Virus record (IMG/VR): IMGVR_UViG_3300047586_000083 | Location: 1 to 62,866 of that record | Origin: a virus | DNA: 62,866 bases | Strand: one strand, 5' to 3' | Part shown: piece after piece, positions 1-62,866 of the stretch | How positions within the stretch are numbered: the stretch's first letter is position 1 | How the letters are laid out: each line of letters begins with the position of its first letter | The notes under the pieces: generated by a model | Seen by the model: the letters and a program-made list of their open reading frames with translations, nothing else | Told to the model about the DNA's origin: nothing | The model's database searches: none | Translations under genes and position numbers: made by a program

Positions 1-127
1 AATACTCGCAGACACCTTGTCGGCAACATTCGAGGACATCATGGTGCGCAATCAGCGCAAGCTGCGCGCCCGGTACCACGATGCCGAATTTCACCGCGAC
101 ATGGCCGTGACGCGGGACTTGCCGACA
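1..127. repeat. Exact 127-nt duplication of the window end (62740-62866). It is an assembly overlap indicating a circular or terminally redundant genome
   Basis: Base-by-base comparison: aatactcgcagacaccttgtcggcaac...gcgggacttgccgaca is present at both ends. Confidence 0.95.
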
Positions 128-157
128 GAACGCGCCCGGCTGGAGGCATCAGAGTAA
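1..157 (+). CDS. MazG-like NTP pyrophosphohydrolase, C-terminal end (continues ORF 62339..62866 across the junction)
   Basis: Codon phase at 62866 continues at nt 128. Reads ...RNQRKLRARYHDAEFHRDMAVTRDLPTERARLEASE, stop TAA 155-157. Confidence 0.7.
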   Translation, partial: ILADTLSATFEDIMVRNQRKLRARYHDAEFHRDMAVTRDLPTERARLEASE

Positions 158-158
158 C

Positions 159-461
159 ATGCTCATTACTGAGGAACTTCAAGAGGCATTAGCCACCAAC
201 ATTGAACGGGATGCCGTTTATAAGGACGGCTGGCGGACGCATGCCCTCGTGATGCTGGCGCTGTTCCCTGAAGGGATACCGGCCCGGACGATGGAAGAGA
301 TGGCGCGGTTTGGATTCCTGTCCATGATCGTGACTAAGTTGGTGCGGTATTGTACATTCATGCCGCATCCCGATTCCATTCACGATCTTGGCGTATACGC
401 CTTCATGCTCGAACACCTAGACAAAGAGGCATCCGTCAATGCCGCACCCTCTGCAACGTGA
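159..461 (+). CDS. Small all-alpha protein, MazG-related / DUF6378-like (tentative)
   Basis: 100 aa. ATG lies 1 nt after the previous stop. Motif IVTKLVRY..HPDSIHDLGVYAFMLEHL resembles the K..R...D..D...Y helix pair of MazG-type phage proteins. Confidence 0.45.
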   Translation: MLITEELQEALATNIERDAVYKDGWRTHALVMLALFPEGIPARTMEEMARFGFLSMIVTKLVRYCTFMPHPDSIHDLGVYAFMLEHLDKEASVNAAPSAT

Positions 462-464
462 CCT

Positions 465-668
465 ATGACCTTCCAGCAAAATTCAGTCAAGCGGGATTGC
501 GCCATATGTGTGAAGCCAATCCTGCCTGGATTCTGGATGCTGGATCTATTCCGGCAGGCGTCCGCTAAGGAAGCGGCAACGGAACGGGTGGAATGGGTGC
601 ACGAGAGTTGCGCGCGGGCCGCTATCGAAGCGTGGCTGAAGAAGAAACGAGAGAAGGCTGCCAAATGA
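465..668 (+). CDS. Hypothetical small protein with CxxC
   Basis: 67 aa, 'RDCAICVKP', basic C-terminus. Packed between neighbours; its stop overlaps the next ATG (ATGA). Confidence 0.5.
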   Translation: MTFQQNSVKRDCAICVKPILPGFWMLDLFRQASAKEAATERVEWVHESCARAAIEAWLKKKREKAAK

Positions 669-1201
669 TAGTTATCGACAATGAAACAACTCACCTAACC
701 GTACCAGAGGCAGCACCAATTGAACAGCAACCGTCCGTCACGGAGTTTGCCGCCATCCGGTTGGATGATAAGACACTAAAGGAAGTCAACAGGATGCAAT
801 TCCTGTGTGACCCTCGGGTTCCCATCCCACCCGAGAGTATCGCCATTACTGGGATCACCAATGAGATGGTCAAGGGCCGTCCGCCATTCTCCGCTTTCTT
901 CCCTGCCCTGGTGGATTACTTTTTGGGAGAGCGGACGGTGGCAGCGCACAATCTGTCCTTTGACATCGCGGTCCTGCGCCATGAGATCAACCGCCTAGGC
1001 CGGGTCACTGCTTTCCCCTGGCCACCTGTACAGATTTGTACTGTGGAACGAACAATCAACCTGAAGGGTCATCGGCTGAACCTCGGTGACTTACACCTGT
1101 TGCTGACTGGAAAGGAACACAAGGACGCGCACCGCGCCATGGCAGATGTGGAGGCACTTTGCCGGGTGATACGGGCGCTCCGAAAGAAAGGCCTGTTATG
1201 A
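665..1201 (+). CDS. DnaQ-like DEDDh 3'-5' exonuclease (copy 1)
   Basis: ExoI 'VIDNETT', ExoII 'AHNLSFDIAVL', ExoIII 'HRAMADVEAL'. Start moved to ATG 665 (MIVIDNETT), which is ATGA-coupled to the upstream gene. Confidence 0.85.
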   Translation: MIVIDNETTHLTVPEAAPIEQQPSVTEFAAIRLDDKTLKEVNRMQFLCDPRVPIPPESIAITGITNEMVKGRPPFSAFFPALVDYFLGERTVAAHNLSFDIAVLRHEINRLGRVTAFPWPPVQICTVERTINLKGHRLNLGDLHLLLTGKEHKDAHRAMADVEALCRVIRALRKKGLL

Positions 1202-1449
1202 CTTTATCCCATGCTGTATATCCAGGCAGTGAGAAACTTGACCTGGGAAGGAAGCGCCCGGCTGTCCTTTGTGAATCATTGGCACAGGCCAATCATATGA
1301 AGACTTTCTGGGGTGAGCATGGCTATGTAGAATTGCTACAGACGCCAATCGAGATTTCACCTGAGCAACTTCAATCGCCAACCAGATTCTGCGAACACGG
1401 AGTCCCAGAAGGTAAGCCGTGTTGTGGATGCGAGATGCTACAACAATGA
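1198..1449 (+). CDS. Hypothetical Cys-rich small protein ending ...EGKPCCGCEMLQQ
   Basis: 83 aa from ATG 1198 (ATGA overlap). Shares the motif EH-x5,6-G-[KQ]-P-C-C-G-C with ORF 2968..3264. Confidence 0.5.
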   Translation: MTLSHAVYPGSEKLDLGRKRPAVLCESLAQANHMKTFWGEHGYVELLQTPIEISPEQLQSPTRFCEHGVPEGKPCCGCEMLQQ

Positions 1450-1748
1450 CACCATCACAACAGATCCGCGACATAGTACCCGTTGTGGCACGCCAACGCC
1501 TAGAGAAGGCCCGGCGTGTTCAGCGCGTTGCCGGCCCGCCAATCATCATCAGCGGCATGGAAGAGCAGCAGATGCTCGCAGCACTCAACCAGGAACCGTT
1601 GACATGGATCATGGCCATTATGACTTACCTCGATGGGCAGGCCGCGCAACGGGATGACTTAGCCAAGATCGTGGCCGGCATCCATGACAGCGTCCTAGAC
1701 CTGGACAGCAAAGTCCAACGGCATCTCGCCAATGAGCACGGACTATGA
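1446..1748 (+). CDS. Hypothetical protein
   Basis: 100 aa from ATG 1446 (ATGA overlap with the previous stop). Stop overlaps the helicase ATG. Confidence 0.5.
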   Translation: MTPSQQIRDIVPVVARQRLEKARRVQRVAGPPIIISGMEEQQMLAALNQEPLTWIMAIMTYLDGQAAQRDDLAKIVAGIHDSVLDLDSKVQRHLANEHGL

Positions 1749-2980
1749 CCCTTACACCGGAGCAGTCCACGGCGCTCGATGCCATCGGGCGCTGGCTTAT
1801 CGGCCCGCGTCAGACCTTCAGCCTGGCCGGTTATGCCGGCACCGGCAAGACCACCTTACTACAGCATTTCATCAACGCCCAGCCGAACATAGTCACCTGC
1901 TGCGCGCCAACCGGCAAGGCCGCCAGCGTGCTACAGAAACGTCTAACCAACGCCAATGTAAGTACCATCCACCGCGCCATCTATACGCCCGTTGCCCCAT
2001 CCATCGCCAAGTTGGAAACCCTAGAGATGGAGTTACTGAATCATCCCAACAATCAGGCGCTCCAAGATGCCATCCGAGAGGAAAAGGCCCGGCTATCTAA
2101 GAAGGATCTGAAGTTCAACCTGAAGCAGGATGTACTCATCTCCCGTGGGCAGCTGGTTGTAATTGACGAGGCATCTATGGTGACGCGCCGGATGCGAAAA
2201 GACTTGGAGGATACTGGCGCTAAGATCCTGTATGTTGGTGACCCAGGGCAGCTGCCTCCAGTCAGGGATGATGGTTTCTTTTCCCATTGCCCACCGGACG
2301 TTATGCTGGTGAAGGTTCAACGGCAGGCGCTCGATTCCCCTATCATTCGCATTTCCATGCAAATTCGGAATGGGGAGGAAGTACCGCCAACCTCCGGGCC
2401 GGGCGCTTTCCGCAAGATGCCTAAGAAGGCGATGCCGGCGCTGGAGTGGCTTGCCTTCGATCAAGTGATCACAGGCAAGAACGATTCACGCCGAAGCGTC
2501 AACCGTTACTTTCGACGGCATGCCGGGCGCGATATGAAATGGCCGCAGGATGGTGACCGGCTGATATGTTTGAAGAATGACCGGGATGCCGATACATACT
2601 TTATCAACGGCATCCAGGCAACCGCCATAAGTAACTTCGATTTCAACCCGGACTTCGGAGAGATTCAAGGTGACATCCTGTATGAAGGTCAAATCATACG
2701 GTCTCATTCATACTACCGCTACCCATTCGCAGCTCATTACGATTATCACATGGAGAATGGCAAGGCCGTCATTGACTGCGAGGAAGACCCGCCACAGTCA
2801 CGGCGCGGGCTGCGTGAGTTTGACTATGCCTATGGGATCACCGTCCATAAGTCACAAGGATCGGAGTGGGGCCGGGTCTTGTTTGCAGATGACCACATGG
2901 CCATGGGCGCGGATGACTACAAGAAATGGCTGTATACCGCTGTAACGCGGGCTAGAGAGGAATTGGTATGGCTTTACTGA
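1745..2980 (+). CDS. SF1 RecD/Dda-like ATP-dependent DNA helicase
   Basis: Walker A 'GYAGTGKTT', Walker B 'VVIDEASMV', 'YVGDPGQLPPV', 'ITVHKSQGSEW', 'YTAVTRAREEL'. Confidence 0.9.
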   Translation: MTLTPEQSTALDAIGRWLIGPRQTFSLAGYAGTGKTTLLQHFINAQPNIVTCCAPTGKAASVLQKRLTNANVSTIHRAIYTPVAPSIAKLETLEMELLNHPNNQALQDAIREEKARLSKKDLKFNLKQDVLISRGQLVVIDEASMVTRRMRKDLEDTGAKILYVGDPGQLPPVRDDGFFSHCPPDVMLVKVQRQALDSPIIRISMQIRNGEEVPPTSGPGAFRKMPKKAMPALEWLAFDQVITGKNDSRRSVNRYFRRHAGRDMKWPQDGDRLICLKNDRDADTYFINGIQATAISNFDFNPDFGEIQGDILYEGQIIRSHSYYRYPFAAHYDYHMENGKAVIDCEEDPPQSRRGLREFDYAYGITVHKSQGSEWGRVLFADDHMAMGADDYKKWLYTAVTRAREELVWLY

Positions 2981-3264
2981 CGGATTCGACAGCATTCTCA
3001 ACAACCTTATACGCAGAACACGATAGCAAGGGCCAACCTTGCTGTGGTTGCGTTGAGGTTCTCATCAACAAACAAACCGGGCGCTGCCTGATGCTCTGTA
3101 ACGAGTGCGGAGCGGAGATGGGCGCAGGCACCGAACGAACAACGAAAGATGACCCGGACGGATTCTGGAAACAGCAGGAGCGAGTACCGGAGAGCACCCG
3201 AGTATTCTGGAATGGTGGAGCGTATGTCACAAGTGAATCCCATAATGGGCCGGTCATCCTTTGA
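2968..3264 (+). CDS. Hypothetical Cys-rich (zinc-ribbon-like) protein
   Basis: 98 aa, 'SKGQPCCGCVEVLINKQTGRCLMLCNECG'. Overlaps the helicase stop and the radical-SAM start. Confidence 0.5.
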   Translation: MALLTDSTAFSTTLYAEHDSKGQPCCGCVEVLINKQTGRCLMLCNECGAEMGAGTERTTKDDPDGFWKQQERVPESTRVFWNGGAYVTSESHNGPVIL

Positions 3265-3964
3265 CCTTTCGATCATGTACAGCCGTGAATGCAATCTTCA
3301 TTGCCTTCATTGTATGTACAGCGCCGGGCCGGATATGCATGACCAATTGGACCTAGATGCACTGCGCCGTTTCATTACCACATGGGATTGGCGCGTGAAC
3401 TCTGTAGGGTTCTATGGCGGAGAAGTTACTCTCCAACTGGCTGCGTATAAGTCCATTTGCGATATGCTTCCAGCGGGACTCCAACGATGGATGTTCAGTA
3501 ATGGTACTTGGTCCGCAGGACCATCAGAGCGAATCCACGAAGTCATTCAATGGACTATTGATAATCGAGTTTCACCCATCATCGTAAGTGGGACCCGTTA
3601 TCACCAGCCATATCAGGATTGGGCGGTGCTAGAGAGTCTGGCGCGAACCTGGCCTGAGCACATCTGGCTCAAGGCTGACGAAGGTCACTATCTACCAATG
3701 GGACGGTTGGCTGGGCTGATGCCATTCTCCTGTAAGCGCCGTTGCGAGACAGACGCCCGGCCCATGCGGATCGCAGTACAACCGGACGGGTCCGTGATCT
3801 TTCAGACCTGTGACGGGCGGTATCCTGTGATTGGCGACATAACGGCAGGCTTCCCAGAACTAGCAGACCGTTGCACGGGTGTCCGCGAGAATTATTGCCG
3901 TGCGGCGGAGGTTGGTGACTTTGACGCTATGGATGGGACGGTGGACAGTGAAACCCTCGCCTAA
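3224..3964 (+). CDS. Radical SAM enzyme with a C-terminal twitch/SPASM-like Cys region
   Basis: 'RECNLHCLHCMY' (CxxxCxxC), 'FYGGEVTL' (GGE SAM motif), C-terminal 'RCETDARPMRIAVQPDGSVIFQTCDGRYPVIGDI...C...C'. Start chosen at ATG 3224 (GGTGGAG 5 nt upstream); 3212 and 3245 are also possible. Confidence 0.8.
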   Translation: MSQVNPIMGRSSFDLSIMYSRECNLHCLHCMYSAGPDMHDQLDLDALRRFITTWDWRVNSVGFYGGEVTLQLAAYKSICDMLPAGLQRWMFSNGTWSAGPSERIHEVIQWTIDNRVSPIIVSGTRYHQPYQDWAVLESLARTWPEHIWLKADEGHYLPMGRLAGLMPFSCKRRCETDARPMRIAVQPDGSVIFQTCDGRYPVIGDITAGFPELADRCTGVRENYCRAAEVGDFDAMDGTVDSETLA

Positions 3965-4292
3965 GCGCCAGCCCGCTGTCCGGGTGCCGCCCGCCCGCGA
4001 CTGGCAGCAGGAAGCCATCGACTGCGGCAAACGGCAAGCCATCATCCAGGCCGCCAATCTTCGCAATCACGGGCGCTATCGGGTTGGGGACTTTGTCCGT
4101 GTACTCTCGGAGGTAAGCGCCTATTACCTGCTCATTGGCCGGGTGGTAGAGATCACCCGTTTCAATGACAGCGGTATAATCGAGTTTACAGACGCCATGC
4201 TACAAAGCGCCCGCAATCCTGAACAAGTAACCAGCGCCAAGCGCCGGGTGCACTTCTATTGGCGCATGCTGCAAGAGGTAATCGTATGCTGA
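3933..4292 (+). CDS. Hypothetical protein
   Basis: 119 aa from the internal ATG 3933 of ORF 3879..4292. Overlaps the radical-SAM 3' end. Start uncertain. Confidence 0.4.
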   Translation: MGRWTVKPSPKRQPAVRVPPARDWQQEAIDCGKRQAIIQAANLRNHGRYRVGDFVRVLSEVSAYYLLIGRVVEITRFNDSGIIEFTDAMLQSARNPEQVTSAKRRVHFYWRMLQEVIVC

Positions 4293-4501
4293 AACAATTC
4301 GGGTTGTTCTTTCAACGGTCATACAACTGGTTCCACTATGGCGGATTCCAAGAATGGCTGTACCGCGTTCCCGGTTATCCCAAACGTTGCTTTGTCTGTG
4401 GCCATTGGTACTGGTTGCGCGACGGTCACAAATACTGGGATGAGGCTGCTGACTCTATGTGTAGTGATGAGTGCCAGCGCCAATACTTCAGGATACTCTA
4501 A
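4286..4501 (+). CDS. Hypothetical zinc-finger protein (FCS-like)
   Basis: 71 aa, 'RCFVCGHWYW...SMCSDECQRQY'. ATG 4286 overlaps the previous stop. Confidence 0.5.
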   Translation: MLKQFGLFFQRSYNWFHYGGFQEWLYRVPGYPKRCFVCGHWYWLRDGHKYWDEAADSMCSDECQRQYFRIL

Positions 4502-4731
4502 TGCCTACGACAACCAGAAAGATCATCCTACCTGACTTGGCGAAAGAGTATTATGACGTCAAGCAGGCCTATGCCTTTCTCGCCACTCCGGTGCCCGAAG
4601 GATACCGGCGCTGGATATGTCTGCTGTGTGGATTCCCGGCAGACTTTCGCGCCACCTGCGATTGGGTTGGTGCCGTCTGCTGTGGAGGGTGTGGACAAAG
4701 TTGCGTCCGTCCCATTGAAGAATGGAAGTGA
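4501..4731 (+). CDS. Hypothetical Cys-rich protein
   Basis: 76 aa, 'WICLLCGF...ATCDWVGAVCCGGCGQSC'. TAATG overlap with the previous gene. Confidence 0.5.
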   Translation: MPTTTRKIILPDLAKEYYDVKQAYAFLATPVPEGYRRWICLLCGFPADFRATCDWVGAVCCGGCGQSCVRPIEEWK

Positions 4732-4744
4732 AAGGAGTTAGGTC

Positions 4745-5044
4745 ATGCAAGTTGGAACATATAAGGCATTACACTTCGGAGGTTTTGAAAATGGAACCCC
4801 ACCAAGATCCAAGACCATTCCAAAGATCAAGGCCCTAGCAGACGCGCCGGAAACCAGTCAAGAGTTGAACCCGCTGCTAGCAATGGGCCGTCTGATGCTG
4901 GATCATCAATTGGTTGGAGAGAAGCTGCGCAGTTTGCATCTTGACCCGGATGCCTACCACGGCAATTTACAAGTGGTCTCTACCACGTTGAGTTGGATGC
5001 GAACTTTGATCACAATGATGATAGAGCAATGTGAAGGAAAATGA
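4745..5044 (+). CDS. Hypothetical protein
   Basis: 99 aa, strong SD AAAGGAG 7 nt upstream, ATGA overlap with dnaE. Confidence 0.55.
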   Translation: MQVGTYKALHFGGFENGTPPRSKTIPKIKALADAPETSQELNPLLAMGRLMLDHQLVGEKLRSLHLDPDAYHGNLQVVSTTLSWMRTLITMMIEQCEGK

Positions 5045-7878
5045 TCAACCTACGGGTCCGAACTGAATACACCTTCAGCGGCGCTTACGGCCCGCTGCCG
5101 AAGGTCTTGGCCGCAGTGCGGGATGCGCCGTCAGTTGGAATTGCAGACCGCCATGGCACCTGGGGCCACGTTGCTTTCAGCAAAGCCTGTAAGAAGGCCG
5201 GCAAGCAGCCGATCTTTGGCGTTGAATTGGGCGTGGTATCCGTCCTAGAGCGAGAGCGCCACCCGTCTAACTGGATGGCCTTCTTAGCCCGGACTGATGC
5301 CGGATTGCAGGAGTTATATGAACTGGTCACCGAGTCAACAACAGATGACCATTTCTATTACCACCCACGCATCGACTACAAACGCTTATCAGCAGTCACA
5401 GACAATCTCATCATCCTTTCCGGCACCAACCCTATCTGGGACCGTCTTCCCAAGCGCCAAAAGAACCTATATGTGGAACTTGCCCCCAGTAGTCAGCCTG
5501 CTGCGGTAGAGTGGGCACGCGCCAACCGCCGTCCGCTTGTGGCTACCTCGGACAACTATTATCCCGCGTTCGAGAACCGGGCGGTGTACGAGATCATTGC
5601 CGGCCGCAACCGGGACTCCCGTACCACGCCCATGCACATCCTGGACCGCTGGGAATGGCTTAACTATTGGCCGGGTCAGACGGCTGCCCTGGACATGACG
5701 CGGGCGCTGGCAGCGGAGTGCCGCGCCGTCATCCCCCAGGCCAAGATGGTCAAGTACCATAGCAAGCAGACCCTGGAGCAGATGTGCCGCGCCGCAGCGC
5801 CCGCGCGTGGGATCAATCTCAAAGACCCGGTATACAAGGCCCGGTTGAGGAGAGAGTTAGACCTGATCACAGAAAAGGATTTTGATGACTACTTCTTTGT
5901 GATCGCGGACATGCTGCGGTACGCCAAACAGCATATGCTGGTTGGCCCGGCACGCGGTAGCAGTTGCGGTTCGCTGGTTTGCTATCTTCTATCCATCACA
6001 GAGATTGATCCAATTCCATTCAGCCTCATCTTTGAACGTTTCATTGACATCAACCGTAAGGATCTGCCCGACATAGACATTGACTTTCCTGATGACCGGC
6101 GCGAGATGGTGTTTGAGTATATCCGGCAGAAGTATGGCGTGGATTGTGTTGCCCGCCTAGGCACCATCATGCGTTACAAGGCCAAGAGTGCCATTGACGT
6201 TGTGGCAATATCCTTGAAGATTCCCATTGGGGAAGTGGAGAATTTGAAGGGTGCCATCATTGAACGTAGCGGTGGTGACGCGCGGGCCGCTTTCTGTATT
6301 CTGGATACCTTCAATGAGTTGGAAGTGGGGAAGACTATGCTGGCTAAGTATCCCCATTTGCGTGTGGCTGCGGACATCGAGATGCACGCCCGTGGTACTG
6401 GGCAGCACGCAGCCGGCATCGTCATTACTGCTGAACCCATCAGCAAGTTCTGCTCTCGCAATATGCAGACGGGCGCCATCATGGTGGACAAATATGATGC
6501 TGAGGCAGTCAACCTTCTCAAGATAGACGCCCTAGGGTTGCGCACTCTCTCGGTCATTCAAGATTGTCTTGACCAGATAGGTCAATCGCGGGAATGGTTG
6601 ATGAAGCGCCCGTTGGGTGATGAGGATGCGTTCGATGTCATCAACAACAGTAGGTTCGCGGGCATCTTCCAATTCGAGGGATATGCGCTGCAATCCCTCT
6701 GTCAGCAGATGAAGATTGAGGACTTTGAAGACATCGCATCCCTAGGCGCTTTGGCCCGGCCTGGGCCGCTGAACTCGGGTGGTGCGAATGAATTTGTTAA
6801 GCGCCGTACCGGACAAGTGCCAGTGACCTATCTACATCCACTATGCAAGGAGATGACCAAGGTGACTTATGGCGTGGTCATCTATCAGGAACAGGTCATG
6901 CAGATCGGGCGCGTGGTGGGGCAATTGTCCTGGGAGGATGTGAGTGAACTCCGAAAGGCAATGGCAAAGTCAAAGGGCCAGGAGTTTTTTGACCAATACT
7001 GGAACAAGTTCCGGGCCGGTGCTCTCGCTCAGGGAGTAACGGAAGAGGATGCCAACCAGATCTGGAAAAACATCAATACCATGGGCAGCTGGTCCTTCAA
7101 CCGGAGTCACGCCGTATCCTACGGGATGGTTACTTACTGGTGTATGGTGCTGAAAGCCCACTACCCATTGGAATGGGCCACGGCCTGTCTTCGCCATGCC
7201 TCAGGCGCGGATCAATGTGTCAAGCTGCTACGTGAGTTGGACTCGGAAGGTTACAAGTACAAGGACTTCAACATACAACGGAGTGAGATCAATTGGTCAG
7301 TGAAGGATGGCTTATTGATTGGCGGACTTCTGAATGTAGATGGAGTTGGCCCGAGCAAGGCTGAGGGCATAATGGAGCGCCGAAGGGCCGGGCGTCCGCT
7401 TACTCCCGCCATGCAGAAGAAACTAGAGGCAGCCGTTACTCCGTTCAGTTATGAGAAGGTGTTTGAGTGTCGAGTAAGGTTTGGTGATCTTCTGAAGAAT
7501 CCATCCCGGTACAACATCTCATCCAAGATTTGGCGCCTATCAGACATCACCAGCGAGATGGAAGGTGAATTTGTCTTTCTCGGGAAAATGGTCAAGAAGG
7601 ATTTGCGTGACCTGAATGAACCTCTCTTCCTACAGAAGCGTGGCGGGCGCTATGAGACGGGCCAGACCCTTTTCTTGAACATGACTGTGGAGGATGATAC
7701 CGCCAGCATTCTTCTATCTGTGAACAAAAGGGATTATTTGGACATTGGTAAGCCACTAGTGGAGACGGGCCGGATTGGTGAATGGTACTTGTGGAAGGGC
7801 TGGATGCGGCGCGGGTTCCGAAAGGTTTATGTGAAACGATGCTGGCCGGAATCGCGTTTCAACACTCCAGTGGAATAA
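5041..7878 (+). CDS. dnaE: DNA polymerase III alpha subunit (DnaE-type C-family replicase), compact 945-aa form
   Basis: N-terminal PHP region; 'LVGPARGSSCGSLVCYLLSITEIDP', 'DIDIDF', 'KIDALGLRTLS', 'ALARPGP', 'YQEQVMQI', 'SHAVSYG'. Confidence 0.9.
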   Translation: MINLRVRTEYTFSGAYGPLPKVLAAVRDAPSVGIADRHGTWGHVAFSKACKKAGKQPIFGVELGVVSVLERERHPSNWMAFLARTDAGLQELYELVTESTTDDHFYYHPRIDYKRLSAVTDNLIILSGTNPIWDRLPKRQKNLYVELAPSSQPAAVEWARANRRPLVATSDNYYPAFENRAVYEIIAGRNRDSRTTPMHILDRWEWLNYWPGQTAALDMTRALAAECRAVIPQAKMVKYHSKQTLEQMCRAAAPARGINLKDPVYKARLRRELDLITEKDFDDYFFVIADMLRYAKQHMLVGPARGSSCGSLVCYLLSITEIDPIPFSLIFERFIDINRKDLPDIDIDFPDDRREMVFEYIRQKYGVDCVARLGTIMRYKAKSAIDVVAISLKIPIGEVENLKGAIIERSGGDARAAFCILDTFNELEVGKTMLAKYPHLRVAADIEMHARGTGQHAAGIVITAEPISKFCSRNMQTGAIMVDKYDAEAVNLLKIDALGLRTLSVIQDCLDQIGQSREWLMKRPLGDEDAFDVINNSRFAGIFQFEGYALQSLCQQMKIEDFEDIASLGALARPGPLNSGGANEFVKRRTGQVPVTYLHPLCKEMTKVTYGVVIYQEQVMQIGRVVGQLSWEDVSELRKAMAKSKGQEFFDQYWNKFRAGALAQGVTEEDANQIWKNINTMGSWSFNRSHAVSYGMVTYWCMVLKAHYPLEWATACLRHASGADQCVKLLRELDSEGYKYKDFNIQRSEINWSVKDGLLIGGLLNVDGVGPSKAEGIMERRRAGRPLTPAMQKKLEAAVTPFSYEKVFECRVRFGDLLKNPSRYNISSKIWRLSDITSEMEGEFVFLGKMVKKDLRDLNEPLFLQKRGGRYETGQTLFLNMTVEDDTASILLSVNKRDYLDIGKPLVETGRIGEWYLWKGWMRRGFRKVYVKRCWPESRFNTPVE

Positions 7879-7997
7879 TTATTTTCGCTTTCATTTCATA
7901 TGCTTGCGCCATTGTTCAGAAGTCCAGTGTAGACTCTTGTACTGAACAGGGTCCATAATGGGAAGTGCCGGAAACGCCGGCAAGGGAAAGGAACCCA

Positions 7998-8606
7998 ATG
8001 GGCAATAAACTGAGCAGTTTTGTAAAAGGCCTGAAGACGCCCGACATCCTGGCGCTCTACAATTTGGCCAACTACCCGGAAACACCTGTCAAGAGATTTG
8101 CCACGCGCATGGCAGCAGAAGCCCGCTTGGTGCGGGTTATGGCCGTTGACCCGGCCTACTTCTATAAGCGATTGGCAGCGCCTGCCGCAAAGCTGAACAT
8201 CCATCTCCCGGTGCCCGAGGGCGCCACCCCACGCAAGCCCGCCGCACCTGCTGTGGTTCCCGTGTCGAAGCGCCCGGCCATCGATGTAATCACGGATGCT
8301 GCCGACAAGAAGGCGCTCCAGGCCATCGAAGCGGAGGGAAGGCCCGCCGCGCCCAAGCCCGCCGCGCCCGCCGTCAGGGCCCACGCGCTGGCCAAGGAAG
8401 AGAGCGCCCAAGCTGACGCGCGGGAAGGGAAGGCCAAGAAGAAACAGATCACCTCACCCCATCTCAACCTCCGTTGCCCGGAGTGCGGATACTACGCCAA
8501 GTCCACAATGGTGTACCTGGCCATCGCCCGGCTGGCATGCCCGGTATCGCCCAAGCACGGCCCGCTGCTGACGGCGGATGAACGTGGAGAGAAGAGAGGG
8601 CGCTAG
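7998..8606 (+). CDS. Hypothetical protein with an Ala/Pro-rich linker and a C-terminal zinc ribbon
   Basis: 202 aa from ATG 7998 (GGAAAGGAA upstream). 'PAAPKPAAPAV' low complexity; 'LRCPECGYY...ACPVSPKHG'. Confidence 0.5.
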   Translation: MGNKLSSFVKGLKTPDILALYNLANYPETPVKRFATRMAAEARLVRVMAVDPAYFYKRLAAPAAKLNIHLPVPEGATPRKPAAPAVVPVSKRPAIDVITDAADKKALQAIEAEGRPAAPKPAAPAVRAHALAKEESAQADAREGKAKKKQITSPHLNLRCPECGYYAKSTMVYLAIARLACPVSPKHGPLLTADERGEKRGR

Positions 8607-8858
8607 ATGAATCGCAAGCCATTCCCGAGCAAGGTCAATTGGCGGGCGCTATGGCGCCACCGCTGGGTGCTGCTGAACTTCTTGAACCAGGTGGCCTATG
8701 GCCGGTTTGAGGACACCTGCCTCATCGTTGGTCACTACAGTGGGACCAACTCATTTGCGCGCCTGCTGTATAAGGCTGCAACGGACGTTATCCAAGTAGA
8801 ATCCAAACCAAACTTCCGGCCCGTTCGGAAGAGCATCAGCCCAAGGAGGGTACGTTAG
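8607..8858 (+). CDS. Hypothetical protein
   Basis: 83 aa, ATG directly after the previous TAG. Confidence 0.45.
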   Translation: MNRKPFPSKVNWRALWRHRWVLLNFLNQVAYGRFEDTCLIVGHYSGTNSFARLLYKAATDVIQVESKPNFRPVRKSISPRRVR

Positions 8859-9334
8859 TGGCCAAGAAACTATCCCGAGCAAAGCGCCGTGACGCGGCAA
8901 CTGCTACGTTGCGAACTACCGCCGAAAGCGCCCGCGACATCGCGGCATCAATCCAAGCGGAAACCAACCCCACCATCGAGTTCATGAAGACCGTAGCAGC
9001 CCGCGTTGCGGCGCTCGATGTGGACACGAGCGAGTTGGATGAACTCAAGGGTGAGATCGAGTATTGGCGCGACAGCATCCCTGAGAACCTTCAAGGTGGC
9101 GACAAGTACAGCACGCTGGATGATACCGCCAACGCGCTGGAGAGCGCCATTGATGAACTCGAAACCATCGAAGTACCGGAGTTCACGGTGCCGGACCCGG
9201 AGGATGAAGAGAAGGTCAAGGCCGCTAAGGACGCCCTGGCGGAGTTGCCGGAAGTCCTAGAAGCGCTGGCGGACGGTATCGAAGTCCAAGCGGACGAAGC
9301 GGACAATGCCGAGTTTCCGGGCATGATGGGCTAA
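8858..9334 (+). CDS. Hypothetical acidic helical protein
   Basis: 158 aa, GTG start with SD AAGGAGGG 7 nt upstream. Asp/Glu-rich C-terminal half. Confidence 0.55.
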   Translation: MAKKLSRAKRRDAATATLRTTAESARDIAASIQAETNPTIEFMKTVAARVAALDVDTSELDELKGEIEYWRDSIPENLQGGDKYSTLDDTANALESAIDELETIEVPEFTVPDPEDEEKVKAAKDALAELPEVLEALADGIEVQADEADNAEFPGMMG

Positions 9335-9452
9335 CCGGCCCGGCCCGGAATACGATAGACTAGAGCAATGAAATGCGATCAGGCAAAAGGACGGTGACCA
9401 TGAGATAGACGCTACAGGCGTGTGATCAAAGCCCAGACGGGTTGCGCGCCTT

Positions 9453-9527
9453 GGACCCTCGGGAATGTATAGCGGGTGGCTTTGGTTGTCCATTTCCTTT
9501 CACATCCGCTGCAAAATCCGAGGGTCC
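9453..9527 (+). promoter_or_regulatory. 75-nt nested stem-loop in the 5' leader of gene 9559..9819
   Basis: Outer 10-bp perfect stem ggaccctcgg/ccgagggtcc (9453-9462/9518-9527). Inner 8-bp stem agcgggtg/catccgct (9471-9478/9503-9510, one G-U). 24-nt apical loop. Confidence 0.5.
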
Positions 9528-9558
9528 AAGAGACGCAATCCGTCCGCCAGGAGAGAGA

Positions 9559-9819
9559 ATGGACTTCAACGGTACAGTGGTAAACGTCATTCTTGTGTTT
9601 GTAAACATCATGCTTGGAATCGGGCTGGTGTTTGCCTGGTACTCCAGGACTGTTGCCGGTTACATCGCGGCACTGTTTACCGCCCGTGCTGCCGGCCTAT
9701 CTTCTCTCCAGAAGACTCAAGCCCGGACTCACCTACAAGAGCAAATCCGTTTTGGATTAGTCAGCCCGCCTGCCAAGAAGAGTAGCGCCCGGCGCTCCAC
9801 CATCCGTTCACGGAAGTAG
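9559..9819 (+). CDS. Small membrane protein
   Basis: 86 aa from ATG 9559 (GGAGAGAG upstream). TM segment 'VVNVILVFVNIMLGIGLVFAWY', basic tail. Confidence 0.5.
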   Translation: MDFNGTVVNVILVFVNIMLGIGLVFAWYSRTVAGYIAALFTARAAGLSSLQKTQARTHLQEQIRFGLVSPPAKKSSARRSTIRSRK

Positions 9820-9821
9820 TC

Positions 9822-10136
9822 ATGAAAACGGAAACAGGGCGGTATCTGATCACTGCCCGAATAGACTGTGGCGCGGCGCGGCGCTTCCCTTCTCTCTTCC
9901 TTCGGGATGAGTATGAGGGTTGGTTGAGCTTCCATTGTACATTTGATCGTGGCGCGTTATCGCTACACCTTCGCCCGGAAGGCCGGCAATGGGTTTGCCA
10001 GAACCCGCGCTGGCAAATATCAGAAGTAAAGATGCTGACTCGTGAACAATACTTGAAAGAATTGGAGGCATTACGTGTACCTGCTAAAGAATCGAAACAA
10101 CCTGGGAGATCCAAAGGGCATTCCAGGGCGCGGTGA
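9822..10136 (+). CDS. Hypothetical protein
   Basis: 104 aa ORF, ATG 2 nt after the previous stop. Confidence 0.45.
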   Translation: MKTETGRYLITARIDCGAARRFPSLFLRDEYEGWLSFHCTFDRGALSLHLRPEGRQWVCQNPRWQISEVKMLTREQYLKELEALRVPAKESKQPGRSKGHSRAR

Positions 10137-10491
10137 CGTTATCGTTGACGCCAGCTTCAGGAAGTCCTATGTGGTGGCGCCGGACGGCAGCCACCGCCGT
10201 CTTGACCGAGAGGATCACGCCAGCGCCGTGGCCCGCGTCCGGCAAGAGTTGGCGGACGTTCCGCAGCGCCGGCCCGCAGCAGCGGCGCTCTCCGCTCAGA
10301 TCAATCGAGAGGCTGAGTTGAAGATTGCGCAGCAGCTTGCCGCGCGGACGGATCGCATGCTTGCCTTGGAGACAACCCGGCTGCGCGCCCGCCCGTGGTA
10401 CCAGAGGTTGGCGTCAGCATTAGGCCGTTACCGCAAACAATTTCAGTTGCGCGTGGCCCGGTTCCGGTTCCGAAGCGCCATAAGCGTATGA
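10075..10491 (+). CDS. Hypothetical protein (start uncertain)
   Basis: 138-aa ORF overlapping the previous gene by 62 nt. Arg-rich helical C-terminal part. Confidence 0.35.
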   Translation: MYLLKNRNNLGDPKGIPGRGDVIVDASFRKSYVVAPDGSHRRLDREDHASAVARVRQELADVPQRRPAAAALSAQINREAELKIAQQLAARTDRMLALETTRLRARPWYQRLASALGRYRKQFQLRVARFRFRSAISV

Positions 10492-10557
10492 AAACAATGG
10501 CGAAATAAAGTTGCCAGAAGTGTAGCCATTTGCCCTTCGCCAGGCGACAATAGAGAC

Positions 10558-12135
10558 ATGGATACGAATTTCAAACTTTCAGACCTTCAGCAAGCCGTCC
10601 TGGATTGGGCTGCCTATGGCATTGGCAGCCTCATCCTGGTGGCGCGGGCCGGGTGTGGGAAGTCTTCCACGCTTCTGGCCCTGGTAGCGTTCCTGGTGGC
10701 CCGGTTGCCGCGCGTCAGCATCTTCGTGGGTGCCTACAACCGGGCCATCGCCAACGAGTTCACCGCCAAACTTCAGGAAGCCGGAATCGAGTGGCGCAAC
10801 GCCCAGGCCAATACGATCCACGGCGCGGGCTTTGCTGCGTGGAAGAAAGTAGCGCCCGCTGCTTGCCAGAATGTTGATGACAAGAAACTGTCCAAACTTC
10901 TGGATGAGGAAATGAAAACGGATGCGCAAAAGATCCGTGTGGAACCGTACCGGGAAATGATTCTGAAGGCCGTCTCTCTCGCCAAGCAGCGGGCCTTTGG
11001 AGTCCTCTGCCAAATCGAGGATCGCAGCAAGTGGTTCGACATCATTGACCACTTCGGGCTGGATGAGAACTTGCCCGAGGATGCGGACCTTGAGTTTGCC
11101 GTCCGGGTGTGTATCTGGTTGTACAAACGTTCCCTGATGCGGTGCCGGGAGATCATAGACTTTGATGACATGATCCTGGCCCCACTCTACTTCAAGGCCC
11201 GCTTCTGGCAATACGATTGGGTGATGATAGATGAGGCGCAAGATACCAACCCTGCACGCCGGGCGCTGGCGCTGAGGATCTTGAAGCCGGGTGGCCGTCT
11301 GGTAGCAGTTGGGGACCCAGCCCAGGCCATCTATGGATTCACCGGCGCTGATGCGGACTCGTTGGACTTGATCCAGCGGGCCGTCAACGCCCGGACCATG
11401 CCGCTGAACGTTACCTATCGCTGCCCCAAGGCGATTGTCCGCCGCGCCCAGCAATGGGTCAAGGACATTACCGCTCACGAGAGCGCACCCGAGGGCACGG
11501 AGCGAACCATCCACCTGACGCCCGCGCCGGAAGGGCAAGCGGCCCGGCCCTCGGTGGTGAATGAACAGTTCACGGCAGATGATGCGATCCTTTGTCGGAA
11601 CACCAAACCGCTGGTGGAGTTGGCCTACTCGCTGCTGCGCCGTGGCGTGGCGTGCCAGGTGGAAGGCCGTGAGATAGCGTCCGGGTTGATCGCGCTGATC
11701 AATCGGTGGAAGGCCGTTAACACGCCCGCCCTAGTGACCCGGCTTACGGAATGGCGAGAGAAGGAAGTTCAGAAGTGGCTGGCCAAAGGGAAAGAGAACA
11801 AGGCTGAGGAAATTTCAGACCGCGCTGAGACCATAATAGTGCTTTCCCAGCAATTGCAGGCCGAAGGCAAGACCACCGTTGCTGAACTGGTAGCTTTCAT
11901 CCAGTCCATGTTTGGCGACACGCCCGCTGGCCAGCGCCCGAAGGTTCTCACCCTAGCTACTGCGCATAAGAGCAAGGGCCGTGAGTGGCGCCGGGTGTAC
12001 CTCCTGGGTGCCGCGAAGTATATGCCCTCTAAATGGGCGCGCAAGGATTGGCAGATGGAGCAGGAACTCAACCTCATGTACGTGGCCACGACGCGGGCCA
12101 TGCAGGAGATCATTGACGTGGTGGTGGAAGGGTGA
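10558..12135 (+). CDS. UvrD/Rep/PcrA-family SF1 helicase
   Basis: 'ARAGCGKSST', 'MIDEAQDTNP', 'VGDPAQAIYGFTGAD', 'TYRCPKAIV', 'TAHKSKGREWRRVYL', 'YVATTRAMQE'. Confidence 0.88.
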   Translation: MDTNFKLSDLQQAVLDWAAYGIGSLILVARAGCGKSSTLLALVAFLVARLPRVSIFVGAYNRAIANEFTAKLQEAGIEWRNAQANTIHGAGFAAWKKVAPAACQNVDDKKLSKLLDEEMKTDAQKIRVEPYREMILKAVSLAKQRAFGVLCQIEDRSKWFDIIDHFGLDENLPEDADLEFAVRVCIWLYKRSLMRCREIIDFDDMILAPLYFKARFWQYDWVMIDEAQDTNPARRALALRILKPGGRLVAVGDPAQAIYGFTGADADSLDLIQRAVNARTMPLNVTYRCPKAIVRRAQQWVKDITAHESAPEGTERTIHLTPAPEGQAARPSVVNEQFTADDAILCRNTKPLVELAYSLLRRGVACQVEGREIASGLIALINRWKAVNTPALVTRLTEWREKEVQKWLAKGKENKAEEISDRAETIIVLSQQLQAEGKTTVAELVAFIQSMFGDTPAGQRPKVLTLATAHKSKGREWRRVYLLGAAKYMPSKWARKDWQMEQELNLMYVATTRAMQEIIDVVVEG

Positions 12136-12139
12136 CAAA

Positions 12140-12295
12140 ATGAAACCATCTATTTGGGCATTCGGCGTGGCCATGCTGATCCTCGGCATCATCATCGGCC
12201 TATGGATGGATCAGAACCGAATCGAGTACTGGCAAGTGGAAGCGCAAAACCGCCAGACACTTCTGGACAGTATCTATAGGAGTCACTTACAATGA
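12140..12295 (+). CDS. Small membrane protein
   Basis: 51 aa, 'IWAFGVAMLILGIIIGLW' TM segment. Confidence 0.4.
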   Translation: MKPSIWAFGVAMLILGIIIGLWMDQNRIEYWQVEAQNRQTLLDSIYRSHLQ

Positions 12296-12327
12296 AAGCA
12301 GAGCATAAGGCTGCTCACATTTAGGAT

Positions 12328-12618
12328 GTGGTCATCTATGAACTCATCCATCAAGGTAACACTTTCCTCAGTACCATTCAGGACGCCCTCGCGGCATTCC
12401 CGCGCAAAGTAGTTCACGCCAAGCTGGCGCAGATGATCTATAAAGGACGGCTGCTGGGATGTGCTTGTGGGTGCCGTGGGGACTTCTCTATCCCACCCAC
12501 ACCCGAAGCGGGCCGGGCCGCGCGCCAACGCCGATTGGCCGCCAAGGTCCGTCTGAGCCAAGACTCTTGGTGGCCACTAAATTGGCGAGAGCAGTTGTAC
12601 ACTGCCAAGGAAAGCTGA
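12328..12618 (+). CDS. Hypothetical protein (possible winged-helix)
   Basis: 96 aa, GTG start, 'GCACGCRGD'. Confidence 0.4.
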   Translation: MVIYELIHQGNTFLSTIQDALAAFPRKVVHAKLAQMIYKGRLLGCACGCRGDFSIPPTPEAGRAARQRRLAAKVRLSQDSWWPLNWREQLYTAKES

Positions 12619-13316
12619 TGTTCAAAATCACCTTACGGATCACGGCCCGATGCCCTCGGCACCGGCGCTATAATCCCGAGAGGGATGGCCTAAACTATAG
12701 GTCAGTATGCGTAGGGTGCCAGATGGCGCATACTACCTATATGAAGGTGATGGAGTTGAGACGTTTTCTGGCAACTGGAATAGAAGAGAAAGGACTGATT
12801 ACCGTGGAACAAAAGGACTGGAACCATGGTCCCACTGAATGCGCCAACGCGGAGTGCAAGAAGGACCTGCGCGCCGTCAACCCCATTTACGCCATCCGAG
12901 GGAAAGAGATTGGCTTCTGCTCTCAGGCCTGCCGGGCCACGCTTACCGGAGAACAAGTCAAGACCGCGCCGGCAATGCCTGACGCGGGCGCTGTCGATAC
13001 TCCGGCACCCGCGCCCAAAGGGAAAGGCAAGGCCATCCCACCCGCCGCGCCCGCACCCAAGGGTAAGGCCGGCAAGACGGCACCCCAGGCAGACGCGCCC
13101 AAGCGGACCCGGACGGTGGTATCTGCCACCGCCACCCTCCACATCACCCGGACGGATCACAAGTTTCATGGCAGCCGTGAAGTGGCCTGGGGAATGGTCA
13201 AAGAAGGGATGCTGCTCCAGGCATTCTATGACCAATGCGACAAGGCCGGCATCAACGGCAAGGCCGTCTTGTCCAAGATCATGGGCGCGGGCAAGTGCGT
13301 GGAGATACGTGGATGA
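12618..13316 (+). CDS. Hypothetical zinc-finger protein with a Pro/Ala/Lys-rich linker
   Basis: 232 aa from ATG 12618. 'CVGCQ', 'ECANAECKK...GFCSQAC' (FCS-like), 'PAPAPKGKGKAIPPAAPAPKGKAGK'. Confidence 0.5.
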   Translation: MFKITLRITARCPRHRRYNPERDGLNYRSVCVGCQMAHTTYMKVMELRRFLATGIEEKGLITVEQKDWNHGPTECANAECKKDLRAVNPIYAIRGKEIGFCSQACRATLTGEQVKTAPAMPDAGAVDTPAPAPKGKGKAIPPAAPAPKGKAGKTAPQADAPKRTRTVVSATATLHITRTDHKFHGSREVAWGMVKEGMLLQAFYDQCDKAGINGKAVLSKIMGAGKCVEIRG

Positions 13317-13633
13317 ACGGCCAAAACCCAAAGCCCGGTGACCGGCTGCTGGTGGCTTTCGCGGATGATAACATCCAAGCGGCAACGGTACTTCAATATG
13401 AGGAAGTCCCGTTGCCGGGCGCGTGTGACATGGCAACAGAATATCTGATGCTGGACATCGAGGGATACGGCAACCACACGCTTACTCGCCACAGCATACT
13501 GCCCGAGACGGATCAGGAATGGTGCGTGACTACGCTGGAGGATGAGCCAATGGTGTATGTTTTCCCAGACGGCCCGGACCCAAAGGTGTTCATCCGCCGT
13601 ATCATCGAGGAACTGAATGCCAATCGAGGTTAG
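13313..13633 (+). CDS. Hypothetical protein
   Basis: 106 aa from ATG 13313 (ATGA overlap). Confidence 0.45.
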   Translation: MNGQNPKPGDRLLVAFADDNIQAATVLQYEEVPLPGACDMATEYLMLDIEGYGNHTLTRHSILPETDQEWCVTTLEDEPMVYVFPDGPDPKVFIRRIIEELNANRG

Positions 13634-15413
13634 ACCGTACCGGGTTGGTACTCGGGAGAGTAGCAACTGTATTATGAACGCCACCGAGCGCCCGTTGCGC
13701 ACCGAGACATTCACCCTCATGTCCCAACTGCCCGGATTCAAGCAATGGGAAGGTTACAGCCTCATCTTCCGGCCCACTGGTGCCAACCTCAAGTACATCC
13801 GCGATACCTTCCCAGGAGTTCAATGGCTGGAAGGAACCCTCGCGCACCTAGACAAGATAGCCAGCGCCGAAGTAGAGGCAACCCAGACCATGCGGATGAA
13901 GACAGGCCCGCTACCTCCGCTCAAACGGGATAGCTACCAATACAAGCGCCTTCCTCGGGACCACCAGCGCCGGGCGCTACTGATGTCATGGAACAAGAAA
14001 GCATTTGCCCTATTGATGGAGCAGCGAACAGGCAAGACCAAAGTGGTCATTGATAATGCGGCGCATTTGTTCAAGCTATCCAAGCTGGACACTTTGGTCA
14101 TTGTTACGTTAAATGGCGTTCACCGTAACTGGATTGATAATGAGATCCCGCTGGACTTGCCGGATTGGTGCCACTATGAGGCATACTTTCAGCGCGGGTC
14201 TCACACTAAGAAACAGCAACTACAATTCGAGCGAGTCCTAAGTGCCACCAATCGGTTGCGCATCTTTGCCTTTAACATCGAGGCACTCAGCCGTGATGGA
14301 CGGGCGCGTGATCTATTTGAGACGGCAATGGGAACGGGCGCGGGCGTGATGCTGGCAATTGATGAATCGGCGGATTGTATCAAGAACTACGATGCCAAGC
14401 GCACCAAGTATCTGATCAAGTTTGGTGGCCGTGCCGAGTACCGCCGCATACTTACCGGAACGCAAGCGCCCGAAGGCAGGCCGGATGAACTCTTCCCTCA
14501 GTACAAGTTCCTCAACCCGGACATTCTTGGCTATGATACCATCACCACTTACCGGGCGCACTTCTGTGTCACGCGCACAATTGAAACCGGCCCTGATACC
14601 AAAACGGTCATCGTTGTTCCGGGCTGTCGCAATCTGGAAGAGTTACAAGCCCTCATAGATCCACATAGCTTCCGGGTCCGAAGGGCTGATTGTATGGACC
14701 TTCCACCCAAGATATACAAACGCTGGCCTGTGGAGCTATCCCCAGAGCAGAAGCGATTGTACAAGGAACTGCGCGATGAGTACATCACCGAGTTAGAAGG
14801 CGCAACGCTGTCCGCGCCGATGGCCATGACCCGGCTGATGCGATTGCAGCAGATAGTTTGTGGATGGTTCCCGATGACTGAAAATGAATTGGTTGCCGGA
14901 GAAACATGGCGAAACGTCCGGGCAATTGGAAAGACAAACCCACGGTTGGAAGCGTTGGATGATATTCTCCGCACCCACCCGGACAAAGCCATCATCTGGG
15001 CACGGTTCCGGCCTGACCTAGAGGCTATCCAAAAACGCCTGGGCAATCGCGCCGTCAGTTATCATGGCGGCATTGACGGAGAGCAGAAAGCCAAGAACTA
15101 TCGGGCCTTCCAAAATGACCCGGCAATCAATTGGCTAGTAGCGAATCAATCCAGCGCCGGGCGCGGGCTTACCCTTACTGCAGCCACTATGTTGGTTTAC
15201 TACAGCAACAGCTTCCGTCTGGCGGACCGCACTCAATCCGAAGATCGGCCTGAAGGGGATGAACGGAAGAGGGATTCAACCTTGGTAATTGACTTGGAGA
15301 CGCCCGGCACCGTTGATTCTCGGATCATTCGCTCACTAAAGGGTAAGAAGGATATGGCGGACCTAATCAACCGTGATCCCAAGACTCTCTTCATGGACAA
15401 AGATGATGACTGA
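13617..15413 (+). CDS. SNF2/RAD54-family DNA-dependent ATPase
   Basis: 'MEQRTGKT' (I), 'LAIDESADCIKN' (II), 'LTGTQAP' (III), 'NQSSAGRGLTLT' (VI). The start may be 13674 instead. Confidence 0.85.
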   Translation: MPIEVRPYRVGTRESSNCIMNATERPLRTETFTLMSQLPGFKQWEGYSLIFRPTGANLKYIRDTFPGVQWLEGTLAHLDKIASAEVEATQTMRMKTGPLPPLKRDSYQYKRLPRDHQRRALLMSWNKKAFALLMEQRTGKTKVVIDNAAHLFKLSKLDTLVIVTLNGVHRNWIDNEIPLDLPDWCHYEAYFQRGSHTKKQQLQFERVLSATNRLRIFAFNIEALSRDGRARDLFETAMGTGAGVMLAIDESADCIKNYDAKRTKYLIKFGGRAEYRRILTGTQAPEGRPDELFPQYKFLNPDILGYDTITTYRAHFCVTRTIETGPDTKTVIVVPGCRNLEELQALIDPHSFRVRRADCMDLPPKIYKRWPVELSPEQKRLYKELRDEYITELEGATLSAPMAMTRLMRLQQIVCGWFPMTENELVAGETWRNVRAIGKTNPRLEALDDILRTHPDKAIIWARFRPDLEAIQKRLGNRAVSYHGGIDGEQKAKNYRAFQNDPAINWLVANQSSAGRGLTLTAATMLVYYSNSFRLADRTQSEDRPEGDERKRDSTLVIDLETPGTVDSRIIRSLKGKKDMADLINRDPKTLFMDKDDD

Positions 15414-15696
15414 AACTGCTTTCAAATCCTGTCTCCAGATCCTGAATGGGGAACTATCGACAAGATCCGTTTTCAGCGGCAAGGTGGCAGGGGAACAAAA
15501 GACAGACTTCACCCGCCTAGCCATCGGCTTGACGGCGGGCGCGGCGCTGAGTCGCGACATCATAGAGCATCACATCCGGCTGGCAGTAGAAAGTACCTTT
15601 CCGCAGTCGCAGATTATCGGGATGGCATTTTGTGGCGCGGGAATGGATGAGTTGGTGCTGGTGGTAATTGTTAGCATGAGTGCCGGCCCATTATGA
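15403..15696 (+). CDS. Hypothetical protein
   Basis: 97 aa from ATG 15403, overlapping the SNF2 stop. Confidence 0.4.
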   Translation: MMTETAFKSCLQILNGELSTRSVFSGKVAGEQKTDFTRLAIGLTAGAALSRDIIEHHIRLAVESTFPQSQIIGMAFCGAGMDELVLVVIVSMSAGPL

Positions 15697-15770
15697 TTGA
15701 TCATTGCGCGGCAAGTCCTTCAGGACACCGATGCCCGCGCCAGGGTATCCTATCCGGTAAGGACACGGGC

Positions 15771-16361
15771 ATGATCATTTTCTTCGACACCGAGACCACC
15801 GGCAAATTGGACTTCCGAGCGCCCGCCGAAGCGCCACAACAACCGGACCTAGTTCAGTTGGCTGCCTGCCTAATGGATGATGAGGCAGAGCGAGTCTTTG
15901 GCCAAATCAATTTCATCATCCTTCCCAACGGGTTCACCATCCCTTCGGAGGTTGCCGCCATCCACGGCATCAGCCAAGAGATTGCCTTAGAAGTAGGGCA
16001 ACCGCGCCGAACCGCATTGAGCGCCTTCAACCACATGTGCCGATGCGCCAAGGACCTAGTTGCCTACAACGTGGACTTCGATTATGCCGTTATGCTCACA
16101 GCCTACCATCGTGAGGGCGTCCGCCATCGCATGGACTCTCTCACCCGTCTTTGCGCCATGCGCCGCGCCACGCCCATCGTGAAGCTGCCCAAACCCAAAG
16201 GCTGGCGACCTAGGCCGGGCGATGAATATAAATGGCCCACACTTACGGAAGCCCACTCCCACTTTTTTGGCCATGGTTTCGACGGCGCGCACAACGCGAT
16301 GAACGATGTCACCGCCCTCGTGGCCGTTTGGCGCCAAATTCGGCAGGCCGAATCCCTCTAA
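15771..16361 (+). CDS. DnaQ-like DEDDh 3'-5' exonuclease (copy 2)
   Basis: 'IIFFDTETTG', 'VAYNVDFDYAVM', 'HNAMNDVTAL'. Start set at MIIFFDTETTG. Confidence 0.85.
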   Translation: MIIFFDTETTGKLDFRAPAEAPQQPDLVQLAACLMDDEAERVFGQINFIILPNGFTIPSEVAAIHGISQEIALEVGQPRRTALSAFNHMCRCAKDLVAYNVDFDYAVMLTAYHREGVRHRMDSLTRLCAMRRATPIVKLPKPKGWRPRPGDEYKWPTLTEAHSHFFGHGFDGAHNAMNDVTALVAVWRQIRQAESL

Positions 16362-16576
16362 AACGCCCTAGGAATCCCCACAGAGCCAAGCCAGGCAGCG
16401 CCCGCGCCCGCCCGTCCAAGGGTTCGGATGCCCGGCTGGCCGAAGGGCTGCAATGGGCTAGAATGGCCAAATAATGAACAAGCCCACCTTTATCCATATA
16501 AGTTATTGATTCTAAAGGGAAAATAAATAGTGAAATATAGTAGACTTTCACCCTGCGCCATTCGACAATAGGAGGT

Positions 16577-16975
16577 ATGAAGACCTTCAAAGAAGTGAAA
16601 GCAGAAACCAAGGCCGTTGGAATGTCCGTTCGCAAGACTCCTGATGGAGAGTTCCGGGTGAACTTTCCGAACGGCGCGGAATCCACCGCCTACTACACCG
16701 CCGATGCGCAAGACGCCATCAACACCGCCCGCGCCATGAAGGGCGTGACGGTGTTCGATATGCGGGTGGAAATTTTCGACGGCAAGGAACTGGATGCCTG
16801 TGAGGCTTTCGCCGATGCCCACCCCAACGGCCACGTTGTCGATTCGAGGGATGACCAGTACATTTACGTTCACGCCAACCAGCCCATCTCTCTCGCTCAA
16901 GCCCAACGGTGGATTGCCCTTTATCAGCGGGCCATCGAGTTCATGGCCCTAGTCGAGAGCATCTTCAGCCGGTAA
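16577..16975 (+). CDS. Hypothetical protein
   Basis: 132 aa, SD AGGAGG 4 nt upstream. First gene after a 215-nt intergenic region. Confidence 0.55.
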   Translation: MKTFKEVKAETKAVGMSVRKTPDGEFRVNFPNGAESTAYYTADAQDAINTARAMKGVTVFDMRVEIFDGKELDACEAFADAHPNGHVVDSRDDQYIYVHANQPISLAQAQRWIALYQRAIEFMALVESIFSR

Positions 16976-16984
16976 AGGAACGTC

Positions 16985-17989
16985 ATGGAAAACCAAACTC
17001 ACACCCCAGAACAAGACAACGTCATCCGCAAGATTCAGAAGCTGCTTGCCCTCGGGCAATCTCCCAATGAGGCAGAAGCGGCCCTGGCCATGGCGCGGGC
17101 GCAAGAACTTCTGGCCAAACACAATCTGGAATTTGCCGTGGTAACGGCAACAGCAGTGGCGGGCGGTACGGTAGCGCCGGCAGAAGAGAAGCGAGAAAAG
17201 GCGAAGGTCAGCCGGTCAGCCCAGTATCGGTGGCAACGGGACATGTGGGCTGCGATTGCTGAAGCTAACTTCTGCTGGCACTGGATCACGGATGTGTTCG
17301 AGGGCAAGCGTGGCGTTGGGCGCATGAGCAAGGTCCCGGTAAAGCGCCATATGATCCTGGGAAGGGAATCGAACGTCATTGCCGTCCGGTTGATGGGCGA
17401 ATACCTGGAGGATACCATGGAGCGCCTGCTGCCCTTTCCGAACAGCGAACGGATGAGCAGGGCCGCCAATTCCTGGAAGTCCGGGTGTGCGGAACGTCTA
17501 GTGGAACGGATTCAGCTTCAGGCAGAGCAGAGAAAGGCCGATTCTGATGCTTGCAAGCCCACGGGCGCAACTACCGCCCTAGTGCTGAGGGATGTCTATA
17601 CCAGCGAGTACCAGGCCAACTATGACGCCTGCTATGGCGCTGGGCACTATGCTCAACGGATGCTGGCGGACGCGGAATGGGAAGCGGAGCGAGAGGAAAG
17701 GGAAGCCCAGGCCGTCCTAGACCGTGAGAAGGCGGAAAGGGAATGGCTGGAATACCTCCAGGCAGAAACGCCCGCCCAAAAGAAGACCCGTGAGACCAAG
17801 GAAGCCAAGGAGCGCCGGGCAAATGAGAACCGGCAGGCGCGACAGTACTGGACCTGGGACAACGAGCGCCGGAAGGAAGCGGGCCGGATAGATTACTCAG
17901 CCTATCGGTCAGGCCGGCAAGTGGCTGAGACCATCAACCTCGGTGCTCAGGTGAAGGAAGGCAATCGCAAGGATCGGAGTCTAAGCTAA
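16985..17989 (+). CDS. DUF2786-like protein with a charged coiled-coil C-terminus
   Basis: N-terminus 'IRKIQKLLALGQSPNEAEAALAMARAQELLAKHNL' is the typical DUF2786 signature. Glu/Arg-rich tail. Confidence 0.6.
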   Translation: MENQTHTPEQDNVIRKIQKLLALGQSPNEAEAALAMARAQELLAKHNLEFAVVTATAVAGGTVAPAEEKREKAKVSRSAQYRWQRDMWAAIAEANFCWHWITDVFEGKRGVGRMSKVPVKRHMILGRESNVIAVRLMGEYLEDTMERLLPFPNSERMSRAANSWKSGCAERLVERIQLQAEQRKADSDACKPTGATTALVLRDVYTSEYQANYDACYGAGHYAQRMLADAEWEAEREEREAQAVLDREKAEREWLEYLQAETPAQKKTRETKEAKERRANENRQARQYWTWDNERRKEAGRIDYSAYRSGRQVAETINLGAQVKEGNRKDRSLS

Positions 17990-19035
17990 TGCCACTGATT
18001 TGCTATGAACCCAAGGACTTCTCAGCCGACAAATTGGCGTTGATTGCCCGCGCCAATCTCATCATCCAGGAGTACAACGCGCAAGGTTTCAACCTTACGC
18101 TGCGCCAGTTGTACTACCAGTTTGTGGCCCGCGACCTTCTGCCGGCCGCATGGGCAGATCGGGCCGGCATTTTGAACCGGCCCGAATCCTACGGCAAGCT
18201 GGGTGATCTAATCTCGGATGCCCGGATGGCCGGGCTTGTGGATTGGTACGCCATCGTTGATCGCAGCCGGGCCAGCTACGCCAATCGGCATTGGGATAGG
18301 CCCTCTAAGGTCATCGAAGCGGCGCTGGCCACGTACGCAACGGATAAATGGGCGCTGCAGCCCCATTACGTTGAGGTGTGGGTGGAGAAAGAGGCGTTGG
18401 AGGATGTCCTAGGCCGGGCCTGCGGGCCGCTGGATGTTAGGTACTTCGCCTGTAAAGGATACACCAGCCAGAGCGCCATGTGGGAAGCCTCTCAACGCCT
18501 AGTCCAAAAGATGGACGAAGGCAAGACGGTCCACATCATCCACCTAGGTGACCACGATCCTTCGGGCATCGACATGTCGCGCGACATCTTTGCCCGTCTC
18601 AGTACCTTCACCTACAGCCGGGTCCACGTTCAACGGATAGCCTTGAACATGGCCCAGGTGGAACGCTACGGCCCACCACCCAACCCGGCCAAGACCACTG
18701 ACAGCCGGTTCGCCGATTACCAGGCGAAGTATGGTGATGAAAGCTGGGAACTAGACGCCCTGGAACCCTCGGTGCTTGTGGACCTTATTACACGGGCCAT
18801 CCTCCAATTCCGCGATGAAGCCCTATGGCAGGAAGCTACTGCCAAGGAAGAGAAGGGCCGCAGCACCATCCAGTACATTCTCCAGTACTTCCCTGATGTG
18901 GTGGCCTTCCTAAGAGAGCGCCGCCAGCGGGATGATTCCCGCGTCATCTGTTCAGGATGCGGCGCAACGGAGAACAACCCGCGTTGCCTGTGTGACGTGG
19001 GCGGGCGCGGCATAGCCTTGGAAGGTGCGAAATGA
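17989..19035 (+). CDS. Spo11/Topoisomerase VI-A-like protein (5Y-CAP + Toprim; 'Topo mini-A'-type)
   Basis: 'LTLRQLYYQFV' (CAP Tyr), 'VWVEKEALEDVL' (Toprim Glu), 'ACKGYTSQSA', 'HLGDHDPSGIDM' (DxD), in the same order as in Top6A/Spo11. Confidence 0.65.
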   Translation: MPLICYEPKDFSADKLALIARANLIIQEYNAQGFNLTLRQLYYQFVARDLLPAAWADRAGILNRPESYGKLGDLISDARMAGLVDWYAIVDRSRASYANRHWDRPSKVIEAALATYATDKWALQPHYVEVWVEKEALEDVLGRACGPLDVRYFACKGYTSQSAMWEASQRLVQKMDEGKTVHIIHLGDHDPSGIDMSRDIFARLSTFTYSRVHVQRIALNMAQVERYGPPPNPAKTTDSRFADYQAKYGDESWELDALEPSVLVDLITRAILQFRDEALWQEATAKEEKGRSTIQYILQYFPDVVAFLRERRQRDDSRVICSGCGATENNPRCLCDVGGRGIALEGAK

Positions 19036-19247
19036 CCAAAGACAAAGTGGAAGTGGGCGGGCGCTATATCGCCAAGGTAAGCGGACGCCTGGTGGTGGTA
19101 AAGATCCTAGGGGAAAGGTCCTTGACCCGAGGATGGACGGCGCTCAATTGCGCTACGGGCCGGCATATATGTATTCGGAGCGCCCAACGGTTGCGCCGGG
19201 CTATATCGGAAGTGGATGAGCAGCGCTGGCTTCGAGCAGGTCTTTAG
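19032..19247 (+). CDS. Hypothetical protein
   Basis: 71 aa, ATGA overlap with the previous gene. Confidence 0.45.
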   Translation: MTKDKVEVGGRYIAKVSGRLVVVKILGERSLTRGWTALNCATGRHICIRSAQRLRRAISEVDEQRWLRAGL

Positions 19248-19257
19248 TAAATGGAAC

Positions 19258-19307
19258 GGGCCGGGCGTCCGCCAACGCCCGGCCCACCGCGCGGGAGGTT
19301 CGCGCGG
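19258..19307 (+). terminator. Two tandem GC-rich hairpins (no U tract)
   Basis: gggccgggcg/cgcccggccc (19258-19267/19276-19285), then ccgcgcg/cgcgcgg (19287-19293/19301-19307). Confidence 0.4.
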
Positions 19308-19344
19308 CCCCAGCTACCCAACACACCTAGTATAATAGAAGCGC

Positions 19345-19818
19345 ATGGCAAAGGGAAGCGAGAAACGGCTGGTGTGGGACCCGCTTAGAAAAGAATTGAA
19401 CATTCTTCGTTGGCACTACCAACGCCTAGAGGACAAACTCACCGTAGGGATACCGGATGTAAATATCCATGTGCCCGGTCAAGGCGACATATGGGTGGAG
19501 ATGAAATACATCCAGCATGCTGCGCGGCAGCCCCAGGATGCGGTTGAGATTGGCCTGAGCAGGGAGCAGTACATCTGGATGATGGAAGGCCAGAAGGCCG
19601 GGCGTGTCTGTTACCTTCTTGCCCGGATCGGGATAACAGGTTGGTACTTGTGGGATGACGCGCTGGGATGGGTGTTGGCGAAGAAACCTGCGCCATGGCG
19701 GGCGCTCTCGCGCACTGCTGTGTGGCAAGCTACGCCTGCGGCTGTACTGGGATACTTAGCCTCACCGGGCAATCTTCCGCAATTGGGCAACCGTCCGGGT
19801 CAACGCAGATTCCTCTAG
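19345..19818 (+). CDS. VRR-NUC / PD-(D/E)XK nuclease
   Basis: 'GIPDVNIHVPGQGDIWVEMKY...LSREQYIWM...GRVCYLLAR' fits the D...E-x-K core and the VRR-NUC layout. Confidence 0.65.
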   Translation: MAKGSEKRLVWDPLRKELNILRWHYQRLEDKLTVGIPDVNIHVPGQGDIWVEMKYIQHAARQPQDAVEIGLSREQYIWMMEGQKAGRVCYLLARIGITGWYLWDDALGWVLAKKPAPWRALSRTAVWQATPAAVLGYLASPGNLPQLGNRPGQRRFL

Positions 19819-20317
19819 CCCGGCATTGAGCCAAACGTGCCGCGCAACTCTGTGGGTGGAAGGCCCGTTCAACCTCTGCCTTGGACATAGATTGAGGTTG
19901 GATGGATTTGATCTTGACCAAGGCATCCACGATAACGGACGGTATGGGGATGCCAACACGAGAGCAATTCTTGATTATGGATACTACTTCCAAGGTGATG
20001 AAATAGGCACTCAGCCATCGCTCGATGTGCAACCCCAGGCCCATAGTCAATTCTGCCTTATACAGCATAAACACCAGAGCAATGATCATGCACTTCTTGA
20101 TACCGCCGCGCGTCCCTACTGAACTGTCCACCTTCTTCTGAAAAAAGGCAGCAGCAAGCCCTGTCGCGAAATCGGCTATGACAAAGCCGGTCAGCAAAAG
20201 AATAGCGTCAGGTATAGTCATCCACCACCCCAAGAGCGCCGTCAGCGTCCATTTCCCTGCATGTAGCAGGTAGGTCTTGAGAAGAGTTAGATCCATTTTG
20301 TTCATCTCCGCCAACAT
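19730..20317 (-). CDS. Holin (Phage_holin_4_1-like) with a Cys-rich C-terminal extension
   Basis: Multi-TM; 'FVIADFATGLAAAFFQKKVDSSVGTRGGIKKCMII'. Tail 'SCAARLAQCRARGICVDPDGCPIAEDCP'. Last gene of the minus arm. Confidence 0.7.
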   Translation of the reverse strand: MLAEMNKMDLTLLKTYLLHAGKWTLTALLGWWMTIPDAILLLTGFVIADFATGLAAAFFQKKVDSSVGTRGGIKKCMIIALVFMLYKAELTMGLGLHIERWLSAYFITLEVVSIIKNCSRVGIPIPSVIVDALVKIKSIQPQSMSKAEVERAFHPQSCAARLAQCRARGICVDPDGCPIAEDCPVRLSIPVQPQA

Positions 20318-20348
20318 CTCCCGTATTGTACTATACTTACTAGGACGC

Positions 20349-23300
20349 CTAAAAGATGTCCGCCTTGGTCGCGTTTTTGGGCAAAGGAAGCGGCCAAGAG
20401 AACAAATTCAGTTGGTCGAAAGCCCAGAACGTAGTTGGGGCCAGGCCCTTACTCTTGCTGGTGAGATACTCCAAAGTCCAATTACATCCCCCATTAAACC
20501 ATGGGATCAGGACCCGGTAATCAGCCTTGCTCCAGCTGTTTGGCGCCGTCATAGGGAACAGCATTGACTCGATTGACTTGGTGAGATTATGGTAGGTGGC
20601 ACCCCATGATAATGCCTCCATCTTGATACGGTCCAACCCACTGCCAGCCTTGGTCTGATAAGCGGCGGGCCAATTGACGCGGGCGTTGATCCGCCCGCCC
20701 TGGGGCCAGGGCATGTCCAAACTAGAGTACATCTGCCCGCCGTTGACATCATCCGCAAATAGCAGTTCAAACTTCGCTCCGCTGTAGGTGGCTTTTACAA
20801 AAGCCATGATGGTATCTATATGCGCCTTCAGCCGGGCCGCCAGGAAGTCTGTATCAGTGGAATGGCTGGCGAAGTCCGCATCATCCTGAGTATTGAAGAC
20901 ATGGAGCGCCCGGCCTAGGGATGTTACGGCAGCAGCCTTGGTATCATCATCATAGTATCCCATGGACTTCCCACGGGCCGTAGGAATGCGGACGGCATCC
21001 GGCGCGGCAACGAACGCGCCGTTGCCCACGCTTCCTTCCAACTCGAATGTACTGCCAGTCCGGTTGGCCACCTTCCAAGTGCCGTTGGCTGCGAGGTTCC
21101 CTCTCACGCCCGCCACCAGGATGTACTCCCCATCCAGGAAGGTGTGACCCGGCGCGGTGACTACAATTGGCGCGGCATTGCTGACCCCAGTGATGGTATA
21201 GACCTTCTCAGGAAAGAACCACCACAGAAACTCTCCCAACTGAAGCCAAGGAGTAAGGCCGGCAGCATCCATCATGGTGGCAAGTTCCTTGAAGGCTTGC
21301 TTCTGATAATCCACAACATCGCTAGAGAAAGTACAATGCGTGGTCTTCAACTTTCGGACGGATAGCCCGCCCGTTGTATAGTCATCACTCCCAACGGACC
21401 CAAAAAGAGAGAAACTATCAGCATCAATTACCGTTATGAACCAATCTCCGTTGGCAGCGGTGTTTCCCTCCACGCCCGCGATAGTGATTGGATCACCACT
21501 CCTATAGCCATGACCTTCAGCAGTGATCACAATTGGACTGGCGTTGGTGGCATCCGTAATGGCTGCCTGAGCCTCTGTACCAAATCCGGTATCCGTCAGC
21601 ACCCCAATGCCTGAATCGTACCGCGCAGCCCACACCTGACCGCCTGCTGGGTCATCTGGTGGGTTCAGCAGTTCCATCGAGACGGCTGTCACAACTTCAC
21701 GGCCACGCGCCGCTACCTCAGCATAGAAGTTCGCATGCCATTCGCGGGCCGCTTTGTTGATTACCGGAGTTGCGCCCGCGTCAATCTCCCACACCCCCTC
21801 AGAGCCAGGATCAAGGTTGCCCGTTTCAGTAATGGTCCCGCTGGTGCTGCTCTTGGTGGCGCTGCTGGTGAAAAAGAAGATAGCTGTGCGAGGGTGAACC
21901 CGAAGGGTATCCAACCCGGCGCCAACCACCTCAGCCCATACGCCCGGAAATTGCCCGTTGATACGATCTGCCAATGAACGGGCCAGGACCTTACGCGCCA
22001 CCGTGGCATCCGCCGCATCCACATCGAGCGCCCGGAGGGTCTTGGGAATGTTGATCCCAGAAACAGCAGCCGTTACGCTGTCACCAACTGCCCAAGTCCC
22101 GCCAAATTGAACGTCACACTGCCGGTTAGTCCCGCTGACTCGGTGCCTCTGATTCCACCAGAACACCGACAGATACTCATTCATCGGCCCTTTCAATCCC
22201 AACCTATCGAACATCCAAAGCAAACGGGCTGGTGGCAACGAGTATCCATGATTGGTACCATAGTCAATGGCTGCTGAAGCATCCGTGTATTCTTCCTCTG
22301 GGTCCTGAACGTCATCCTCCACGGCAGCCTCTAAGTAATCGAAATAGCAGATATAACCCGAGGATGCCGCAGCCTTCTCATGCTTCACTCTCAACTCAAC
22401 CGTATGCCACCCGGCTGCAAAGGTATTGCTTGCGCCCGCCGTCAACCCCACCTGACGGCGCGACACAACAGCCGGTTCCGCAAACAGATAAGTGTCCAAG
22501 TCATCGTATGCCGTCTCATCCACGGTAACTGCCAGCACCCCACGGTCAGTATACAGCGCCGTGCCCAGGAACAACTTGTGCGTGTATTGGCTGTGGTATC
22601 GGACGGTTATGGTATCATTCAGGATGGATGATCCTTGCGCGAACCCTTTCAGGTAGAAACCAACCTCTTGCGTCCAACCAGTACCAGTGCGGACGGCCCG
22701 CGCATCCCGCGACCCAACGCGCACCGTCTTCTTGGGGTTGGCGATAGATAGCGCCCGATGACTGGATGGATCAGATACACTCCAGTTGGTACAATCCAGA
22801 ACAAACTCTGTGTCGGCATAGGCTTCACTATTCGCCATCTTAGGCGCCAAGGTCAACCAGGCCTGCCGCAGTTGGTCTATCCCAAGATCAGTAAAGTCAA
22901 TGGTGATACGCCATGTAACGTCTGAGGACCCGCCTGCTAGTTGCTTGTTCTCTTGGTAGTAAGCGCCGAAGGCAGTGGCACCTGAAGTGGTGAGGTTACT
23001 GTTCTTGGAACGTACCTGAACGTCAATCATGTTGCCGTCCATCCCACCGCGTTCCGCAAGGTATCGGACGGCGCTTTGCGTTCCGGCGCTGGCGGTAAGT
23101 ACCAACTCAGTGGCACTGGTAACGCTGCTGATAGTGTATTGGACTCCGGCAATGAAGATGGGGGTGCCGGCTGCTATGGCCGTGAACTTCTGCCCGCTTA
23201 CCCAACTGACCGCCGTGCCCGAGGTATCCACCGTACCATAGCGCCCGGCCCGGATGCGGATGTCAGTGCCCGAGGGATTGTCAGCGATAATTGCCATGGC

Positions 23301-24578
23301 CGGGCCTTCATAGGGCCAGTCATACTGATTGATCTGGTTGATGATGGTCTGAACGGAAGATCCTGCCCCAAGATTGAAGATATGAACTGTGGCATTGTAG
23401 TCAGTCACATCTTCAATTATGATCTCCGTCCCATCTGTGCCGCGCCCGGTAAAGAAGCAATTGTTACTTTTGTCCAGCGTACCGCCGCTGGTATAAGTGC
23501 CGTTGCCTGAACTACCATCCAAGCTGAAACGGTAGTCGTCAACCTTGGTGATGATCCATGCACCGTTGGCTGCTGTGTTACCGCCCACCGCTGAGATGGC
23601 AACGCTGTTCCCGGTAGCTAGGTAATGCGGGTTGGTCATCGTAATGACGATTGGCCCGGCATTGGACGCGCCCACAATCGGGTTCCCACGGGCTGCTGTA
23701 CCTTGGGCCCAAGGATCGGCCGCAATCGACGCAGCCACGCCCGCCGCTACCTCTCGCCCACTCTCTCCACCGCCCTCGGTGTAGGTGTACTGCCGGCGCA
23801 ATCCTACTTTACCACCGCTGGTGTAGGTCCCGTTGCCAGCACTGGAGGAAAGGGTGAAGTTGTAATCATCAATCCGAGTAATGAACCACGCGCCGTTGGC
23901 AGCCGTATTCCCCAGCACTCCATCCACCGTTACGATCTCATAGCTATTCAGCCCATGCGCTTCGGCGGTGGTAATCTGAATTGGCGTAGTATTAGTGGCA
24001 GCAGTGATGGTCCGGTTCAACCCAGTGACTCGAATGGTATGAGACCCGTTGTTGGAATAGTAAATGTATTGGGCAGTTGTAGTCCCCATCACCGAGTCAA
24101 ATGGAATATCCAAATAATAGAAGGTCAACTGATCGTAAGGATTCAGCGCCGCGCCCGCCGTCACGGTCCAAGTAGCTGCAGCGGGCGCAAAGGACCCGGC
24201 CTGTAGCGCGGCATGGTCCAACAGCTTTACCGTACCGCTGGTACCATCCTTCTTGATGTAGCTGAGCGAGTCCCAGGCAATCCACGGGTTCTTGGGAGAG
24301 TCAATGGGCTGAAGCTGATCGTTGTAATCCAAATCGAAGGTCAGCACCATGTTAGTGAAATCAAAGTCCGGCAACCATTTCATGTTCAAATGGTTGAAGA
24401 AGTCATCCGCATCCCAAAGCACCATCACCGCGAAGTCCGCAAAATCACGGAACACGCCCGACACCTTCCACCCTGACGCGCCCGCGCTGTGGAAGGCTGC
24501 GGCCGCGCCGCGCCTATCGAACCCACGCAGGTACATTGTGCGATCTGGTTGCAGCTTGTATATGGTTTCCGTTGCCAT
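20349..24578 (-). CDS. Tail fibre/spike protein (1409 aa) with four ~65-aa GNTAANG domains
   Basis: Start set to ATG 24578 (MATETIYKL), 2 nt after the upstream stop. Repeats at 23805-24005, 23475-23675, 21360-21560 and 20994-21194. Confidence 0.7.
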   Translation of the reverse strand: MATETIYKLQPDRTMYLRGFDRRGAAAAFHSAGASGWKVSGVFRDFADFAVMVLWDADDFFNHLNMKWLPDFDFTNMVLTFDLDYNDQLQPIDSPKNPWIAWDSLSYIKKDGTSGTVKLLDHAALQAGSFAPAAATWTVTAGAALNPYDQLTFYYLDIPFDSVMGTTTAQYIYYSNNGSHTIRVTGLNRTITAATNTTPIQITTAEAHGLNSYEIVTVDGVLGNTAANGAWFITRIDDYNFTLSSSAGNGTYTSGGKVGLRRQYTYTEGGGESGREVAAGVAASIAADPWAQGTAARGNPIVGASNAGPIVITMTNPHYLATGNSVAISAVGGNTAANGAWIITKVDDYRFSLDGSSGNGTYTSGGTLDKSNNCFFTGRGTDGTEIIIEDVTDYNATVHIFNLGAGSSVQTIINQINQYDWPYEGPAMAIIADNPSGTDIRIRAGRYGTVDTSGTAVSWVSGQKFTAIAAGTPIFIAGVQYTISSVTSATELVLTASAGTQSAVRYLAERGGMDGNMIDVQVRSKNSNLTTSGATAFGAYYQENKQLAGGSSDVTWRITIDFTDLGIDQLRQAWLTLAPKMANSEAYADTEFVLDCTNWSVSDPSSHRALSIANPKKTVRVGSRDARAVRTGTGWTQEVGFYLKGFAQGSSILNDTITVRYHSQYTHKLFLGTALYTDRGVLAVTVDETAYDDLDTYLFAEPAVVSRRQVGLTAGASNTFAAGWHTVELRVKHEKAAASSGYICYFDYLEAAVEDDVQDPEEEYTDASAAIDYGTNHGYSLPPARLLWMFDRLGLKGPMNEYLSVFWWNQRHRVSGTNRQCDVQFGGTWAVGDSVTAAVSGINIPKTLRALDVDAADATVARKVLARSLADRINGQFPGVWAEVVGAGLDTLRVHPRTAIFFFTSSATKSSTSGTITETGNLDPGSEGVWEIDAGATPVINKAAREWHANFYAEVAARGREVVTAVSMELLNPPDDPAGGQVWAARYDSGIGVLTDTGFGTEAQAAITDATNASPIVITAEGHGYRSGDPITIAGVEGNTAANGDWFITVIDADSFSLFGSVGSDDYTTGGLSVRKLKTTHCTFSSDVVDYQKQAFKELATMMDAAGLTPWLQLGEFLWWFFPEKVYTITGVSNAAPIVVTAPGHTFLDGEYILVAGVRGNLAANGTWKVANRTGSTFELEGSVGNGAFVAAPDAVRIPTARGKSMGYYDDDTKAAAVTSLGRALHVFNTQDDADFASHSTDTDFLAARLKAHIDTIMAFVKATYSGAKFELLFADDVNGGQMYSSLDMPWPQGGRINARVNWPAAYQTKAGSGLDRIKMEALSWGATYHNLTKSIESMLFPMTAPNSWSKADYRVLIPWFNGGCNWTLEYLTSKSKGLAPTTFWAFDQLNLFSWPLPLPKNATKADIF

Positions 24579-24582
24579 GGCG

Positions 24583-27500
24583 TTAGTTGCTGTAGATGGA
24601 TACGGCCAAATCTTCACCGGGCGTTGTTGTGCCAACAGCGGTAATGTCCACACGGACGTTATCACCAGCCAGAATAGAAGGCAAAGCGTTGATCTCTGCA
24701 TCAGTAGCCTCTGCGAATGTCTCGCCTGCCAGAATCGTAAGGACCAGCCACAACGTGGTGTCCAAATAGATCCCAACCATAATGTCAGCCCCAACGGGCG
24801 CTTGCTTGACTTCGATGTGTACGGCAGTGGCTTTGAAATCTCCATTGGGCCGGGTGATAGGTCCTAGATCCGAACCAATAGCAAGAGCGCCGTTGATGGT
24901 AATATGAATTGCAGATAACCCTATTGCCCCCCCTGATTCATTCCCGAACATGTAGATCATACGCCAAGGACATACGGAACGAAAGGCTTCATTGCCACCG
25001 CCATCCTGGGTGAAGGATTGAACAAAAAGAATATGACCTAAATAGTTTGGCACATCCATGGTGAATGTGACTGGGGTAGTTTCTTCTGAGTTATTGATAC
25101 TGTCAGATTTGACTTCAAACTCCCAGTTTGGCTTGTTGATCACAAACACTGATGACTCATCAGGGGTAACTTGCCATTCACCATCGATGTAAATTCTGTC
25201 ATGGGTGTTATCCTTAATCTTGTACCACATGCCTGCGCCCGTTCCAAAAATGCAGTATAACTCATTCCCCTTTTCCTCATGTGGGTTCATTCCAGTATAT
25301 TGACGCTGGACATTCCCGCCACCAGTATATGTTCCGTTCCCAGCAGTGGCAACTGTGAGTTCTGGGTCATCATACAACTCAAAAGTATTGGCGTCAATCT
25401 GATTCACATAATGAACTCCGTTGGCAGCAGTATTACCAACTACACCTTGAATGTAGACTTTATGCCGGTCAAGGAGTCCATGATTGTCGAGTGTATCAAC
25501 TACGATAGGTGTGGCGTTGGTAGCTCCTGATATAAGATGGCCTTCACCCAATGACCCAAGAGCATTGTTCCAGTTGGAATCTTGAATATAATGTCCGGTG
25601 GCATCAGTTCCTATTGTTGGCCGCATTGTCACGACAACCACATCATACATCATTAATCCGGTGGTGCCATCACCTCGGTCAACCAATGTGGTATCACTTC
25701 CGGCAGCCAATGTGAATGTGTCGCCTGTATTACTTTCAATAGCCCACATGGCAACCGGCAAAGGTTGATATGACCCAAAAGTCTCAGTAAAGATTTCATA
25801 AAGCAGCCCAGTCTCAGTATCCTGATCAGTTGGACCAACAACAGTCATATGAGTTGAATCTGCTACCGCCAAGATGGAAGTATTCCAACCTACTATATTA
25901 CCACCCTTAATGGCGGATATGTATATGTCCTTTCCAACCATGCCACTGTTCCAACTTGTCCCGGTGCCAACAATGTCACTTGACAATGGAATAGGTTCAC
26001 TCGTACCATCCCAATTGTTAGTTGTAGCTACTGTACCGGCAGTAGTAACTACGGTGCGAATCAATTGACCGTTGGGAATTCCATTGCTCTTCAGGCCTAG
26101 CAACATGATGTAGTAAGGATGGCCATCAACAGGGGCAAATTGATTAGTGGTAAATTGATTATCAGAGTACACACCAACCTTAATGGTATCAGCAGTTGAC
26201 TCGGCCACTGCTGTTCCAAAGATACCGGCATGATTACAACGTTTCCCACGAATTCCAGCAACATTGAACTCAACATCAGGGATGCCCCAGGATCGTTCAT
26301 TGTAACTGGTCAAGGTGACACTAGCTGGATTTGTTGGTGGAGTAATTGATACTGAAGCCTGATATGTCATTCTGGTGCGCGATGTACCAGCAAATACATA
26401 TCCCATGATGGCAGTCTTAGGCCAATTGATTATTGGAACAGTCATTGTGTTTGTATCGGTTCCAGCTGGAACGTCCACGACACAAGGTGCACTTGGGTCT
26501 GATGGGGCAGTGAATAAATCTTCTGCTGTTACAGCGCAAACCTGCATATAATAAGTCCGCCCACCCTTGATGGTTCCGCCCGTACTAGCTGTTGTTCCCT
26601 GAACGTTAATCATTGGTGGATAAATTCCAGATTTGGCAAGCACATTTATAGGCAATTTACCAGTTGCCTTGACTTGTGCAAGTGCTTGGTTACCAGCAGA
26701 TTGATCATACTCTTGGGAAATACCAGCTTGCCAATCAGTCAGGTCCAACACAGCATGACCTGTAATAGGTTGAGTGTTGTAAGGCGCCCAGGGAAATGAC
26801 GGGCGCGTGAGTGCATTACGATATTGCGGATTGGAACGTTGGAACCCATTCTGTTCGTATGAGTCAACATACCAATCATCAACATCATACTGAACGGTGA
26901 TCTGAGCAGTCTGAAAGTTAGTGGTTGGCTTGATAGCTGTAACGCGGGCCAGGAAGCCAGTCAACGGGTTGGAGGCACCGTCCAACAGATCGGCATCAAT
27001 TCCCAATTGGGTATAATCAAACAATACAATATGTCCGACACGCAAATGGGCACAGCGGAAAGAGGTGTTAAAAGTCAGACTATAGGTTCCGCCTGTATCG
27101 CCACGCTGGTTGCCTCGGAAGTTTTTGGCAATCCAAACAGAAGCAACCCGTTTAGCCTGATCGAAGTTAGGAATGCCAATGACTGGGATATTGCCATCTA
27201 CAGATTGGTCTACCCGTACTATGTCAACTGAATCCACAAGACTGAGTGAGTCTGTTTGAAATTGGTTGTCCTCGTCATAGAACTGGAAAGCGATCTGGTT
27301 AGGAGAGTCCTTGATATCGAGTTGATCAATTGCCAATGAAGATTCCCCACCACTATTGCCTGGTAGGATGCTACTATAGTCAAACTTCCATGCTACATAT
27401 CCATTGGCCACCGTCCCATTAGCCAATTTAGATTGGATTGCTACATTGTAGTTGGACCCAGGAACAACGGAAGGTTGTTGGCCGGCAAGAGTCTGGTCAG

Positions 27501-29523
27501 GGAACAGTTGAAGTAGTCCAGTGGCGCCGCTAGGAATCAAGGTTGACCGGCAGGCAGTTCGGATTTGCCGAATTAAGTCAGAGCCAGAAATCCGCTGGGA
27601 CAATCCAAAGTTGACTTTGAATCTGGCATGTGTTTGGATTCCACTGGCAAGATAGGTAACATTTGAGAGCGCTCCAACAAAAGCCACAGTGATAGTAAGC
27701 TGATCGTAACTATCAACAGTATCCACTACCTTTTGAATGCCATTGATGTATATGGTATCACCCGGTTTAAGATCGCCAAAGTCATTGCCACTTGTATGGG
27801 TGACTGTCAACCCATCAACGGCGACATCTACAAACCCAGAAATGCCATTGTAAGTGATTGACTCATCATAGAACAAGGCAGCATTGGCAAAGGTCTGAAT
27901 ATCAAGATCCTCATACCGCCAACCTACCCACACAAGCGCATCCATCATCACCCAGGCTGGGTTGTTAGTGAATGCCTCATAATGAATATTGCCTCCAGTT
28001 CCCGTTCCATCCGCTACACCAGGACATGGAAATATGATTGTTCCAGGCGGTCCCCATCCCCATCCGGTGAGTGAAGTATAATTGCCATCAATTCCAGTGA
28101 GTGTATTACCAGTGATAGAGAATGGTAATGGATCATTACTGGCTATGTCAGTATTAGGCCCAATCAATGTAGCAGTAGCCACTTCACTGGCAACTGTAAT
28201 GGAGGTGATGTATTGGTACTTGCGGATCTTTGGCCCATCTACCAGGACCCGCACCCGAGGCACATTTGAGGAAGTGGTAAGTTGTCGAGGCACATTGACA
28301 TTTATCACCTTCAAACTACCATATGGATCACCGTGACTGTTTGGTATAGTGCCACGGTTACAAGCTCCAGTCCGGTCACCAGAACTCACCTCGGTCCAGA
28401 AAAGCTGAAGGGCAATCTGCTCATTCTGATCCGGCCCATAGGTTGAGAGCTTACTTACTTCAATATCATTTACAATGACCTTACGGACACTCTGTAAAGG
28501 TCCCATCCCCAACAGGACATCCATAGCCGTGTAGTTGGCATCTCCGCAAATGTTCAGAATGAGTGGATCAATCCAATATGTTCCCCAACCCATAGGAACA
28601 TAGTCGTGATACTTCCCTTCATTTTGGGAGTTATACCCAGTCATCAACTCTTTCTGACCGTATCCCCTGGAACGGAACTGAGCAGGTGGGTCCCAAAGAA
28701 TGCCACCAAAACGGGCCGTGCCACGCCCGGCTTGATCCTTCTCTATCGGACTGTAAGGGGCATACGGGTTGGCGATAGCCCGGTTACCCAACCTGTCAAG
28801 ACATTCATCCAGAGTATAGTTGCAACTCTGGTAATGCCCACCACCCGGTTGCGCGTTTCCTCTTGCATTACCTCCACTAGCAAGATAGGAATAACCACAG
28901 TGCCAAGCTGGAGAGGAAGGGTCATCAGCGGCGGATTGCTGAGCTATAGTGGCATCATCCAGGATCATCCCACTGGTATCAGGAAAGATCCAAGGGCAAC
29001 GTTTCTGGATTCGGACGGCGGGCAAATGCGACTGATTCATGTTCATCCGGCTTACAGCCTGAACCCGCAACGTTGTTTCTGTCAACTTGCCCGGCCCGCA
29101 TGTGCCGACAAAAATGGTCTGATAGTCCGTGGAGAAATCATTCTGACCAACATCCCAAAAGAGATAGTACATCGACAACTTGGCACCTTTGAAACCTAGG
29201 GTCTTTTCATAAGCCCACATAGTCTTGTCAGCATCAGCTAACTCAAGTGTAACTGTTGGTGTTACATCAATGCCATTCTCAGAAAGTGCCTGGGTGGCGA
29301 CAATCTCTTGATTCTTGATCCTTGCCTCAAACTCCGCGCCGTTATGTGGGAACCCGGTTATGCCTGATGGCACAAATCCGCCGTCAGCAGTCTTCAAGCC
29401 ATGCGTGGACAGCAGCAGAACGGTTGGGTCATCCGCCGAATCACGGAAGGTAATGGCGGCCAGCAGCAATGGCTGGTAAGTATTCTGTTGATGCTTGGCT
29501 GCGAGAATTGATCCAACTGGCAT
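24583..29523 (-). CDS. Central tail tip / host-specificity (lambda J-like) protein, 1646 aa
   Basis: Position after the distal tail protein, its size, and TAATG coupling. One GNTAANG domain at 25310-25525. Confidence 0.6.
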   Translation of the reverse strand: MPVGSILAAKHQQNTYQPLLLAAITFRDSADDPTVLLLSTHGLKTADGGFVPSGITGFPHNGAEFEARIKNQEIVATQALSENGIDVTPTVTLELADADKTMWAYEKTLGFKGAKLSMYYLFWDVGQNDFSTDYQTIFVGTCGPGKLTETTLRVQAVSRMNMNQSHLPAVRIQKRCPWIFPDTSGMILDDATIAQQSAADDPSSPAWHCGYSYLASGGNARGNAQPGGGHYQSCNYTLDECLDRLGNRAIANPYAPYSPIEKDQAGRGTARFGGILWDPPAQFRSRGYGQKELMTGYNSQNEGKYHDYVPMGWGTYWIDPLILNICGDANYTAMDVLLGMGPLQSVRKVIVNDIEVSKLSTYGPDQNEQIALQLFWTEVSSGDRTGACNRGTIPNSHGDPYGSLKVINVNVPRQLTTSSNVPRVRVLVDGPKIRKYQYITSITVASEVATATLIGPNTDIASNDPLPFSITGNTLTGIDGNYTSLTGWGWGPPGTIIFPCPGVADGTGTGGNIHYEAFTNNPAWVMMDALVWVGWRYEDLDIQTFANAALFYDESITYNGISGFVDVAVDGLTVTHTSGNDFGDLKPGDTIYINGIQKVVDTVDSYDQLTITVAFVGALSNVTYLASGIQTHARFKVNFGLSQRISGSDLIRQIRTACRSTLIPSGATGLLQLFPDQTLAGQQPSVVPGSNYNVAIQSKLANGTVANGYVAWKFDYSSILPGNSGGESSLAIDQLDIKDSPNQIAFQFYDEDNQFQTDSLSLVDSVDIVRVDQSVDGNIPVIGIPNFDQAKRVASVWIAKNFRGNQRGDTGGTYSLTFNTSFRCAHLRVGHIVLFDYTQLGIDADLLDGASNPLTGFLARVTAIKPTTNFQTAQITVQYDVDDWYVDSYEQNGFQRSNPQYRNALTRPSFPWAPYNTQPITGHAVLDLTDWQAGISQEYDQSAGNQALAQVKATGKLPINVLAKSGIYPPMINVQGTTASTGGTIKGGRTYYMQVCAVTAEDLFTAPSDPSAPCVVDVPAGTDTNTMTVPIINWPKTAIMGYVFAGTSRTRMTYQASVSITPPTNPASVTLTSYNERSWGIPDVEFNVAGIRGKRCNHAGIFGTAVAESTADTIKVGVYSDNQFTTNQFAPVDGHPYYIMLLGLKSNGIPNGQLIRTVVTTAGTVATTNNWDGTSEPIPLSSDIVGTGTSWNSGMVGKDIYISAIKGGNIVGWNTSILAVADSTHMTVVGPTDQDTETGLLYEIFTETFGSYQPLPVAMWAIESNTGDTFTLAAGSDTTLVDRGDGTTGLMMYDVVVVTMRPTIGTDATGHYIQDSNWNNALGSLGEGHLISGATNATPIVVDTLDNHGLLDRHKVYIQGVVGNTAANGVHYVNQIDANTFELYDDPELTVATAGNGTYTGGGNVQRQYTGMNPHEEKGNELYCIFGTGAGMWYKIKDNTHDRIYIDGEWQVTPDESSVFVINKPNWEFEVKSDSINNSEETTPVTFTMDVPNYLGHILFVQSFTQDGGGNEAFRSVCPWRMIYMFGNESGGAIGLSAIHITINGALAIGSDLGPITRPNGDFKATAVHIEVKQAPVGADIMVGIYLDTTLWLVLTILAGETFAEATDAEINALPSILAGDNVRVDITAVGTTTPGEDLAVSIYSN

Positions 29524-30719
29524 TAGATATACTCCACAATCGGCAAGGTGACCGAATGTTCATTAGGCCCAATATGATTCACTGCAAAGTCATCCGTATC
29601 GAATCGGCACTTGGCGCGCAGGCCATCCATTCCGGGCGTCAGCAGGCGCGGACCCGGCCCTGGCGTGGGACTACACTGACCACTGAAAAGGTCTATCACC
29701 CGTCCGCTTCCCCATGTGGCAAACCCGCCAATCAGCACCCGGATGTAAGAACTAGTGGCAAGAGTCATTGAATGATGTATCCGAATCCATTGCCCTGCCG
29801 GCAAGTCCCACGTAGTACTGCCCAGAACGCTGAACCCGGAGTCAATAAACCCGATGGATAGCTGCTGCCCAAATGACGCGGCGCGTGCCCAGATCGAAGC
29901 GCAAATCACAAACCCAGAGGCACCGCCGTCCGGTATCACGGTTGCCACCAGCAGCCCGTTGCTGCCGGAAGATGTCATGCGCCGGGCCAACACGCCACCC
30001 TTGGGATCGGTTTGGGCGCTGCCAACGGTGATGTCAGTCTTGGTCCAGGCAGCATTGCCGTAGTCATCCGAGTAGAGGATGAGGTTGCCGCCAGGGTCCA
30101 TAAACTTGAACTCACCCTTCCTACCTTCCATGCTGTAGAAAAAGTCCTGAGCCACTACTAACTCAGCATCCGTAAGCGCCGGAAGATTCACAGCCCATTT
30201 CCCGAGCGGTACGGCCTGCCATTGGTATGTGTACCGCTTCCCACTCTCCATATCCACCAGGGTGGTACGGTAGTTGAGAGAGGATGTGTATGGAAGAGCA
30301 GTCATCACGCCCGTGGCGTTGATCTGGGGGAAATAGACCGTTGCTGCCGGGATGGTGGGAACATCGGACTTGACCTGGATGACGTCAAAGGACATGCTGA
30401 ACTGATTGCGTTTGTTCTCAGTTACCTGGAATGCGTCTGTGTCAAATGCCATATTGGCATAGGTCACTCCAGCTATTGGCAGGGACCATGTGCAATCGTA
30501 GCGTCCGAATTGAGAGCGAAAGAACTGGAGCACGAGCGCCGCATCATAGGCATTGATGTTTGTGAAGGCAAGTTTGAACCTTCGCAGCATCAATCGGGCA
30601 CGCCATCGTTGCTCCGAGTTATCCATAAAACGAAGCACGCCCGTCCCAAAGGATTGGGTATCCTGTAGCGGATTGAAGACTGTGTTGCCGGACTTCAAAG
30701 TTGGGAACGTACCAGCCAT
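29523..30719 (-). CDS. Distal tail protein with a C-terminal beta-sandwich (carbohydrate-binding-like) extension
   Basis: 398 aa immediately after the tape measure (TAATG). N-terminus 'FPTLKSG...GVLRFMDNSEQRWRAR' resembles DUF2460-type distal tail proteins. Confidence 0.5.
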   Translation of the reverse strand: MAGTFPTLKSGNTVFNPLQDTQSFGTGVLRFMDNSEQRWRARLMLRRFKLAFTNINAYDAALVLQFFRSQFGRYDCTWSLPIAGVTYANMAFDTDAFQVTENKRNQFSMSFDVIQVKSDVPTIPAATVYFPQINATGVMTALPYTSSLNYRTTLVDMESGKRYTYQWQAVPLGKWAVNLPALTDAELVVAQDFFYSMEGRKGEFKFMDPGGNLILYSDDYGNAAWTKTDITVGSAQTDPKGGVLARRMTSSGSNGLLVATVIPDGGASGFVICASIWARAASFGQQLSIGFIDSGFSVLGSTTWDLPAGQWIRIHHSMTLATSSYIRVLIGGFATWGSGRVIDLFSGQCSPTPGPGPRLLTPGMDGLRAKCRFDTDDFAVNHIGPNEHSVTLPIVEYI

Positions 30720-33700
30720 TATGACACCCCCACAGCATCTTTGATGGTACTCTGGAGTGGATGCCCGAGTTGGAATTGCGCCCGCGTTGCCTCAGCAATC
30801 ATCGGGCCATTATCCATAAAGGACTTGGCATCCATCGTTGACACCCGAACGTTGATGGTGGTGGAAGGTTGACCCTGATAGGTCCGCAGCTTACCACGAT
30901 AGTCAAAGTCAGCACTGTTGCCGGCCAAGTCTTCTGTCAGGTTGATGGCTTCAGGCATTTGAAATTTTACTGATAGCCGGTCACTCATTCTCTTTTCCCA
31001 TTCCTTATATGGATTCTTGAATCCAGCAATCATACTGATCAAACCAGCAAGTGCAGAGGCTGCTGCGATAAAGGGCTGTTGTGGCCCAGGGATTGTAGCT
31101 GCAACACCCAGCCCGGCTGAAACGGCCTGACTACCACCCGCTACTCCACCCCGTTGGATACCGCTTATAATAGCAGGCACAGCAGCAGCAGCAGCCAGGG
31201 CCGTGTACCCTGGGCTGAATTTACCCTTTCCTGTGTCTGGGTCAATCTTAGGGGAGAAGAAACCTTGAAGGCCGGTCATGAACCCGCCAAAGCCTACATC
31301 CGGGCGCATATCAATCCCACCCGCTGCAGTGGTGGTACTATTGGCCAAGAAACCATTTCCGCCCAGGATATTCTTTATGACCATACCGCCATAATTGCCA
31401 TTCCCGCCAAAGATCCCACCCAGGATACCACCCAAGCCACCTGCCCCACCTAACCCTCCAGGATATCCAGCTGCTCCAGCAGTGGCACTCGGTGCACCAG
31501 TCAACACCCCACTCAATCGGTCCAATGCCTTGGTATTCCGATCTTGGGCATTGATCTGCCGATCTTGCGCCAACTTTACCGGGTCCAAACCAAAAGGAGT
31601 CCCACGCAGGATTCTGCCAAGAGGAGAAAGTTCACCCGTACCCTTGCCAGTGACAGGATCAATTTTTTCCTGCCCAGGAATCAAACCTCCAAGACGTTGC
31701 ATTTGCCCGCGCAACAACTCTTCTCCGAGATTGACAAACAACGTCTTTTTGATTTTCTCCAAATAGTTTTGAAAGAATTCACCAAATCCACCACCACTCT
31801 TCAATGAATCATACAAATCACCTAAGGTGGCCCGCAATTCTTCACTTTGCTGTTTGCGTATATTGGCAATTTCAATTTCCGTTGCCATGCGGGCATCCGC
31901 CAAATCCTTCTCCAACTTATAGGCATTCTTAAGCTCTTCCACACGAAGTTCAGTGGCAGTACGTTCTAATTCCTTACTGTCCTTAGTGCGAATGTACTCT
32001 TCAATTGAAGCTTTGCGGCGCTCTTCAATAGATTGTTGAGTGATCTGGTAATCTTCTTTAGCAGATTGAACACGGGTCTGATATTGAAGCCGAATAATAT
32101 AACCTTCATTACCAGGAAGTGCTTGTGCAGAAGCCAACTGAACAGCCCGATCACGCTCATCCTTGACGCGGGCGTTGATAACATCCCTCTCGGTGGTGGC
32201 AATCTTGAAAGCATTTTCATATGCTTCCCTTATGATGACATTTTGCTTCCGGCGCAATTCCAGAATCTGAACTTGCCGGTCAACTTCAGCGTCAGATTTT
32301 TCTTTGGTAAGTTGCGCCTCAGCCTTGACAGTAGCTATTTGATGAGTGCTTTCAGCATCTCGCAATGCTCCATCGTTCCGATTCAAAGCAAAAATGTTTC
32401 GGGCCGTTGCAAGGTCTGTATCTGCGCGCCGTAATGTGATTTCATATTCACGTTGTGCAATGGTAAGACGATCATCACGCAAAGAGTTGATCAGTTTCTC
32501 TTCTTGTGCTGGATCAAGTTGACCTTGTGCCCGAGCTACTTGTTGAGCTTGCTGACCACGTTGACGAAGTTGTTGAACTTCAATGTCAGCTTTGGTATCT
32601 GATAATTTCTGGTCACGTTTGATTTGATCGGCACTGGCATTGCGCCGTACCTTCTCCAGTTCCATGTTGTACTGCTCATTGATCTTGGATACAATGGCGC
32701 CATACTTTCCTTGAGCAGTTCGGATGGACTCTTCCAAGGCAGCCCGTTCCTTGGGATCGGATACTTGACCGGACTTACGGGCTGTCTCAGCAAATACAGT
32801 AGTGAATTGCCGGAACTCTTCCGCCACTTTAGATAGGGCTGCTGTCCGGGCTGCCTCCACTGCTGCCTCTCCAGATAATAGACCTTCTCCGGCACGCGCC
32901 GTTCCAGCTTGTGCTGCTTTCAAAGCTTCCTTAGCACGGCTGGTAAATGCCCCTAACAAGGAATCCATTTGACTGGCAAGGTCAGGAGTGATAGTAAGAT
33001 TGCCACCTGGTGCTATTGGCTTGCCAACCTGTGCCATGGCAGCTTCGATTTGGGCACGAGTGATTTTGCGCCCGCCACCAAGATCCATGTCACCACTAAG
33101 CTGATCTGCATTGCCTCGGAACAAACCACGATTTCGGTCACCTCTGGCAATGGCAAATGGAAAACCTGTATCTCTAAATTGAAACTCCCAACCACCTTGT
33201 CCTGCATCTTCCCGACGTTTCTTATATATCTTGGCAAGTTCAATTGTCAGATTTTGTTCAATGGTAAGTTGTAATTGCTGAAGTCTTTGATCTTCTTTTA
33301 GATACTCTTCACGGTCAGCAATCATTCCCATCTGGAAACGTTGCTGCACTTCTTGCCGATTCTCTTGAACCTTAGCAAGCGCCTCAGCAGCAAATTTCTG
33401 ATGCTGTTCAACTACATCCACATTGCCAAGCACTTCGGCACCAATTCCAACACCAATGCCTACTATAGTTTTTGGAATCGGCCCGCCAGGAGTAAGACGA
33501 GCAGCTATAAGTGCCAAACTAACAGCAGTAATATGTTTTGCCAGATTTTGATATGCCTCTGCATTCTCCTGAATGTCCTTAGTGGCTCCAGTTAGAAACT
33601 GAACAACTCGTTGAAGGACAGGAATGAAACCTTCTCCCAAAGCATTCCGAGCTTCATCCACATAACGTTTCATTGACTGCATCTGGCCAGCAGCCGTAGT

Positions 33701-34474
33701 TAAGGACACCTCATAAGTGCCCATGATACGTGGACCTTTAGCCAAAACTTCATTCAGTGCAATGTTGGCACGTTCATAGTCAGTAAGTGTCTCACGTGTC
33801 TTCCCAATTGCAGCCGCGCCACGGATGAAAGCCTGCTCGAAACTGACTTGAATACCATAAGTGCGCAGCATTTGAATACGCTGCTCAACAATACCAGCTA
33901 TGATGCCATTCAATGCTTCAGATGAACTAATGCCAGCAATCTTGGCAGCGTTCTGTGACAACCGGGCTAAGTCAGTGGCTTTGTTCAAATCTAATTGAGC
34001 AAAGATCATCCTGTTGATGGTCTCACGGGATTCCTGAGTGGTAATACCCAAAGCCTTGACGGCATCCGCTTGTGCCCTGACGGCGGACACACTTAACCCG
34101 TTGGTCCTGGCCAACTGATCCATCACTGTATTTAGTTGCTGAGTGCGGGCTGCATACAAGGCCGATTCCACTGTAACTTCTTTCAAAGCCCTAGCAGCCC
34201 CCATGATGGCTTCACTGTAAAGAATACCTTTGACAACAGCAGCCCCCATGGTTTCAGTATTTCGACTGCGGGCACCAGCAGATTCAGACTCGGCAGCTGA
34301 GACGGACTTCAAGGACACCACCAGTTCACCGTTGCTCTTGGTTAGAGAGGCAGTGACCTTTGCGCCCTTTTCCAACTCGGTGTTAACGCCAGAAACACCT
34401 TGGCGGAGAGCAGCTAGGACTGCCTGGTTGTCCGCTTTGATCTGGAATATAAGTTGTACCGTCTCAGTTGCCAT
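30719..34474 (-). CDS. Tape measure protein
   Basis: 1251 aa, long Gln/Glu/Arg/Ala coiled-coil region, Gly-rich hydrophobic C-terminal third, preceded by the G/GT-type chaperone. At the usual ~0.15 nm per residue this implies a tail of roughly 190 nm. Confidence 0.85.
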   Translation of the reverse strand: MATETVQLIFQIKADNQAVLAALRQGVSGVNTELEKGAKVTASLTKSNGELVVSLKSVSAAESESAGARSRNTETMGAAVVKGILYSEAIMGAARALKEVTVESALYAARTQQLNTVMDQLARTNGLSVSAVRAQADAVKALGITTQESRETINRMIFAQLDLNKATDLARLSQNAAKIAGISSSEALNGIIAGIVEQRIQMLRTYGIQVSFEQAFIRGAAAIGKTRETLTDYERANIALNEVLAKGPRIMGTYEVSLTTAAGQMQSMKRYVDEARNALGEGFIPVLQRVVQFLTGATKDIQENAEAYQNLAKHITAVSLALIAARLTPGGPIPKTIVGIGVGIGAEVLGNVDVVEQHQKFAAEALAKVQENRQEVQQRFQMGMIADREEYLKEDQRLQQLQLTIEQNLTIELAKIYKKRREDAGQGGWEFQFRDTGFPFAIARGDRNRGLFRGNADQLSGDMDLGGGRKITRAQIEAAMAQVGKPIAPGGNLTITPDLASQMDSLLGAFTSRAKEALKAAQAGTARAGEGLLSGEAAVEAARTAALSKVAEEFRQFTTVFAETARKSGQVSDPKERAALEESIRTAQGKYGAIVSKINEQYNMELEKVRRNASADQIKRDQKLSDTKADIEVQQLRQRGQQAQQVARAQGQLDPAQEEKLINSLRDDRLTIAQREYEITLRRADTDLATARNIFALNRNDGALRDAESTHQIATVKAEAQLTKEKSDAEVDRQVQILELRRKQNVIIREAYENAFKIATTERDVINARVKDERDRAVQLASAQALPGNEGYIIRLQYQTRVQSAKEDYQITQQSIEERRKASIEEYIRTKDSKELERTATELRVEELKNAYKLEKDLADARMATEIEIANIRKQQSEELRATLGDLYDSLKSGGGFGEFFQNYLEKIKKTLFVNLGEELLRGQMQRLGGLIPGQEKIDPVTGKGTGELSPLGRILRGTPFGLDPVKLAQDRQINAQDRNTKALDRLSGVLTGAPSATAGAAGYPGGLGGAGGLGGILGGIFGGNGNYGGMVIKNILGGNGFLANSTTTAAGGIDMRPDVGFGGFMTGLQGFFSPKIDPDTGKGKFSPGYTALAAAAAVPAIISGIQRGGVAGGSQAVSAGLGVAATIPGPQQPFIAAASALAGLISMIAGFKNPYKEWEKRMSDRLSVKFQMPEAINLTEDLAGNSADFDYRGKLRTYQGQPSTTINVRVSTMDAKSFMDNGPMIAEATRAQFQLGHPLQSTIKDAVGVS

Positions 34475-34480
34475 TGTAAG

Positions 34481-34909
34481 TTACCTCGCCAATTGAATCA
34501 TTGCCTGATCCACTTCCATCTTGGCGTTTTCTATACGGTTGTCTTCATACAGAAAAATGGAGAATGCATCAAACACATCTGCCGGCCAACACGATAGGTC
34601 AGGCCCATACATAGCACATCCCTCGAATCGGCGTGACTCGGCAAAGTCCAACAGCATTTGCATGATCCATCCGGTAGTAAGAGACACCGGACACTCGTTG
34701 CTGCTGATGTCGTTTACCTGGACCAAGTGCCCGCGCCCGGATGTGTATGATGGTACCCACCATTGTTCCCTTTCCGGCGCTACTTGGTCAGGGAAGTATC
34801 GGGTGCAGTTTCGAGTGGCATGCCAGCGATGGCGTTGGCATCGGGCGCAATTGTATCGCTCGTTTGCCCATCCACCACTGCGCCAGAAGTGGTAGGCAAC
34901 CCTAAATTT
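34481..34909 (-). CDS. -1 frame extension of the tail assembly chaperone (GT-like fusion product)
   Basis: The frame open from 34969 to 34481 is -1 relative to 34780..35427 ((35427-34969) mod 3 = 2). It ends 6 nt before the tape-measure ATG. Confidence 0.55.
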   Translation of the reverse strand, partial: KFRVAYHFWRSGGWANERYNCARCQRHRWHATRNCTRYFPDQVAPEREQWWVPSYTSGRGHLVQVNDISSNECPVSLTTGWIMQMLLDFAESRRFEGCAMYGPDLSCWPADVFDAFSIFLYEDNRIENAKMEVDQAMIQLAR

Positions 34910-35427
34910 GATTTCAGGGCAGAAGGTAGCCCGGCCTGTTCCTTGATGGCGGCAATGATCTCTTGGCAAAGGTCTTCCGGCCCGCGTTCATACAACAATT
35001 TAGCGCCGGGCGTCTTGCCCTCAATCTCGATGCCTGTAATGCTGACCAAGCCCTCCTGTAGATAGACAAGGTCAACCTCGGCAGCCGTGATGATAGAGAT
35101 TTCATTGTTGATGTCGCTGATGCGCTCGATGACGGCCAGCTGGCTGGCGGTGAAACGCTGCGGAGTGGGTTGCTGGTCTGGTTGTCCAGCATCATCCAAA
35201 GGTATCACCAATTGGATGCCCACCGGCGCAGCGGGTTGATCCAATGAGGATTCCTCGATGAGCTCATTGATCCGTTCTGTCTTCTCTCGGATCTTGGAAA
35301 GAGCAGGCGCAAGCTGTTGACGGACCCGTGAACGAAGGCCGTGGCTGAACTTGCGAATGATGAAACTGACTTCCTCAAAACCCTCTGTCTGAGAGTTGAG
35401 GGTGACTTGCGGTTCGTATTTGGTCAT
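34780..35427 (-). CDS. Tail assembly chaperone (G-like, zero-frame product)
   Basis: 215 aa directly between the major tail protein and the tape measure. Carries an in-frame slippery heptamer. Confidence 0.65.
   Translation of the reverse strand: MTKYEPQVTLNSQTEGFEEVSFIIRKFSHGLRSRVRQQLAPALSKIREKTERINELIEESSLDQPAAPVGIQLVIPLDDAGQPDQQPTPQRFTASQLAVIERISDINNEISIITAAEVDLVYLQEGLVSITGIEIEGKTPGAKLLYERGPEDLCQEIIAAIKEQAGLPSALKSNLGLPTTSGAVVDGQTSDTIAPDANAIAGMPLETAPDTSLTK
34903..34909 (-). other. Programmed -1 ribosomal frameshift slippery heptamer A AAU UUA
   Basis: Minus-strand tcA AAT TTA in the zero frame (codon start 34908 = 35427 - 3x173). After the slip it reads AAA TTT AGG = KFR, matching the -1 ORF. 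Confidence 0.55.
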
Positions 35428-35484
35428 TGGCGTGTCTCCAGGGCTAACTATGGTTGGTCAGCCGCTCAAACAAGTATACTACTC

Positions 35485-35520
35485 GGGCAGCCCGCCAGGA
35501 GAAGGTCAAACGGGCTGCCC
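35485..35520 (-). terminator. Hairpin downstream of the major tail protein gene (possible attenuator)
   Basis: Perfect 10-bp stem gggcagcccg/cgggctgccc with a 16-nt loop. No clear U tract. Confidence 0.4.
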
Positions 35521-35565
35521 GTCCTTACACCGAGCGCACGCCAAACGCCCAGTGCGAGGGAGTTG

Positions 35566-36798
35566 CTAGATGGCCCACAGCTTCAGTTCATTGAAGCTAG
35601 TGATGCCGGACCCGTAAGCCCGGCTGTCACCGTAAGCCATCGTGAATGCGCGTTGCCCGTCATCCCGATCCGGGCTTACCAGTTGAACGCCACGCAGCAC
35701 CAGGAAGTAGATGCTGCCCGCCGTCAGGCCAACCTGGAACAACATATCCAAGCCAGTCTTGGAAATGGCAGCATTCTCCAAGGCCAATTGTGCGGCACTG
35801 TCATCCTCGTACATATTGAAGTTGAGGAAGACCTGCCGCTCATCAGCCTCAGGTGAGTCTACATACTCGCTGCCGAAAAGGTCACGTGGAAGTTCCAACC
35901 CGCTTCCATACTTGATTTGGGCCGTCCGAATCCGGGTGATCAGACCGCCATTCAGGAAGGCCATGCCCTTGAATCCGGCAATCCCAGCGCCCGCCGTTAC
36001 GGGTGTGGATGGTTCTGTGGGGAAAGCGGACAGCCCGGCCTTCTCTGTCAGCGTGGCAGTAGAGAACCCATTACTGTCCAGGACCCACTTGCCCAGCCCA
36101 GTAGCCTGCCAGGTGGCGATGTCTTCGCCCAGATTGAAAGTACCTTGCTGTGCTACCGCGCCCATGATGGCACGCTGCTGAGCGCCGGCAGGAGTGCGGA
36201 AGGACCAACCCGTGAAGGACAACTCCGTGTCCGTGGGGGTGTAGCAAAGAGCCACCTTGGAAACGGACCCGCCGCTAATCCAGGCCGCATTGCCGGCGCT
36301 GCCGAGCAAAGTGAAGTTGGTGGTATCAACAACATGGACCAACCAGATTCCGTTGGCTGCCGTATTGCCAGTTACTCCAGTAACGGTCACGGCATCATAT
36401 TCGGAAAGGCCGTGCGTCCCGGTGGTAAGCTGAATTGGTGAAGCGTTGGTGGCTGCTGACACCGTGAGGGTGCCCGTCTTGGAGGCTGCTGCGGCGCCAA
36501 ACAGAGACTTCAAAATGGGGTCGCAGTCCGGTATCGTCCCTGCCACACCGCTGGTGACCAGCGACATGTTGGAACTCCAGTTGGCTATCTTCCGGCCCGC
36601 AATGCCTGCTGTCGCGGTACGGCTGCCAGTTTTGTCTTTCCTGAAGATTGAGTCGGTGGTCCGGTTCATCTTGAACTGGATCATGGCGCAGGCATCGGCA
36701 GCCGCAACGGTGGCAGTGCCACCCGAGTTAGGAATGGTGCCGAAGGCAGACTCATCCTGCAGGTAGAATCGCTCTTGTCGTGAAAATACTTTCGCCAT
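35566..36798 (-). CDS. Major tail protein carrying an inserted GNTAANG domain
   Basis: 410 aa, position immediately upstream of the chaperone and tape measure. Domain at 36262-36453 ('ATNASPIQLTTGTHGL...GVTGNTAANGIWLV'). Confidence 0.6.
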   Translation of the reverse strand: MAKVFSRQERFYLQDESAFGTIPNSGGTATVAAADACAMIQFKMNRTTDSIFRKDKTGSRTATAGIAGRKIANWSSNMSLVTSGVAGTIPDCDPILKSLFGAAAASKTGTLTVSAATNASPIQLTTGTHGLSEYDAVTVTGVTGNTAANGIWLVHVVDTTNFTLLGSAGNAAWISGGSVSKVALCYTPTDTELSFTGWSFRTPAGAQQRAIMGAVAQQGTFNLGEDIATWQATGLGKWVLDSNGFSTATLTEKAGLSAFPTEPSTPVTAGAGIAGFKGMAFLNGGLITRIRTAQIKYGSGLELPRDLFGSEYVDSPEADERQVFLNFNMYEDDSAAQLALENAAISKTGLDMLFQVGLTAGSIYFLVLRGVQLVSPDRDDGQRAFTMAYGDSRAYGSGITSFNELKLWAI

Positions 36799-36804
36799 TG
36801 CTGG

Positions 36805-37209
36805 TTACTCCTCATCCTCGGGTTGCGAGGTTCCCGGCAGCACGTCAATGTCACCGGGCATGACCGTTACTCTGGGCTGGTCCAGCAATCCCTGCCGGAT
36901 GTCGCGATATGCCTGCTGCGCAGCTTCCCGCTTGCGCATGAAGTCTTCCTTGTCCTGCGCCTCATTCGGGTCAGTGGGTATCTCGAACAAGGGCATGAAA
37001 GGATCGGCCCAAATCCTCAGTTGCTGATCGGTGAAGCCGATCTTTCTGAACTCTTCTTCGGAAATGAGCACCGCGCCGCCACGCTGTGCGATTGTCGCCA
37101 AGTCTGAGTCAATGCTGTACCGTTTTCCGAAACGGTCTAGCTTGAGCGTCCCGATGTGCGCTTCAGTTCCGACAAATCGAAATGTTTGCATCATAACTGT
37201 CCACCTCAA
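36805..37209 (-). CDS. Hypothetical structural-module protein
   Basis: 134 aa, ATGA-type overlap with the upstream gene, acidic tail. Confidence 0.45.
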   Translation of the reverse strand: MRWTVMMQTFRFVGTEAHIGTLKLDRFGKRYSIDSDLATIAQRGGAVLISEEEFRKIGFTDQQLRIWADPFMPLFEIPTDPNEAQDKEDFMRKREAAQQAYRDIRQGLLDQPRVTVMPGDIDVLPGTSQPEDEE

Positions 37210-37742
37210 ACGTCAATTTGGAAACTCAACCGGAAAGCCACCAACTGCCGGAAACTACCTTGACCCTTCTCTGGCACGGCAATCGCACCACGCGTGCAAC
37301 TGAATGCGCCGTTGTAAACTACACCCACACCCCAGTTCTGGATGGTGGCAATCTGAACTGTCTCTGCAAAGGCATCTTCAACTGCCAGACTTACTGCCTC
37401 CAGGTTCTGCTTCATGTCCGAGGATAACCATTCCAGGTGGAAGTCCAACCCAACCGTGACCAGCCCTGAAAAGTCCCGTGGCTTCTCAAAATTCTGATTG
37501 GCTGCTTGTGGAATGAACATCGTCACCTTATTGGCATTGGTGGCGCCGAAGTCCGTTATGTCTTCGGGCGGTATCTGCCCGAAAATGAAGGATGGCGTGC
37601 TTGGTGAATACAGCGTAACTGGAAAGTCAATACGGAAAGGTTTCACGCCATACTCAGAAGTAGCCACAGCCTCCAAATTGACGTTGAACCCGGCCCGCAA
37701 CTTCGCCAGCAAGGCTTCCAAGGGTAATGCTGAAATCTTCAT
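37206..37742 (-). CDS. Hypothetical head-tail joining / tail completion protein
   Basis: 178 aa; assigned by position only. Confidence 0.4.
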   Translation of the reverse strand: MKISALPLEALLAKLRAGFNVNLEAVATSEYGVKPFRIDFPVTLYSPSTPSFIFGQIPPEDITDFGATNANKVTMFIPQAANQNFEKPRDFSGLVTVGLDFHLEWLSSDMKQNLEAVSLAVEDAFAETVQIATIQNWGVGVVYNGAFSCTRGAIAVPEKGQGSFRQLVAFRLSFQIDV

Positions 37743-38488
37743 CGGCTGCCTCCCAATGCGCCCCTGACGCGCGCAACTATCCGGGTCAGAATATCATTCA
37801 GCACCGCCACCTTGTCGGATTCACTCGCACCCAGGAAGTGTCGGCGTGGAAGGCGCTTGTAACCTTCATTGTGTCCGCTTGCGCGGGCCGCTTCCTCTCC
37901 ATAGATGCCCAGGACAATCTCATTGGCCGGTTCCAACTTACCACTTTCTATTGGCATGAAACCACCTGCCGCAGCATCCGTGCCCGGAAGGATGAAGTCT
38001 TTGACCCGGACGATGAGCGCCTGAAGCATGTGCGGCGCGGACGGCCCGCGCAGGTCCACGGCAATCCGGCCTAGGGAAGCCTTGAAGGCTGCGTAGCTGG
38101 AGAACTTGACGCCTAGCTTGGTACGCTGGGCGCTGCTGCTAGAGCGCCGGGCTGTGGTACCGCCCAAAGAGTGGGTCACTACTTCAGCCCCAACCTTTCG
38201 GCCCTTGAGCCCGATCTTGTTGGCAAAGTTCCGGGCCGCACCTTTCCGGTTCTTGGCATTCTTCCCTGGGTAATAGTAGTATGGCCCGCTGGTGGAGTAA
38301 GGCTTGAAGGATACTTCATTCACATCCACACCACGCGCCGTCCGTTGCAATATCCGGGTCCGTTGCCGTTGGCCGGCATACAGAAGGTCACCAACCGTTG
38401 GCACAGCATTCTTCTCAATGGCATCTACAAACCCGATCAGGTTTGCATCACCACGGCTGGTCTTTATCGAAGTTCCAACACTAAGCAT
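37739..38488 (-). CDS. Hypothetical head-tail connector protein
   Basis: 249 aa from ATG 38488 (8-nt overlap with the upstream stop); assigned by position only. Confidence 0.4.
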   Translation of the reverse strand: MLSVGTSIKTSRGDANLIGFVDAIEKNAVPTVGDLLYAGQRQRTRILQRTARGVDVNEVSFKPYSTSGPYYYYPGKNAKNRKGAARNFANKIGLKGRKVGAEVVTHSLGGTTARRSSSSAQRTKLGVKFSSYAAFKASLGRIAVDLRGPSAPHMLQALIVRVKDFILPGTDAAAGGFMPIESGKLEPANEIVLGIYGEEAARASGHNEGYKRLPRRHFLGASESDKVAVLNDILTRIVARVRGALGGSR

Positions 38489-39515
38489 TGGCCCTCCGAA
38501 TCTCAGCAATGCGCTGTTCCACGGCCTGCCTTACTGCGGCAAACTGAGTGGATGGAATGGTAGCGGTAATCTGCTGGACCCGTTGCGAGTTCAGAACATT
38601 GCGCGCCGCTATCTCTCGCTGAACTGATTCCCGCGTCACGCTGCGAGGGTTAGTGGGCAGGCCGGGCGTTCCTTTTCGGACCTGCTGCGCGTTGAGATCA
38701 TCCAGCGCAATCATCCACTGATGCCGGCAACGGTAACCTCCAGCCGTAGTGAATACGTTTGGAATTTGCCCGTTGTTCATACGGTCTATCTGTGCCCGTG
38801 TCCAGGTTCGCCCACTGCGGGATAACCTTTCCAGCTTGATACAGAATGGCCGGGTCAGCTTGTCTAATGGGCCATCATAACCATACCGGATCTTGAATCC
38901 TGGCAGATCTTCCTCGATCATCTGGAAACCATTATCAGTAATAGTGCGGTAAAAAGTGCTGATGGAAGTTTCTGCCAAATTCTGTGACTCTCCCATTGTG
39001 GTGCCCAGAACTTCATTCAAGTGCTGAGTAAGTTGTTTCACATCCATCGCTCCTGCACTCAACACTGCCTGCTGTTTAGTACGCTGTGCTACCTTGGTCG
39101 CCACCCCTTCCAATAGATCACGTGATCCTGCTTGATAAGCACTGAACACAGTCATTTGTCCTGGTGAAAAATTGACTGGCGGTAATGGGAATGTTAATTC
39201 AGAATTGATTGTATTCAGGACTTGTGTGAACCAGTCAAATTGCCCATTAAAACTGCTAGTGTATCGGTCCAACAAGCCCTGATATCCCTCAGCATCAAGC
39301 GCCTGAAGGAAACGAGCATCCATACTGGCAAGTATCTTTTGATTCTTGGCAGTAATTTCGAGTGTTCCGCCACTGATATCAAGCTGGGATCGTAGTTCAG
39401 TGATGAGTGCCCGGCTGGCCCGGTCAATCATCCCTTGCAAAGGTGTGATGAACTCATCGACAATGGCATCAATTGCATCGGCGTGTTCTTGCAAGATGTC
39501 GTCAATAGGATTCAT
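38481..39515 (-). CDS. Minor head protein, SPP1 gp7 / Mu F-like
   Basis: 'LTRPFCIKLE...TTAGGYRCRHQW' resembles the C-terminal Cys/His signature of Phage_Mu_F domains. Confidence 0.6.
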   Translation of the reverse strand: MNPIDDILQEHADAIDAIVDEFITPLQGMIDRASRALITELRSQLDISGGTLEITAKNQKILASMDARFLQALDAEGYQGLLDRYTSSFNGQFDWFTQVLNTINSELTFPLPPVNFSPGQMTVFSAYQAGSRDLLEGVATKVAQRTKQQAVLSAGAMDVKQLTQHLNEVLGTTMGESQNLAETSISTFYRTITDNGFQMIEEDLPGFKIRYGYDGPLDKLTRPFCIKLERLSRSGRTWTRAQIDRMNNGQIPNVFTTAGGYRCRHQWMIALDDLNAQQVRKGTPGLPTNPRSVTRESVQREIAARNVLNSQRVQQITATIPSTQFAAVRQAVEQRIAEIRRANA

Positions 39516-39516
39516 G

Positions 39517-40200
39517 TTACCTCAGCACACACTTCCCACTTTGGGAATTGGTAAAGTTGATTACCACATCAAATGTTGTGGCGTTAACAGTCCAACCATC
39601 TCCTTCAACCACATGAGGTGGATCAGCCGTATCATAACAAGTTACTGCCAAATCTGCGGTTCCTAAACCATGTGTTGCTCCAGTGACAGTTACTGTAGTT
39701 TGAGAAGAAAATGATGCCGTGTAACGTATTGCTCGGGATACAAACTGTGTCCCATCCCAAGTTACCACTTGACCTGACAATGCTCCAGTTTGTGCCAATT
39801 GAGTCAATAGGACCATTTGACTAAGACTTGGAACAGAAGAAACCACCACTGAAGAAACTGTTACTGGGGTAACGGAAACTGGAACCAACCAAATGGAATT
39901 TTCAGATCCGCCACCTTCCACAACAGTGGTTATCTGATAAAATGACTCGGGCGTGGAACCTGAATTAGGTTCCAATGAAACACTCAATTGGCCCTTGAAA
40001 GAAATAATCCTCCGCTGGACAGGGACTCTTTTGCCATCCACTGCAGTGAATGCCCTAGTCACCTCAATTGTAATAGTGCCATTTGCTGATTTGCCATCTG
40101 CAGTCACATAGGTCTGCCTAACCGTAGTTAAGGCAGCGTCAAGATGCAATGGCAGTATGCAAAACAAAAATACAAGGCACTTAAGACCGTTGTAGTTCAC
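39517..40200 (-). CDS. Secreted (signal-peptide) beta-rich protein
   Basis: GTG 40200 with GGAGG 6 nt upstream. N-terminus MNYNGLKCLVFLFCILPLHLDA/AL. 227 aa. Confidence 0.5.
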   Translation of the reverse strand: MNYNGLKCLVFLFCILPLHLDAALTTVRQTYVTADGKSANGTITIEVTRAFTAVDGKRVPVQRRIISFKGQLSVSLEPNSGSTPESFYQITTVVEGGGSENSIWLVPVSVTPVTVSSVVVSSVPSLSQMVLLTQLAQTGALSGQVVTWDGTQFVSRAIRYTASFSSQTTVTVTGATHGLGTADLAVTCYDTADPPHVVEGDGWTVNATTFDVVINFTNSQSGKCVLR

Positions 40201-41128
40201 AGTTGACCTCCAATATGATATCCTCAAACTGACCCATATCCAACTGCTCTCCCGACAGCACCGGGTCATCCGGCAAATCGAAGTCCGTGGTGGCAATTGG
40301 AATCACTGTGGCATTCTGCCGGTACAACGGCCCATCCACCTCACCCGCCCATACGTTCCAACCTACCGTTACGGCGGGCGTATAACGGCAAGAAGACCGC
40401 GTGAACTCCGGTTGTACGCCATCCGGCGCGGTCAAGCCTAGGATGCTGACATTGGCGACCTTCGCTGCCTCCATGGTGGCCTTGACGCGGGCGCTGCGAT
40501 AGCTCTCGCTGTTCCGCTTGTCGGCAGGCGACACATACCGGCTGCCAACCCAGGTAATGGCGAACTCAAACTCATCCGTGCTCGCTCCGCCACCCGACAC
40601 CAGAGTAACATTGGCAGCAGCAAAGGTTCCGGCCCGTTCCATAATTGCGCCGGGCGCGGGCAACGGGTTGAACAGGATTGGAAGACCGCGCCGTTTCAGG
40701 CTAGGCCAGTAATCCTCTCGAATGGCATCCTGCAATGCCTCAAATCGGTCAGAATAGCGGTCAGCATTCTTATTGGTGGCAGCGCGATAGAATCGCAGCA
40801 GCGTCCGCGCCACCACCCACCGCTTCAACGTGCTCCAGTTGTCTTCTGCCTCTCCCGATACAACCAACTGGGCAAACCCGGCATAGTTATACTTCAATTC
40901 AGATATGCCGGTTGGGATATTGACATCCCGAACAGTCAGGTCAGAGGCAGACAAACCGCCAAATGACATGAAACGGGAAAGGGTTGCCTGTGCGTCTTCT
41001 TTGGCCCGTCGAATGACACCGGCGCTGCCCTCTAATACGATGCCCTCGGTTTGGGCAACGTCAGGCACTTCCGGGTCCATTGACTGAAGGTCAGCGATGG
41101 TCACGAAGTCATCATCAACCCAGAGCAT
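40181..41128 (-). CDS. Hypothetical head-associated protein
   Basis: 315 aa ORF in the head module. Confidence 0.45.
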   Translation of the reverse strand: MLWVDDDFVTIADLQSMDPEVPDVAQTEGIVLEGSAGVIRRAKEDAQATLSRFMSFGGLSASDLTVRDVNIPTGISELKYNYAGFAQLVVSGEAEDNWSTLKRWVVARTLLRFYRAATNKNADRYSDRFEALQDAIREDYWPSLKRRGLPILFNPLPAPGAIMERAGTFAAANVTLVSGGGASTDEFEFAITWVGSRYVSPADKRNSESYRSARVKATMEAAKVANVSILGLTAPDGVQPEFTRSSCRYTPAVTVGWNVWAGEVDGPLYRQNATVIPIATTDFDLPDDPVLSGEQLDMGQFEDIILEVNCELQRS

Positions 41129-41143
41129 GGCAACCCTCCGTTC

Positions 41144-41476
41144 TTACTTCGGCAGTTTCGGCATCTTGCCGGGTTTGCGGCCCTTGCCGGTGTCCACGAG
41201 GGCCGCGCCCGCCGCATCCACCGGGTCAACGGCATCAGCCACATGGTCAAGGTCCGGCACCAACTCGGGTGCCGCTTCCACGTGCAGTAAAGGTTCCGGC
41301 GCGGGCGCTCCATCTTCTTGGGCTTTGGCGCCGTGATAGCGTACAAGGATGTTACGGGCAGCGGCAATCATGGCCGGGTCATTCGGAACCGGGCACACGC
41401 CATCCACGAAAGTGAATGCGCCACCGCCAAGGGTAACAGTCTTGCCTTTCTGATTCCCTGGTAATATGAAATCCAT
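41144..41476 (-). CDS. Hypothetical protein
   Basis: 110 aa, immediately downstream of the capsid gene. Confidence 0.45.
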   Translation of the reverse strand: MDFILPGNQKGKTVTLGGGAFTFVDGVCPVPNDPAMIAAARNILVRYHGAKAQEDGAPAPEPLLHVEAAPELVPDLDHVADAVDPVDAAGAALVDTGKGRKPGKMPKLPK

Positions 41477-41497
41477 CTGGTTGTTCTCCTGTGAAAA

Positions 41498-41537
41498 TGG
41501 CGACCACCGCGTTCACAAGGTCACACAGTGGCCGCCA
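41498..41537 (-). terminator. Hairpin downstream of the major capsid gene (possible attenuator)
   Basis: tggcgaccac/gtggccgcca, 10-bp stem with one mismatch, 20-nt loop. Confidence 0.3.
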
Positions 41538-41552
41538 AGCACAGACGTTGAC

Positions 41553-42491
41553 CTAGTTGGTCACGCCCGTAAGCGCCGCCAGGCCCTTGAGTGAAAAGAG
41601 CGCCAGGCCGCAGTACCACTTCACGCGGATGATGTTCTCATCCTTGGTCTCGCTGATGCCAACGTCTTCCACGATGACACCCGCCGCATTGCTGGCAGTA
41701 AGGCCCGCGATGCCGTGTGTCCGGCTGCCGTCATCCAGCGTACCGGCCAGGACCGTGGTACAAGTGAAAACGGCGCTGCCCTGGGTCTGGTTAACGGGCA
41801 TGTAGTCGTTGCGGAAGATGGGGATGCCGCGATAGGCCGGAACCTTGGTGCCGGAGGGAAGCTCAACGGTGTCGCCAATGGACGCGCCACCCAGCGCCCG
41901 CAGCAAAGCGTAGTAGCTGCGGAGGGTTCGGGCGTTCATGATCAGATAGTCAACGTTGCCGTCCTTGTCGGTGACCAAGTCAATCAGCTCATCCAACTTC
42001 GCAAAGGACAGCACACCGCCATTGGTAGTGACGCCTGTGGTATCCTGGATGATCGCCTGGCTGGCGTCCACTAGCCCGAGCAGGCCGGTGAACTGGTTGC
42101 TGATGCCACTGCCATTGAGCAGGTGATCCTGAAACTGCCGGCCAACGGACTTGGCCTTGCTGGCGACCTGGATGGCCTGTTGGTCATTGCCATCACCAGA
42201 CCGCGTTGCCTGAATAAGACCATTGACTTCCGCATCACCGAGAATCGTGGTGAGTGAGGAAGTAACGGCAGTGAATGTCGCGGGCGCTTTCGCGGTAATG
42301 GTGTCACCCACACCCGCGTTCATCACGTCGCCCAACGCATTCTCACGGTTGTAAGCCAGAGCATTGCCGTCGATGCCATCAAAGGGCAGCGCCTGATAGA
42401 AATGGTTGACGGTGATCACGTTTTCAATGACGCCCGCAACCAAATCGTTCAGAGCAAGCTTGGCCGATTCCACGAGTGTTACTGAAGCCAT
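41553..42491 (-). CDS. Major capsid protein (HK97-fold type)
   Basis: 312 aa after the scaffold gene. Composition and N-terminus 'ESAKLALNDLVAGVIENV...ALPF' are typical of phage major capsid families. Confidence 0.7.
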   Translation of the reverse strand: MASVTLVESAKLALNDLVAGVIENVITVNHFYQALPFDGIDGNALAYNRENALGDVMNAGVGDTITAKAPATFTAVTSSLTTILGDAEVNGLIQATRSGDGNDQQAIQVASKAKSVGRQFQDHLLNGSGISNQFTGLLGLVDASQAIIQDTTGVTTNGGVLSFAKLDELIDLVTDKDGNVDYLIMNARTLRSYYALLRALGGASIGDTVELPSGTKVPAYRGIPIFRNDYMPVNQTQGSAVFTCTTVLAGTLDDGSRTHGIAGLTASNAAGVIVEDVGISETKDENIIRVKWYCGLALFSLKGLAALTGVTN

Positions 42492-42525
42492 ATGCCTTTA
42501 CCTCGTTCAGTTGAATTTGCGACAC

Positions 42526-43293
42526 TTACTGATTGCTGGAGGCATGTGTCAATTGCCCCTTCTTCAACCCGGACGCAATCCGCTGCACCGGGCTGAGTTC
42601 GCTTGTGTCGCGTCCCGCGCCACTGCCAGACTTGCTGCTGCCGGCTGGCTTCCCGCCACCCGTGTTACCGGACGGTTCAAATGCCCGGCTGAAATCCGCC
42701 GATGACCGCATCTCAGTGATGAAATCTGCGATGGTCATGAAGCCACCCTTCCCATCCCCACGCGGGTCACCATCCGAATCGACCACCCGTACAACGTGCT
42801 CTCCCTTTTCCTCGAACACCCGGACGTTCTGCCTCACATGGGGCAGCAGGAGAGTAGCAGAACCCTTAGCCGTCAATATGGCCGTGGTTGCCGCACTGTC
42901 AATCAGATACTTCTCCAATGACGTCTGCATGCCCTTGAGCACTAGGTCCTTGGCCTGGAGCACCTTCTGGTGACCTGACTCCAGATCTGCCTTCAGTTTG
43001 TCCCAGACCTTCTGTCCCTCGGTGCCCTTGGTGGCTGCGGTGGTAAGTTCCTGCAACCGCTCCTGTACCGCTTCGGGCGTCTCACCCAGCGCCTTCCACC
43101 CAGCAAGCAACCCACCACTGGCCTTGTTGGCCTTGCGTTCCTTGTCCAATGCCGAAGTCAGCCCACTGACATCCAACCTCTTGGCCAGGTCCGCGTCAAG
43201 CGTGAACTTACCGTCATCGCCCTTGGAGTAGAGCGCCCGATAGTTCTGCGGAACTTCATCCAGAATCTCTAGCGTGTGTTGAAACTCGAACAT
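42526..43293 (-). CDS. Scaffolding protein
   Basis: 255 aa, helical and charged, located between the portal region and the capsid gene. Confidence 0.6.
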   Translation of the reverse strand: MFEFQHTLEILDEVPQNYRALYSKGDDGKFTLDADLAKRLDVSGLTSALDKERKANKASGGLLAGWKALGETPEAVQERLQELTTAATKGTEGQKVWDKLKADLESGHQKVLQAKDLVLKGMQTSLEKYLIDSAATTAILTAKGSATLLLPHVRQNVRVFEEKGEHVVRVVDSDGDPRGDGKGGFMTIADFITEMRSSADFSRAFEPSGNTGGGKPAGSSKSGSGAGRDTSELSPVQRIASGLKKGQLTHASSNQ

Positions 43294-43398
43294 GTCTTTT
43301 CACCATCCCGGTTCTAAGATTTGGGCATCTCGCCCATCACGATAGATCATACTCTGTTAGGCCAAAAAAGTAAACTGGTCACTCCGGCATTGTCCAAA

Positions 43399-44037
43399 TC
43401 AGAGAGTAACCACAGTGAAGCTGGCCGGATAGGACACGTAACTGATGGTGATCTTCCACTGCCCAGCTGACAGCGCCGAAAGGTTAGCGCCAGTGGGAGT
43501 GAACGTTGCCAATGGAGTCACCGCCGTCTTGCCGGTGATCTTGTAGGCCGGTGTACCCATGGCCAGTGAAGTGTTGCTCACCGCCACGAACGTATCATAA
43601 GCTGCCGAATACGCCGTGGCAGCGGTTGAATCGCCAATGCTTACAGTGAGCGCCGAAAGGCTGGTGGCGGCGGGCTTGGTCATAACTTCGATCCGGCACC
43701 CGACAATCACCGCCCCTGCCGGAAGCGCCGGCAAGGATACTGCCGCCGTAGTAGTGGACCCGGCCAACGTGGCATTGTTATAGTTGATGGTGTACCCTAC
43801 GGTGACCATGCCCATGGTGGACCCTACGGTGCCCATGTCAATCAACGTCCAAGTCCCGGTGGCCGCGCCCGCGCTGGAAGGCAGGCACATATAGATACCG
43901 CCCGGCGCATGGATAAAGCGAACCTGAGAATCCATACGGCAAGCGCCGCTGGGATTGACAGTCTGCTGTGCTGTGAGTGACGCGGGCATAAGCGCAACGA
44001 GCGCCGCCAGCGCGATAACCAAAACGAAGTTCTTCAT
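43399..44037 (-). CDS. Secreted (signal-peptide) Ala/Thr/Ser-rich beta protein
   Basis: MKNFVLVIALAALVALMPASLTA/QQ. 212 aa. Confidence 0.55.
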   Translation of the reverse strand: MKNFVLVIALAALVALMPASLTAQQTVNPSGACRMDSQVRFIHAPGGIYMCLPSSAGAATGTWTLIDMGTVGSTMGMVTVGYTINYNNATLAGSTTTAAVSLPALPAGAVIVGCRIEVMTKPAATSLSALTVSIGDSTAATAYSAAYDTFVAVSNTSLAMGTPAYKITGKTAVTPLATFTPTGANLSALSAGQWKITISYVSYPASFTVVTL

Positions 44038-44064
44038 CTGAGTAATGCTCCTTTGTCTGAATTG

Positions 44065-45591
44065 TTACTTCTGCTGCATCATGGGCGGTTTCTTTTCGCC
44101 CGGTTGCTGCTGTGGAGGCTGTTGCTGATCTCCCGATGGAGGCAGCGGCGGTTTCGGCAGGACTCCCTCCTGCTGAAGCTTGTTGGTGAAGGCCGCATCC
44201 ACGATGTTGGCCTGCTTTTCAGCAGTCATCTGTTTCTGGTCTTCCTCCATATCAAAATCTTCCGAGAGTACACCACGGCGCTGTAACTCATGGATGAACG
44301 TCTCGTGGCTGATCTCCTTTGCCGTCCGGGCCGCTTGTAGCGTGGTAAGGTCCGTGGCATCATTCAGGCTCAACCCAAAGTCCGTGTTGATCTTGATGGA
44401 CCCGCCCGCGTCCTTTCCCAAGGACAGCCACTCAGCGGCAATCTGAAAAGCCCTCTCCAGGGTATCGGCAAAGATAAGGATCATTGCCTGAAGCATGGAA
44501 AGATTCTCAGCCGTGTCAATGGACTTGGCCGTTGCGGTCATGTCGCCAGACTTGGTGAGTAATTCCACACCCAGCATTGCCATCTGGGCTTCCAAATCCT
44601 TCATGTCCAAGCGCCCGGACTCAATGGCGGCACCGCTGTGCTCAACGTAGTAGAACTTGCCATCTGCACTAATGGTAGTAAGCAGTTGGCGCGGGCCGAT
44701 CTTGACAACAGACTCTTCTTCATTCAGACCGCTGCCTGCCAGCATCGGGAATCGGGCCACAGTAAGAACGTTGCGCTGATCGCTGCCGGACTGCCAATGG
44801 GAGATGTTCACATGAGCAAGGTCAGTTAGCGGCGGATGGGCCACCATGAAGTCTTCCCTATCGGCATAGAACGTCACCAGCGGGATATAGGAAAGGGTGG
44901 TGACACCCTCATCCTCTTTTTCCCACTTGTTCCGGGCCATCTTACGCCATAACTCCCACCGGCCTGGCTCCAGGACGCGAACCCGCTGAATGGTTACTTC
45001 ATCAAATCCATCTCTGCGTGTTTCTTCTTCCCAAATACGAACATGGGTCAGTACCTCACGGCCTTCCCGGTACTCGGAATATGCCGCCAGTACATTCTCA
45101 TGCGGCACTAGGACGAAGTAAGGCCGGGCACCCAGCTGCTTTTCATCCTCCAACGTCTGCGGCTGCTCCACGGCTGTATTGGGAAACTCCACCAGGATAT
45201 GGGTCAACCCCTTGACCAGCCCATCCTGAAATGCGCGCCGGGCGAAGACATTGATGTTGTTACCCTGGCGGTCAACATCTTCAGCCAGTTCCTTCAGCGG
45301 CGCTGGCATATCCTCTCCCAGCACTACCTCTTTCGAGAATGGCTTGCCAACGAGTGACTCCACTGTGCGCCGGAAGTAGTTGACCAGTACTGAACGGGCC
45401 TTCCTCTCATTGTAATTGGCATCACTTTCTGCTGAATGCTTTGGCAGATAATCCTCACCCGCCGCGCGCAAAGCATCAGTGCCGGCCATCAACATATTCA
45501 CCAGGTTGATGCGAGGTTCCATCACATCATATGCCGAGGAAGTCTTGCTTGGGTCCTTCTTGTCTCGCCCGTCATTCGCCATAAGTGCCAT
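44065..45591 (-). CDS. Portal protein
   Basis: 508 aa. N-terminus 'YDVMEPRINLVNMLMAGTDALRAAGEDYLPKHSAESDANYNERKARSVLVNYFRRTVESLVGKPF' resembles DUF4055-type portals. Gln/Pro-rich tail. Confidence 0.75.
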   Translation of the reverse strand: MALMANDGRDKKDPSKTSSAYDVMEPRINLVNMLMAGTDALRAAGEDYLPKHSAESDANYNERKARSVLVNYFRRTVESLVGKPFSKEVVLGEDMPAPLKELAEDVDRQGNNINVFARRAFQDGLVKGLTHILVEFPNTAVEQPQTLEDEKQLGARPYFVLVPHENVLAAYSEYREGREVLTHVRIWEEETRRDGFDEVTIQRVRVLEPGRWELWRKMARNKWEKEDEGVTTLSYIPLVTFYADREDFMVAHPPLTDLAHVNISHWQSGSDQRNVLTVARFPMLAGSGLNEEESVVKIGPRQLLTTISADGKFYYVEHSGAAIESGRLDMKDLEAQMAMLGVELLTKSGDMTATAKSIDTAENLSMLQAMILIFADTLERAFQIAAEWLSLGKDAGGSIKINTDFGLSLNDATDLTTLQAARTAKEISHETFIHELQRRGVLSEDFDMEEDQKQMTAEKQANIVDAAFTNKLQQEGVLPKPPLPPSGDQQQPPQQQPGEKKPPMMQQK

Positions 45592-45762
45592 CCTTTACAT
45601 GAACCTGGACAAACACCGCTCGGGAGTATTATAGCCTAAAAACAAAAAGAGCGAGTAGCCTATCTTCAGCCACCCGCCCTTTTGGCCAAATGCTCTGGTC
45701 TGGTTAGTCCGCGCCTTCCTTTCTGCCTGTCTGAATGGAACTTAGTGAGAGGACAAGCGCCC

Positions 45763-46287
45763 TCACCAAGTCTTGCCAAAGCCCAGCCGGAATGTACCAC
45801 GCGCCGCCAATTGGCGCAGGACTTCCGGCAAGGCCGCATTGGTGGCAGCGGCAACGTTATCTTTCTGCCACGTCACGCTACCCACCAGCCGGGCACCGTC
45901 AATCTTCAGCCAACGGGATATGTCCGCCGCAGCCCATCCACCCACAGCGTAAGCGCCGCCAACTCCATTCGCATTGAGCGCCGCGCCACCGCCCGTCTTG
46001 CTACCGCCCGCCAGCCACTTATAGTTGAACAGGACCATGTCCACGTCAACCCGCGCCGAAGTCACGATGCCAGAATAGTCCGTGACGGCGCAAAGGTAAC
46101 TGGGAACGGTCAGCCCCAACAGGTTGATGTCCGGGTTCCGATGACAAGCCTGCATCCAGCCGCTGGTCTGCGGCGTGCCGGTGCCTTGAAAACCAAAACC
46201 GGCACCCGCGAAATTGTCAGGCAACGTCTGCGCGCCCGCCGTAATGACTGCGATCAAAACCACCAATGTGAATCTGAGCAACTTCAT
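45763..46287 (-). CDS. Secreted protein, possibly a small outer-membrane beta-barrel
   Basis: MKLLRFTLVVLIAVITAGA/QT. Gly/aromatic-rich. C-terminus 'TFRLGFGKTW' with alternating hydrophobics and a terminal aromatic. Confidence 0.5.
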   Translation of the reverse strand: MKLLRFTLVVLIAVITAGAQTLPDNFAGAGFGFQGTGTPQTSGWMQACHRNPDINLLGLTVPSYLCAVTDYSGIVTSARVDVDMVLFNYKWLAGGSKTGGGAALNANGVGGAYAVGGWAAADISRWLKIDGARLVGSVTWQKDNVAAATNAALPEVLRQLAARGTFRLGFGKTW

Positions 46288-46317
46288 GTGTTGTTCTCCT
46301 TCCGAGTTATTCTAACG

Positions 46318-46887
46318 CTATTCAGTGGTCCAGTAAACCACCACCACCTGATCCTCGGTGGTAAAGGGCCGGTAATTGGGCAATTGAATGTTCAAAACCT
46401 TCGGCGTGGTCGCGCCCGGCTGTACCACGTCCAATGTGCCCGCCCCAACACGGGAACTTCGCAAGAACGCCATCACCAACGTGTCCGGCGCGGGCGTCTT
46501 CATGAGGGTATAGGTAACGGACTCCTGATCCCAGTTGCTTCCTGGGGCCAAGGCCACCAGGGATACCCATTCCACCTTCATCTTAGGAACCACCACTGGA
46601 ATGGGCGGTGGTGCCGTTGGTATGACTGCCTCCAGCGCCGGGCCGCCAGCAGCCGCCATATTGACCTGTAGATTGGCGCCCAAAGCCAGGCAAATGGACG
46701 TGCTTACCGTTACCGTACTACCGCCAATCGTTACCTGAGCAGGAACGAAAGCGGCCACCTTGGGCTTGCTCGGGTCAATGCCCGTGCAAACGGTGCGGGA
46801 TAGATCGAGTGATTGGGCTGTGACGGGCGCGGCCAGCAGGCCAATCACCGCCAGAATAGAAAGAGCAATTCGCAGCATATAGGTCAT
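46318..46887 (-). CDS. Secreted (signal-peptide) protein
   Basis: MTYMLRIALSILAVIGLLAAPVTA/QS. 189 aa. Confidence 0.55.
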   Translation of the reverse strand: MTYMLRIALSILAVIGLLAAPVTAQSLDLSRTVCTGIDPSKPKVAAFVPAQVTIGGSTVTVSTSICLALGANLQVNMAAAGGPALEAVIPTAPPPIPVVVPKMKVEWVSLVALAPGSNWDQESVTYTLMKTPAPDTLVMAFLRSSRVGAGTLDVVQPGATTPKVLNIQLPNYRPFTTEDQVVVVYWTTE

Positions 46888-46899
46888 CTCCTTGATTGA

Positions 46900-48213
46900 T
46901 CAAAATTCACGCTGCCCTATGGCGCGGGCCGTGGGGAACTTGTAATGGATGTAGTACCCAATGGCATCACTGATATGAGTCAGCGCCGGGTCTATGTCCT
47001 TATCAATCTCACCACTCCCACCCTCCAAACAGCGTACACCTTCTAAATCCTTTACCAAATTCTTGGCGTTTTCAGGATGCGCCATAAACCGGACGATGTC
47101 AATGCCTGAACGCAACCGGCTGTTGACAGAGTTTATCCTTGAACGTTCGCGCGGGTTGCCGTCTGTCACCATGAACTTCAATGATTCACCATACACCGGG
47201 CGCAACTCTCTTCTTATCAGGTCCCAATCGCTGCCGGCCACCTTTGCTGATCCAGCATTACCGCCTGTGGCATCACCATAGCAGTAGACACCTGCCTTGT
47301 GGTTGCCGTAAGTCTGAATCAACTTACGGCAAACGGCGGGCGTATTGGAGTTGCGTGGGATGTAGACTTCGCCAATGGCAGCTGTGCCTGAAATGCCATT
47401 CGGCAGTTCCGGCTGCTCCTGAAGCACTGCGGCCACACCGGGCGATACGTTGAAGTCAAAGCAGAAGATCAGCGGCAGGTTGGGATTGTACGCGACCTTT
47501 ACAGAGCAATGGACCGCGCGGTCAAAGCAGTAATAGATCCGGCCTTGGAAGTTTAGGAATGATCCTTCATACTCTTGAAGGTATGTCAGTTCATCCAGTT
47601 CCCTCCGGGCGCTCTCTACTTCAGCCGGGTCTAGGATGTCGGAAGACTTCCAGGTGAAGAAAGCCCATTCACCTGTCTCATCCCGCTGTGCCAATTCTGC
47701 TAGGTCATAGTAATGGTTACGGCCCTCAGGCACGCCTATCAGCCAGCACCAACCCTTCCGATCCGATAGCGCCGGGCGAACGTTTTCACGCCATGCCTTG
47801 GCCTTCATATTGGCGAACTCATCCAATATGCCGCCATCCCATGGACTGCCCTCGATGCGTTCCGGCTTGTCCATCCCGATAACTTGGATGGTGGCGCCGG
47901 TGATCAGCTTCAAGGTCAATTCACTTTCGCGCGGCGCTTCTGACAACCAGTCATAATGCACCAGCCGTTTCAGGTCTTCCCAGTAAATGCGCTTGGCTTG
48001 GTCCCGAGTGGGCGCTGCGGCAAAGAACCTTGGGTCAGGATAATCCGTACCATTCAACGCAGCCCGCACCAATTTGCGCTTGGCCCTTTCAGTTTTGCCA
48101 GAGCGCCGTCCAGCCGGTACAACCGCAAACCGGGCCGGGCTAGTCACCAAGGCAATCTGAACAGGATGCGGACGGAGAGGGTACCAGCGTTCAGTTAATT
48201 TGCCTTCTTCCAT
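46900..48213 (-). CDS. terL: Terminase large subunit
   Basis: Walker A 'PAGRRSGKTERAK', Walker B 'GGILDEFANM'. Start set at ATG 48213 (MEEGKL), 2 nt after the upstream stop. Confidence 0.85.
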   Translation of the reverse strand: MEEGKLTERWYPLRPHPVQIALVTSPARFAVVPAGRRSGKTERAKRKLVRAALNGTDYPDPRFFAAAPTRDQAKRIYWEDLKRLVHYDWLSEAPRESELTLKLITGATIQVIGMDKPERIEGSPWDGGILDEFANMKAKAWRENVRPALSDRKGWCWLIGVPEGRNHYYDLAELAQRDETGEWAFFTWKSSDILDPAEVESARRELDELTYLQEYEGSFLNFQGRIYYCFDRAVHCSVKVAYNPNLPLIFCFDFNVSPGVAAVLQEQPELPNGISGTAAIGEVYIPRNSNTPAVCRKLIQTYGNHKAGVYCYGDATGGNAGSAKVAGSDWDLIRRELRPVYGESLKFMVTDGNPRERSRINSVNSRLRSGIDIVRFMAHPENAKNLVKDLEGVRCLEGGSGEIDKDIDPALTHISDAIGYYIHYKFPTARAIGQREF

Positions 48214-48215
48214 TG

Positions 48216-48338
48216 TTACCTTGTTGGGAATGACCGCACCCCATCCCGTCCGAACCATGCCAGCAGAACGGCAAGAAGGATGAACAACCATGTCTCAGTA
48301 CTTTGTCGATTCCACCAGTACCACAATCTCATAATCAT
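48216..48338 (-). CDS. Tiny membrane protein (start uncertain)
   Basis: 'TWLFILLAVLLAWF' TM segment. Stop lies 2 nt before the terL ATG. Confidence 0.3.
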   Translation of the reverse strand: MIMRLWYWWNRQSTETWLFILLAVLLAWFGRDGVRSFPTR

Positions 48339-48366
48339 CACATTGCGCTCCTCACTTACTATGGCG

Positions 48367-48633
48367 TTATAATGGGACTGAATTAGCAAACTCTTCTGCG
48401 ATCTTAGCAATATGGATCAGGTTCATCCCAATCTCCATTGCCTGGCGCGCGGTCAACTTGACTCCCGGCACTGGCGTGCTGTCCGGGCTATCCTCAGTGG
48501 CGTTGGGATTCTGAATCATGATGATCGGGCAATTGTGAATGATAAGTGCGACGTGCCCCAACTCAATTGTGGGAGCGCCCGTCATGATTTGTATATTGAC
48601 GTTTGAACTAGGACAAAGATCCGCAGGCGTCAT
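48367..48633 (-). CDS. Hypothetical protein
   Basis: 88-aa ORF, tightly packed. Confidence 0.4.
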   Translation of the reverse strand: MTPADLCPSSNVNIQIMTGAPTIELGHVALIIHNCPIIMIQNPNATEDSPDSTPVPGVKLTARQAMEIGMNLIHIAKIAEEFANSVPL

Positions 48634-48636
48634 GGG

Positions 48637-49131
48637 TTATCCCTCCGCTTTGATTGTACTCGCTCCCAAAGTGGAAACGGCGGTTGTCTTTTGGACAAGT
48701 AATTCGGGTTGATACCAACCTTCTGGTAACAACTCAAATATGGCATTGGCGATACGTTGGGTTTGGCGCTCGATGACTTCGGCGTATCCAGCCTGCTGGC
48801 TGACACAGGCATCCCACATGAATAGATGCGCCACTGGTTCAACAAACAAATGGCATATCTCATGCAGAATGTCCTTGCCCACCTGCTTGTAGTCTTTGCC
48901 CTGATAACTCTCGAACAAGGCTGGATACACATTCAACCGGCACCAGAGATAGATGGAATTGATCTTTACCTCAGCCTGGCAGATGTCCTTTCTATCCTCT
49001 TCTCCAGGGCAAGGCGTATCGCTGAAGTGAAACTTCAAGTCATACTCGCCATGAAACGTTTCATCCCGGCAGTACTTCGCTGCGGCCGATACATACTGCT
49101 TGAACTCTTCCGTCATCAGGCCGTCTGGCAT
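48637..49131 (-). CDS. Putative zinc metallopeptidase-like protein (HExxH)
   Basis: 'DILHEICHLFVEP' resembles the SprT/WLM-type HE-x-x-H motif. 164 aa. Confidence 0.4.
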   Translation of the reverse strand: MPDGLMTEEFKQYVSAAAKYCRDETFHGEYDLKFHFSDTPCPGEEDRKDICQAEVKINSIYLWCRLNVYPALFESYQGKDYKQVGKDILHEICHLFVEPVAHLFMWDACVSQQAGYAEVIERQTQRIANAIFELLPEGWYQPELLVQKTTAVSTLGASTIKAEG

Positions 49132-50054
49132 TCCGCTACCTCTTCCACCACAGGTTCATTCTCTCTTTCCCACCGCGCCCGGAACTCTGCCAGGAAGTTG
49201 CCCCAGCGTTCAGCCCGGCCCGCTTCCCAGGAACCCACATGGCATTCCATGAAGTAACCGCCACCCAGCCAAGGAACATCCCATCCATCCGTCTTCCAAC
49301 ATGCCCTCTCCAGGTCACGTTGCGCAATCCGCCCGCCGTGGAAATATACCTTGAACGGGAACAACCCGCACTCCATATATAGACGCCCAAGGAATTGCTG
49401 AGTGCGGTATACCTCATGGAAGAAACCACCCCTGTCTATAAACCCAGGATACTGTGGAGTGTTCAGGTAATGCCCATTCCGCTGACAAATGGCATACCAG
49501 CGTAGAATGATCTGAAGGCAATTGCGCCAATCATACCCAAGTAGGAAGTGGAACCAGAAAACGTCCTGCCCATACTTGGGAAGATGATGGGCCAACAATT
49601 CAAAGTCAGCAACGTAGTCTTGCCCCACCAACTCACAGAACGGCCCGTGCTCCCGTTGATAGATGACTACGGAACTGCCAGTGTCGCTGATCTCCTTATG
49701 CTTTCTCAGGCACATCATGAACACACGCCGATAAACACAATTGCATGTGATGATTTGCCCACGCAACAGAATCTGCCCTGATCCCATACAACGATGGCAG
49801 GCGTTGTCTACTAAGTGGCCCGGCCCGCGCTGCTGCTCTTCCTTCACAACCTGCTCCTTACTATGGTTGCTGGGGGCAACCTTGGAAACATGAGCAAGGA
49901 CGGATTGAGCTATCTGCTTAGTGCGAAGGATGAGCACGCGGTAATGCGCTGCTGTTCGAGTGTGGTAAACCCGCAGCTTTGTGCTCCGAGTAATGGACGC
50001 CTGTTCTAAATGGTACTTCAATTTCCACTCCAAGGACGCCAAGTTGTTTGCCAT
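49116..50054 (-). CDS. Hypothetical Cys-rich protein with a DnaJ-type CxxCxGxG finger
   Basis: 'CHRCMGSGQILLRGQIITCNC'. 312 aa, Trp/Tyr/His-rich C-terminal half. Confidence 0.45.
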   Translation of the reverse strand: MANNLASLEWKLKYHLEQASITRSTKLRVYHTRTAAHYRVLILRTKQIAQSVLAHVSKVAPSNHSKEQVVKEEQQRGPGHLVDNACHRCMGSGQILLRGQIITCNCVYRRVFMMCLRKHKEISDTGSSVVIYQREHGPFCELVGQDYVADFELLAHHLPKYGQDVFWFHFLLGYDWRNCLQIILRWYAICQRNGHYLNTPQYPGFIDRGGFFHEVYRTQQFLGRLYMECGLFPFKVYFHGGRIAQRDLERACWKTDGWDVPWLGGGYFMECHVGSWEAGRAERWGNFLAEFRARWERENEPVVEEVAECQTA

Positions 50055-50076
50055 ATCGACAAGTATACTCCAGCCT

Positions 50077-50808
50077 TTAGAAAATAGGTACAGTGACCTT
50101 GATCATTCCTGCGATCTTGTTCAATAGCCACTTCACACGCCCGGCCTTCTCTCTCAACCCTCGGGTGGCAATGTCGAAGGTCTCAGCCATTCCTGCCAAA
50201 TGACCAACCCCATCATCCATACCAGCCAGCGTACCTTGGATGGAAGGGTCTTCCAGCAAGGTTGCCATAGCGCGCAACGTCCGGGCCGCTTCCGGCGCTC
50301 CGCTGTCTACCTGGGTGCGTAGGGTATCCTCCAACTGCCCCAACTTCAAGAGCGCCTGCCCGGCTTGCTGAATGGTATCATCAGCGGACACAGTCAGCGT
50401 TTCCGCGTCCTTCGTTATAGCCACAACCGTGGTGTGTAGATCTGCCAGGACCACACGAAGGTCCATCACCACGCCCTTGGACTCGGTCAGCAATTCATTC
50501 GCGCTACGGGCTGTATTGGCTGTTTCCCTTGACGCGGCAACGGAATTGTTGGATGCCGCGCGAATGGCGTTGGTGATCTCTGGGGCAGATTTGGCCACCG
50601 CGCCGGCAATCGCCTTGACCGATCCTACTGTGGCCAGCATCTGACTCTGGAGGCAGGCCGCATTGCCCTTGCATTCGAGCAATTGGCGAGAGGCTACCTC
50701 CACGCGCCTTGCTACGGGCCAAAGCGTAATGAGTGGAACGGCCAAGGCAATCGTCAGCGTCACTGCACACAGGACAAGTATCAATCTTGATGGTGTCACA
50801 ATGGTCAC
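50077..50808 (-). CDS. N-terminally membrane-anchored helical protein (i-spanin-like topology)
   Basis: 'LILVLCAVTLTIALAVPLITLW' followed by ~200 aa of Ala/Thr/Leu-rich helical sequence. Confidence 0.45.
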   Translation of the reverse strand: MTIVTPSRLILVLCAVTLTIALAVPLITLWPVARRVEVASRQLLECKGNAACLQSQMLATVGSVKAIAGAVAKSAPEITNAIRAASNNSVAASRETANTARSANELLTESKGVVMDLRVVLADLHTTVVAITKDAETLTVSADDTIQQAGQALLKLGQLEDTLRTQVDSGAPEAARTLRAMATLLEDPSIQGTLAGMDDGVGHLAGMAETFDIATRGLREKAGRVKWLLNKIAGMIKVTVPIF

Positions 50809-51147
50809 CTACTTCTTACGGCGCTTCGCAGCGGGCCGCGCTGCGGGCGGGCTGAAGAGGGCATCCGCCGCTTTCTTGACCAGGCCCTGGATGGCCGGCA
50901 TCTTGAGTTTGGCAGCAGCAGTGGCGGCGCTCTTGATAGTCTTGGCTTCTTGCCCGGCGCTCTGCTGATTGGCTGATCCCATTGACCGGCTCAACACGCC
51001 CAGAGCGAATATCGTAATATCATGCGACATCGAGTTGGTGTGATAGCTGAACAGGATCAGAAGGGAAAGACATATGGCAATATGCCCGCCCGTTGTGTCA
51101 AGTAGTGCAAGCATACGTTCATTGAACGTAGCCAAACGATCAATCAT
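50809..51147 (-). CDS. Small membrane protein with a highly basic tail (holin/antiholin-like)
   Basis: 112 aa. Hydrophobic segments 'HIAICLSLLILFSY' and 'ITIFALGVL'. Tail '...AARPAAKRRKK'. Confidence 0.4.
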   Translation of the reverse strand: MIDRLATFNERMLALLDTTGGHIAICLSLLILFSYHTNSMSHDITIFALGVLSRSMGSANQQSAGQEAKTIKSAATAAAKLKMPAIQGLVKKAADALFSPPAARPAAKRRKK

Positions 51148-51148
51148 G

Positions 51149-51805
51149 TTATGCTCCGTCTGCCTCCATCATCTTGCGGAGGGCTTGTTTGATTTTTGCG
51201 GCCTTCTGTTCGGGTGAGTCCTTATTGGACCCGCCCTCATCAAATAGCTTGAAGATGCGCGCCAATTGCTCTAGCGCCTGAGTCTTGGGGTGGAGTTTGA
51301 TCTTGGTCTTCTTGACTGGGATGGATTCCCACTCACCATCCGCGCCCGGCTGGCGCTCTGAGTAGACATCCTGGGTGATCTCGGAAAGGGCTGCCATTTC
51401 CTCAGGTCCCACTTCGGTGCAGTCAATGATAGGGGTGCCATCCTTCTGGAGAGTAAGGAAGTCACCGAGTGTACCAAAGGCTACCTTCACCAACTCAGCA
51501 ATGACGCGGTCAGCGCTGACTTCAAACTTCTTGCGCCGTTGTTCCCGTTGGCGCTCTATTTCCTTTTGAATACTCGGGTCCTGTAGAAGTTGTACGCCAG
51601 CATACCATTCATCAAAGTCAGACTCACGCGCAGCCTTGGCGGCATTGCCGCCTGTGAGCACATACCGCTTACAGAACAGCAAATGCTTTTCTGTAAGTTC
51701 CAATAGCACCAATGGCCCTTTTCTGCATCCAGGCACCTTGGGCTTTTTTGGAATCTTCTTGCCACGCTTGGTGACTGGCTTCCCGCCATTTGTCGCACGT
51801 CCCAT
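51149..51805 (-). CDS. terS: Terminase small subunit (Terminase_2-like)
   Basis: 'LTEKHLLFCKRYVLTGGNAAKAARESDF', '...IKLHPKTQALEQLARIFKLF' match the family layout. Confidence 0.8.
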   Translation of the reverse strand: MGRATNGGKPVTKRGKKIPKKPKVPGCRKGPLVLLELTEKHLLFCKRYVLTGGNAAKAARESDFDEWYAGVQLLQDPSIQKEIERQREQRRKKFEVSADRVIAELVKVAFGTLGDFLTLQKDGTPIIDCTEVGPEEMAALSEITQDVYSERQPGADGEWESIPVKKTKIKLHPKTQALEQLARIFKLFDEGGSNKDSPEQKAAKIKQALRKMMEADGA

Positions 51806-51831
51806 GCAACCACCTCATTAGTCAGATTGTA

Positions 51832-52500
51832 CTACGCCACTAACACCGGCACTGGCGCCGCTTCCAGCACATCCCAATTGAATGCCGGCCCGATGTCGAA
51901 TTTGTCCGAGCGAACGTTGGCATGTGTAAGGATACCGCGAAACTCACCAACACCCTCGGGCAAGAACTGAAGGCGCTTCTCAACTGGAAGCATCACTCGT
52001 GGTATGTCATTCCTCTCCAGTATTCCATCCACAAGCGCCCGCAACGCTTCCATCTGAACGTCAGGGAACGTAGCAAAATACTCAAAGCTACGCCACAGCG
52101 CAACCTTCTTATACTTCGCCGTTTCCGAGATACCGCAGTATGATTGCTGCCAATTCTTAGGCCACCAATACAACTTCTCACCCACCCGCTTCAATGGGCC
52201 TACGTTGACCACTTCTATCCCAATGGTCTTCTGATCCCAATGGCTATTGGTCCAACCTTCGCTCTTCAACCCAAGATGATACGCCCACTGCGTCTCTGAG
52301 AATGCCTCACAAATAGCGCCGTCCGTGCCCAGTATGTAACTGGTGCCTACTCGCTCAGGCGTCCGCGCCCACTCATTATAGGCACCATCGATGTTGCCGC
52401 CAGCAGTGAAATGGAGGAATACTGCTACCTTCTTAGTGACTGTGGTATAGAACTGCCCGGCTGGAAGATTCCGTTTTTGTATGTCCAGTATCATGGCCAT
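51832..52500 (-). CDS. N-acetylmuramoyl-L-alanine amidase endolysin (Amidase_2/PGRP-type)
   Basis: 'VFLHFTAGG', 'AYHLG', 'GIEVVNVG'. The start may be ATG 52494 (GAGG 7 nt upstream). Confidence 0.75.
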   Translation of the reverse strand: MAMILDIQKRNLPAGQFYTTVTKKVAVFLHFTAGGNIDGAYNEWARTPERVGTSYILGTDGAICEAFSETQWAYHLGLKSEGWTNSHWDQKTIGIEVVNVGPLKRVGEKLYWWPKNWQQSYCGISETAKYKKVALWRSFEYFATFPDVQMEALRALVDGILERNDIPRVMLPVEKRLQFLPEGVGEFRGILTHANVRSDKFDIGPAFNWDVLEAAPVPVLVA

Positions 52501-52583
52501 GCCTCATCTGCAAGTATACCCTAGGCTGAACAAACCGGCTGCGCTCTACTTGACGCGCCGCGCCAAACCCGTTTGGTCAAACA

Positions 52584-52622
52584 CCGGCCCATTTAGACGG
52601 CCCGGCCCATTACCGGCCCATT
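52584..52622. repeat. Left arm of a 39-nt inverted module holding three direct CCGGCCCATT iterons
   Basis: Iterons at 52584-52593, 52602-52611 and 52613-52622 (start spacings 18 and 11 nt). Confidence 0.8.
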
Positions 52623-52733
52623 ACAGGTTGTCCGGGTCAAGTCCTTTGACGGCAGAGGGTTAGAAGGAAAAAAACGCTCGGACCAGAGATTTTTGCTATA
52701 CGTACCGGATAGGCTAAGACACTCTATTCCCTT

Positions 52734-52760
52734 ACTATACCTGTATAGAAGGAAGTTCAA
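52734..52760 (-). promoter_or_regulatory. Candidate sigma70-like promoter for the late operon, overlapping a 14-bp palindrome
   Basis: Minus strand TTGAAC (52760-52755), 15 nt, TATAGT (52739-52734). Palindrome ctatac-ct-gtatag at 52735-52748. The spacer is short. Confidence 0.25.
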
Positions 52761-52831
52761 GTTGTAAGCGCCCGCCCTATTTACCATATCCTATGTATAT
52801 GCAAATAAGGCAGTTAACCCGGCCTAGGCGT

Positions 52832-52870
52832 GATGGCCCGGTGATGGGCCGGGCGGGCTAAATGGGCCGG
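52832..52870. repeat. Right arm of the inverted iteron module
   Basis: The reverse complement matches 52584-52622 at 34 of 39 positions (manual alignment). Spacings are mirrored (11 and 18 nt). Confidence 0.8.
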
Positions 52871-53317
52871 TTAATGTTCATAAACTCCAAAGCGGGCGCG
52901 GCGGGCCTTGTTGACTGCTAATTGGAGTTCATTATGATTAAATTCCCATTCCCAATAATTTATGCCGCAATATTGAGACTCAAAAACCATAAACTTCTCT
53001 TGGGAGGGCGATCCAATTAGTAATGCCATCCCAAGCATCATTGGTTCTGGTCCTGATAAATTCATCATCTCATCAGCCATTTCTGCCAATGTCAATTTGA
53101 CTTCTTCTGTCACCGCTTTTTGGCACCCTTTCACTTCAACCAGTATACGAAGGTCAGGCAACCAAAAATCAGGCAGATAATTTCCTGATGAAAGATGGTA
53201 TGCTTCATGTTCATACTCATATTTGATTCCAAGGGCATCAAAGAACACTGCCCACCGCGCTTCCGTTCGACTGCGGAAGTTATAGCCATTGTAATAAGTC
53301 TGAATTGCTTGTATCAC
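52871..53317 (-). CDS. PD-(D/E)XK-type nuclease
   Basis: 'FRSRTEARWAVFFDALGIKYEYEHE...YLPDFWLPDLRILVEVKG'. ATGA-coupled to the primase-helicase. Confidence 0.6.
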   Translation of the reverse strand: MIQAIQTYYNGYNFRSRTEARWAVFFDALGIKYEYEHEAYHLSSGNYLPDFWLPDLRILVEVKGCQKAVTEEVKLTLAEMADEMMNLSGPEPMMLGMALLIGSPSQEKFMVFESQYCGINYWEWEFNHNELQLAVNKARRARFGVYEH

Positions 53318-55623
53318 ATTGCCTCCTCATTATGAAGTGGATTGGCAGGCCTTTGTTTCAGCAAAGCATCCGCCGTCTCATCAGTTGATGCCATTGGGTT
53401 GTTATTGATCTGGGACAGCCACACCTGCCGTAACTGCGGGCCGTTCATATCTTTGTATGTGGTGACATTTCGTACTGCCCAAAGGTTGACCTTGTCATCA
53501 TTCCCAACCCTCATTCGCCCAAGGTTGAGATAACCAAGACGGGCGAAGGCATTGGCTATCTCTTTGGGGTTGACCCGGAGGTTGAATTTGCTTAGAGGTT
53601 CCACCAGCGTACTGGTGCTATGAAGATCCCACCGGAATGGATACTCACACGTATCAACATGCTCATAGATGAACGCATCCAGCGGCATCATAGACTGCAT
53701 AATCAGCGCCCGCTTTCCCTCGGTCATCGGCGCATGGGCCTTAGGTAGGAATCCTTCCAGGCTTACCTCGTGCCGTAGGAAGTAGAGCAGGGCCGGGCCG
53801 TTCTGCCGCGTCCAATCGAACAGCGGGCCATAGTAGGCATTACGTTCCGGGTGTGGCGCGGAATTGCTCTTGAGGATGCAGTAGCGCCGATCAGTGGAGT
53901 CAATTATCAAACTGTCCCGATGGTTACTGAAGAAAAGGAAGTTGAAGCGGTTCGGTTGTTCATATGGAGGGCGGTACATCTCCCGAATCATGCACCATGA
54001 CTCAGTAATCATTGGCTTCAACTTGTTCATGAGTTCCAACCGTTGCCGCGCCATCATCTCTTCCACCACAATCAACTGAGTGTTCCGTTGCCACTGCGTG
54101 AATGTCTCGTGCAATTGATCGTTATGGACCATCTTGACGTTGTGTGGCCCTAGGACCATCCGCATCACAACGCCAAAGTAACTCTTGCCATTGCCCTGCT
54201 CACCCTCCAACAGGAGCGCCCAATGTACCTTCTCACCAGGATGCTGGACCTGATACGCGAGGTACTGAAGAAGTATCCGGCCTTCCTCGGATAGTTCGGC
54301 CTTGGACCCTTCGGGCGTGGGGAACAGGTAGCGTACATGGTCCAGGAAGGGCCGGGTGTCGCCCGGCGCGGCAACGATGCCGGCGCTGCGCCAATAGTTG
54401 AGTTTCTCCTGCCCAACTTCTTGAACATATAACTCTTTCTCAGGCCAATAGGTAACGCCATCCACCAACTTGAAGTTGGGATTCTTCAGGACATGCTCCG
54501 AAGGACGGCCACGCGAAAAGAACCGGGCGAACATGGCATTGAACTGCTCCACATCCCACTCCAGCAATCGCGTGGTCTCGACAAACCGCTTTATCGAAGC
54601 GGCATAGCACCAATTACCTCGAAACTCTTCCGCATCCGCCGCTTCTATGTCGAAGCCACGGAAACCGTTTTCTTTGGCGAAGTGAAAGATGCTACCGCCC
54701 GTCACGCCCTTGTCTGTGAAGCTGTTCCATTGGACCTGCATCACCTTCGAGTCATACTTATCGGGCGCTTTCCGTGACCAGTCATCCCAAGCCTTGAACC
54801 CGAGTTTGTCACCCAATTCTTTCTTGAGCGCCGCGCCAACCTTCCACCATGTTTCGCGGTCACAGTCGGAAGGGATGAAGTCCAACAGCCGCACCAATTG
54901 CTCTCCAGTTAGCTTGGTTGCCTCTTTCTTCTTGGCATCCTCGATGACTTCCTCTTGAAGCGAGTCCTGCGAGATGTCCACATGAGATACCATGCACCGG
55001 CGCTCCAGCCACTTCGGCATATCGGCAATCTTCAGGGCCGGGTCCGTCAGCCAACGGTAGCGCCCGCCCGATAGATGGTTGCTTGGAGGCAGGATCACAT
55101 ACCCACCCGAGCCACGGATGTCTATGTCCAAGGCAACTTTGCCGGCGCTGTTGGAGATTACCTTGGTGGTAAGGAAGTAATAATGACGCCCGCCGCTGCC
55201 TGTCTCTACCATCCGCGTGTCCGGCAACGCGCCGTGTTCGGGCTTGTTGGGTGCCTCTTCCTCTCTTATACGGGCTAAGGACTCGGTGCCTACCTTCTGC
55301 CCAACTACAGCGCCCGTTTTATCGCGCTTCGGGCCATCGTCAATGTCCATTACCATTAGGCCGCCATGGCCCGTAGCTAGTCCAATATTGGCATATGGGG
55401 ATTCCGTCCACCATTGACGCACTTGCGCTTCATCTGTGGTAGCATCACATACACCATTTTTCGTGGATGGATGTTTACCAATTCGCTTGCACGGATGACC
55501 AGGGCGCGGACGGCAGGAGCACCCGCCATCCTTCAGGACATAGAACAGAGGGAAGACCCGCATGCCCGCGCGGGCGTATTCGAGCGCCGCAGAGAGATTA
55601 CCGGCTGGCGTTGACATTGGCAC
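53314..55623 (-). CDS. Bifunctional primase-polymerase / D5-P4-type SF3 helicase
   Basis: Prim-pol 'GLATGHGGLMVMDIDD', 'GSGGRHYYF', 'GGYVILPPSNH'. Helicase Walker A 'LEGEQGNGKSYF', Walker B 'LIVVEEM'. Confidence 0.85.
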   Translation of the reverse strand: MPMSTPAGNLSAALEYARAGMRVFPLFYVLKDGGCSCRPRPGHPCKRIGKHPSTKNGVCDATTDEAQVRQWWTESPYANIGLATGHGGLMVMDIDDGPKRDKTGAVVGQKVGTESLARIREEEAPNKPEHGALPDTRMVETGSGGRHYYFLTTKVISNSAGKVALDIDIRGSGGYVILPPSNHLSGGRYRWLTDPALKIADMPKWLERRCMVSHVDISQDSLQEEVIEDAKKKEATKLTGEQLVRLLDFIPSDCDRETWWKVGAALKKELGDKLGFKAWDDWSRKAPDKYDSKVMQVQWNSFTDKGVTGGSIFHFAKENGFRGFDIEAADAEEFRGNWCYAASIKRFVETTRLLEWDVEQFNAMFARFFSRGRPSEHVLKNPNFKLVDGVTYWPEKELYVQEVGQEKLNYWRSAGIVAAPGDTRPFLDHVRYLFPTPEGSKAELSEEGRILLQYLAYQVQHPGEKVHWALLLEGEQGNGKSYFGVVMRMVLGPHNVKMVHNDQLHETFTQWQRNTQLIVVEEMMARQRLELMNKLKPMITESWCMIREMYRPPYEQPNRFNFLFFSNHRDSLIIDSTDRRYCILKSNSAPHPERNAYYGPLFDWTRQNGPALLYFLRHEVSLEGFLPKAHAPMTEGKRALIMQSMMPLDAFIYEHVDTCEYPFRWDLHSTSTLVEPLSKFNLRVNPKEIANAFARLGYLNLGRMRVGNDDKVNLWAVRNVTTYKDMNGPQLRQVWLSQINNNPMASTDETADALLKQRPANPLHNEEAM

Positions 55624-55780
55624 TCTCCATTCCCTTTAGCAGCCAGTCACGCAGCGTGGCCGTAGCGGTTTGCTTCAACCCATCATGGCGTGTAGTACGG
55701 CGCGCAGCAGTGGTCGCCCGGCGCACTACCTCTTCAGGAAGTTGTATGGATACCTGTTTCACTTTAACTGTCGCTTTCAT
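55598..55780 (-). CDS. Ribbon-helix-helix (CopG/Arc-like) DNA-binding protein
   Basis: 60 aa, 'KQVSIQLPEEVVRRA...TLRDWLLKG'. Confidence 0.45.
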   Translation of the reverse strand: MKATVKVKQVSIQLPEEVVRRATTAARRTTRHDGLKQTATATLRDWLLKGMESANVNASR

Positions 55781-56252
55781 TGGTCACCCATTCTGGTACG
55801 TTATCATAATTGCTGGTTGATTTTTGCTGGCTGTAATAGGACAGTTCCCACTCTCGCTGGGATAGGTAGCGCCCGGTGTAGGGGCAGCGGTGAGAGAGGG
55901 TTGGATTGAACTCATTGCTGGTGAGTAATAGGTTGCACCAGCAGCAGTTCAATTTGTCGAAGTCCATGTGGTGGATGATTTCATCCGGCAGCAGCGCCCG
56001 GCCCGCCACCCTCTCCACCACCAGCCTATGGGCACGAGCGCCGCGCCGGATCGGGCTGTTGCGTTTTCGGCTGGTATATATAAGGTAGCCTTTGTTGTGG
56101 ATTGACCACCCTCGGGTTGGCAGAAAATTGGGTAGCCTTACAACTCTTCCTCCCACGAGAAACACATTTGTCCGTTCCAAAGTATCCGGTTGATGCGCTT
56201 CCACACCAGCCACAACGTGGCTTGAAATTGTGGGGCAGGCAGTTTGTAACAT
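55764..56252 (-). CDS. HNH endonuclease (start uncertain)
   Basis: 'AHRLVVERVAGRALLPDEIIHHMDFDKLNCCWCNLLL'. The ORF overlaps both neighbours. Confidence 0.7.
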   Translation of the reverse strand: MLQTACPTISSHVVAGVEAHQPDTLERTNVFLVGGRVVRLPNFLPTRGWSIHNKGYLIYTSRKRNSPIRRGARAHRLVVERVAGRALLPDEIIHHMDFDKLNCCWCNLLLTSNEFNPTLSHRCPYTGRYLSQREWELSYYSQQKSTSNYDNVPEWVTNESDS

Positions 56253-56758
56253 TCAGCAGCACTCCTAAAATGGTCAGAGATGATTGGGTATTCACTAGCT
56301 TTGACTAATGCTTCCCGACGCAAGACCAACCGTTGAGCGCACCAGGCACCCAGCATATGTCCATCCACAGTTACCCAACGGTTGTCGCGAGAGTCTAAGG
56401 TGTTGTGATAGAAGGCGGTGACTTTGCGGCCGCGCAATGTATCCTTTATAGGAGCGCCGCGCAGGAGAGCCAGCGCCTTGGTGCGGTTCGGCGTATAGGA
56501 GATGACCTTTGTATGTTCAGGGAACCGGCCATCTACAATCCCGAGACAAGTGTCCAAGGCACGATAGGTTGACTTCTCAGAGTTGTTCGGAGAGAGGGCA
56601 CAGAATGCCGCCACCACGGCTGTAAGCGGTAGCGCCGCGCCGTCAGCACGACGTTCCAACTTCATTCGCTGGCGATCATAATACTGTTGCCCGTCAATGA
56701 GTTCCCAAGGGCGGGCTTGGGTGAACACCCGTAGTAAGTTGTCTGCGCTTCCTCGCAT
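56138..56758 (-). CDS. Hypothetical protein, first gene of the minus arm
   Basis: 206-aa ORF. 'AAFCALSPNNSEKSTYRAL' and 'VTVDGHMLGAW' look like a conserved phage family I cannot name. Confidence 0.5.
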   Translation of the reverse strand: MRGSADNLLRVFTQARPWELIDGQQYYDRQRMKLERRADGAALPLTAVVAAFCALSPNNSEKSTYRALDTCLGIVDGRFPEHTKVISYTPNRTKALALLRGAPIKDTLRGRKVTAFYHNTLDSRDNRWVTVDGHMLGAWCAQRLVLRREALVKASEYPIISDHFRSAAECYKLPAPQFQATLWLVWKRINRILWNGQMCFSWEEEL

Positions 56759-56770
56759 CTCCGTCTATTA

Positions 56771-56790
56771 TTACTCTAAATTTAGAGTAA
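56771..56790. promoter_or_regulatory. Perfect 20-bp palindrome (operator candidate) in the divergent early control region
   Basis: TTACTCTAAATTTAGAGTAA equals its own reverse complement. It lies 13 nt from the minus-arm ATG (56758) and 107 nt from the plus-arm ATG (56897). Confidence 0.7.
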
Positions 56791-56896
56791 AGGACGCGGG
56801 AATCTAAATGGGTGTTCAATGACCAAGAATCGTTCACTTTGACCAATGTAGACTCCCTCTTCCCTTTTCATTCAGGATGGAGTATAACATAAAGGT

Positions 56897-57508
56897 ATGG
56901 CAATTGATATCAGCAAAGACACCGCCACCATCGTTAGCGCCAAGAACGTCGCAGCAGTGGTTGAGCAGGCCCGCCTGTTGATGAAGCTGGAAATTGAGAT
57001 TGCTCGTTTGGAAACTGCCCTGAAGGAAAAGAAGACAGCCCATAACCTTTTGGCCACCGAGACGCTACCGGGTCTGATGGACTCCGCTGGCATTGAGGGT
57101 CTTCCCTTACGGCATGGATACGAGCTAGAATTGAAGAAGGTGTTGCGTGCATCTCTTCCAGCCAAGTCCACCATCGAGAATGCGGATGAAGAAGAGCAGC
57201 CCATGTTGATCCGTCGGTTCAAGGACGGTCTGGCGTGGCTGCGAAAGCACAAGGCCCAGGACATCATTCGCAACACGCTCAAAATCGACCTAGGGAAAGG
57301 ACAAGACCGCGAAACACGCGAGATACTGGCGTTGGCCAAAAGGCTGAAGGTGCCGGTGGATCGCTCCGAGACGGTACACCCTGCCTCTTTGTCTAGCTTT
57401 CTCCGAGAGAGGCTGGCCAACGGCGCAGAGGTTCCGTTTGAAACATTCGGCGTATTCAACGGCAGAGAAGCCAAGATCAAACCGCCCAAGAAGGGCAAGG
57501 AGAGTTAA
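56897..57508 (+). CDS. Hypothetical coiled-coil protein, first gene of the plus arm
   Basis: 203 aa. N-terminal helix 'EQARLLMKLEIEIARLETALKEKK'. Confidence 0.5.
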   Translation: MAIDISKDTATIVSAKNVAAVVEQARLLMKLEIEIARLETALKEKKTAHNLLATETLPGLMDSAGIEGLPLRHGYELELKKVLRASLPAKSTIENADEEEQPMLIRRFKDGLAWLRKHKAQDIIRNTLKIDLGKGQDRETREILALAKRLKVPVDRSETVHPASLSSFLRERLANGAEVPFETFGVFNGREAKIKPPKKGKES

Positions 57509-57513
57509 GCATC

Positions 57514-58461
57514 ATGGGGAAGATTGACCCGAAGAAACGCGCACCAGCACCAACCAAGGCTGACGCGCCCGCCAAGAAGCCTATCATTACTCCGGCACCG
57601 CCCAATCGCGCCATAGCCCGGCGCGGCCCGGCACCGGGTGAAGAAACCGCCGTGGCCTTGCGCCCGGCCATCGATGAACTGCTGTTCGCCGATGCCGGCA
57701 GCGGCATGGAAGGGATGAAGCAGGAAGATTTTGCCATACCTCGATTGGCGATTCTTCAGGCCCTTTCTCCGCAAGTCAACAAGCGGGATGAGAACTACAT
57801 CGAGGGCGCTGAAGCCGGTATGATCTATGACAACGTCAGCGGCAATCTGTACGATGGCCAGGAAGGTATCCTGTTGGTGGTGGTATCCTATCGGCGGGCG
57901 CACCTTCAGTGGTGGCCGCGCGACAGCAACAAGGGCAAGGGATTCATCAAGGATTGGGGTGCTGATCCCAGCATCCTCAACCAGACCACTCGCAGCGACA
58001 AAGGCGCCAACCTTCTAAAGGACGGCAGCGAGATTGTCGCCACGGCGGAATACTTCGCCTTCCTGGTGGATGAAGCCACGGGCGATTTTGACCGCGTGCT
58101 GGTGGCTATGAACAAGACGCAGATGATCAAAGCCAAGAAGTTCAACACCATCGCGTCTTCCCTCATGGTCCAGGTTAGCGGGCAACCTCGGCAAGCGCCG
58201 TTGTTCTTCCGGGCCTATCGCTTCAAGACCAAACCCGAGTCCAACGACAAGGGCAATTGGTTCGGGTGGGAGATTGTGCCCGCCCAGGCGCTGCTGGTGA
58301 ATGACATGGGCATGGAAGTTCTGCCCTATGGGGAAAGGTTGTACTTGGAGGCACGGGCCTTCCGGCAGCAGGTCCTCACGGGTGGCGTCAAGGTTGCCGC
58401 GCCGATGGAAGACGGGCACATTGGCGCGAGTGCTGGCGCATCGGACGACGCCCCGATGTAG
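57514..58461 (+). CDS. Hypothetical protein (possible ssDNA-binding/recombination role, from context only)
   Basis: 315 aa. Basic Pro/Ala N-terminus, 'FAIPRLAILQALSPQ', 'GNWFGWEI', acidic C-terminus. Confidence 0.45.
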   Translation: MGKIDPKKRAPAPTKADAPAKKPIITPAPPNRAIARRGPAPGEETAVALRPAIDELLFADAGSGMEGMKQEDFAIPRLAILQALSPQVNKRDENYIEGAEAGMIYDNVSGNLYDGQEGILLVVVSYRRAHLQWWPRDSNKGKGFIKDWGADPSILNQTTRSDKGANLLKDGSEIVATAEYFAFLVDEATGDFDRVLVAMNKTQMIKAKKFNTIASSLMVQVSGQPRQAPLFFRAYRFKTKPESNDKGNWFGWEIVPAQALLVNDMGMEVLPYGERLYLEARAFRQQVLTGGVKVAAPMEDGHIGASAGASDDAPM

Positions 58462-58475
58462 GCTGGCACCAGCAG

Positions 58476-58512
58476 GAGCGCCCGCCCGGACAGGGTGGCT
58501 GGGTGGGCGCTC
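58476..58512 (+). terminator. Hairpin after gene 57514..58461
   Basis: gagcgccc/gggcgctc 8-bp stem (58476-58483/58505-58512). No U tract. Confidence 0.3.
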
Positions 58513-58567
58513 TATGCGGTAAGCCACCCGAGAGATTCAGACAAATTCAGGTAAGGAGATCACAGTC

Positions 58568-58960
58568 ATGGATAGCGAAGGACAAGAAGTTACCACGGCG
58601 GTGCCCGAGACTCAGGCACCCGCTAAGAAGAAGGTTAAGAAGACCGCGCCGAAGAAACCGGCCAAGAAGGCCATCAAGAAGGCTGCCGCGAAGAAACCGG
58701 CCAAGAAGGCTGCCAGCGGAGAGCACAAGGGCCGGCAGAGCGCCTATAACGGACGGCGGATCATTCGGGCCAAGGCTGATGAAGAGACGGGCCTGCGCAA
58801 GACGGGCCGGGTGAGGGAATGCTGGGATGCCATCCCCAAGGGCACGCGCGGCATCTTGTTCAAGGATTACCGTGTGGCCGCCGGCAAGAACAACTACGGC
58901 CTGGCGCGGCTGGCGCTGGCCGGGTTCCTGAAGAAGGGAATCGCCAAGCTGCTGAAGTAG
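58568..58960 (+). CDS. Histone H1/AlgP-like Lys/Ala-rich DNA-binding protein
   Basis: 'APAKKKVKKTAPKKPAKKAIKKAAAKKPAKKAAS' followed by an ~80-aa globular domain. SD AAGGAG. Confidence 0.55.
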   Translation: MDSEGQEVTTAVPETQAPAKKKVKKTAPKKPAKKAIKKAAAKKPAKKAASGEHKGRQSAYNGRRIIRAKADEETGLRKTGRVRECWDAIPKGTRGILFKDYRVAAGKNNYGLARLALAGFLKKGIAKLLK

Positions 58961-58981
58961 AGCGCCGGCAACCGGACTACC

Positions 58982-59035
58982 GGCGCGGCAAACGGTCACC
59001 GCCAAAGTGGCTGCTGCCGCGCCGGATCTTTCTTA
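58982..59035 (+). terminator. Candidate intrinsic terminator
   Basis: ggcgcggca/tgccgcgcc 9-bp stem (58982-58990/59015-59023), then ggatctttctt. Confidence 0.45.
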
Positions 59036-59046
59036 GTGGAGGAATC

Positions 59047-59274
59047 ATGAGCCATACCATCATCACCGCCCATCAGCATGGGTTCCGTCCTGGTGACGTT
59101 GTGCGTATTACCGGCATCGCAGGCAAGCCCGCGTCCTATCGCGTCACGGCTGTTCAAGATCACCGGATGACCCTGCGGCCCGCCCGCTGGTACGTTAGAC
59201 TATGGGGAGCGGTACGGCGGGCCGGGCGCTGGTTGCGGCGCATGGCCAACCACCTGCGGGAGATTGGGAAATGA
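59047..59274 (+). CDS. Hypothetical small basic protein
   Basis: 75 aa, SD GGAGG 5 nt upstream. Confidence 0.5.
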   Translation: MSHTIITAHQHGFRPGDVVRITGIAGKPASYRVTAVQDHRMTLRPARWYVRLWGAVRRAGRWLRRMANHLREIGK

Positions 59275-60251
59275 ACAATTACAAGCACGTCATTGTTGGC
59301 GCCGGTATCGGCGGGCTATCGTTCGCCGCAGAATTGAAGCGGATGGGCTGTAATGACTTTGTCATCCTGGAACGTCAGCCGGACATCCCTTTCAACCTCT
59401 ACAACGGAGTCCACTATCTTCACGGCATTGACTTCGTTACACCCTTTCCATTCAACTTCGTGGAAGTCCCGAGCACCGAGCAGATCTGGAATCCCAAGCG
59501 GGATGAGTTCAAGGACCGCGCCAGCCTGCCCGAGATGCTGGAGTATTCCCTCAAGTTGATGAACATTCGTCATACTTCGGCAATCATGCATCCCGGCAAC
59601 CGTATGTGGCCCACCTATCTGCCGGAGAGTCACGACCTGAATGACCTTCTGCGCGCCTATCGGGATTACATCGGCTTTGTCCATTTCCAATTCAACGCGC
59701 CAGTGGCATGGATCAACCCGGAAGGGCGGTTGCTGGAAGCGGGAACCCGAACGCAGTACAGTTACCAGCATATGGTAACTACTATGCCGCTGGACTTCCT
59801 TCGGGAACTAACGCCAACGCTTTCCCCCACCCTCCAAGGAATCACCTTCCAGAAACGCGCCATCCACATCACCAACTACATTACCACTGGAATAGTGCGC
59901 AATTGGCGCATTCAGTTGTATGTGGCTGATGCTCAGTTTCCTGTCTATCGCATTACGGTTCTGAACGGCATCCTCTCGATGGAATCCCTGCAGGCGCTCT
60001 CTGTCGAGGATGAAGTTATCATCCGGTACCATCTCCAACGCTACTTTGAGTATGAACTCAGTAGCAAGTCCACCTATATCTGGCCAACTGGCCGGATCTG
60101 GGGCATCACCAAAGAGGAACGCCGAACGATAACTGCAGAACTGGCCACTGCTGGTATCTATCCACTAGGAAGATTTGGCCAATGGGATGGCAAGATGAAC
60201 ATGGACACTACCATCCAATCAGCAATCCAACTCGCAAAGGAAATGGCATGA
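59271..60251 (+). CDS. FAD/NAD(P)-binding flavoprotein (UDP-galactopyranose mutase / amine-oxidase-like fold)
   Basis: 'HVIVGAGIGGLSFAAEL' dinucleotide fold. C-terminal 'GRFGQWDGKMNMDTTIQSAIQLA'. ATGA coupling. Confidence 0.6.
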   Translation: MNNYKHVIVGAGIGGLSFAAELKRMGCNDFVILERQPDIPFNLYNGVHYLHGIDFVTPFPFNFVEVPSTEQIWNPKRDEFKDRASLPEMLEYSLKLMNIRHTSAIMHPGNRMWPTYLPESHDLNDLLRAYRDYIGFVHFQFNAPVAWINPEGRLLEAGTRTQYSYQHMVTTMPLDFLRELTPTLSPTLQGITFQKRAIHITNYITTGIVRNWRIQLYVADAQFPVYRITVLNGILSMESLQALSVEDEVIIRYHLQRYFEYELSSKSTYIWPTGRIWGITKEERRTITAELATAGIYPLGRFGQWDGKMNMDTTIQSAIQLAKEMA

Positions 60252-61081
60252 ACATAAGACTGATCACATACACACCGCAGCCGGAAAAGTCAATTGCCGC
60301 TGCGATGCTCAATATGGGAATTGGGTTTGACTGTACGGATCTTGACCAGATTTCGGATGCTCAAGCCCAAGACGCGCTGCGGGAGATATTCGCCAGTCAC
60401 CTAGACGCGCCGCTGGAATACGCCAGCTTCAACTTCTTTTGGGAAGACATCCCGCTATTCCTCCGGGCGCACCTGGTACGGCATCGCGTGGGGTGGGGCT
60501 TTGCGGAACGTTCGCTGCGGTTCTATGATGCCAATCTGCGGAACCCGGTTGAGCATTTTGACTTTGCCGCCATCCCTACGGTACGGGATGTGCCGGCCCG
60601 GAACCCGGTGCTGGGCGGGCGCTCGATTGCCTCTCTCTTCCATTCCGAGATGGAACGGCAGATGGAATTTTACCGCCTGATGCTGGAGGAAGGTATCGAC
60701 CAGCAGGACGCCCGCACCCTCATTGGCACCTGGTATCCCACGGCCATGCAGACAACCTGCACCTATCGGGCGCTTAGGGCTATGCTTGCTGACCGGCTGA
60801 GCAGTCAGGCGCATCCCTTCTGGCAGCAGGCAGCCCTCCAGATCAAGGCCCTAGTCACCCGTGTAGCGCCCGCCCTAGGCGCGGCCCTGGTAGACTCGTG
60901 CGAGATACACCAACGGTGCGTTTGGAACTCCCGGTTGGATCGGCAATGCGATGCCTGCGTGGCGAGAGGTAGAAAGAAGGCCCATGAACATATCTGGGAC
61001 CGCGCCACTACGCTTGGCGAGAATACCCAATGCGCCTGCGGCACGATGCGACCCAAGCTGCTATCGGACGGAAGGCGGTGA
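60248..61081 (+). CDS. thyX: ThyX-like flavin-dependent thymidylate synthase homologue with a Cys-rich C-terminal tail
   Basis: 'APLEYASFNF', 'LRAHLVRHRVGWGFAERSLRFY' (RHR-x8-S-x-R-F). Tail 'CEIHQRC...CDAC...CAC'. Confidence 0.55.
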   Translation: MNIRLITYTPQPEKSIAAAMLNMGIGFDCTDLDQISDAQAQDALREIFASHLDAPLEYASFNFFWEDIPLFLRAHLVRHRVGWGFAERSLRFYDANLRNPVEHFDFAAIPTVRDVPARNPVLGGRSIASLFHSEMERQMEFYRLMLEEGIDQQDARTLIGTWYPTAMQTTCTYRALRAMLADRLSSQAHPFWQQAALQIKALVTRVAPALGAALVDSCEIHQRCVWNSRLDRQCDACVARGRKKAHEHIWDRATTLGENTQCACGTMRPKLLSDGRR

Positions 61082-61566
61082 CCATTGTGATTCCTCAAGT
61101 ATTGGAAACGCACCAAACGTTCGCTCTCAACCTTCGGCCTGCGGCCGGCATCCTAGACATGGACGGCTGCTTGACGGAATGCATACCGGGTTTGTTCATG
61201 AACTGGGATGACATCGCAGAAAGCACGCACATCATGAATGCCTCTCCACCCAACCACCCGCTACTGAACTTGACACGCGTGCTACTCGGGTCAAGACGGC
61301 TGACGGTGATTGTGATGACGGCGCGGCCTGAGCGATACAGGTTGATTACTGTGGAATGGCTTCAACGGTATGGCGTGGTGCCGGACTTCCTACTGATGCG
61401 GGCGAATGATGATGTGCGGCCCGATAAGGAAGTCAAGCGGAGTCACCTGGTGGCCATTCGAGAGCATCATGACATCTGGTTCTCTGTCGAGGATCGGGCT
61501 GGCGTGGTAAAGATGTGGCGCGAGGAAGGCATCACTTGCCTCCAATGCGCAGAAGGGAACTATTGA
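61078..61566 (+). CDS. HAD-superfamily phosphatase / nucleotidase
   Basis: GTG 61078 (GTGA overlap, GGAAGG upstream). 'ILDMDGCL', 'VIVMTARPE', 'K...', 'SVEDRAGVV'. Confidence 0.6.
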   Translation: MTIVIPQVLETHQTFALNLRPAAGILDMDGCLTECIPGLFMNWDDIAESTHIMNASPPNHPLLNLTRVLLGSRRLTVIVMTARPERYRLITVEWLQRYGVVPDFLLMRANDDVRPDKEVKRSHLVAIREHHDIWFSVEDRAGVVKMWREEGITCLQCAEGNY

Positions 61567-61567
61567 C

Positions 61568-62104
61568 ATGGACAGAATCAATCAGGTGGATGTGTCCACC
61601 CTGTATTACTGCATCGGCACGCTTTGCTTTGGCTGTCGAAATGGCATTGACGTTCATCCAAATGGATCAGGCGGATTGGTGCATGATAATGGGTATGGCA
61701 TGTGCTCCTTGGCGCTCCTAAGAGAGGCACAGCCGCAGGCATTCGCGGATCACCAGAAGATTGCCCGCTACAACGCCAAGGCAATAGTGCCCTCCGTCCT
61801 TCAGCAACCTACACCCGAGTATCAAGAGGATCAGCGGGCCATCTGGGCATGTGTCATCGAGGATATGCGACACCGGGATGCCTTCGGCGCTCGGAAGTAT
61901 GGCACCCGGCTGCAAGCCTTCAATGGGCGTGACCCCATCATCGATGCCTATCAGGAAGCCTTGGACCTGGTGGTGTACCTGAAGCAGTTGTTCATAGAAC
62001 GCGCCAGGGCAATTAGGCTGCTAGAGGGTTTGACTATTGCAGAACCTGACAGCAGAAGCCGTGCCATCGACCTTGTCCTAAACATTCTGAAGGGAACCCA
62101 ATGA
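61568..62104 (+). CDS. Protein with a C-terminal MazG-related (dATP/dGTP pyrophosphohydrolase-like) helical domain
   Basis: 'MRHRDAFGARKYGTRLQAFNGRDPIIDAYQEALDLVVYLKQL'. N-terminal Cys-containing region. Confidence 0.5.
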   Translation: MDRINQVDVSTLYYCIGTLCFGCRNGIDVHPNGSGGLVHDNGYGMCSLALLREAQPQAFADHQKIARYNAKAIVPSVLQQPTPEYQEDQRAIWACVIEDMRHRDAFGARKYGTRLQAFNGRDPIIDAYQEALDLVVYLKQLFIERARAIRLLEGLTIAEPDSRSRAIDLVLNILKGTQ

Positions 62105-62358
62105 CCGGCGCCAAGTTTGTCCGGTTCAAGCGCCCCGAGACGGGCGGTGTGGATGAGCCAACCATCTTCATCAACACCGCTCTCATCACGCATGCTGCTT
62201 TCAATGGCCCGCCCACAGCCCGCCGTTGTACCCTGCTGCTGGTTAACCACCGGGACTGGCCACCAGCTTATATCACCATTGACTACGATCCAGCGAGTGT
62301 GTCCCGGTTGGAGAATATCCTATCTGAGGGGTACTATCATGAGAATTACCAATGCTGA
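62101..62358 (+). CDS. Hypothetical protein
   Basis: 85 aa, ATGA overlap. Confidence 0.45.
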   Translation: MTGAKFVRFKRPETGGVDEPTIFINTALITHAAFNGPPTARRCTLLLVNHRDWPPAYITIDYDPASVSRLENILSEGYYHENYQC

Positions 62359-62866
62359 ATATTCCATCGGTGCGCTCCGAACCGAGTCACCCGTGACACC
62401 GGAGATGGTCGCCCGATTCACAGACCCAGAGACGGCGGTGCTGTTTCTTTCCGCCATTCAGGCCATCATCACCCAGGGCCAGGAAATGGACAAGTTGAAA
62501 AAGCACTTGTTCTATGAGAAACCGCTCCCAACCTTCGGCAGCCGGCAGCATTGGGTAGCGCCCGCCGTCCTAGAGCGCCTAAGCAATCCGGGCGTCATCC
62601 GGCTGCTCCATGCCGCCATCGGGCTGGTAACCGAGTCAGCAGAGCTATTCGAGATGCTGTATGCGCATGTGGTTGAAGATGAGAAGTTAGACCCGTTCCA
62701 TTTGATCGAGGAAGCGGGCGATCAGTTCTGGTACCTCGCAATACTCGCAGACACCTTGTCGGCAACATTCGAGGACATCATGGTGCGCAATCAGCGCAAG
62801 CTGCGCGCCCGGTACCACGATGCCGAATTTCACCGCGACATGGCCGTGACGCGGGACTTGCCGACA
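62339..62866 (+). CDS. MazG-like NTP pyrophosphohydrolase (N-terminal 176 codons; continues at nt 128-157; 185 aa in total)
   Basis: 'LVTESAELFE', 'HLIEEAGDQFWYLAILAD', 'IMVRNQRKLRARY'. The ORF is open at the window end. Confidence 0.7.
   Translation, partial: MRITNAEYSIGALRTESPVTPEMVARFTDPETAVLFLSAIQAIITQGQEMDKLKKHLFYEKPLPTFGSRQHWVAPAVLERLSNPGVIRLLHAAIGLVTESAELFEMLYAHVVEDEKLDPFHLIEEAGDQFWYLAILADTLSATFEDIMVRNQRKLRARYHDAEFHRDMAVTRDLPT
62740..62866. repeat. Second copy of the 127-nt terminal duplication
   Basis: Identical to nt 1-127. Confidence 0.95.

Follow-up and report, generated by a model that had tools for sequence, protein, structure and literature searches.

The 246-aa product of a gene in the phage genome IMGVR_UViG_3300047586_000083 is a genuine, unusually small radical SAM enzyme. 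It represents an undescribed branch, a mostly viral family that had not previously been named, whose closest characterised relative is by a wide margin the RiPP epimerase EpeE/YydG. No partner is conserved across the approximately 68 lineages of this family, which indicates a stand-alone gene. The reading preferred here, although held tentatively, is that enzymes of this mostly phage-borne EpeE/YydG branch act on a substrate that is linked to nucleotides or is otherwise widely available. A neighbouring peptide is probably not the target.

The Gene and Its Genomic Setting

The window analyzed is the entire record of 62,866 nucleotides. It carries a 127-bp direct terminal repeat and is therefore regarded as a complete phage genome of 62.7 kb. 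The reading frame of the enzyme is uninterrupted (Table 1). Its longest form starts at position 3149; the three nearest relatives have their first residue at the point equivalent to 3224. The JGI gene call and eight further database entries start at M31 and thus lose the CxxxCxxC motif. Modeling of the 246-aa protein with AF2 gave a pLDDT of 90.8.

TABLE 1. Features of the radical SAM enzyme gene and its neighbours in the window.
Feature	Position	Strand	Details
SF1 (RecD/PIF1-like) helicase, upstream flank	1745..2980	+	Pfam AAA_30 3.5e-24, UvrD_C_2 3.4e-15
Upstream Cys-rich ORFan, 98 aa	2968..3264	+	GQPCCGC...C...CxxC; overlaps enzyme gene start by 41 nt
Radical SAM enzyme gene, EpeE/YydG-like branch	3224..3964	+	246 aa; twitch-like C-terminus; alignment, HMM, hhalign, AF2, Foldseek
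CNLHCLHC (C23/C27/C30), CX3CX2C motif	3290..3313	+	Invariant in 34 sequences; aligns with EpeE CNASCDHC
GGE motif (G65-G66-E67)	3416..3424	+	Invariant; aligns with EpeE FTGGEVF
N93-G94-T-W96-S97, NGxW signature	3500..3514	+	N93/G94 invariant, W96/S97 nearly so (family alignment)
Twitch-like C-terminal module	3698..3898	+	M159-G160-R161 loop, C170-x3-C174, hairpin, C196 block, helix, C225
Downstream ORF, 119 aa, 2 Cys	3933..4292	+	Overlaps enzyme gene end by 32 nt; no Pfam match
Two small zinc-ribbon-like ORFs	4286..4731	+	4286..4501 (71 aa, CxxC...CxxxC), 4501..4731 (76 aa, 7 Cys)
DnaE-type DNA polymerase III alpha, downstream flank	5041..7878	+	Pfam DNA_pol3_alpha 5e-63, plus finger and PHP

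A sequence-only reading of this DNA had placed the gene between a helicase and DnaE, and Pfam matches to both flanking genes agree. The same reading described the gene as coupled to small Cys-rich ORFs. The overlaps are present and three of these ORFs (2968..3264, 4286..4501, and 4501..4731) are rich in Cys, but the ORF immediately downstream is not. The motif G(K/Q)PCCGC is common to the upstream ORFan and the ORF at 1198..1449. Its PCCGC core occurs twice in the window and once in the locus L006, where it lies ~3 kb from the enzyme gene and out of frame context; it was found beside the enzyme gene in none of the other loci. Zinc ribbons typically carry paired CxxC motifs and are frequent in the early regions of phages. 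A scan of positions 1..9000 for promoters and terminators gave counts equal to the shuffled expectation.

A Pfam search of ~68 ORFs, covering all those of at least 130 aa, detected no QueC/D/E, FolE, TGT/DpdA, or NrdD/NrdG in this genome, nor any PFL or sugar genes. The absence of QueC, QueD, DpdA, and NrdD that had been noted from the sequence therefore holds for the complete genome at the sensitivity of Pfam.

Radical SAM Core

The frame had been reported to contain a CxxxCxxC cluster motif and a GGE motif, and both are invariant in a family alignment of 34 sequences with identity down to 23%. The invariance of motifs over such divergence points to purifying selection on catalysis. GGE is the motif of radical SAM enzymes that binds the amino and carboxylate groups of SAM, and here it follows a predicted strand (residues 58-63). 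The NGxW signature is common to all YydG-like proteins, with N82, G83, and W85 being the equivalents kept in the EpeE-like alignment.

The Pfam Radical_SAM model (PF04055) scored the phage protein at 23.2 bits, which is below the gathering cut-off of 29.5; a precomputed match to this model is present on many of its relatives. The predicted barrel consists of only ~4 beta/alpha units and one strand, and the overall fold matches radical SAM structures. A segment of ~45 aa found in YydG-like proteins is missing. Moreover, two basic residues that are invariant in the phage family, K150 and R182, are not conserved among YydG-like proteins.

Twitch-Like C-Terminal Module

The sequence-only reading had also assigned the C-terminus to the auxiliary-cluster (twitch/SPASM) domains, citing the segment of residues 173-206. 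The twitch-like character of this region was corroborated by the conservation of a predicted Cys-hairpin-Cys pattern. The predicted hairpin comprises residues 181-185 and 190-193 and carries R182, P187, and G189. It is followed by Q194-x-C196-D197-G198-x-Y200-P201, a helix, and then C225. In the family alignment this region appears as the conserved block R-x-A-x-x-P-x-G-x-I-x-x-Q-x-C-D-G-x-Y-P. Across the 34 members C170, C174, and C196 are invariant and C225 is nearly so. The resulting arrangement, C174-x14-G189-x6-C196 and then C225, agrees with the twitch pattern, with a post-hairpin spacing of x6 compared to the canonical x4. Judging from these residues, the four conserved Cys presumably serve one predicted auxiliary [4Fe-4S] cluster.

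The SPASM motif, CX9-15GX4C-gap-CX2CX5CX3C-gap-C, binds two auxiliary clusters. Its seven Cys are not found in the phage family, which has only four conserved C-terminal Cys, and Pfam detected no SPASM domain (PF13186/TIGR04085) in the phage protein. When the C-terminal 104 aa alone were searched against the PDB, only chance matches to the "PDG" repeats of beta-propellers were returned.

Relation to EpeE/YydG

EpeE (YydG), a radical SAM enzyme of Bacillus subtilis that epimerizes peptides, is represented by PDB entries 8AI1-8AI6 and by TIGR04078. Comparison of the phage family with an EpeE/YydG-like alignment in hhalign gave a probability of 99.6% and an E value of 1.5e-24 over 203 columns, the C-terminal module included. 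Foldseek matched the AF2 model to EpeE (E 5.6e-11, TM 0.69), followed by a viperin-like enzyme (E 5e-6, TM 0.54). These matches indicate homology rather than chance. In a profile search of the PDB, YydG scored 63 bits (E 2e-16) and every other entry scored 26.5 bits or less. The maturase-like architecture suggested from the sequence is thus supported, as the nearest characterised relative modifies peptides.

The two enzymes share the N-terminal CX3CX2C motif, GGE, NGxW, a conserved S...H, and a G(R)A loop. Residues common to the phage enzyme and YydG-like proteins include the invariant Cys, P36, S122, H127, and G160. Both have a Cys before the beta-hairpin, a Cys after it, and another Cys downstream, and neither has an RRE domain. 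The C-terminal domain of EpeE/YydG is an extended twitch ("T-SPASM") with one auxiliary [4Fe-4S] cluster (PMC13012085). Its probable ligands, C206, C222, C289, and C292, were deduced from their invariance in 21 EpeE-like sequences. In the alignments C174 of the phage enzyme is paired with C206, and C225 with C289, which is the leading Cys of the CxxC in EpeE-like proteins. The second Cys of this CxxC, C292, is absent from the phage enzyme, which instead has gained the invariant C170, producing a CxxxC before the hairpin. After the hairpin EpeE has a CC doublet (the ligand C222 and the hydrogen donor C223), whereas the phage enzyme has a single C196 followed by Asp197. Both MAFFT and hhalign put C196 under C223 and Thr195 under C222, with ambiguous gap placement.

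Further differences separate the two groups. The phage protein is ~75 residues shorter than EpeE and has one core beta-alpha-beta unit fewer, and the position of EpeE D210 is occupied by the invariant R182. EpeE is encoded next to genes for the EpeX/YydF precursor, a peptidase, and an ABC transporter, none of which is found near the phage gene. Unlike EpeE, the phage-type family is carried mainly by phages. The TIGR04078 equivalog HMM scored the phage protein at 34.9 bits against a cut-off of 300. Membership among the EpeE/YydG epimerases was therefore rejected on the basis of score, core size, CC doublet, and cognate peptide.

Comparison With Other Radical SAM Enzymes

The twitch enzymes BtrN, SpeY/HygY, MoaA, and BlsE have one auxiliary [4Fe-4S] cluster in a short hairpin-based C-terminal module, as is proposed from sequence for the phage enzyme. 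Like the phage enzyme, they are single polypeptides with no need for a peptide-recognition domain. SpeY, MoaA, and BlsE were among the Foldseek matches (E 2e-4 to 9e-4, TM 0.39-0.46), which are far weaker than the match to EpeE. These small-molecule enzymes differ from the phage enzyme in Cys spacing and gave no significant full-length sequence match.

A radical SAM core and a hairpin-based auxiliary-cluster module are also common to the phage enzyme and SuiB, SkfB, CteB, and anSMEcpe. SPASM RiPP maturases and anSME gave weak HMM and Foldseek matches. However, the seven-Cys motif with its two auxiliary clusters is found in these four enzymes, in contrast to the four Cys of the phage enzyme, and SPASM RiPP maturases usually have an RRE and adjacent precursor genes, both of which the phage enzyme lacks. 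A literature search for SPASM/twitch or RiPP-type radical SAM enzymes of phages returned nothing relevant.

QueE, NrdG, gp53 of phage M6, and the enzyme described here are all phage-encoded radical SAM proteins found among genes of nucleotide or DNA metabolism. M6 gp53 is spore photoproduct lyase-like and lies in a cluster with 5-hmdU kinase, aGPT-Pplase, and PLP genes (PMC8989533). Thymidine hypermodification of the gp53 type was rejected for the present enzyme, since gp53 is SPL-like and its cluster partner genes are absent from this genome.

Distribution and Genomic Contexts

The unnamed family comprises ~68 lineages of proteins of 220-250 aa, located mostly on viral contigs. It is not covered by curated libraries, in part because gene callers often start after the cluster motif. 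The carrier phages are very diverse, ranging from 60 kb to more than 200 kb and encoding differing polymerases. GenBank phages yielded no close relatives: a megablast search with a 12-kb part of the window and a tblastn search of 50,697 records with the protein were both negative. At least one member is on a chromosomal contig of archaeal appearance, with genes for ribosomal proteins next to it, and another is on a MAG contig of candidate-phyla bacteria.

The same gene neighbourhood had been proposed as a search target in related phages, but it did not recur: no neighbour is conserved across the ~68 lineages, and the commonest neighbour family is present in only four of them. In ~100 loci examined by blastp, phmmer (E<0.1), and clustering, none of the neighbours from the window was found near another family member. 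Searches of the PDB with the C-terminal extension of one member (P0029) and with the downstream neighbour in the locus L019 gave no matches.

Some types of neighbour nevertheless recur. Among the 40 lineages with at least two genes on each side, eight have a DNA polymerase within five genes, and in two loci (L109 and L110) the enzyme and polymerase genes abut or overlap. Other recurrent neighbours are clamp loader, DnaB, SNF2, Cas4-like nuclease/RecA, DNA methylases, UDG-PolA, HD/YfbR nucleotidase, RtcB, and RlaP. In two separate clades the gene is part of overlapping-gene operons with GDP-mannose 4,6-dehydratase, DegT aminotransferase, and WecB, which also hold NAD-epimerase, GT4, and a B12-radical SAM enzyme. 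These nucleotide-sugar operons account for only four of the 68 lineages.

Proposed Mechanism and Candidate Substrates

From the motifs and fold, C23, C27, and C30 would hold a [4Fe-4S] cluster at which SAM is bound with the help of GGE. Reduction of this cluster would lead to cleavage of SAM, and the resulting 5'-deoxyadenosyl radical would abstract hydrogen from the substrate. The shortened twitch-type module may hold its auxiliary cluster on some or all of C170, C174, C196, and C225, with a putative role in electron transfer or substrate anchoring. With the barrel so reduced, the active site would be very open. EpeE and other twitch enzymes suggest, by analogy, that the chemistry could be epimerization, dehydrogenation, or a related C-H activation.

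Comparative genomics suggests that the enzyme needs no dedicated partner gene and would act in trans on something present in any infected cell. Nucleotide-linked molecules are the class of substrate preferred here, whether a nucleotide, an NDP-sugar, or DNA or RNA during replication. Consistent with a nucleotide-linked substrate are the polymerase and other replication neighbours, the nucleotide-sugar operons of two clades, and the invariant K150 and R182. Moreover, several of the Foldseek neighbours (viperin-like, MoaA, BlsE, and SpeY) use nucleotides or nucleoside-sugars. Several points count against this reading. The only close relative to have been characterised modifies a peptide, and no other single line of evidence is as strong as homology. 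Very open, reduced barrels are classically tied to macromolecular, often protein, substrates. The sugar operons are confined to the few lineages mentioned and do not occur in this phage, and a place in a replication module says little in phages, whose early genes are a mixture of many functions. The members on the archaeal-looking and candidate-phyla contigs also argue against it. The more specific proposal that phages have repurposed a minimal RiPP-epimerase (EpeE)-type enzyme into a single-gene, partner-free system altering a nucleotide, a nucleotide-sugar, or replicating DNA is speculative and regarded as unlikely in that exact form.

A second reading, held to be somewhat less likely, is that the enzyme performs EpeE-like chemistry in trans, abstracting hydrogen at the C-alpha or in the side chain of a residue in a host protein or peptide or in one encoded elsewhere in the phage. 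The outcome would be epimerization if C196 donates a hydrogen; without a donor, the reaction would end in a cross-link or in a backbone radical that is either stable or prone to cleavage. The kinship with a peptide epimerase and the alignment of C196 to the donor Cys speak for this reading, as does the cut-down, open barrel, which suits a macromolecule. EpeE itself has no RRE domain and acts independently of a leader peptide, and its C223 mutant causes peptide breakage (PMC8326336). A donor-less relative could thus inactivate a target protein. However, a candidate substrate is conserved in no context, a common target is hard to name for carriers of such different genome sizes and polymerases, and both the change of D210 to an invariant Arg and the loss of the CC doublet depart from EpeE. 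The nucleotide-sugar operons would also be left unexplained.

The sequence-only reading favored a RiPP-type maturase acting on the product of an adjacent small ORF (1198..1449, 2968..3264, 3933..4292, 4286..4501, or 4501..4731), which now appears very unlikely. The dense packing and overlap of these ORFs, the G(K/Q)PCCGC motif in two of them, and the kinship of the enzyme with RiPP maturases were in its favor. At other loci 3 of 20 immediate neighbours have at least 6% Cys compared to 4% of background genes, but this enrichment was not significant (Mann-Whitney p 0.26), and the Cys-rich neighbours are not homologous to one another. The small ORFs have no relatives next to any other family member, and 2968..3264 is an ORFan without a homologue besides itself in 5.8 billion proteins. 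Relatives with 61-69% identity to the phage enzyme have other neighbours, namely a TSCPD protein, RtcB, and unrelated ORFs. The paired CxxC of the small ORFs fits zinc ribbons, and for a 68-lineage family whose active-site residues are invariant one would expect the substrate to be conserved too.

It is highly improbable that the enzyme is a divergent activase of a glycyl radical enzyme or RNR, or a divergent nucleotide-pathway enzyme of the QueE type. A small size and a cluster motif near the N-terminus do recall PflA and NrdG, its setting is one of replication or nucleotide metabolism, and in the closest lineage a protein with TSCPD, a domain known from class II RNR, is encoded directly upstream. 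The HMM matches are weak, however (NrdG2, 21.1 bits against a cut-off of 131; NrdG3, 11.8 against 152), and no RNR or glycyl-radical activase was present among the 50 Foldseek matches listed. QueE was a marginal structural match (E 0.054) and was not among the NCBIfam matches, so that neither group provides the best match, the outcome under which the sequence-only reading would have failed. The genome lacks the corresponding partner genes by Pfam, a twitch module with Cys ligands is absent from activases and QueE, and the jumbo phage L005 has a separate PFL-AE/NrdG-like radical SAM enzyme besides its family member.

Equally remote is a decaying or non-catalytic remnant retained as an Fe-S protein for structure or regulation without radical chemistry, since the shortened core, the sub-threshold Radical_SAM score, and the frameshifted or truncated database copies (P0006 among them) are outweighed by the invariance of all SAM-binding and cluster motifs and by the confident AF2 model, the short copies being gene-calling or sequencing artefacts.

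Implications

To our knowledge, only a few radical SAM enzymes of phages have been known so far, namely QueE, NrdG, and the SPL-like isomerase for thymidine hypermodification. Each of these revealed a pathway of DNA modification or nucleotide supply. What is new here is a widespread unannotated family, which extends to phages of more than 200 kb and has been partly hidden by late start calls. Also new is a peptide-epimerase lineage without a peptide partner, found beside DNA polymerases or within sugar-nucleotide operons. The enzyme would be among the smallest twitch-type radical SAM scaffolds, making it useful for enzymology and engineering. The gain would be modest if it were merely another peptide-modifying enzyme. 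Its substrate could, however, uncover a new phage modification of nucleotides or DNA, or a new way of damaging a host protein. Should the repurposing of an EpeE-type enzyme prove true, it would give phages a new means of making modified nucleotides or DNA, or a nucleotide analogue for host takeover or anti-defence, by way of a gene that tiny-genome archaea and candidate-phyla bacteria have as well.

Identification of an EpeE-like enzyme

The phage radical SAM gene is open and encodes a 246-aa product. The longest ORF in its frame starts at 3149; the N-termini of the three closest relatives (61-68% identity, MSQVNP.../MATVNS...) fall at the residue corresponding to 3224, and the 3224..3964 limits of the sequence-only reading are therefore correct. 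The motifs it proposed were also found: the cluster motif CNLHCLHC provides C23, C27 and C30, and the SAM motif GGE lies within FYGGEV. The C-terminal string it took for an auxiliary-cluster domain spans residues 173-206. As described, the gene is located between an SF1 helicase and DnaE. It overlaps an upstream 98-aa ORF by 41 nt and a downstream 119-aa ORF by 32 nt; both flanking products had been called Cys-rich, which is true of the upstream one and not of the downstream one.

By all measures the nearest relative is EpeE (YydG), the RiPP epimerase of Bacillus subtilis. The phage enzyme matched EpeE in phmmer (E 3e-8), and a family profile run against the PDB gave 63 bits (E 2e-16) for EpeE, with no other entry above 26.5 bits. 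With hhalign, comparison to EpeE and 20 EpeE-like proteins yielded a probability of 99.6% (E 1.5e-24) over 203 aligned columns, which extend into the C-terminal module. Foldseek also ranked EpeE first (E 5.6e-11, TM 0.69), followed by viperin-like enzymes (5e-6, TM 0.54) and then SuiB, SkfB, anSME, SpeY, MoaA and BlsE. Since QueE did no better than E 0.054 and the Foldseek matches listed include neither an RNR nor a PFL activase, the best match is neither QueE nor an RNR activase, and a role of either type is very improbable. The architecture is twitch-type and maturase-like, as proposed, and is neither that of QueE nor that of NrdG.

In an alignment of 34 family sequences, with identity down to 23%, the invariant residues are C23, C27, C30, Y32, G62, G65-G66-E67, N93-G94 and S122 in the N-terminal half and Q131, K150, G160, C170, C174, R182, P187 and C196 in the later part. 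Nearly invariant are W96-S97, M159/R161, Q194/G198/Y200/P201 and C225. It is highly doubtful that a protein conserved in this way is a non-catalytic remnant. The AlphaFold2 model built from this alignment is confident (pLDDT 90.8, pTM 0.87), with a core of about four beta/alpha units and a fifth strand; C-terminal to this come a loop with MGR and CxxxC, a beta-hairpin, a short strand and a long helix. Sequence, profile and model show that the protein is a radical SAM enzyme from the EpeE-like lineage whose core is reduced and whose twitch-like module has four Cys. It would bind two [4Fe-4S] clusters, cleave SAM, abstract hydrogen from its substrate and act without a dedicated partner.

Differences from EpeE

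EpeE holds one auxiliary [4Fe-4S] cluster in an "extended twitch (T-SPASM)" domain, and Cys223 donates hydrogen to the C-alpha radical (PMC13012085, PMC5682303). Among the 21 EpeE-like sequences the C-terminal cysteines C206, C222, C289 and C292 (EpeE numbering) are invariant, while C223 is frequent without being invariant. C206 and C289 align with C174 and C225 of the phage family, which lacks the second Cys of the EpeE CxxC (C292) but has an additional invariant Cys, C170, producing a CxxxC ahead of the hairpin that is new relative to EpeE. After the hairpin, the CC doublet of EpeE is replaced by a single Cys (C196) followed by Asp. MAFFT and hhalign place C196 under C223 and Thr195 under C222, a placement that hinges on a gap of one or two residues. 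Depending on that gap, the auxiliary cluster may be fully ligated by four Cys with no Cys donor, or it may be ligated by three with C196 as donor. Moreover, about 45 residues of the EpeE core (one beta-alpha-beta unit) are absent, and the position of EpeE D210 is an invariant Arg (R182). By its HMM score, lack of the CC doublet, smaller core and different operon, the phage enzyme falls outside the EpeE family. The phage family forms a reduced branch in its own right within the EpeE-like lineage, and its module is twitch-like rather than SPASM.

Annotation and distribution

Curated libraries barely detect the enzyme: Pfam Radical_SAM scored 23 bits, under threshold, the top NCBIfam model (YydG) reached 35 of the 300 bits required, and PHROGs gave only a weak match to a generic radical SAM family. 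BFVD contained no close model, the best being uncharacterised phage radical SAM/SPASM proteins (TM 0.53-0.61). Every source naming a family member labels it "hypothetical protein". This is partly a gene-calling artefact: nine database entries (P0001, P0015-17, P0037, P0045, P0046, P0052 and P0053), including the JGI call for the window gene, begin with the Met that is conserved in the C-M-Y motif (window region 3224-3316), which cuts off the CxxxCxxC motif and makes the family invisible to domain annotation.

Five relatives came from 5.8 billion proteins in a word-indexed search. When a profile was run exhaustively against 1.84 billion cluster representatives, 45 matched at E<1e-30, almost all under 300 aa. 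No match was found by tblastn in 50,697 GenBank phage records. IMG/VR contained 11 loci on viral contigs that range from about 10 to 215 kb. GTDB species genomes had members on just three contigs, all from MAGs (Nanoarchaeota, Uhrbacteria, Babeliales), and JGI metagenomes gave 99 matches, 80 of which were retrieved. One 235-kb contig (Ga0494769_000001) looks like an archaeal chromosome; genes for ribosomal proteins L1/L10/P1 directly precede its member, and FtsZ, IF5A and an AMP/thymidine-phosphorylase-like gene are close by. Viral carriage is therefore the rule in the family, but a rule with exceptions. In locus L002 the radical SAM gene and an adjoining Cas4-like nuclease gene are frameshifted, and both are intact in the near-identical L001 and L005; these are most likely sequencing or assembly errors, not pseudogenes.

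Genomic context

An exact 127-bp direct terminal repeat indicates that the window is a complete phage genome, circularly permuted or terminally redundant, of ~62,739 bp (62.7 kb). It encodes terminase, portal-like, capsid, holin and amidase proteins, and its replication arm comprises DnaE, two SF1 helicases, SNF2, prim-pol, two DnaQ-like exonucleases, ThyX and a PNKP-type phosphatase. On the other side of the genome ends, close to the radical SAM gene, is a nucleotide-metabolism cluster. Holin (Phage_holin_4_1) is encoded on the minus strand within the plus-strand early arm, far from the endolysin gene. A Pfam scan of ~68 ORFs gave no QueC/D/E, FolE, TGT/DpdA or NrdD/NrdG match, in agreement with the reported absence of the usual partner genes.

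Features of the phage genome (window) and of related loci
Sequence	Positions	Strand	Feature
Window	1-127 = 62740-62866		direct terminal repeat
Window	1198-1449		ORF with G(K/Q)PCCGC motif
Window	1745..2980		SF1 helicase
Window	2968..3264		upstream 98-aa ORF, G(K/Q)PCCGC motif
Window	3224..3964	+	radical SAM gene
Window	3933..4292		downstream 119-aa ORF
Window	5041..7878		DnaE
Window	19730-20317	-	holin
Window	51832-52500	-	amidase-type endolysin
Window	59202-62104		nucleotide-metabolism cluster
Window	59202..60251		FAD/NAD(P)-binding oxidoreductase, in cluster
Window	60182..61081		ThyX-family protein, in cluster
Window	61030..61566		HAD phosphatase, PNKP type, in cluster
Window	61568..62104		178-aa ORF without assigned function, in cluster
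L052	3100-10615		nucleotide-sugar operon, genes overlap tightly
L063	1-6842		nucleotide-sugar operon, genes overlap tightly
L090	482-4536		nucleotide-sugar operon, genes overlap tightly
L099	524-5410		nucleotide-sugar operon, genes overlap tightly
L003	916-1476		TSCPD-domain protein
L026	4798-5358		TSCPD-domain protein
L109	1-8001		possible DNA-modification cluster
L106	4563-8711		member on archaeal-looking contig
L002	530-2600		frameshifted genes
L005	4010-4669		PFL-activase/NrdG-like protein

About 100 loci were grouped into 68 lineages at 75% identity. No neighbour is conserved across them, the commonest cluster, an SNF2 helicase, occurring in four. The proposal that the adjacent small ORFs encode the substrate is unsupported: the genes beside the enzyme in the window have no relatives close to other family members, the neighbour of the 61-69%-identical relatives is a TSCPD protein, a fragment of RtcB or an unrelated ORF, and a search of 5.8 billion proteins turned up no homologue of the upstream 98-aa ORF, an ORFan. 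Immediate neighbours rich in Cys show no significant enrichment (p 0.26) and no homology to each other. A neighbour-encoded peptide is thus an improbable substrate. Two ORFs of the window share a G(K/Q)PCCGC motif after "EH" (10/19 identities; E 2e-4 by blastp against a tiny database), which may be zinc-binding or chance.

Other contexts recur. Of the 40 lineages with usable flanks, 8 have a DNA polymerase within five genes of the family gene, which it abuts or overlaps in L109 and L110. Clamp loader, DnaB, SNF2, Cas4-like nuclease-RecA-primase, DNA methylases, UDG-PolA, HD/YfbR nucleotidases, RlaP and RtcB also recur as neighbours. In four lineages, from two separate clades of the family tree, the family gene is embedded in nucleotide-sugar operons with GDP-mannose 4,6-dehydratase, DegT aminotransferase, UDP-GlcNAc 2-epimerase (WecB), NAD-epimerase, GT4 glycosyltransferases and a B12-binding radical SAM enzyme.

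Single loci provided additional observations. In the closest lineage (68-69% identity) a stand-alone protein with a TSCPD domain, known from class II ribonucleotide reductases, is encoded directly upstream; its name-giving motif reads AGSIAD and thus lacks the Cys. On contig SDBV01006536.1 (L109) a possible DNA-modification cluster upstream of PolA and the family member encodes a second radical SAM/SPASM protein, an NAD-epimerase/dehydratase, a TAGT-family protein, a large N6/N4 DNA methylase and a UDG-exonuclease fusion. A 214-kb phage (L005) carries a separate PFL-activase/NrdG-like radical SAM protein ~3 kb upstream of its member, so the two enzymes are not redundant.

Substrate

The evidence on the substrate class points in two directions. 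A nucleotide-linked or otherwise ubiquitous non-peptide substrate is tentatively ranked first, because a conserved precursor is completely lacking, the contexts involve replication and polymerases, sugar-nucleotide operons arose in two separate clades, and invariant basic residues (K150, R182) were gained. A protein or peptide acted on in trans ranks second and is rather unlikely; descent from the EpeE lineage and the open minimal barrel speak for a polypeptide. A known kind of enzyme is thus seen here in a new, reduced form, representing an unannotated, mostly phage-borne family. This is moderately interesting, and would be highly so if the enzyme serves nucleotide or DNA modification, or radical damage to a host protein.

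Follow-up and report, generated by a model that had tools for sequence, protein, structure and literature searches.

This locus raises the question of whether a compact block of phage genes, in which a ThyX homologue is accompanied by a second flavoprotein, a HAD phosphatase, and MazG-like genes, serves plain thymidylate supply or takes part in building a modified pyrimidine. The initial annotation of the window (i.e., the whole stretch of DNA that was analysed, 62,866 nucleotides) looked beyond thymidylate supply and proposed that the block may specify a non-canonical pyrimidine or decorate one with sugar, and this part has gained real, indirect support from the linkage of the flavoprotein to ThyX and from the phages Pbunavirus and Wifcevirus. 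The block is not particular to the window genome; the module is widespread, and the window carries a divergent version of it.

A coupled gene chain across the circular junction

Nucleotides 1–127 of the window are exactly identical to nucleotides 62740–62866, so that the assembly is circular and 62,739 bp long; the features on both sides of the junction are collected in Table 1. Because of this duplication, the MazG-like gene resumes at window positions 128..157, and the gene that spans the junction (62339..157) proves to be a real ORF of 185 aa once the circle is reconstructed. Neighbouring genes overlap by ATGA at three junctions (59271, 60248, and 62101) and by GTGA at the likely start of the HAD gene (GTG 61078, behind a GGAAGG Shine-Dalgarno sequence; the alternative is ATG 61030), while junctions 61568 and 159 are 1-nt gaps and junction 62339 is a 20-nt overlap; the co-directional arrangement across the junction, joined mostly by such overlaps, is thereby borne out. 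The coupled chain is longer than previously described, extending upstream to the ORF at 59047 and downstream through a 67-aa Cys protein to a DEDDh exonuclease (entered by ATGA) and towards the DnaE polymerase. The order of exonuclease and then polymerase is the same as in Pbunavirus, and homologues of the exonuclease occur in loci L001, L011, L021-L023, and L025. The block genes are confirmed as real and tightly coupled, and they make up part of an early/replication operon that extends beyond them. Among the small ORFs, no homologue of the 75-aa ORF was found in related loci, the 85-aa ORF had neither a family match (Pfam, PHROG, NCBIfam) nor a homologue in related loci, and a family search with the 67-aa protein gave no match.

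Table 1. Features of the block and its surroundings, in the order of the circular assembly
Position	Strand	Feature	Evidence
59047..59274	+	75-aa ORF	GGAGGA Shine-Dalgarno, ATG at 59047; stop overlaps flavoprotein ATG 59271 (ATGA)
59271..60251	+	326-aa FAD-type flavoprotein, UGM / amine-oxidase (GR2) fold	Pfam NAD_binding_8, AlphaFold, Foldseek, profile vs PDB
60248..61081	+	277-aa divergent ThyX (Thy1 fold), RHR-x8-S-x-R-F	Pfam Thy1 87 bits; residue mapping
61078..61566	+	HAD-superfamily phosphatase, PNKP type, DMDG motif	Pfam HAD_PNKP 3.3e-19; phrog_415, phrog_505
61568..62104	+	178-aa protein, Cys-rich N-terminus and ~70-aa C-terminal domain	PHROG families lacking functional annotation
62101..62358	+	85-aa hypothetical ORF	ATGA overlap with gene upstream
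62339..62866	+	MazG-like all-alpha NTP pyrophosphohydrolase, 5' part	phrog_229 1.7e-32; circular reconstruction
62740..62866		Terminal duplicate, 127 nt	Exact identity to 1-127; circular assembly overlap
1..157	+	MazG-like gene, 3' end	1-127 repeats 62740-62866
159..461	+	100-aa helical protein, DUF6378 / DUF1599-like	phrog_4889 6.4e-8
465..668	+	67-aa Cys-containing protein	ORF list, junctions; coupled to exonuclease gene
665..1201	+	DEDDh (RNase_T-type) 3'-5' exonuclease	Pfam RNase_T 1.4e-22

The flavoprotein and its linkage to ThyX

The first enzyme of the block had been described as a GxGxxG flavoprotein with a C-terminal motif like that of UDP-galactopyranose mutase (UGM), and both features hold. 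The Rossmann GxGxxG is present, the AlphaFold (AF2) model (pLDDT 93.7) finds eukaryotic UGMs as its top PDB folds in Foldseek (E 3e-16, TMq 0.7), and the family profile matches UGM in the PDB at E 4.6e-7, with the Y317/R327 motif of UGM and the C-terminal GRFGxW motif aligned. The diphosphate-binding Arg of UGM is kept, likewise the Tyr ten residues upstream of it, and R227, E238, and G300 are invariant throughout the wide family. A search of 5.8e9 proteins yielded 33 close relatives, and at E < 1e-10 the family comprises 418 representative clusters, all of them unnamed; no close relative was found in 185,579 cellular genomes. The family is virus-only and unannotated. The window protein weakly matches phrog_4828, to which Pbunavirus gp41 belongs; it differs considerably from gp41 in sequence (only 17–20% identity) and in the flavin-proximal loop (NGVHYLH in the window, ALLRFR in gp41).

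The adjacent ThyX was also correctly recognised from its motif and six-Cys tail. Its one-residue insertion is seen against both PolB and T. maritima ThyX, and its score of 76.2 on TIGR02170 lies under the NCBI equivalog cutoff of 87.9. Proteins of this type form a distinct clade of ~110 members, at the edge of which bit scores fall from 140 to 45 and within which the motif varies (RHR/RSH/RAR), with an inserted Gly-Trp; the C-terminal Cys6His2 domain (~residues 215–265) carries ligands conserved across the clade (C218, C224, C234, C237, C262, C264, H246, and H248). The AF2 model (pLDDT 92.7) has ThyX/PolB folds as its structural matches. The active-site check proposed in the initial annotation, mapped on T. 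maritima ThyX, found equivalents of E58, R78, E86, S88, R90, R147, R165, and R174; the window protein thus retains every residue with which a working thymidylate synthase binds nucleotide, as would be expected of an ordinary dUMP methylase.

In 25 of 25 loci having a flavoprotein homologue, a ThyX gene lies 0–2.5 kb downstream on the same strand; these comprise 19 metagenomic or viral contigs and six cultured phages (Pbunavirus DL60 and F8, Wifcevirus WFC, Xylella MATE2, Cronobacter Ss1, and Rhizobium TM30), with L014 and L005 being near-duplicates of L002 and L004 and the flavoprotein match in L007 being weak (15.6 bits). The linkage persists at flavoprotein identities of 17–30% and over several ThyX subclades. 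Similarly, among deposited phages, the per-genus record counts of gp41-type flavoproteins and DL60-type ThyX are 292/292 for Pseudomonas, 27/27 for Escherichia, 9/9 for Serratia, and 6/6 for Xanthomonas, and remote flavoprotein homologues place the module in Pbunavirus and Wifcevirus as well. The variable neighbours of the module in related loci are nucleotide- or sugar-type enzymes, namely dCTP deaminase, MazG/DUF1599, NT5C, methyltransferases, a GHMP kinase with NTP_transferase, and an SDR with aldo-keto reductase. All examined loci fall in one broad DnaE-replication supergroup, and part of the synteny may therefore be inherited and not selected.

HAD phosphatase and MazG-like genes

The DxDG-type HAD phosphatase of the initial annotation is confirmed (Table 1), and phages of Wifcevirus, Xylella, and Pbunavirus have, downstream of ThyX, a protein whose N-terminal half is its homologue and whose C-terminal half corresponds to the 159..461 protein. 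The two parts are fused in Pbunavirus and Wifcevirus but split in the window, and in loci L021 and L022 the HAD gene and 159..461 both match identical ORFs. The alignment of 159..461 has DUF6378 in four of seven members, and hhalign relates it to a DUF1599 protein (75% probability, E 2.6e-5); Pfam describes DUF1599 as 'nucleotide modification associated domain 1' (Nmad1).

Three MazG-type proteins had been proposed, of which only 62339..157 is supported. Its PHROG family is labelled 'MazG-like pyrophosphatase', its Pfam MazG score of 19.9 bits is slightly below the 22-bit cutoff, and its ExxE/ExxD motifs can be read directly from the sequence as ESAE...EEAGD. The 159..461 protein is DUF6378/DUF1599-like, and 61568..62104 is not supported as a MazG protein: Pfam, PDB, and hhalign comparisons gave no link to MazG, and neither PDB nor hhalign connected it with DUF1599 or with 159..461. 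Pfam and NCBIfam searches with 61568..62104 gave no match, and none of its 254 homologues is annotated; its C-terminal domain is conserved (W..V..D...KYG..LQ.FNGRD..DAYQEALD..YL) and in proteins P0309 and P0408 it forms an N-terminal fusion with a PRA-PH pyrophosphatase. With a single MazG-like gene, the argument from three such enzymes removing canonical dNTPs is not supported. The conserved core of the module is a short UGM-fold flavoprotein, a phage-clade ThyX, and a PNKP-type HAD phosphatase plus a DUF6378/Nmad1-like helical domain, into which the window copy has inserted the MazG-like gene and small genes specific to its lineage; MazG and mz1-type genes are not among the conserved parts in the related loci compared.

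Candidate functions of the module

LC-MS of virion DNA from the Pbunavirus phages F8 and 14-1 revealed thymidine derivatives with masses of 362 and 390 Da, of sugar-alcohol and pentose type, which replace about a quarter of T in a TG context, and according to the authors these phages are without known hypermodification genes (PMC12191111, 2025 preprint). In F8, the homologous proteins are gp065 (flavoprotein), gp059 (ThyX), and gp057 (HAD fusion), and gp049 is MazG-like. Wifcevirus resists restriction (RM) systems with a known protection mechanism being absent (PMC11990801), and a bona fide UGM for DNA glycosylation has been proposed in phages of Pootjesviridae (PMC13326640). Given its TG context, the Pbunavirus modification has to be installed on DNA, and since ~75% of T is canonical, plain dTMP is needed by these phages anyway. 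Many other uncharacterised genes are common to Pbunavirus and Wifcevirus, any of which could be responsible.

The preferred reading, put forward tentatively at slightly less than an even chance, is that the module goes beyond dTMP synthesis and helps to make a thymidine derivative with a sugar-derived group at C5 in phage DNA. It would then represent an uncharacterised pyrimidine module heading a DnaE-type replication operon, in which ThyX would perform flavin-mediated one-carbon chemistry at uracil C5 to give dTMP or an activated 5-methylene/5-hydroxymethyl intermediate, and the UGM-like flavoprotein would hold a phosphorylated sugar or nucleotide-sugar by its conserved Arg/Tyr motif, thereby preparing or transferring the sugar moiety. 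The HAD phosphatase may take phosphate off a nucleotide or sugar-phosphate intermediate, and the MazG-like enzyme may hydrolyse a competing or precursor dNTP. We infer these enzymatic steps, as well as the role of the module in the Pbunavirus modification and the presence of modified DNA in the window phage. Counted against the sugar-decoration reading are the low identity and differing loop of the window flavoprotein relative to gp41, the complete set of ThyX binding residues, the need of Pbunavirus for plain dTMP, the requirement for action on DNA, the other genes common to Pbunavirus and Wifcevirus, and the outcome of the ORF scan given below.

A strong rival, judged rather unlikely in itself, is that ThyX simply makes dTMP for replication, that virion DNA is canonical, and that the flavoprotein is a dedicated ThyX helper, which might be an NAD(P)H-dependent reductase for the ThyX flavin or an oxidase/isomerase giving a methylene donor (e.g., methylated folate/amine), with the MazG-like and HAD enzymes feeding or trimming the pool (dUTP to dUMP, dNMP clearance). 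The fold and fully kept substrate-binding residues of ThyX agree with this, as does dCTP deaminase upstream of the module in several loci, which would complete a simple route from dCTP through dUTP and dUMP to dTMP; the best structural matches of the flavoprotein include NAD(P)H-binding eukaryotic UGMs that reduce their own FAD (5vwt, 5vwu), strict co-occurrence with ThyX is exactly what an obligate accessory subunit predicts, and a scan that covered a subset of the window ORFs turned up no known hypermodification gene (no glycosyltransferase, 5-hmdU DNA kinase, or aGPT-Pplase). However, cellular and many viral ThyX enzymes function without such a partner, and Gordonia, Mycobacterium, and archaeal-virus genes in the ThyX search are absent from the flavoprotein search. 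A UGM fold with a sugar-diphosphate-binding Arg is also odd for a simple reductase, and the Nmad1-like domain, the sugar-type neighbours, and the modified Pbunavirus DNA are left unexplained.

It is quite improbable that flavoprotein and ThyX are unrelated neighbours, held together only by an old, vertically inherited replication module, with the flavoprotein acting on something else (e.g., a redox metabolite, or a nucleotide-sugar used to remodel glycans of the host surface or the virion). Common descent is evident from the DnaE polymerase, DEDDh exonuclease, and helicases in all loci, and 0–6 unrelated small ORFs separate the two genes, depending on lineage; nevertheless, the pair survives where nearly all genes between and around it were replaced, occurs in a 42-kb podovirus, 60–70-kb myoviruses, a 207-kb jumbo phage, and many metagenomic lineages, spans different ThyX subclades, has identical per-genus counts, and overlaps by ATGA in the window. 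Equally doubtful is dNTP-pool editing, on which the initial annotation laid its emphasis and in which three MazG-type enzymes and the HAD phosphatase would remove one canonical dNTP, so that a substitute produced by ThyX and the flavoprotein enters the DNA at replication. One genuine MazG-like gene and the HAD phosphatase are present, relatives carry an NT5C deoxyribonucleotidase and dCTP deaminases, and the arrangement is reminiscent of U-DNA and hmU-DNA phages, for which the PBS2 and SPO1 pathways are established. Against this, only one of the three candidates passes as MazG-like and the other two failed each MazG test run, MazG and mz1-type genes are not conserved in the module, and partial, context-dependent replacement of T in Pbunavirus argues for modification on DNA and not pool replacement.

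Thymidine modification thus remains the preferred reading: given the flavoprotein-ThyX linkage and the same module in Pbunavirus, with its modified DNA, and in RM-resistant Wifcevirus, the block is a credible, unproven candidate for a thymidine-modification pathway. The flavoprotein-ThyX pair is present in hundreds of phages, Pseudomonas therapy phages included.

The flavoprotein and its ThyX partner

The first flavoenzyme gene of the block (see the table below) encodes a protein with a Rossmann FAD/NAD(P) motif, in which the initial annotation had recognized a C-terminus resembling that of UDP-galactopyranose mutase (UGM). Profile search and structure prediction both lead to UGM: the family profile reaches UGM by sequence (E 4.6e-7), and the confident predicted model (pLDDT 93.7) gives eukaryotic UGMs as its top PDB folds (Foldseek, E 3e-16, TMq 0.69–0.72), covering only about half of the target (TMt 0.45–0.52). 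Close behind them are other flavoproteins of the GR2 fold group, namely amine oxidases, protoporphyrinogen oxidase and a renalase-like protein. As in the UGMs of A. fumigatus (AfUGM) and T. cruzi, the Rossmann FAD site is accompanied by an LY..(10)..YR(A/I)T motif that contains the diphosphate-binding Arg, and by a C-terminal GRFGxW. LYVADAQFPVYRIT of the window family is aligned to the UGM motif LYFPEDNCPFYRAT, which bears AfUGM Y317 and the diphosphate-binding R327, GRFGQW is aligned to UGM GRFGSW, and across the wide flavoprotein family R227 is invariant and Y217 nearly so. In contrast to UGM, the window flavoprotein is shorter (UGM, 380–510 aa), shares 11–15% identity, has the uridine-binding helical domain cut to two helices in the predicted model, and does not retain the phosphate-binding Tyr pair of AfUGM (Y419/Y453), with GRFGQWDGK standing against UGM GRFGSWRYE and Tyr replaced by Gly-Lys. 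The UGM family model TIGR00031 scores 12.8 bits against a cutoff of 303.75 and touches the Rossmann segment only, and no GLF family is found among the Pfam matches.

The family is virus-only. Just 33 close relatives are found in 5.8 billion clustered proteins, all metagenomic and none named, and an exhaustive profile search extends the family to short flavoproteins of 310–340 aa (418 representative clusters at E < 1e-10), again none of them named. A pattern scan of 185,579 cellular genomes (a 185,579-species set), for which the broader flavoprotein alignment is too divergent, gives no close relative. The flavoprotein finds no match in phages by tblastn, the block DNA finds none in 50,697 phage records by blastn, and deposited phages hold no close relative of either the flavoprotein or the window ThyX; the connection to cultured phages surfaced only via profiles and folds.

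The second flavoenzyme is recognized by Pfam Thy1 (PF02511) at 87 bits against a cutoff of 24.8, and its best folds are ThyX and PolB, with T. maritima ThyX (1o27) found by Foldseek at E 4.8e-11 and TMt 0.78; on the equivalog model for ThyX (NCBI TIGR02170) it reaches 76.2 bits, short of the curated cutoff of 87.9. The canonical signature RHR-x7-S-x-R is replaced by RHR-VGWGFAER-S-L-R (x8), and the one-residue insertion noticed from the sequence alone is borne out by alignment against PolB and T. maritima ThyX; the RHR triplet itself is variable inside the window ThyX clade (RSH, RAR). At the active site, the T. maritima dUMP/FAD-binding residues E58, R78, E86, S88, R90, R147, R165 and R174 are all identical in the window family profile; three positions differ, where Leu stands for H53 (directly preceded by an aromatic residue), Thr for N163 and Gln for H178. 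By this residue pattern, the window enzyme appears capable of ordinary thymidylate synthase catalysis. PolB (PDB 4p5a/4p5b), a UMP/dUMP C5-methylase of polyoxin biosynthesis, is the only PDB match with a single ThyX sequence (E 6.8e-6) and the second-best fold match; it provides a precedent for a ThyX homologue with altered substrate, but shares only ~21% identity with the window protein, keeps the normal x7 spacing and has no Cys/His tail.

The six-Cys tail described initially is likewise real: a C-terminal extension of ~60 aa holds six Cys and two His (C218, C224, C234, C237, H246, H248, C262 and C264), each kept in at least 90% of 43 sequences. This Cys6His2 domain and the x8 spacing belong to the window ThyX, in contrast to the canonical enzymes of T. 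maritima (TM0449), M. tuberculosis and PBCV-1, with which the Thy1 fold is common. Among canonical ThyX proteins of ordinary length, three from Firmicutes-type metagenome bins (P0145–P0147) share tail residues C218 and C224, which are invariant throughout the ThyX alignment, and add one to two Cys of their own; a short Cys motif behind the core may thus predate the phage clade and reach beyond it.

In every locus examined, a ThyX gene lies 0–2.5 kb downstream of the flavoprotein gene on the same strand. Besides cultured phages, these loci comprise seven contigs of close relatives, two of remote family members from the exhaustive search, nine viral contigs and one contig found through ThyX, in which the flavoprotein candidate is weak. 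The pairing persists over several ThyX subclades, with or without the Cys/His tail. In deposited phages, the record counts per genus of the flavoprotein of Pbunavirus DL60 (gp41 type) and of the DL60-type ThyX are equal (Pseudomonas 292/292, Escherichia 27/27, Serratia 9/9, Xanthomonas 6/6); ThyX genes of Gordonia, Mycobacterium and archaeal viruses are found by the ThyX search and are absent from the flavoprotein search. Judged from this gene neighborhood, the two proteins form an obligate pair. A role of the tail as an Fe-S relay, by which the flavoprotein would pass electrons on to the FAD of ThyX, was considered and set aside; the tail cannot explain the pairing, because the flavoprotein is also paired with tail-less ThyX genes (loci L010, L015, L018 and L019).

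Several other genes were observed around the pair in related loci. Enzymes of sugar or nucleotide type recur beside ThyX (see the table). In one phage contig with the pair (L009, 3937-7665), a DnaE-type polymerase is fused to a domain of the uracil-DNA-glycosylase superfamily (PF03167), which hints at special treatment of uracil or modified pyrimidines in replication. In another locus (L003, 6166-6531), a free-standing protein of the RapZ C-terminal domain (Pfam PapZ_C, 4.7e-16) is situated between the flavoprotein and ThyX and adjoins a DUF1599 protein, an unusual context for this domain.

Coordinates of the block, of adjoining chain genes in the window and of enzyme genes beside ThyX in related loci
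Feature	Location	Strand	Remark
75-aa ORF	window 59047..59274	+	ATGA-coupled, upstream of flavoprotein
Flavoprotein	window 59271..60251	+	326 aa
ThyX	window 60248..61081	+	277 aa
HAD phosphatase	window 61078..61566	+	
178-aa protein	window 61568..62104	+	
85-aa ORF	window 62101..62358	+	
MazG-like protein	window 62339..62866, on to 157	+	185 aa
100-aa protein	window 159..461	+	
67-aa Cys protein	window 465..668	+	downstream in chain
DEDDh exonuclease	window 665..1201	+	downstream of 67-aa Cys protein
GHMP kinase and NTP_transferase	L006 3218-4895		
NT5C, SDR and aldo-keto reductase	L007 7094-11087		
FabG-like SDR	L021 8198-8881		Wifcevirus
FabG-like SDR	L022 7817-8512		Xylella phage

Layout of the block and its proposed nucleotide-pool genes

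The first 127 nt of the window are identical to nt 62740–62866, an exact terminal direct repeat typical for a circular contig closed by assembly overlap, which leaves a genome of 62,739 bp. The gene that had been drawn across this junction is a genuine ORF. The block genes are co-directional and tightly packed, with ATGA overlaps at 59271, 60248 and 62101, a 20-nt overlap at 62339 and 1-nt spacers at 61568 and 159; a GTGA overlap preceded by GGAAGG marks 61078 as the likeliest HAD start. The seven genes of the initial annotation are a slice of a longer chain, which continues downstream into a RecD-like helicase, a radical-SAM-like protein and a DnaE-type polymerase (5041..7878). The 75-aa, 85-aa and 67-aa ORFs have no homologues among the related loci.

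The radical-SAM-like protein (3149-3964, +) carries a CNLHCLHC (CxxxCxxC) motif, stays under the cutoff of Pfam Radical_SAM, and has a YydG-type epimerase (1.4e-8) and NrdG-type activases as its nearest NCBIfam matches; its gene was considered as a member of the module and has no homologue in eight related loci (L001–L008). Just upstream of the block, a 130-aa protein (58568-58960, +) has a Lys/Ala/Pro-rich N-terminal half with a histone-H1-like basic repeat (AKKKVKKTAPKKPAKKAIKKAAAKKPAKKAA) and no family assignment. Plus-strand early and replication genes extend from ~56.9 kb through the junction to ~24 kb of the window, the stretch of ~24.5–56 kb is occupied by minus-strand genes, among them very large ORFs of 1646 and 1251 aa, and the cumulative GC skew turns at ~20 kb and ~56 kb, in step with the direction of transcription.

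The DxDG-type HAD phosphatase proposed at the outset is a PNKP-type domain (HAD_PNKP, PF25109; 69.9 bits, cutoff 27.6; 3e-19) with the nucleophile motif DMDG at residues 43–46 of the long ORF. The proposal of three MazG-type genes fared less well and stands for the junction-crossing gene, which matches phrog_229 (1.7e-32), lies marginally under the 22-bit Pfam MazG cutoff at 19.9 bits, and contains ESAE and EEAGD (ExxE...ExxD metal motifs). The 178-aa and 100-aa proteins have no MazG match, and as single sequences none of the three finds a match in the PDB. The family of the 100-aa protein matches DUF6378 in four of seven members, at best with E 3.6e-4, and aligns to a DUF1599 protein by hhalign (75%); the protein is predicted from these matches to belong with DUF6378 and DUF1599, the latter described in Pfam as nucleotide modification associated domain 1 (Nmad1).

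The 178-aa protein contains a widespread, unannotated 70-aa domain. Searches by sequence against Pfam, NCBIfam and the PDB, and by a 39-member profile against the PDB and Pfam, gave nothing meaningful, and hhalign probabilities against the MazG-like gene (0.2%), a DUF1599 protein and the 100-aa protein are all below 1%. In two homologues the domain is fused ahead of a separate PRA-PH pyrophosphatase domain, and in one of the two (P0309) it is located beside, not inside, PRA-PH; in terms of domain organization, it accompanies PRA-PH-type pyrophosphatases, rather than being one. The N-terminus of the 178-aa protein (61568-61780, +) is Cys-rich (YYCIGTLCFGC...GMC), mostly absent from homologues, and may be a small metal-binding addition.

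Counterparts in cultured phages

The profile of the window flavoprotein family detects Pbunavirus DL60 gp41 and F8 gp065 at 37–40 bits, and the ThyX profile matches at 111–112 bits. These flavoproteins define phrog_4828, which the window flavoprotein matches weakly, and one deposited record labels a gp41-type protein "UDP-galactopyranose mutase". A common gene order of flavoprotein, ThyX, HAD_PNKP with a DUF6378-like domain, (SDR), DEDDh exonuclease and DnaE polymerase is found in Pbunavirus DL60 and F8, Wifcevirus WFC and Xylella phage MATE2, the first three genes being gp41-gp47-gp49 in DL60, gp065-gp059-gp057 in F8 and WFC_00070-00068-00067 in WFC, with the HAD fusion in third place. The window agrees with the Pbunavirus-type order and strand, except that HAD and the DUF6378-like domain are encoded separately, with three extra genes in between. 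Both the window HAD gene and the gene of the 100-aa protein match the one protein downstream of ThyX in WFC and MATE2, indicating that they are two halves of a conserved protein, split in the window by three inserted genes. A looser arrangement with the flavoprotein upstream of ThyX occurs in Cronobacter podovirus Ss1, where both precede a DnaE-type polymerase, and in the 207-kb Rhizobium phage TM30.

The window and F8 further have in common DnaE, helicases, the exonuclease and two genes (56897-58461, + in the window; gp052 and gp051 in F8) matching Pfam families founded on cyanophage Pam3 gp33 and gp34, which tie the replication region of the window phage to the same supergroup. The differences are nonetheless large: the Pbunavirus flavoprotein shares only 17–20% identity with that of the window and has a different flavin-proximal loop, and the Pbunavirus ThyX ends in a different, longer C-terminus in place of the Cys6His2 tail.

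Possible link to thymidine hypermodification, and competing readings

According to a 2025 preprint (PMC12191111), F8 DNA resists enzymes with TG-containing sites, and LC-MS of F8 and 14-1 DNA reveals new nucleosides of 362 and 390 Da that replace ~1/4 of thymidines; its authors stress that Pbunavirus has no homologues of known hypermodification genes. Such a sugar-type thymidine derivative in virion DNA is demonstrated only for F8 and 14-1 (PMC12191111), the window phage being an uncultured contig. Wifceviruses, for their part, show restriction-system resistance of unexplained origin (PMC11990801). Thus, in two cultured groups that carry the homologous module, DNA modification is either proven or suspected and has no genes assigned to it. 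Where it is proven, the thymine C5-methyl bears a sugar, as one might expect from a sugar-handling flavoenzyme together with a flavoenzyme acting on uracil C5, and a phage-encoded UGM feeding DNA glycosylation was proposed for Pootjesviridae in 2026 (PMC13326640).

In known thymidine hypermodification (phages M6, ViI, PaMx11, SP10 and PhiW-14), a ThyA-type dUMP hydroxymethylase is followed by a 5-hmdU DNA kinase and aGPT-Pplase transferases (PMC8989533). These clusters resemble the window block in that phage pyrimidine C5 chemistry is encoded next to replication genes and may be accompanied by a flavoprotein and enzymes of pool editing, but their flavoprotein (PaMx11 gp47) is MnmC1-like, whereas that of the window is UGM-like. 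None of the three hallmark enzymes is found in the 27 window proteins scanned (Pfam and/or PHROGs), the small ORFs and the late region being outside the scan.

The single most likely reading, held tentatively and at somewhat less than an even chance, is that the module contributes to the synthesis of a non-canonical thymidine, probably one that bears a sugar. Caution is called for because the window proteins are very distant from those of Pbunavirus, ThyX seems able to work as a conventional thymidylate synthase, the greater part of Pbunavirus T is canonical, modification in TG context calls for a step on DNA itself, for which no enzyme is recognized, and the scanned window ORFs include no glycosyltransferase or DNA kinase. 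The main rival, itself rather unlikely, makes the flavoprotein an accessory of phage ThyX that gives reductant or a one-carbon donor, in a plain route dCTP to dUTP to dUMP to dTMP. That flavoprotein and ThyX are functionally uncoupled and merely inherited in synteny is improbable, as it is hard to square with a pair persisting over very different phage types; equally improbable is the original argument for pool editing by three MazG enzymes, which has lost two of its three pillars.

A more specific and doubtful form of the sugar-bearing thymidine reading is a two-flavoenzyme system in which the UGM-like flavoprotein and the ThyX homologue would alkylate uracil or thymine C5 with a sugar. Reduced flavin N5 would attack the anomeric carbon and open the sugar to a flavin-iminium, as in UGM, and this would be captured by an activated uracil C5, as in ThyX; alternatively, a sugar hydroxyl would capture the exocyclic 5-methylene made by ThyX chemistry. 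Reduction or ring closure would then yield 5-(polyhydroxyalkyl)- or 5-glycosyl-type deoxyuridines, and DNA could itself be the substrate, bound through the Cys6His2 tail as a zinc module. The compositions of the proposed products fit the published Pbunavirus nucleosides: dU-H + C5H11O4 gives C14H22N2O9 = 362.13 (dU + 1-deoxypentitol), and dU-H + C6H11O5 gives C15H22N2O10 = 390.13 (dU + hexosyl group), against 362 and 390, although the same masses equivalently describe 5-hmdU ethers or glycosides of tetritol or pentose and are arithmetic, not evidence of mechanism. If true, this route would give hypermodified thymidine without ThyA-type hydroxymethylases, DNA kinases or aGPT-Pplases.

The individual folds are already known, and the module is present unrecognized in deposited phage genomes as a "hypothetical protein" beside ThyX. 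Three points appear to be new: a UGM-fold flavoprotein family known only from viruses constantly accompanies a phage clade of ThyX, a HAD-Nmad1-like protein forms a third component in split or fused form, and the module coincides with unassigned thymidine hypermodification. A literature search found no paper describing the pairing, the third component or this coincidence, and nothing relevant on UGM with ThyX or on PapZ, DUF1599 and Nmad1. Pbunaviruses are among the most-used phages in Pseudomonas therapy, and their DNA holds a previously unnoticed thymidine hypermodification (2025 preprint). With a candidate gene set now named (the virus-only UGM-fold flavoprotein, the phage-clade ThyX and the HAD/Nmad1-like phosphatase), common to Pbunavirus, Wifcevirus, the window and hundreds of uncultured phages, the question of which genes modify Pbunavirus DNA becomes directly testable. 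Should the module be responsible, two flavin N5-adduct enzymes would provide a new way of making modified DNA bases, and the module would serve as a marker for predicting modified genomes in metagenomes, with bearing on phage therapy, restriction evasion and sequencing artefacts. Should it not be, the flavoprotein would still be a previously unrecognized obligate partner of phage ThyX, which would bear on how phage ThyX enzymes get reducing power or one-carbon units.
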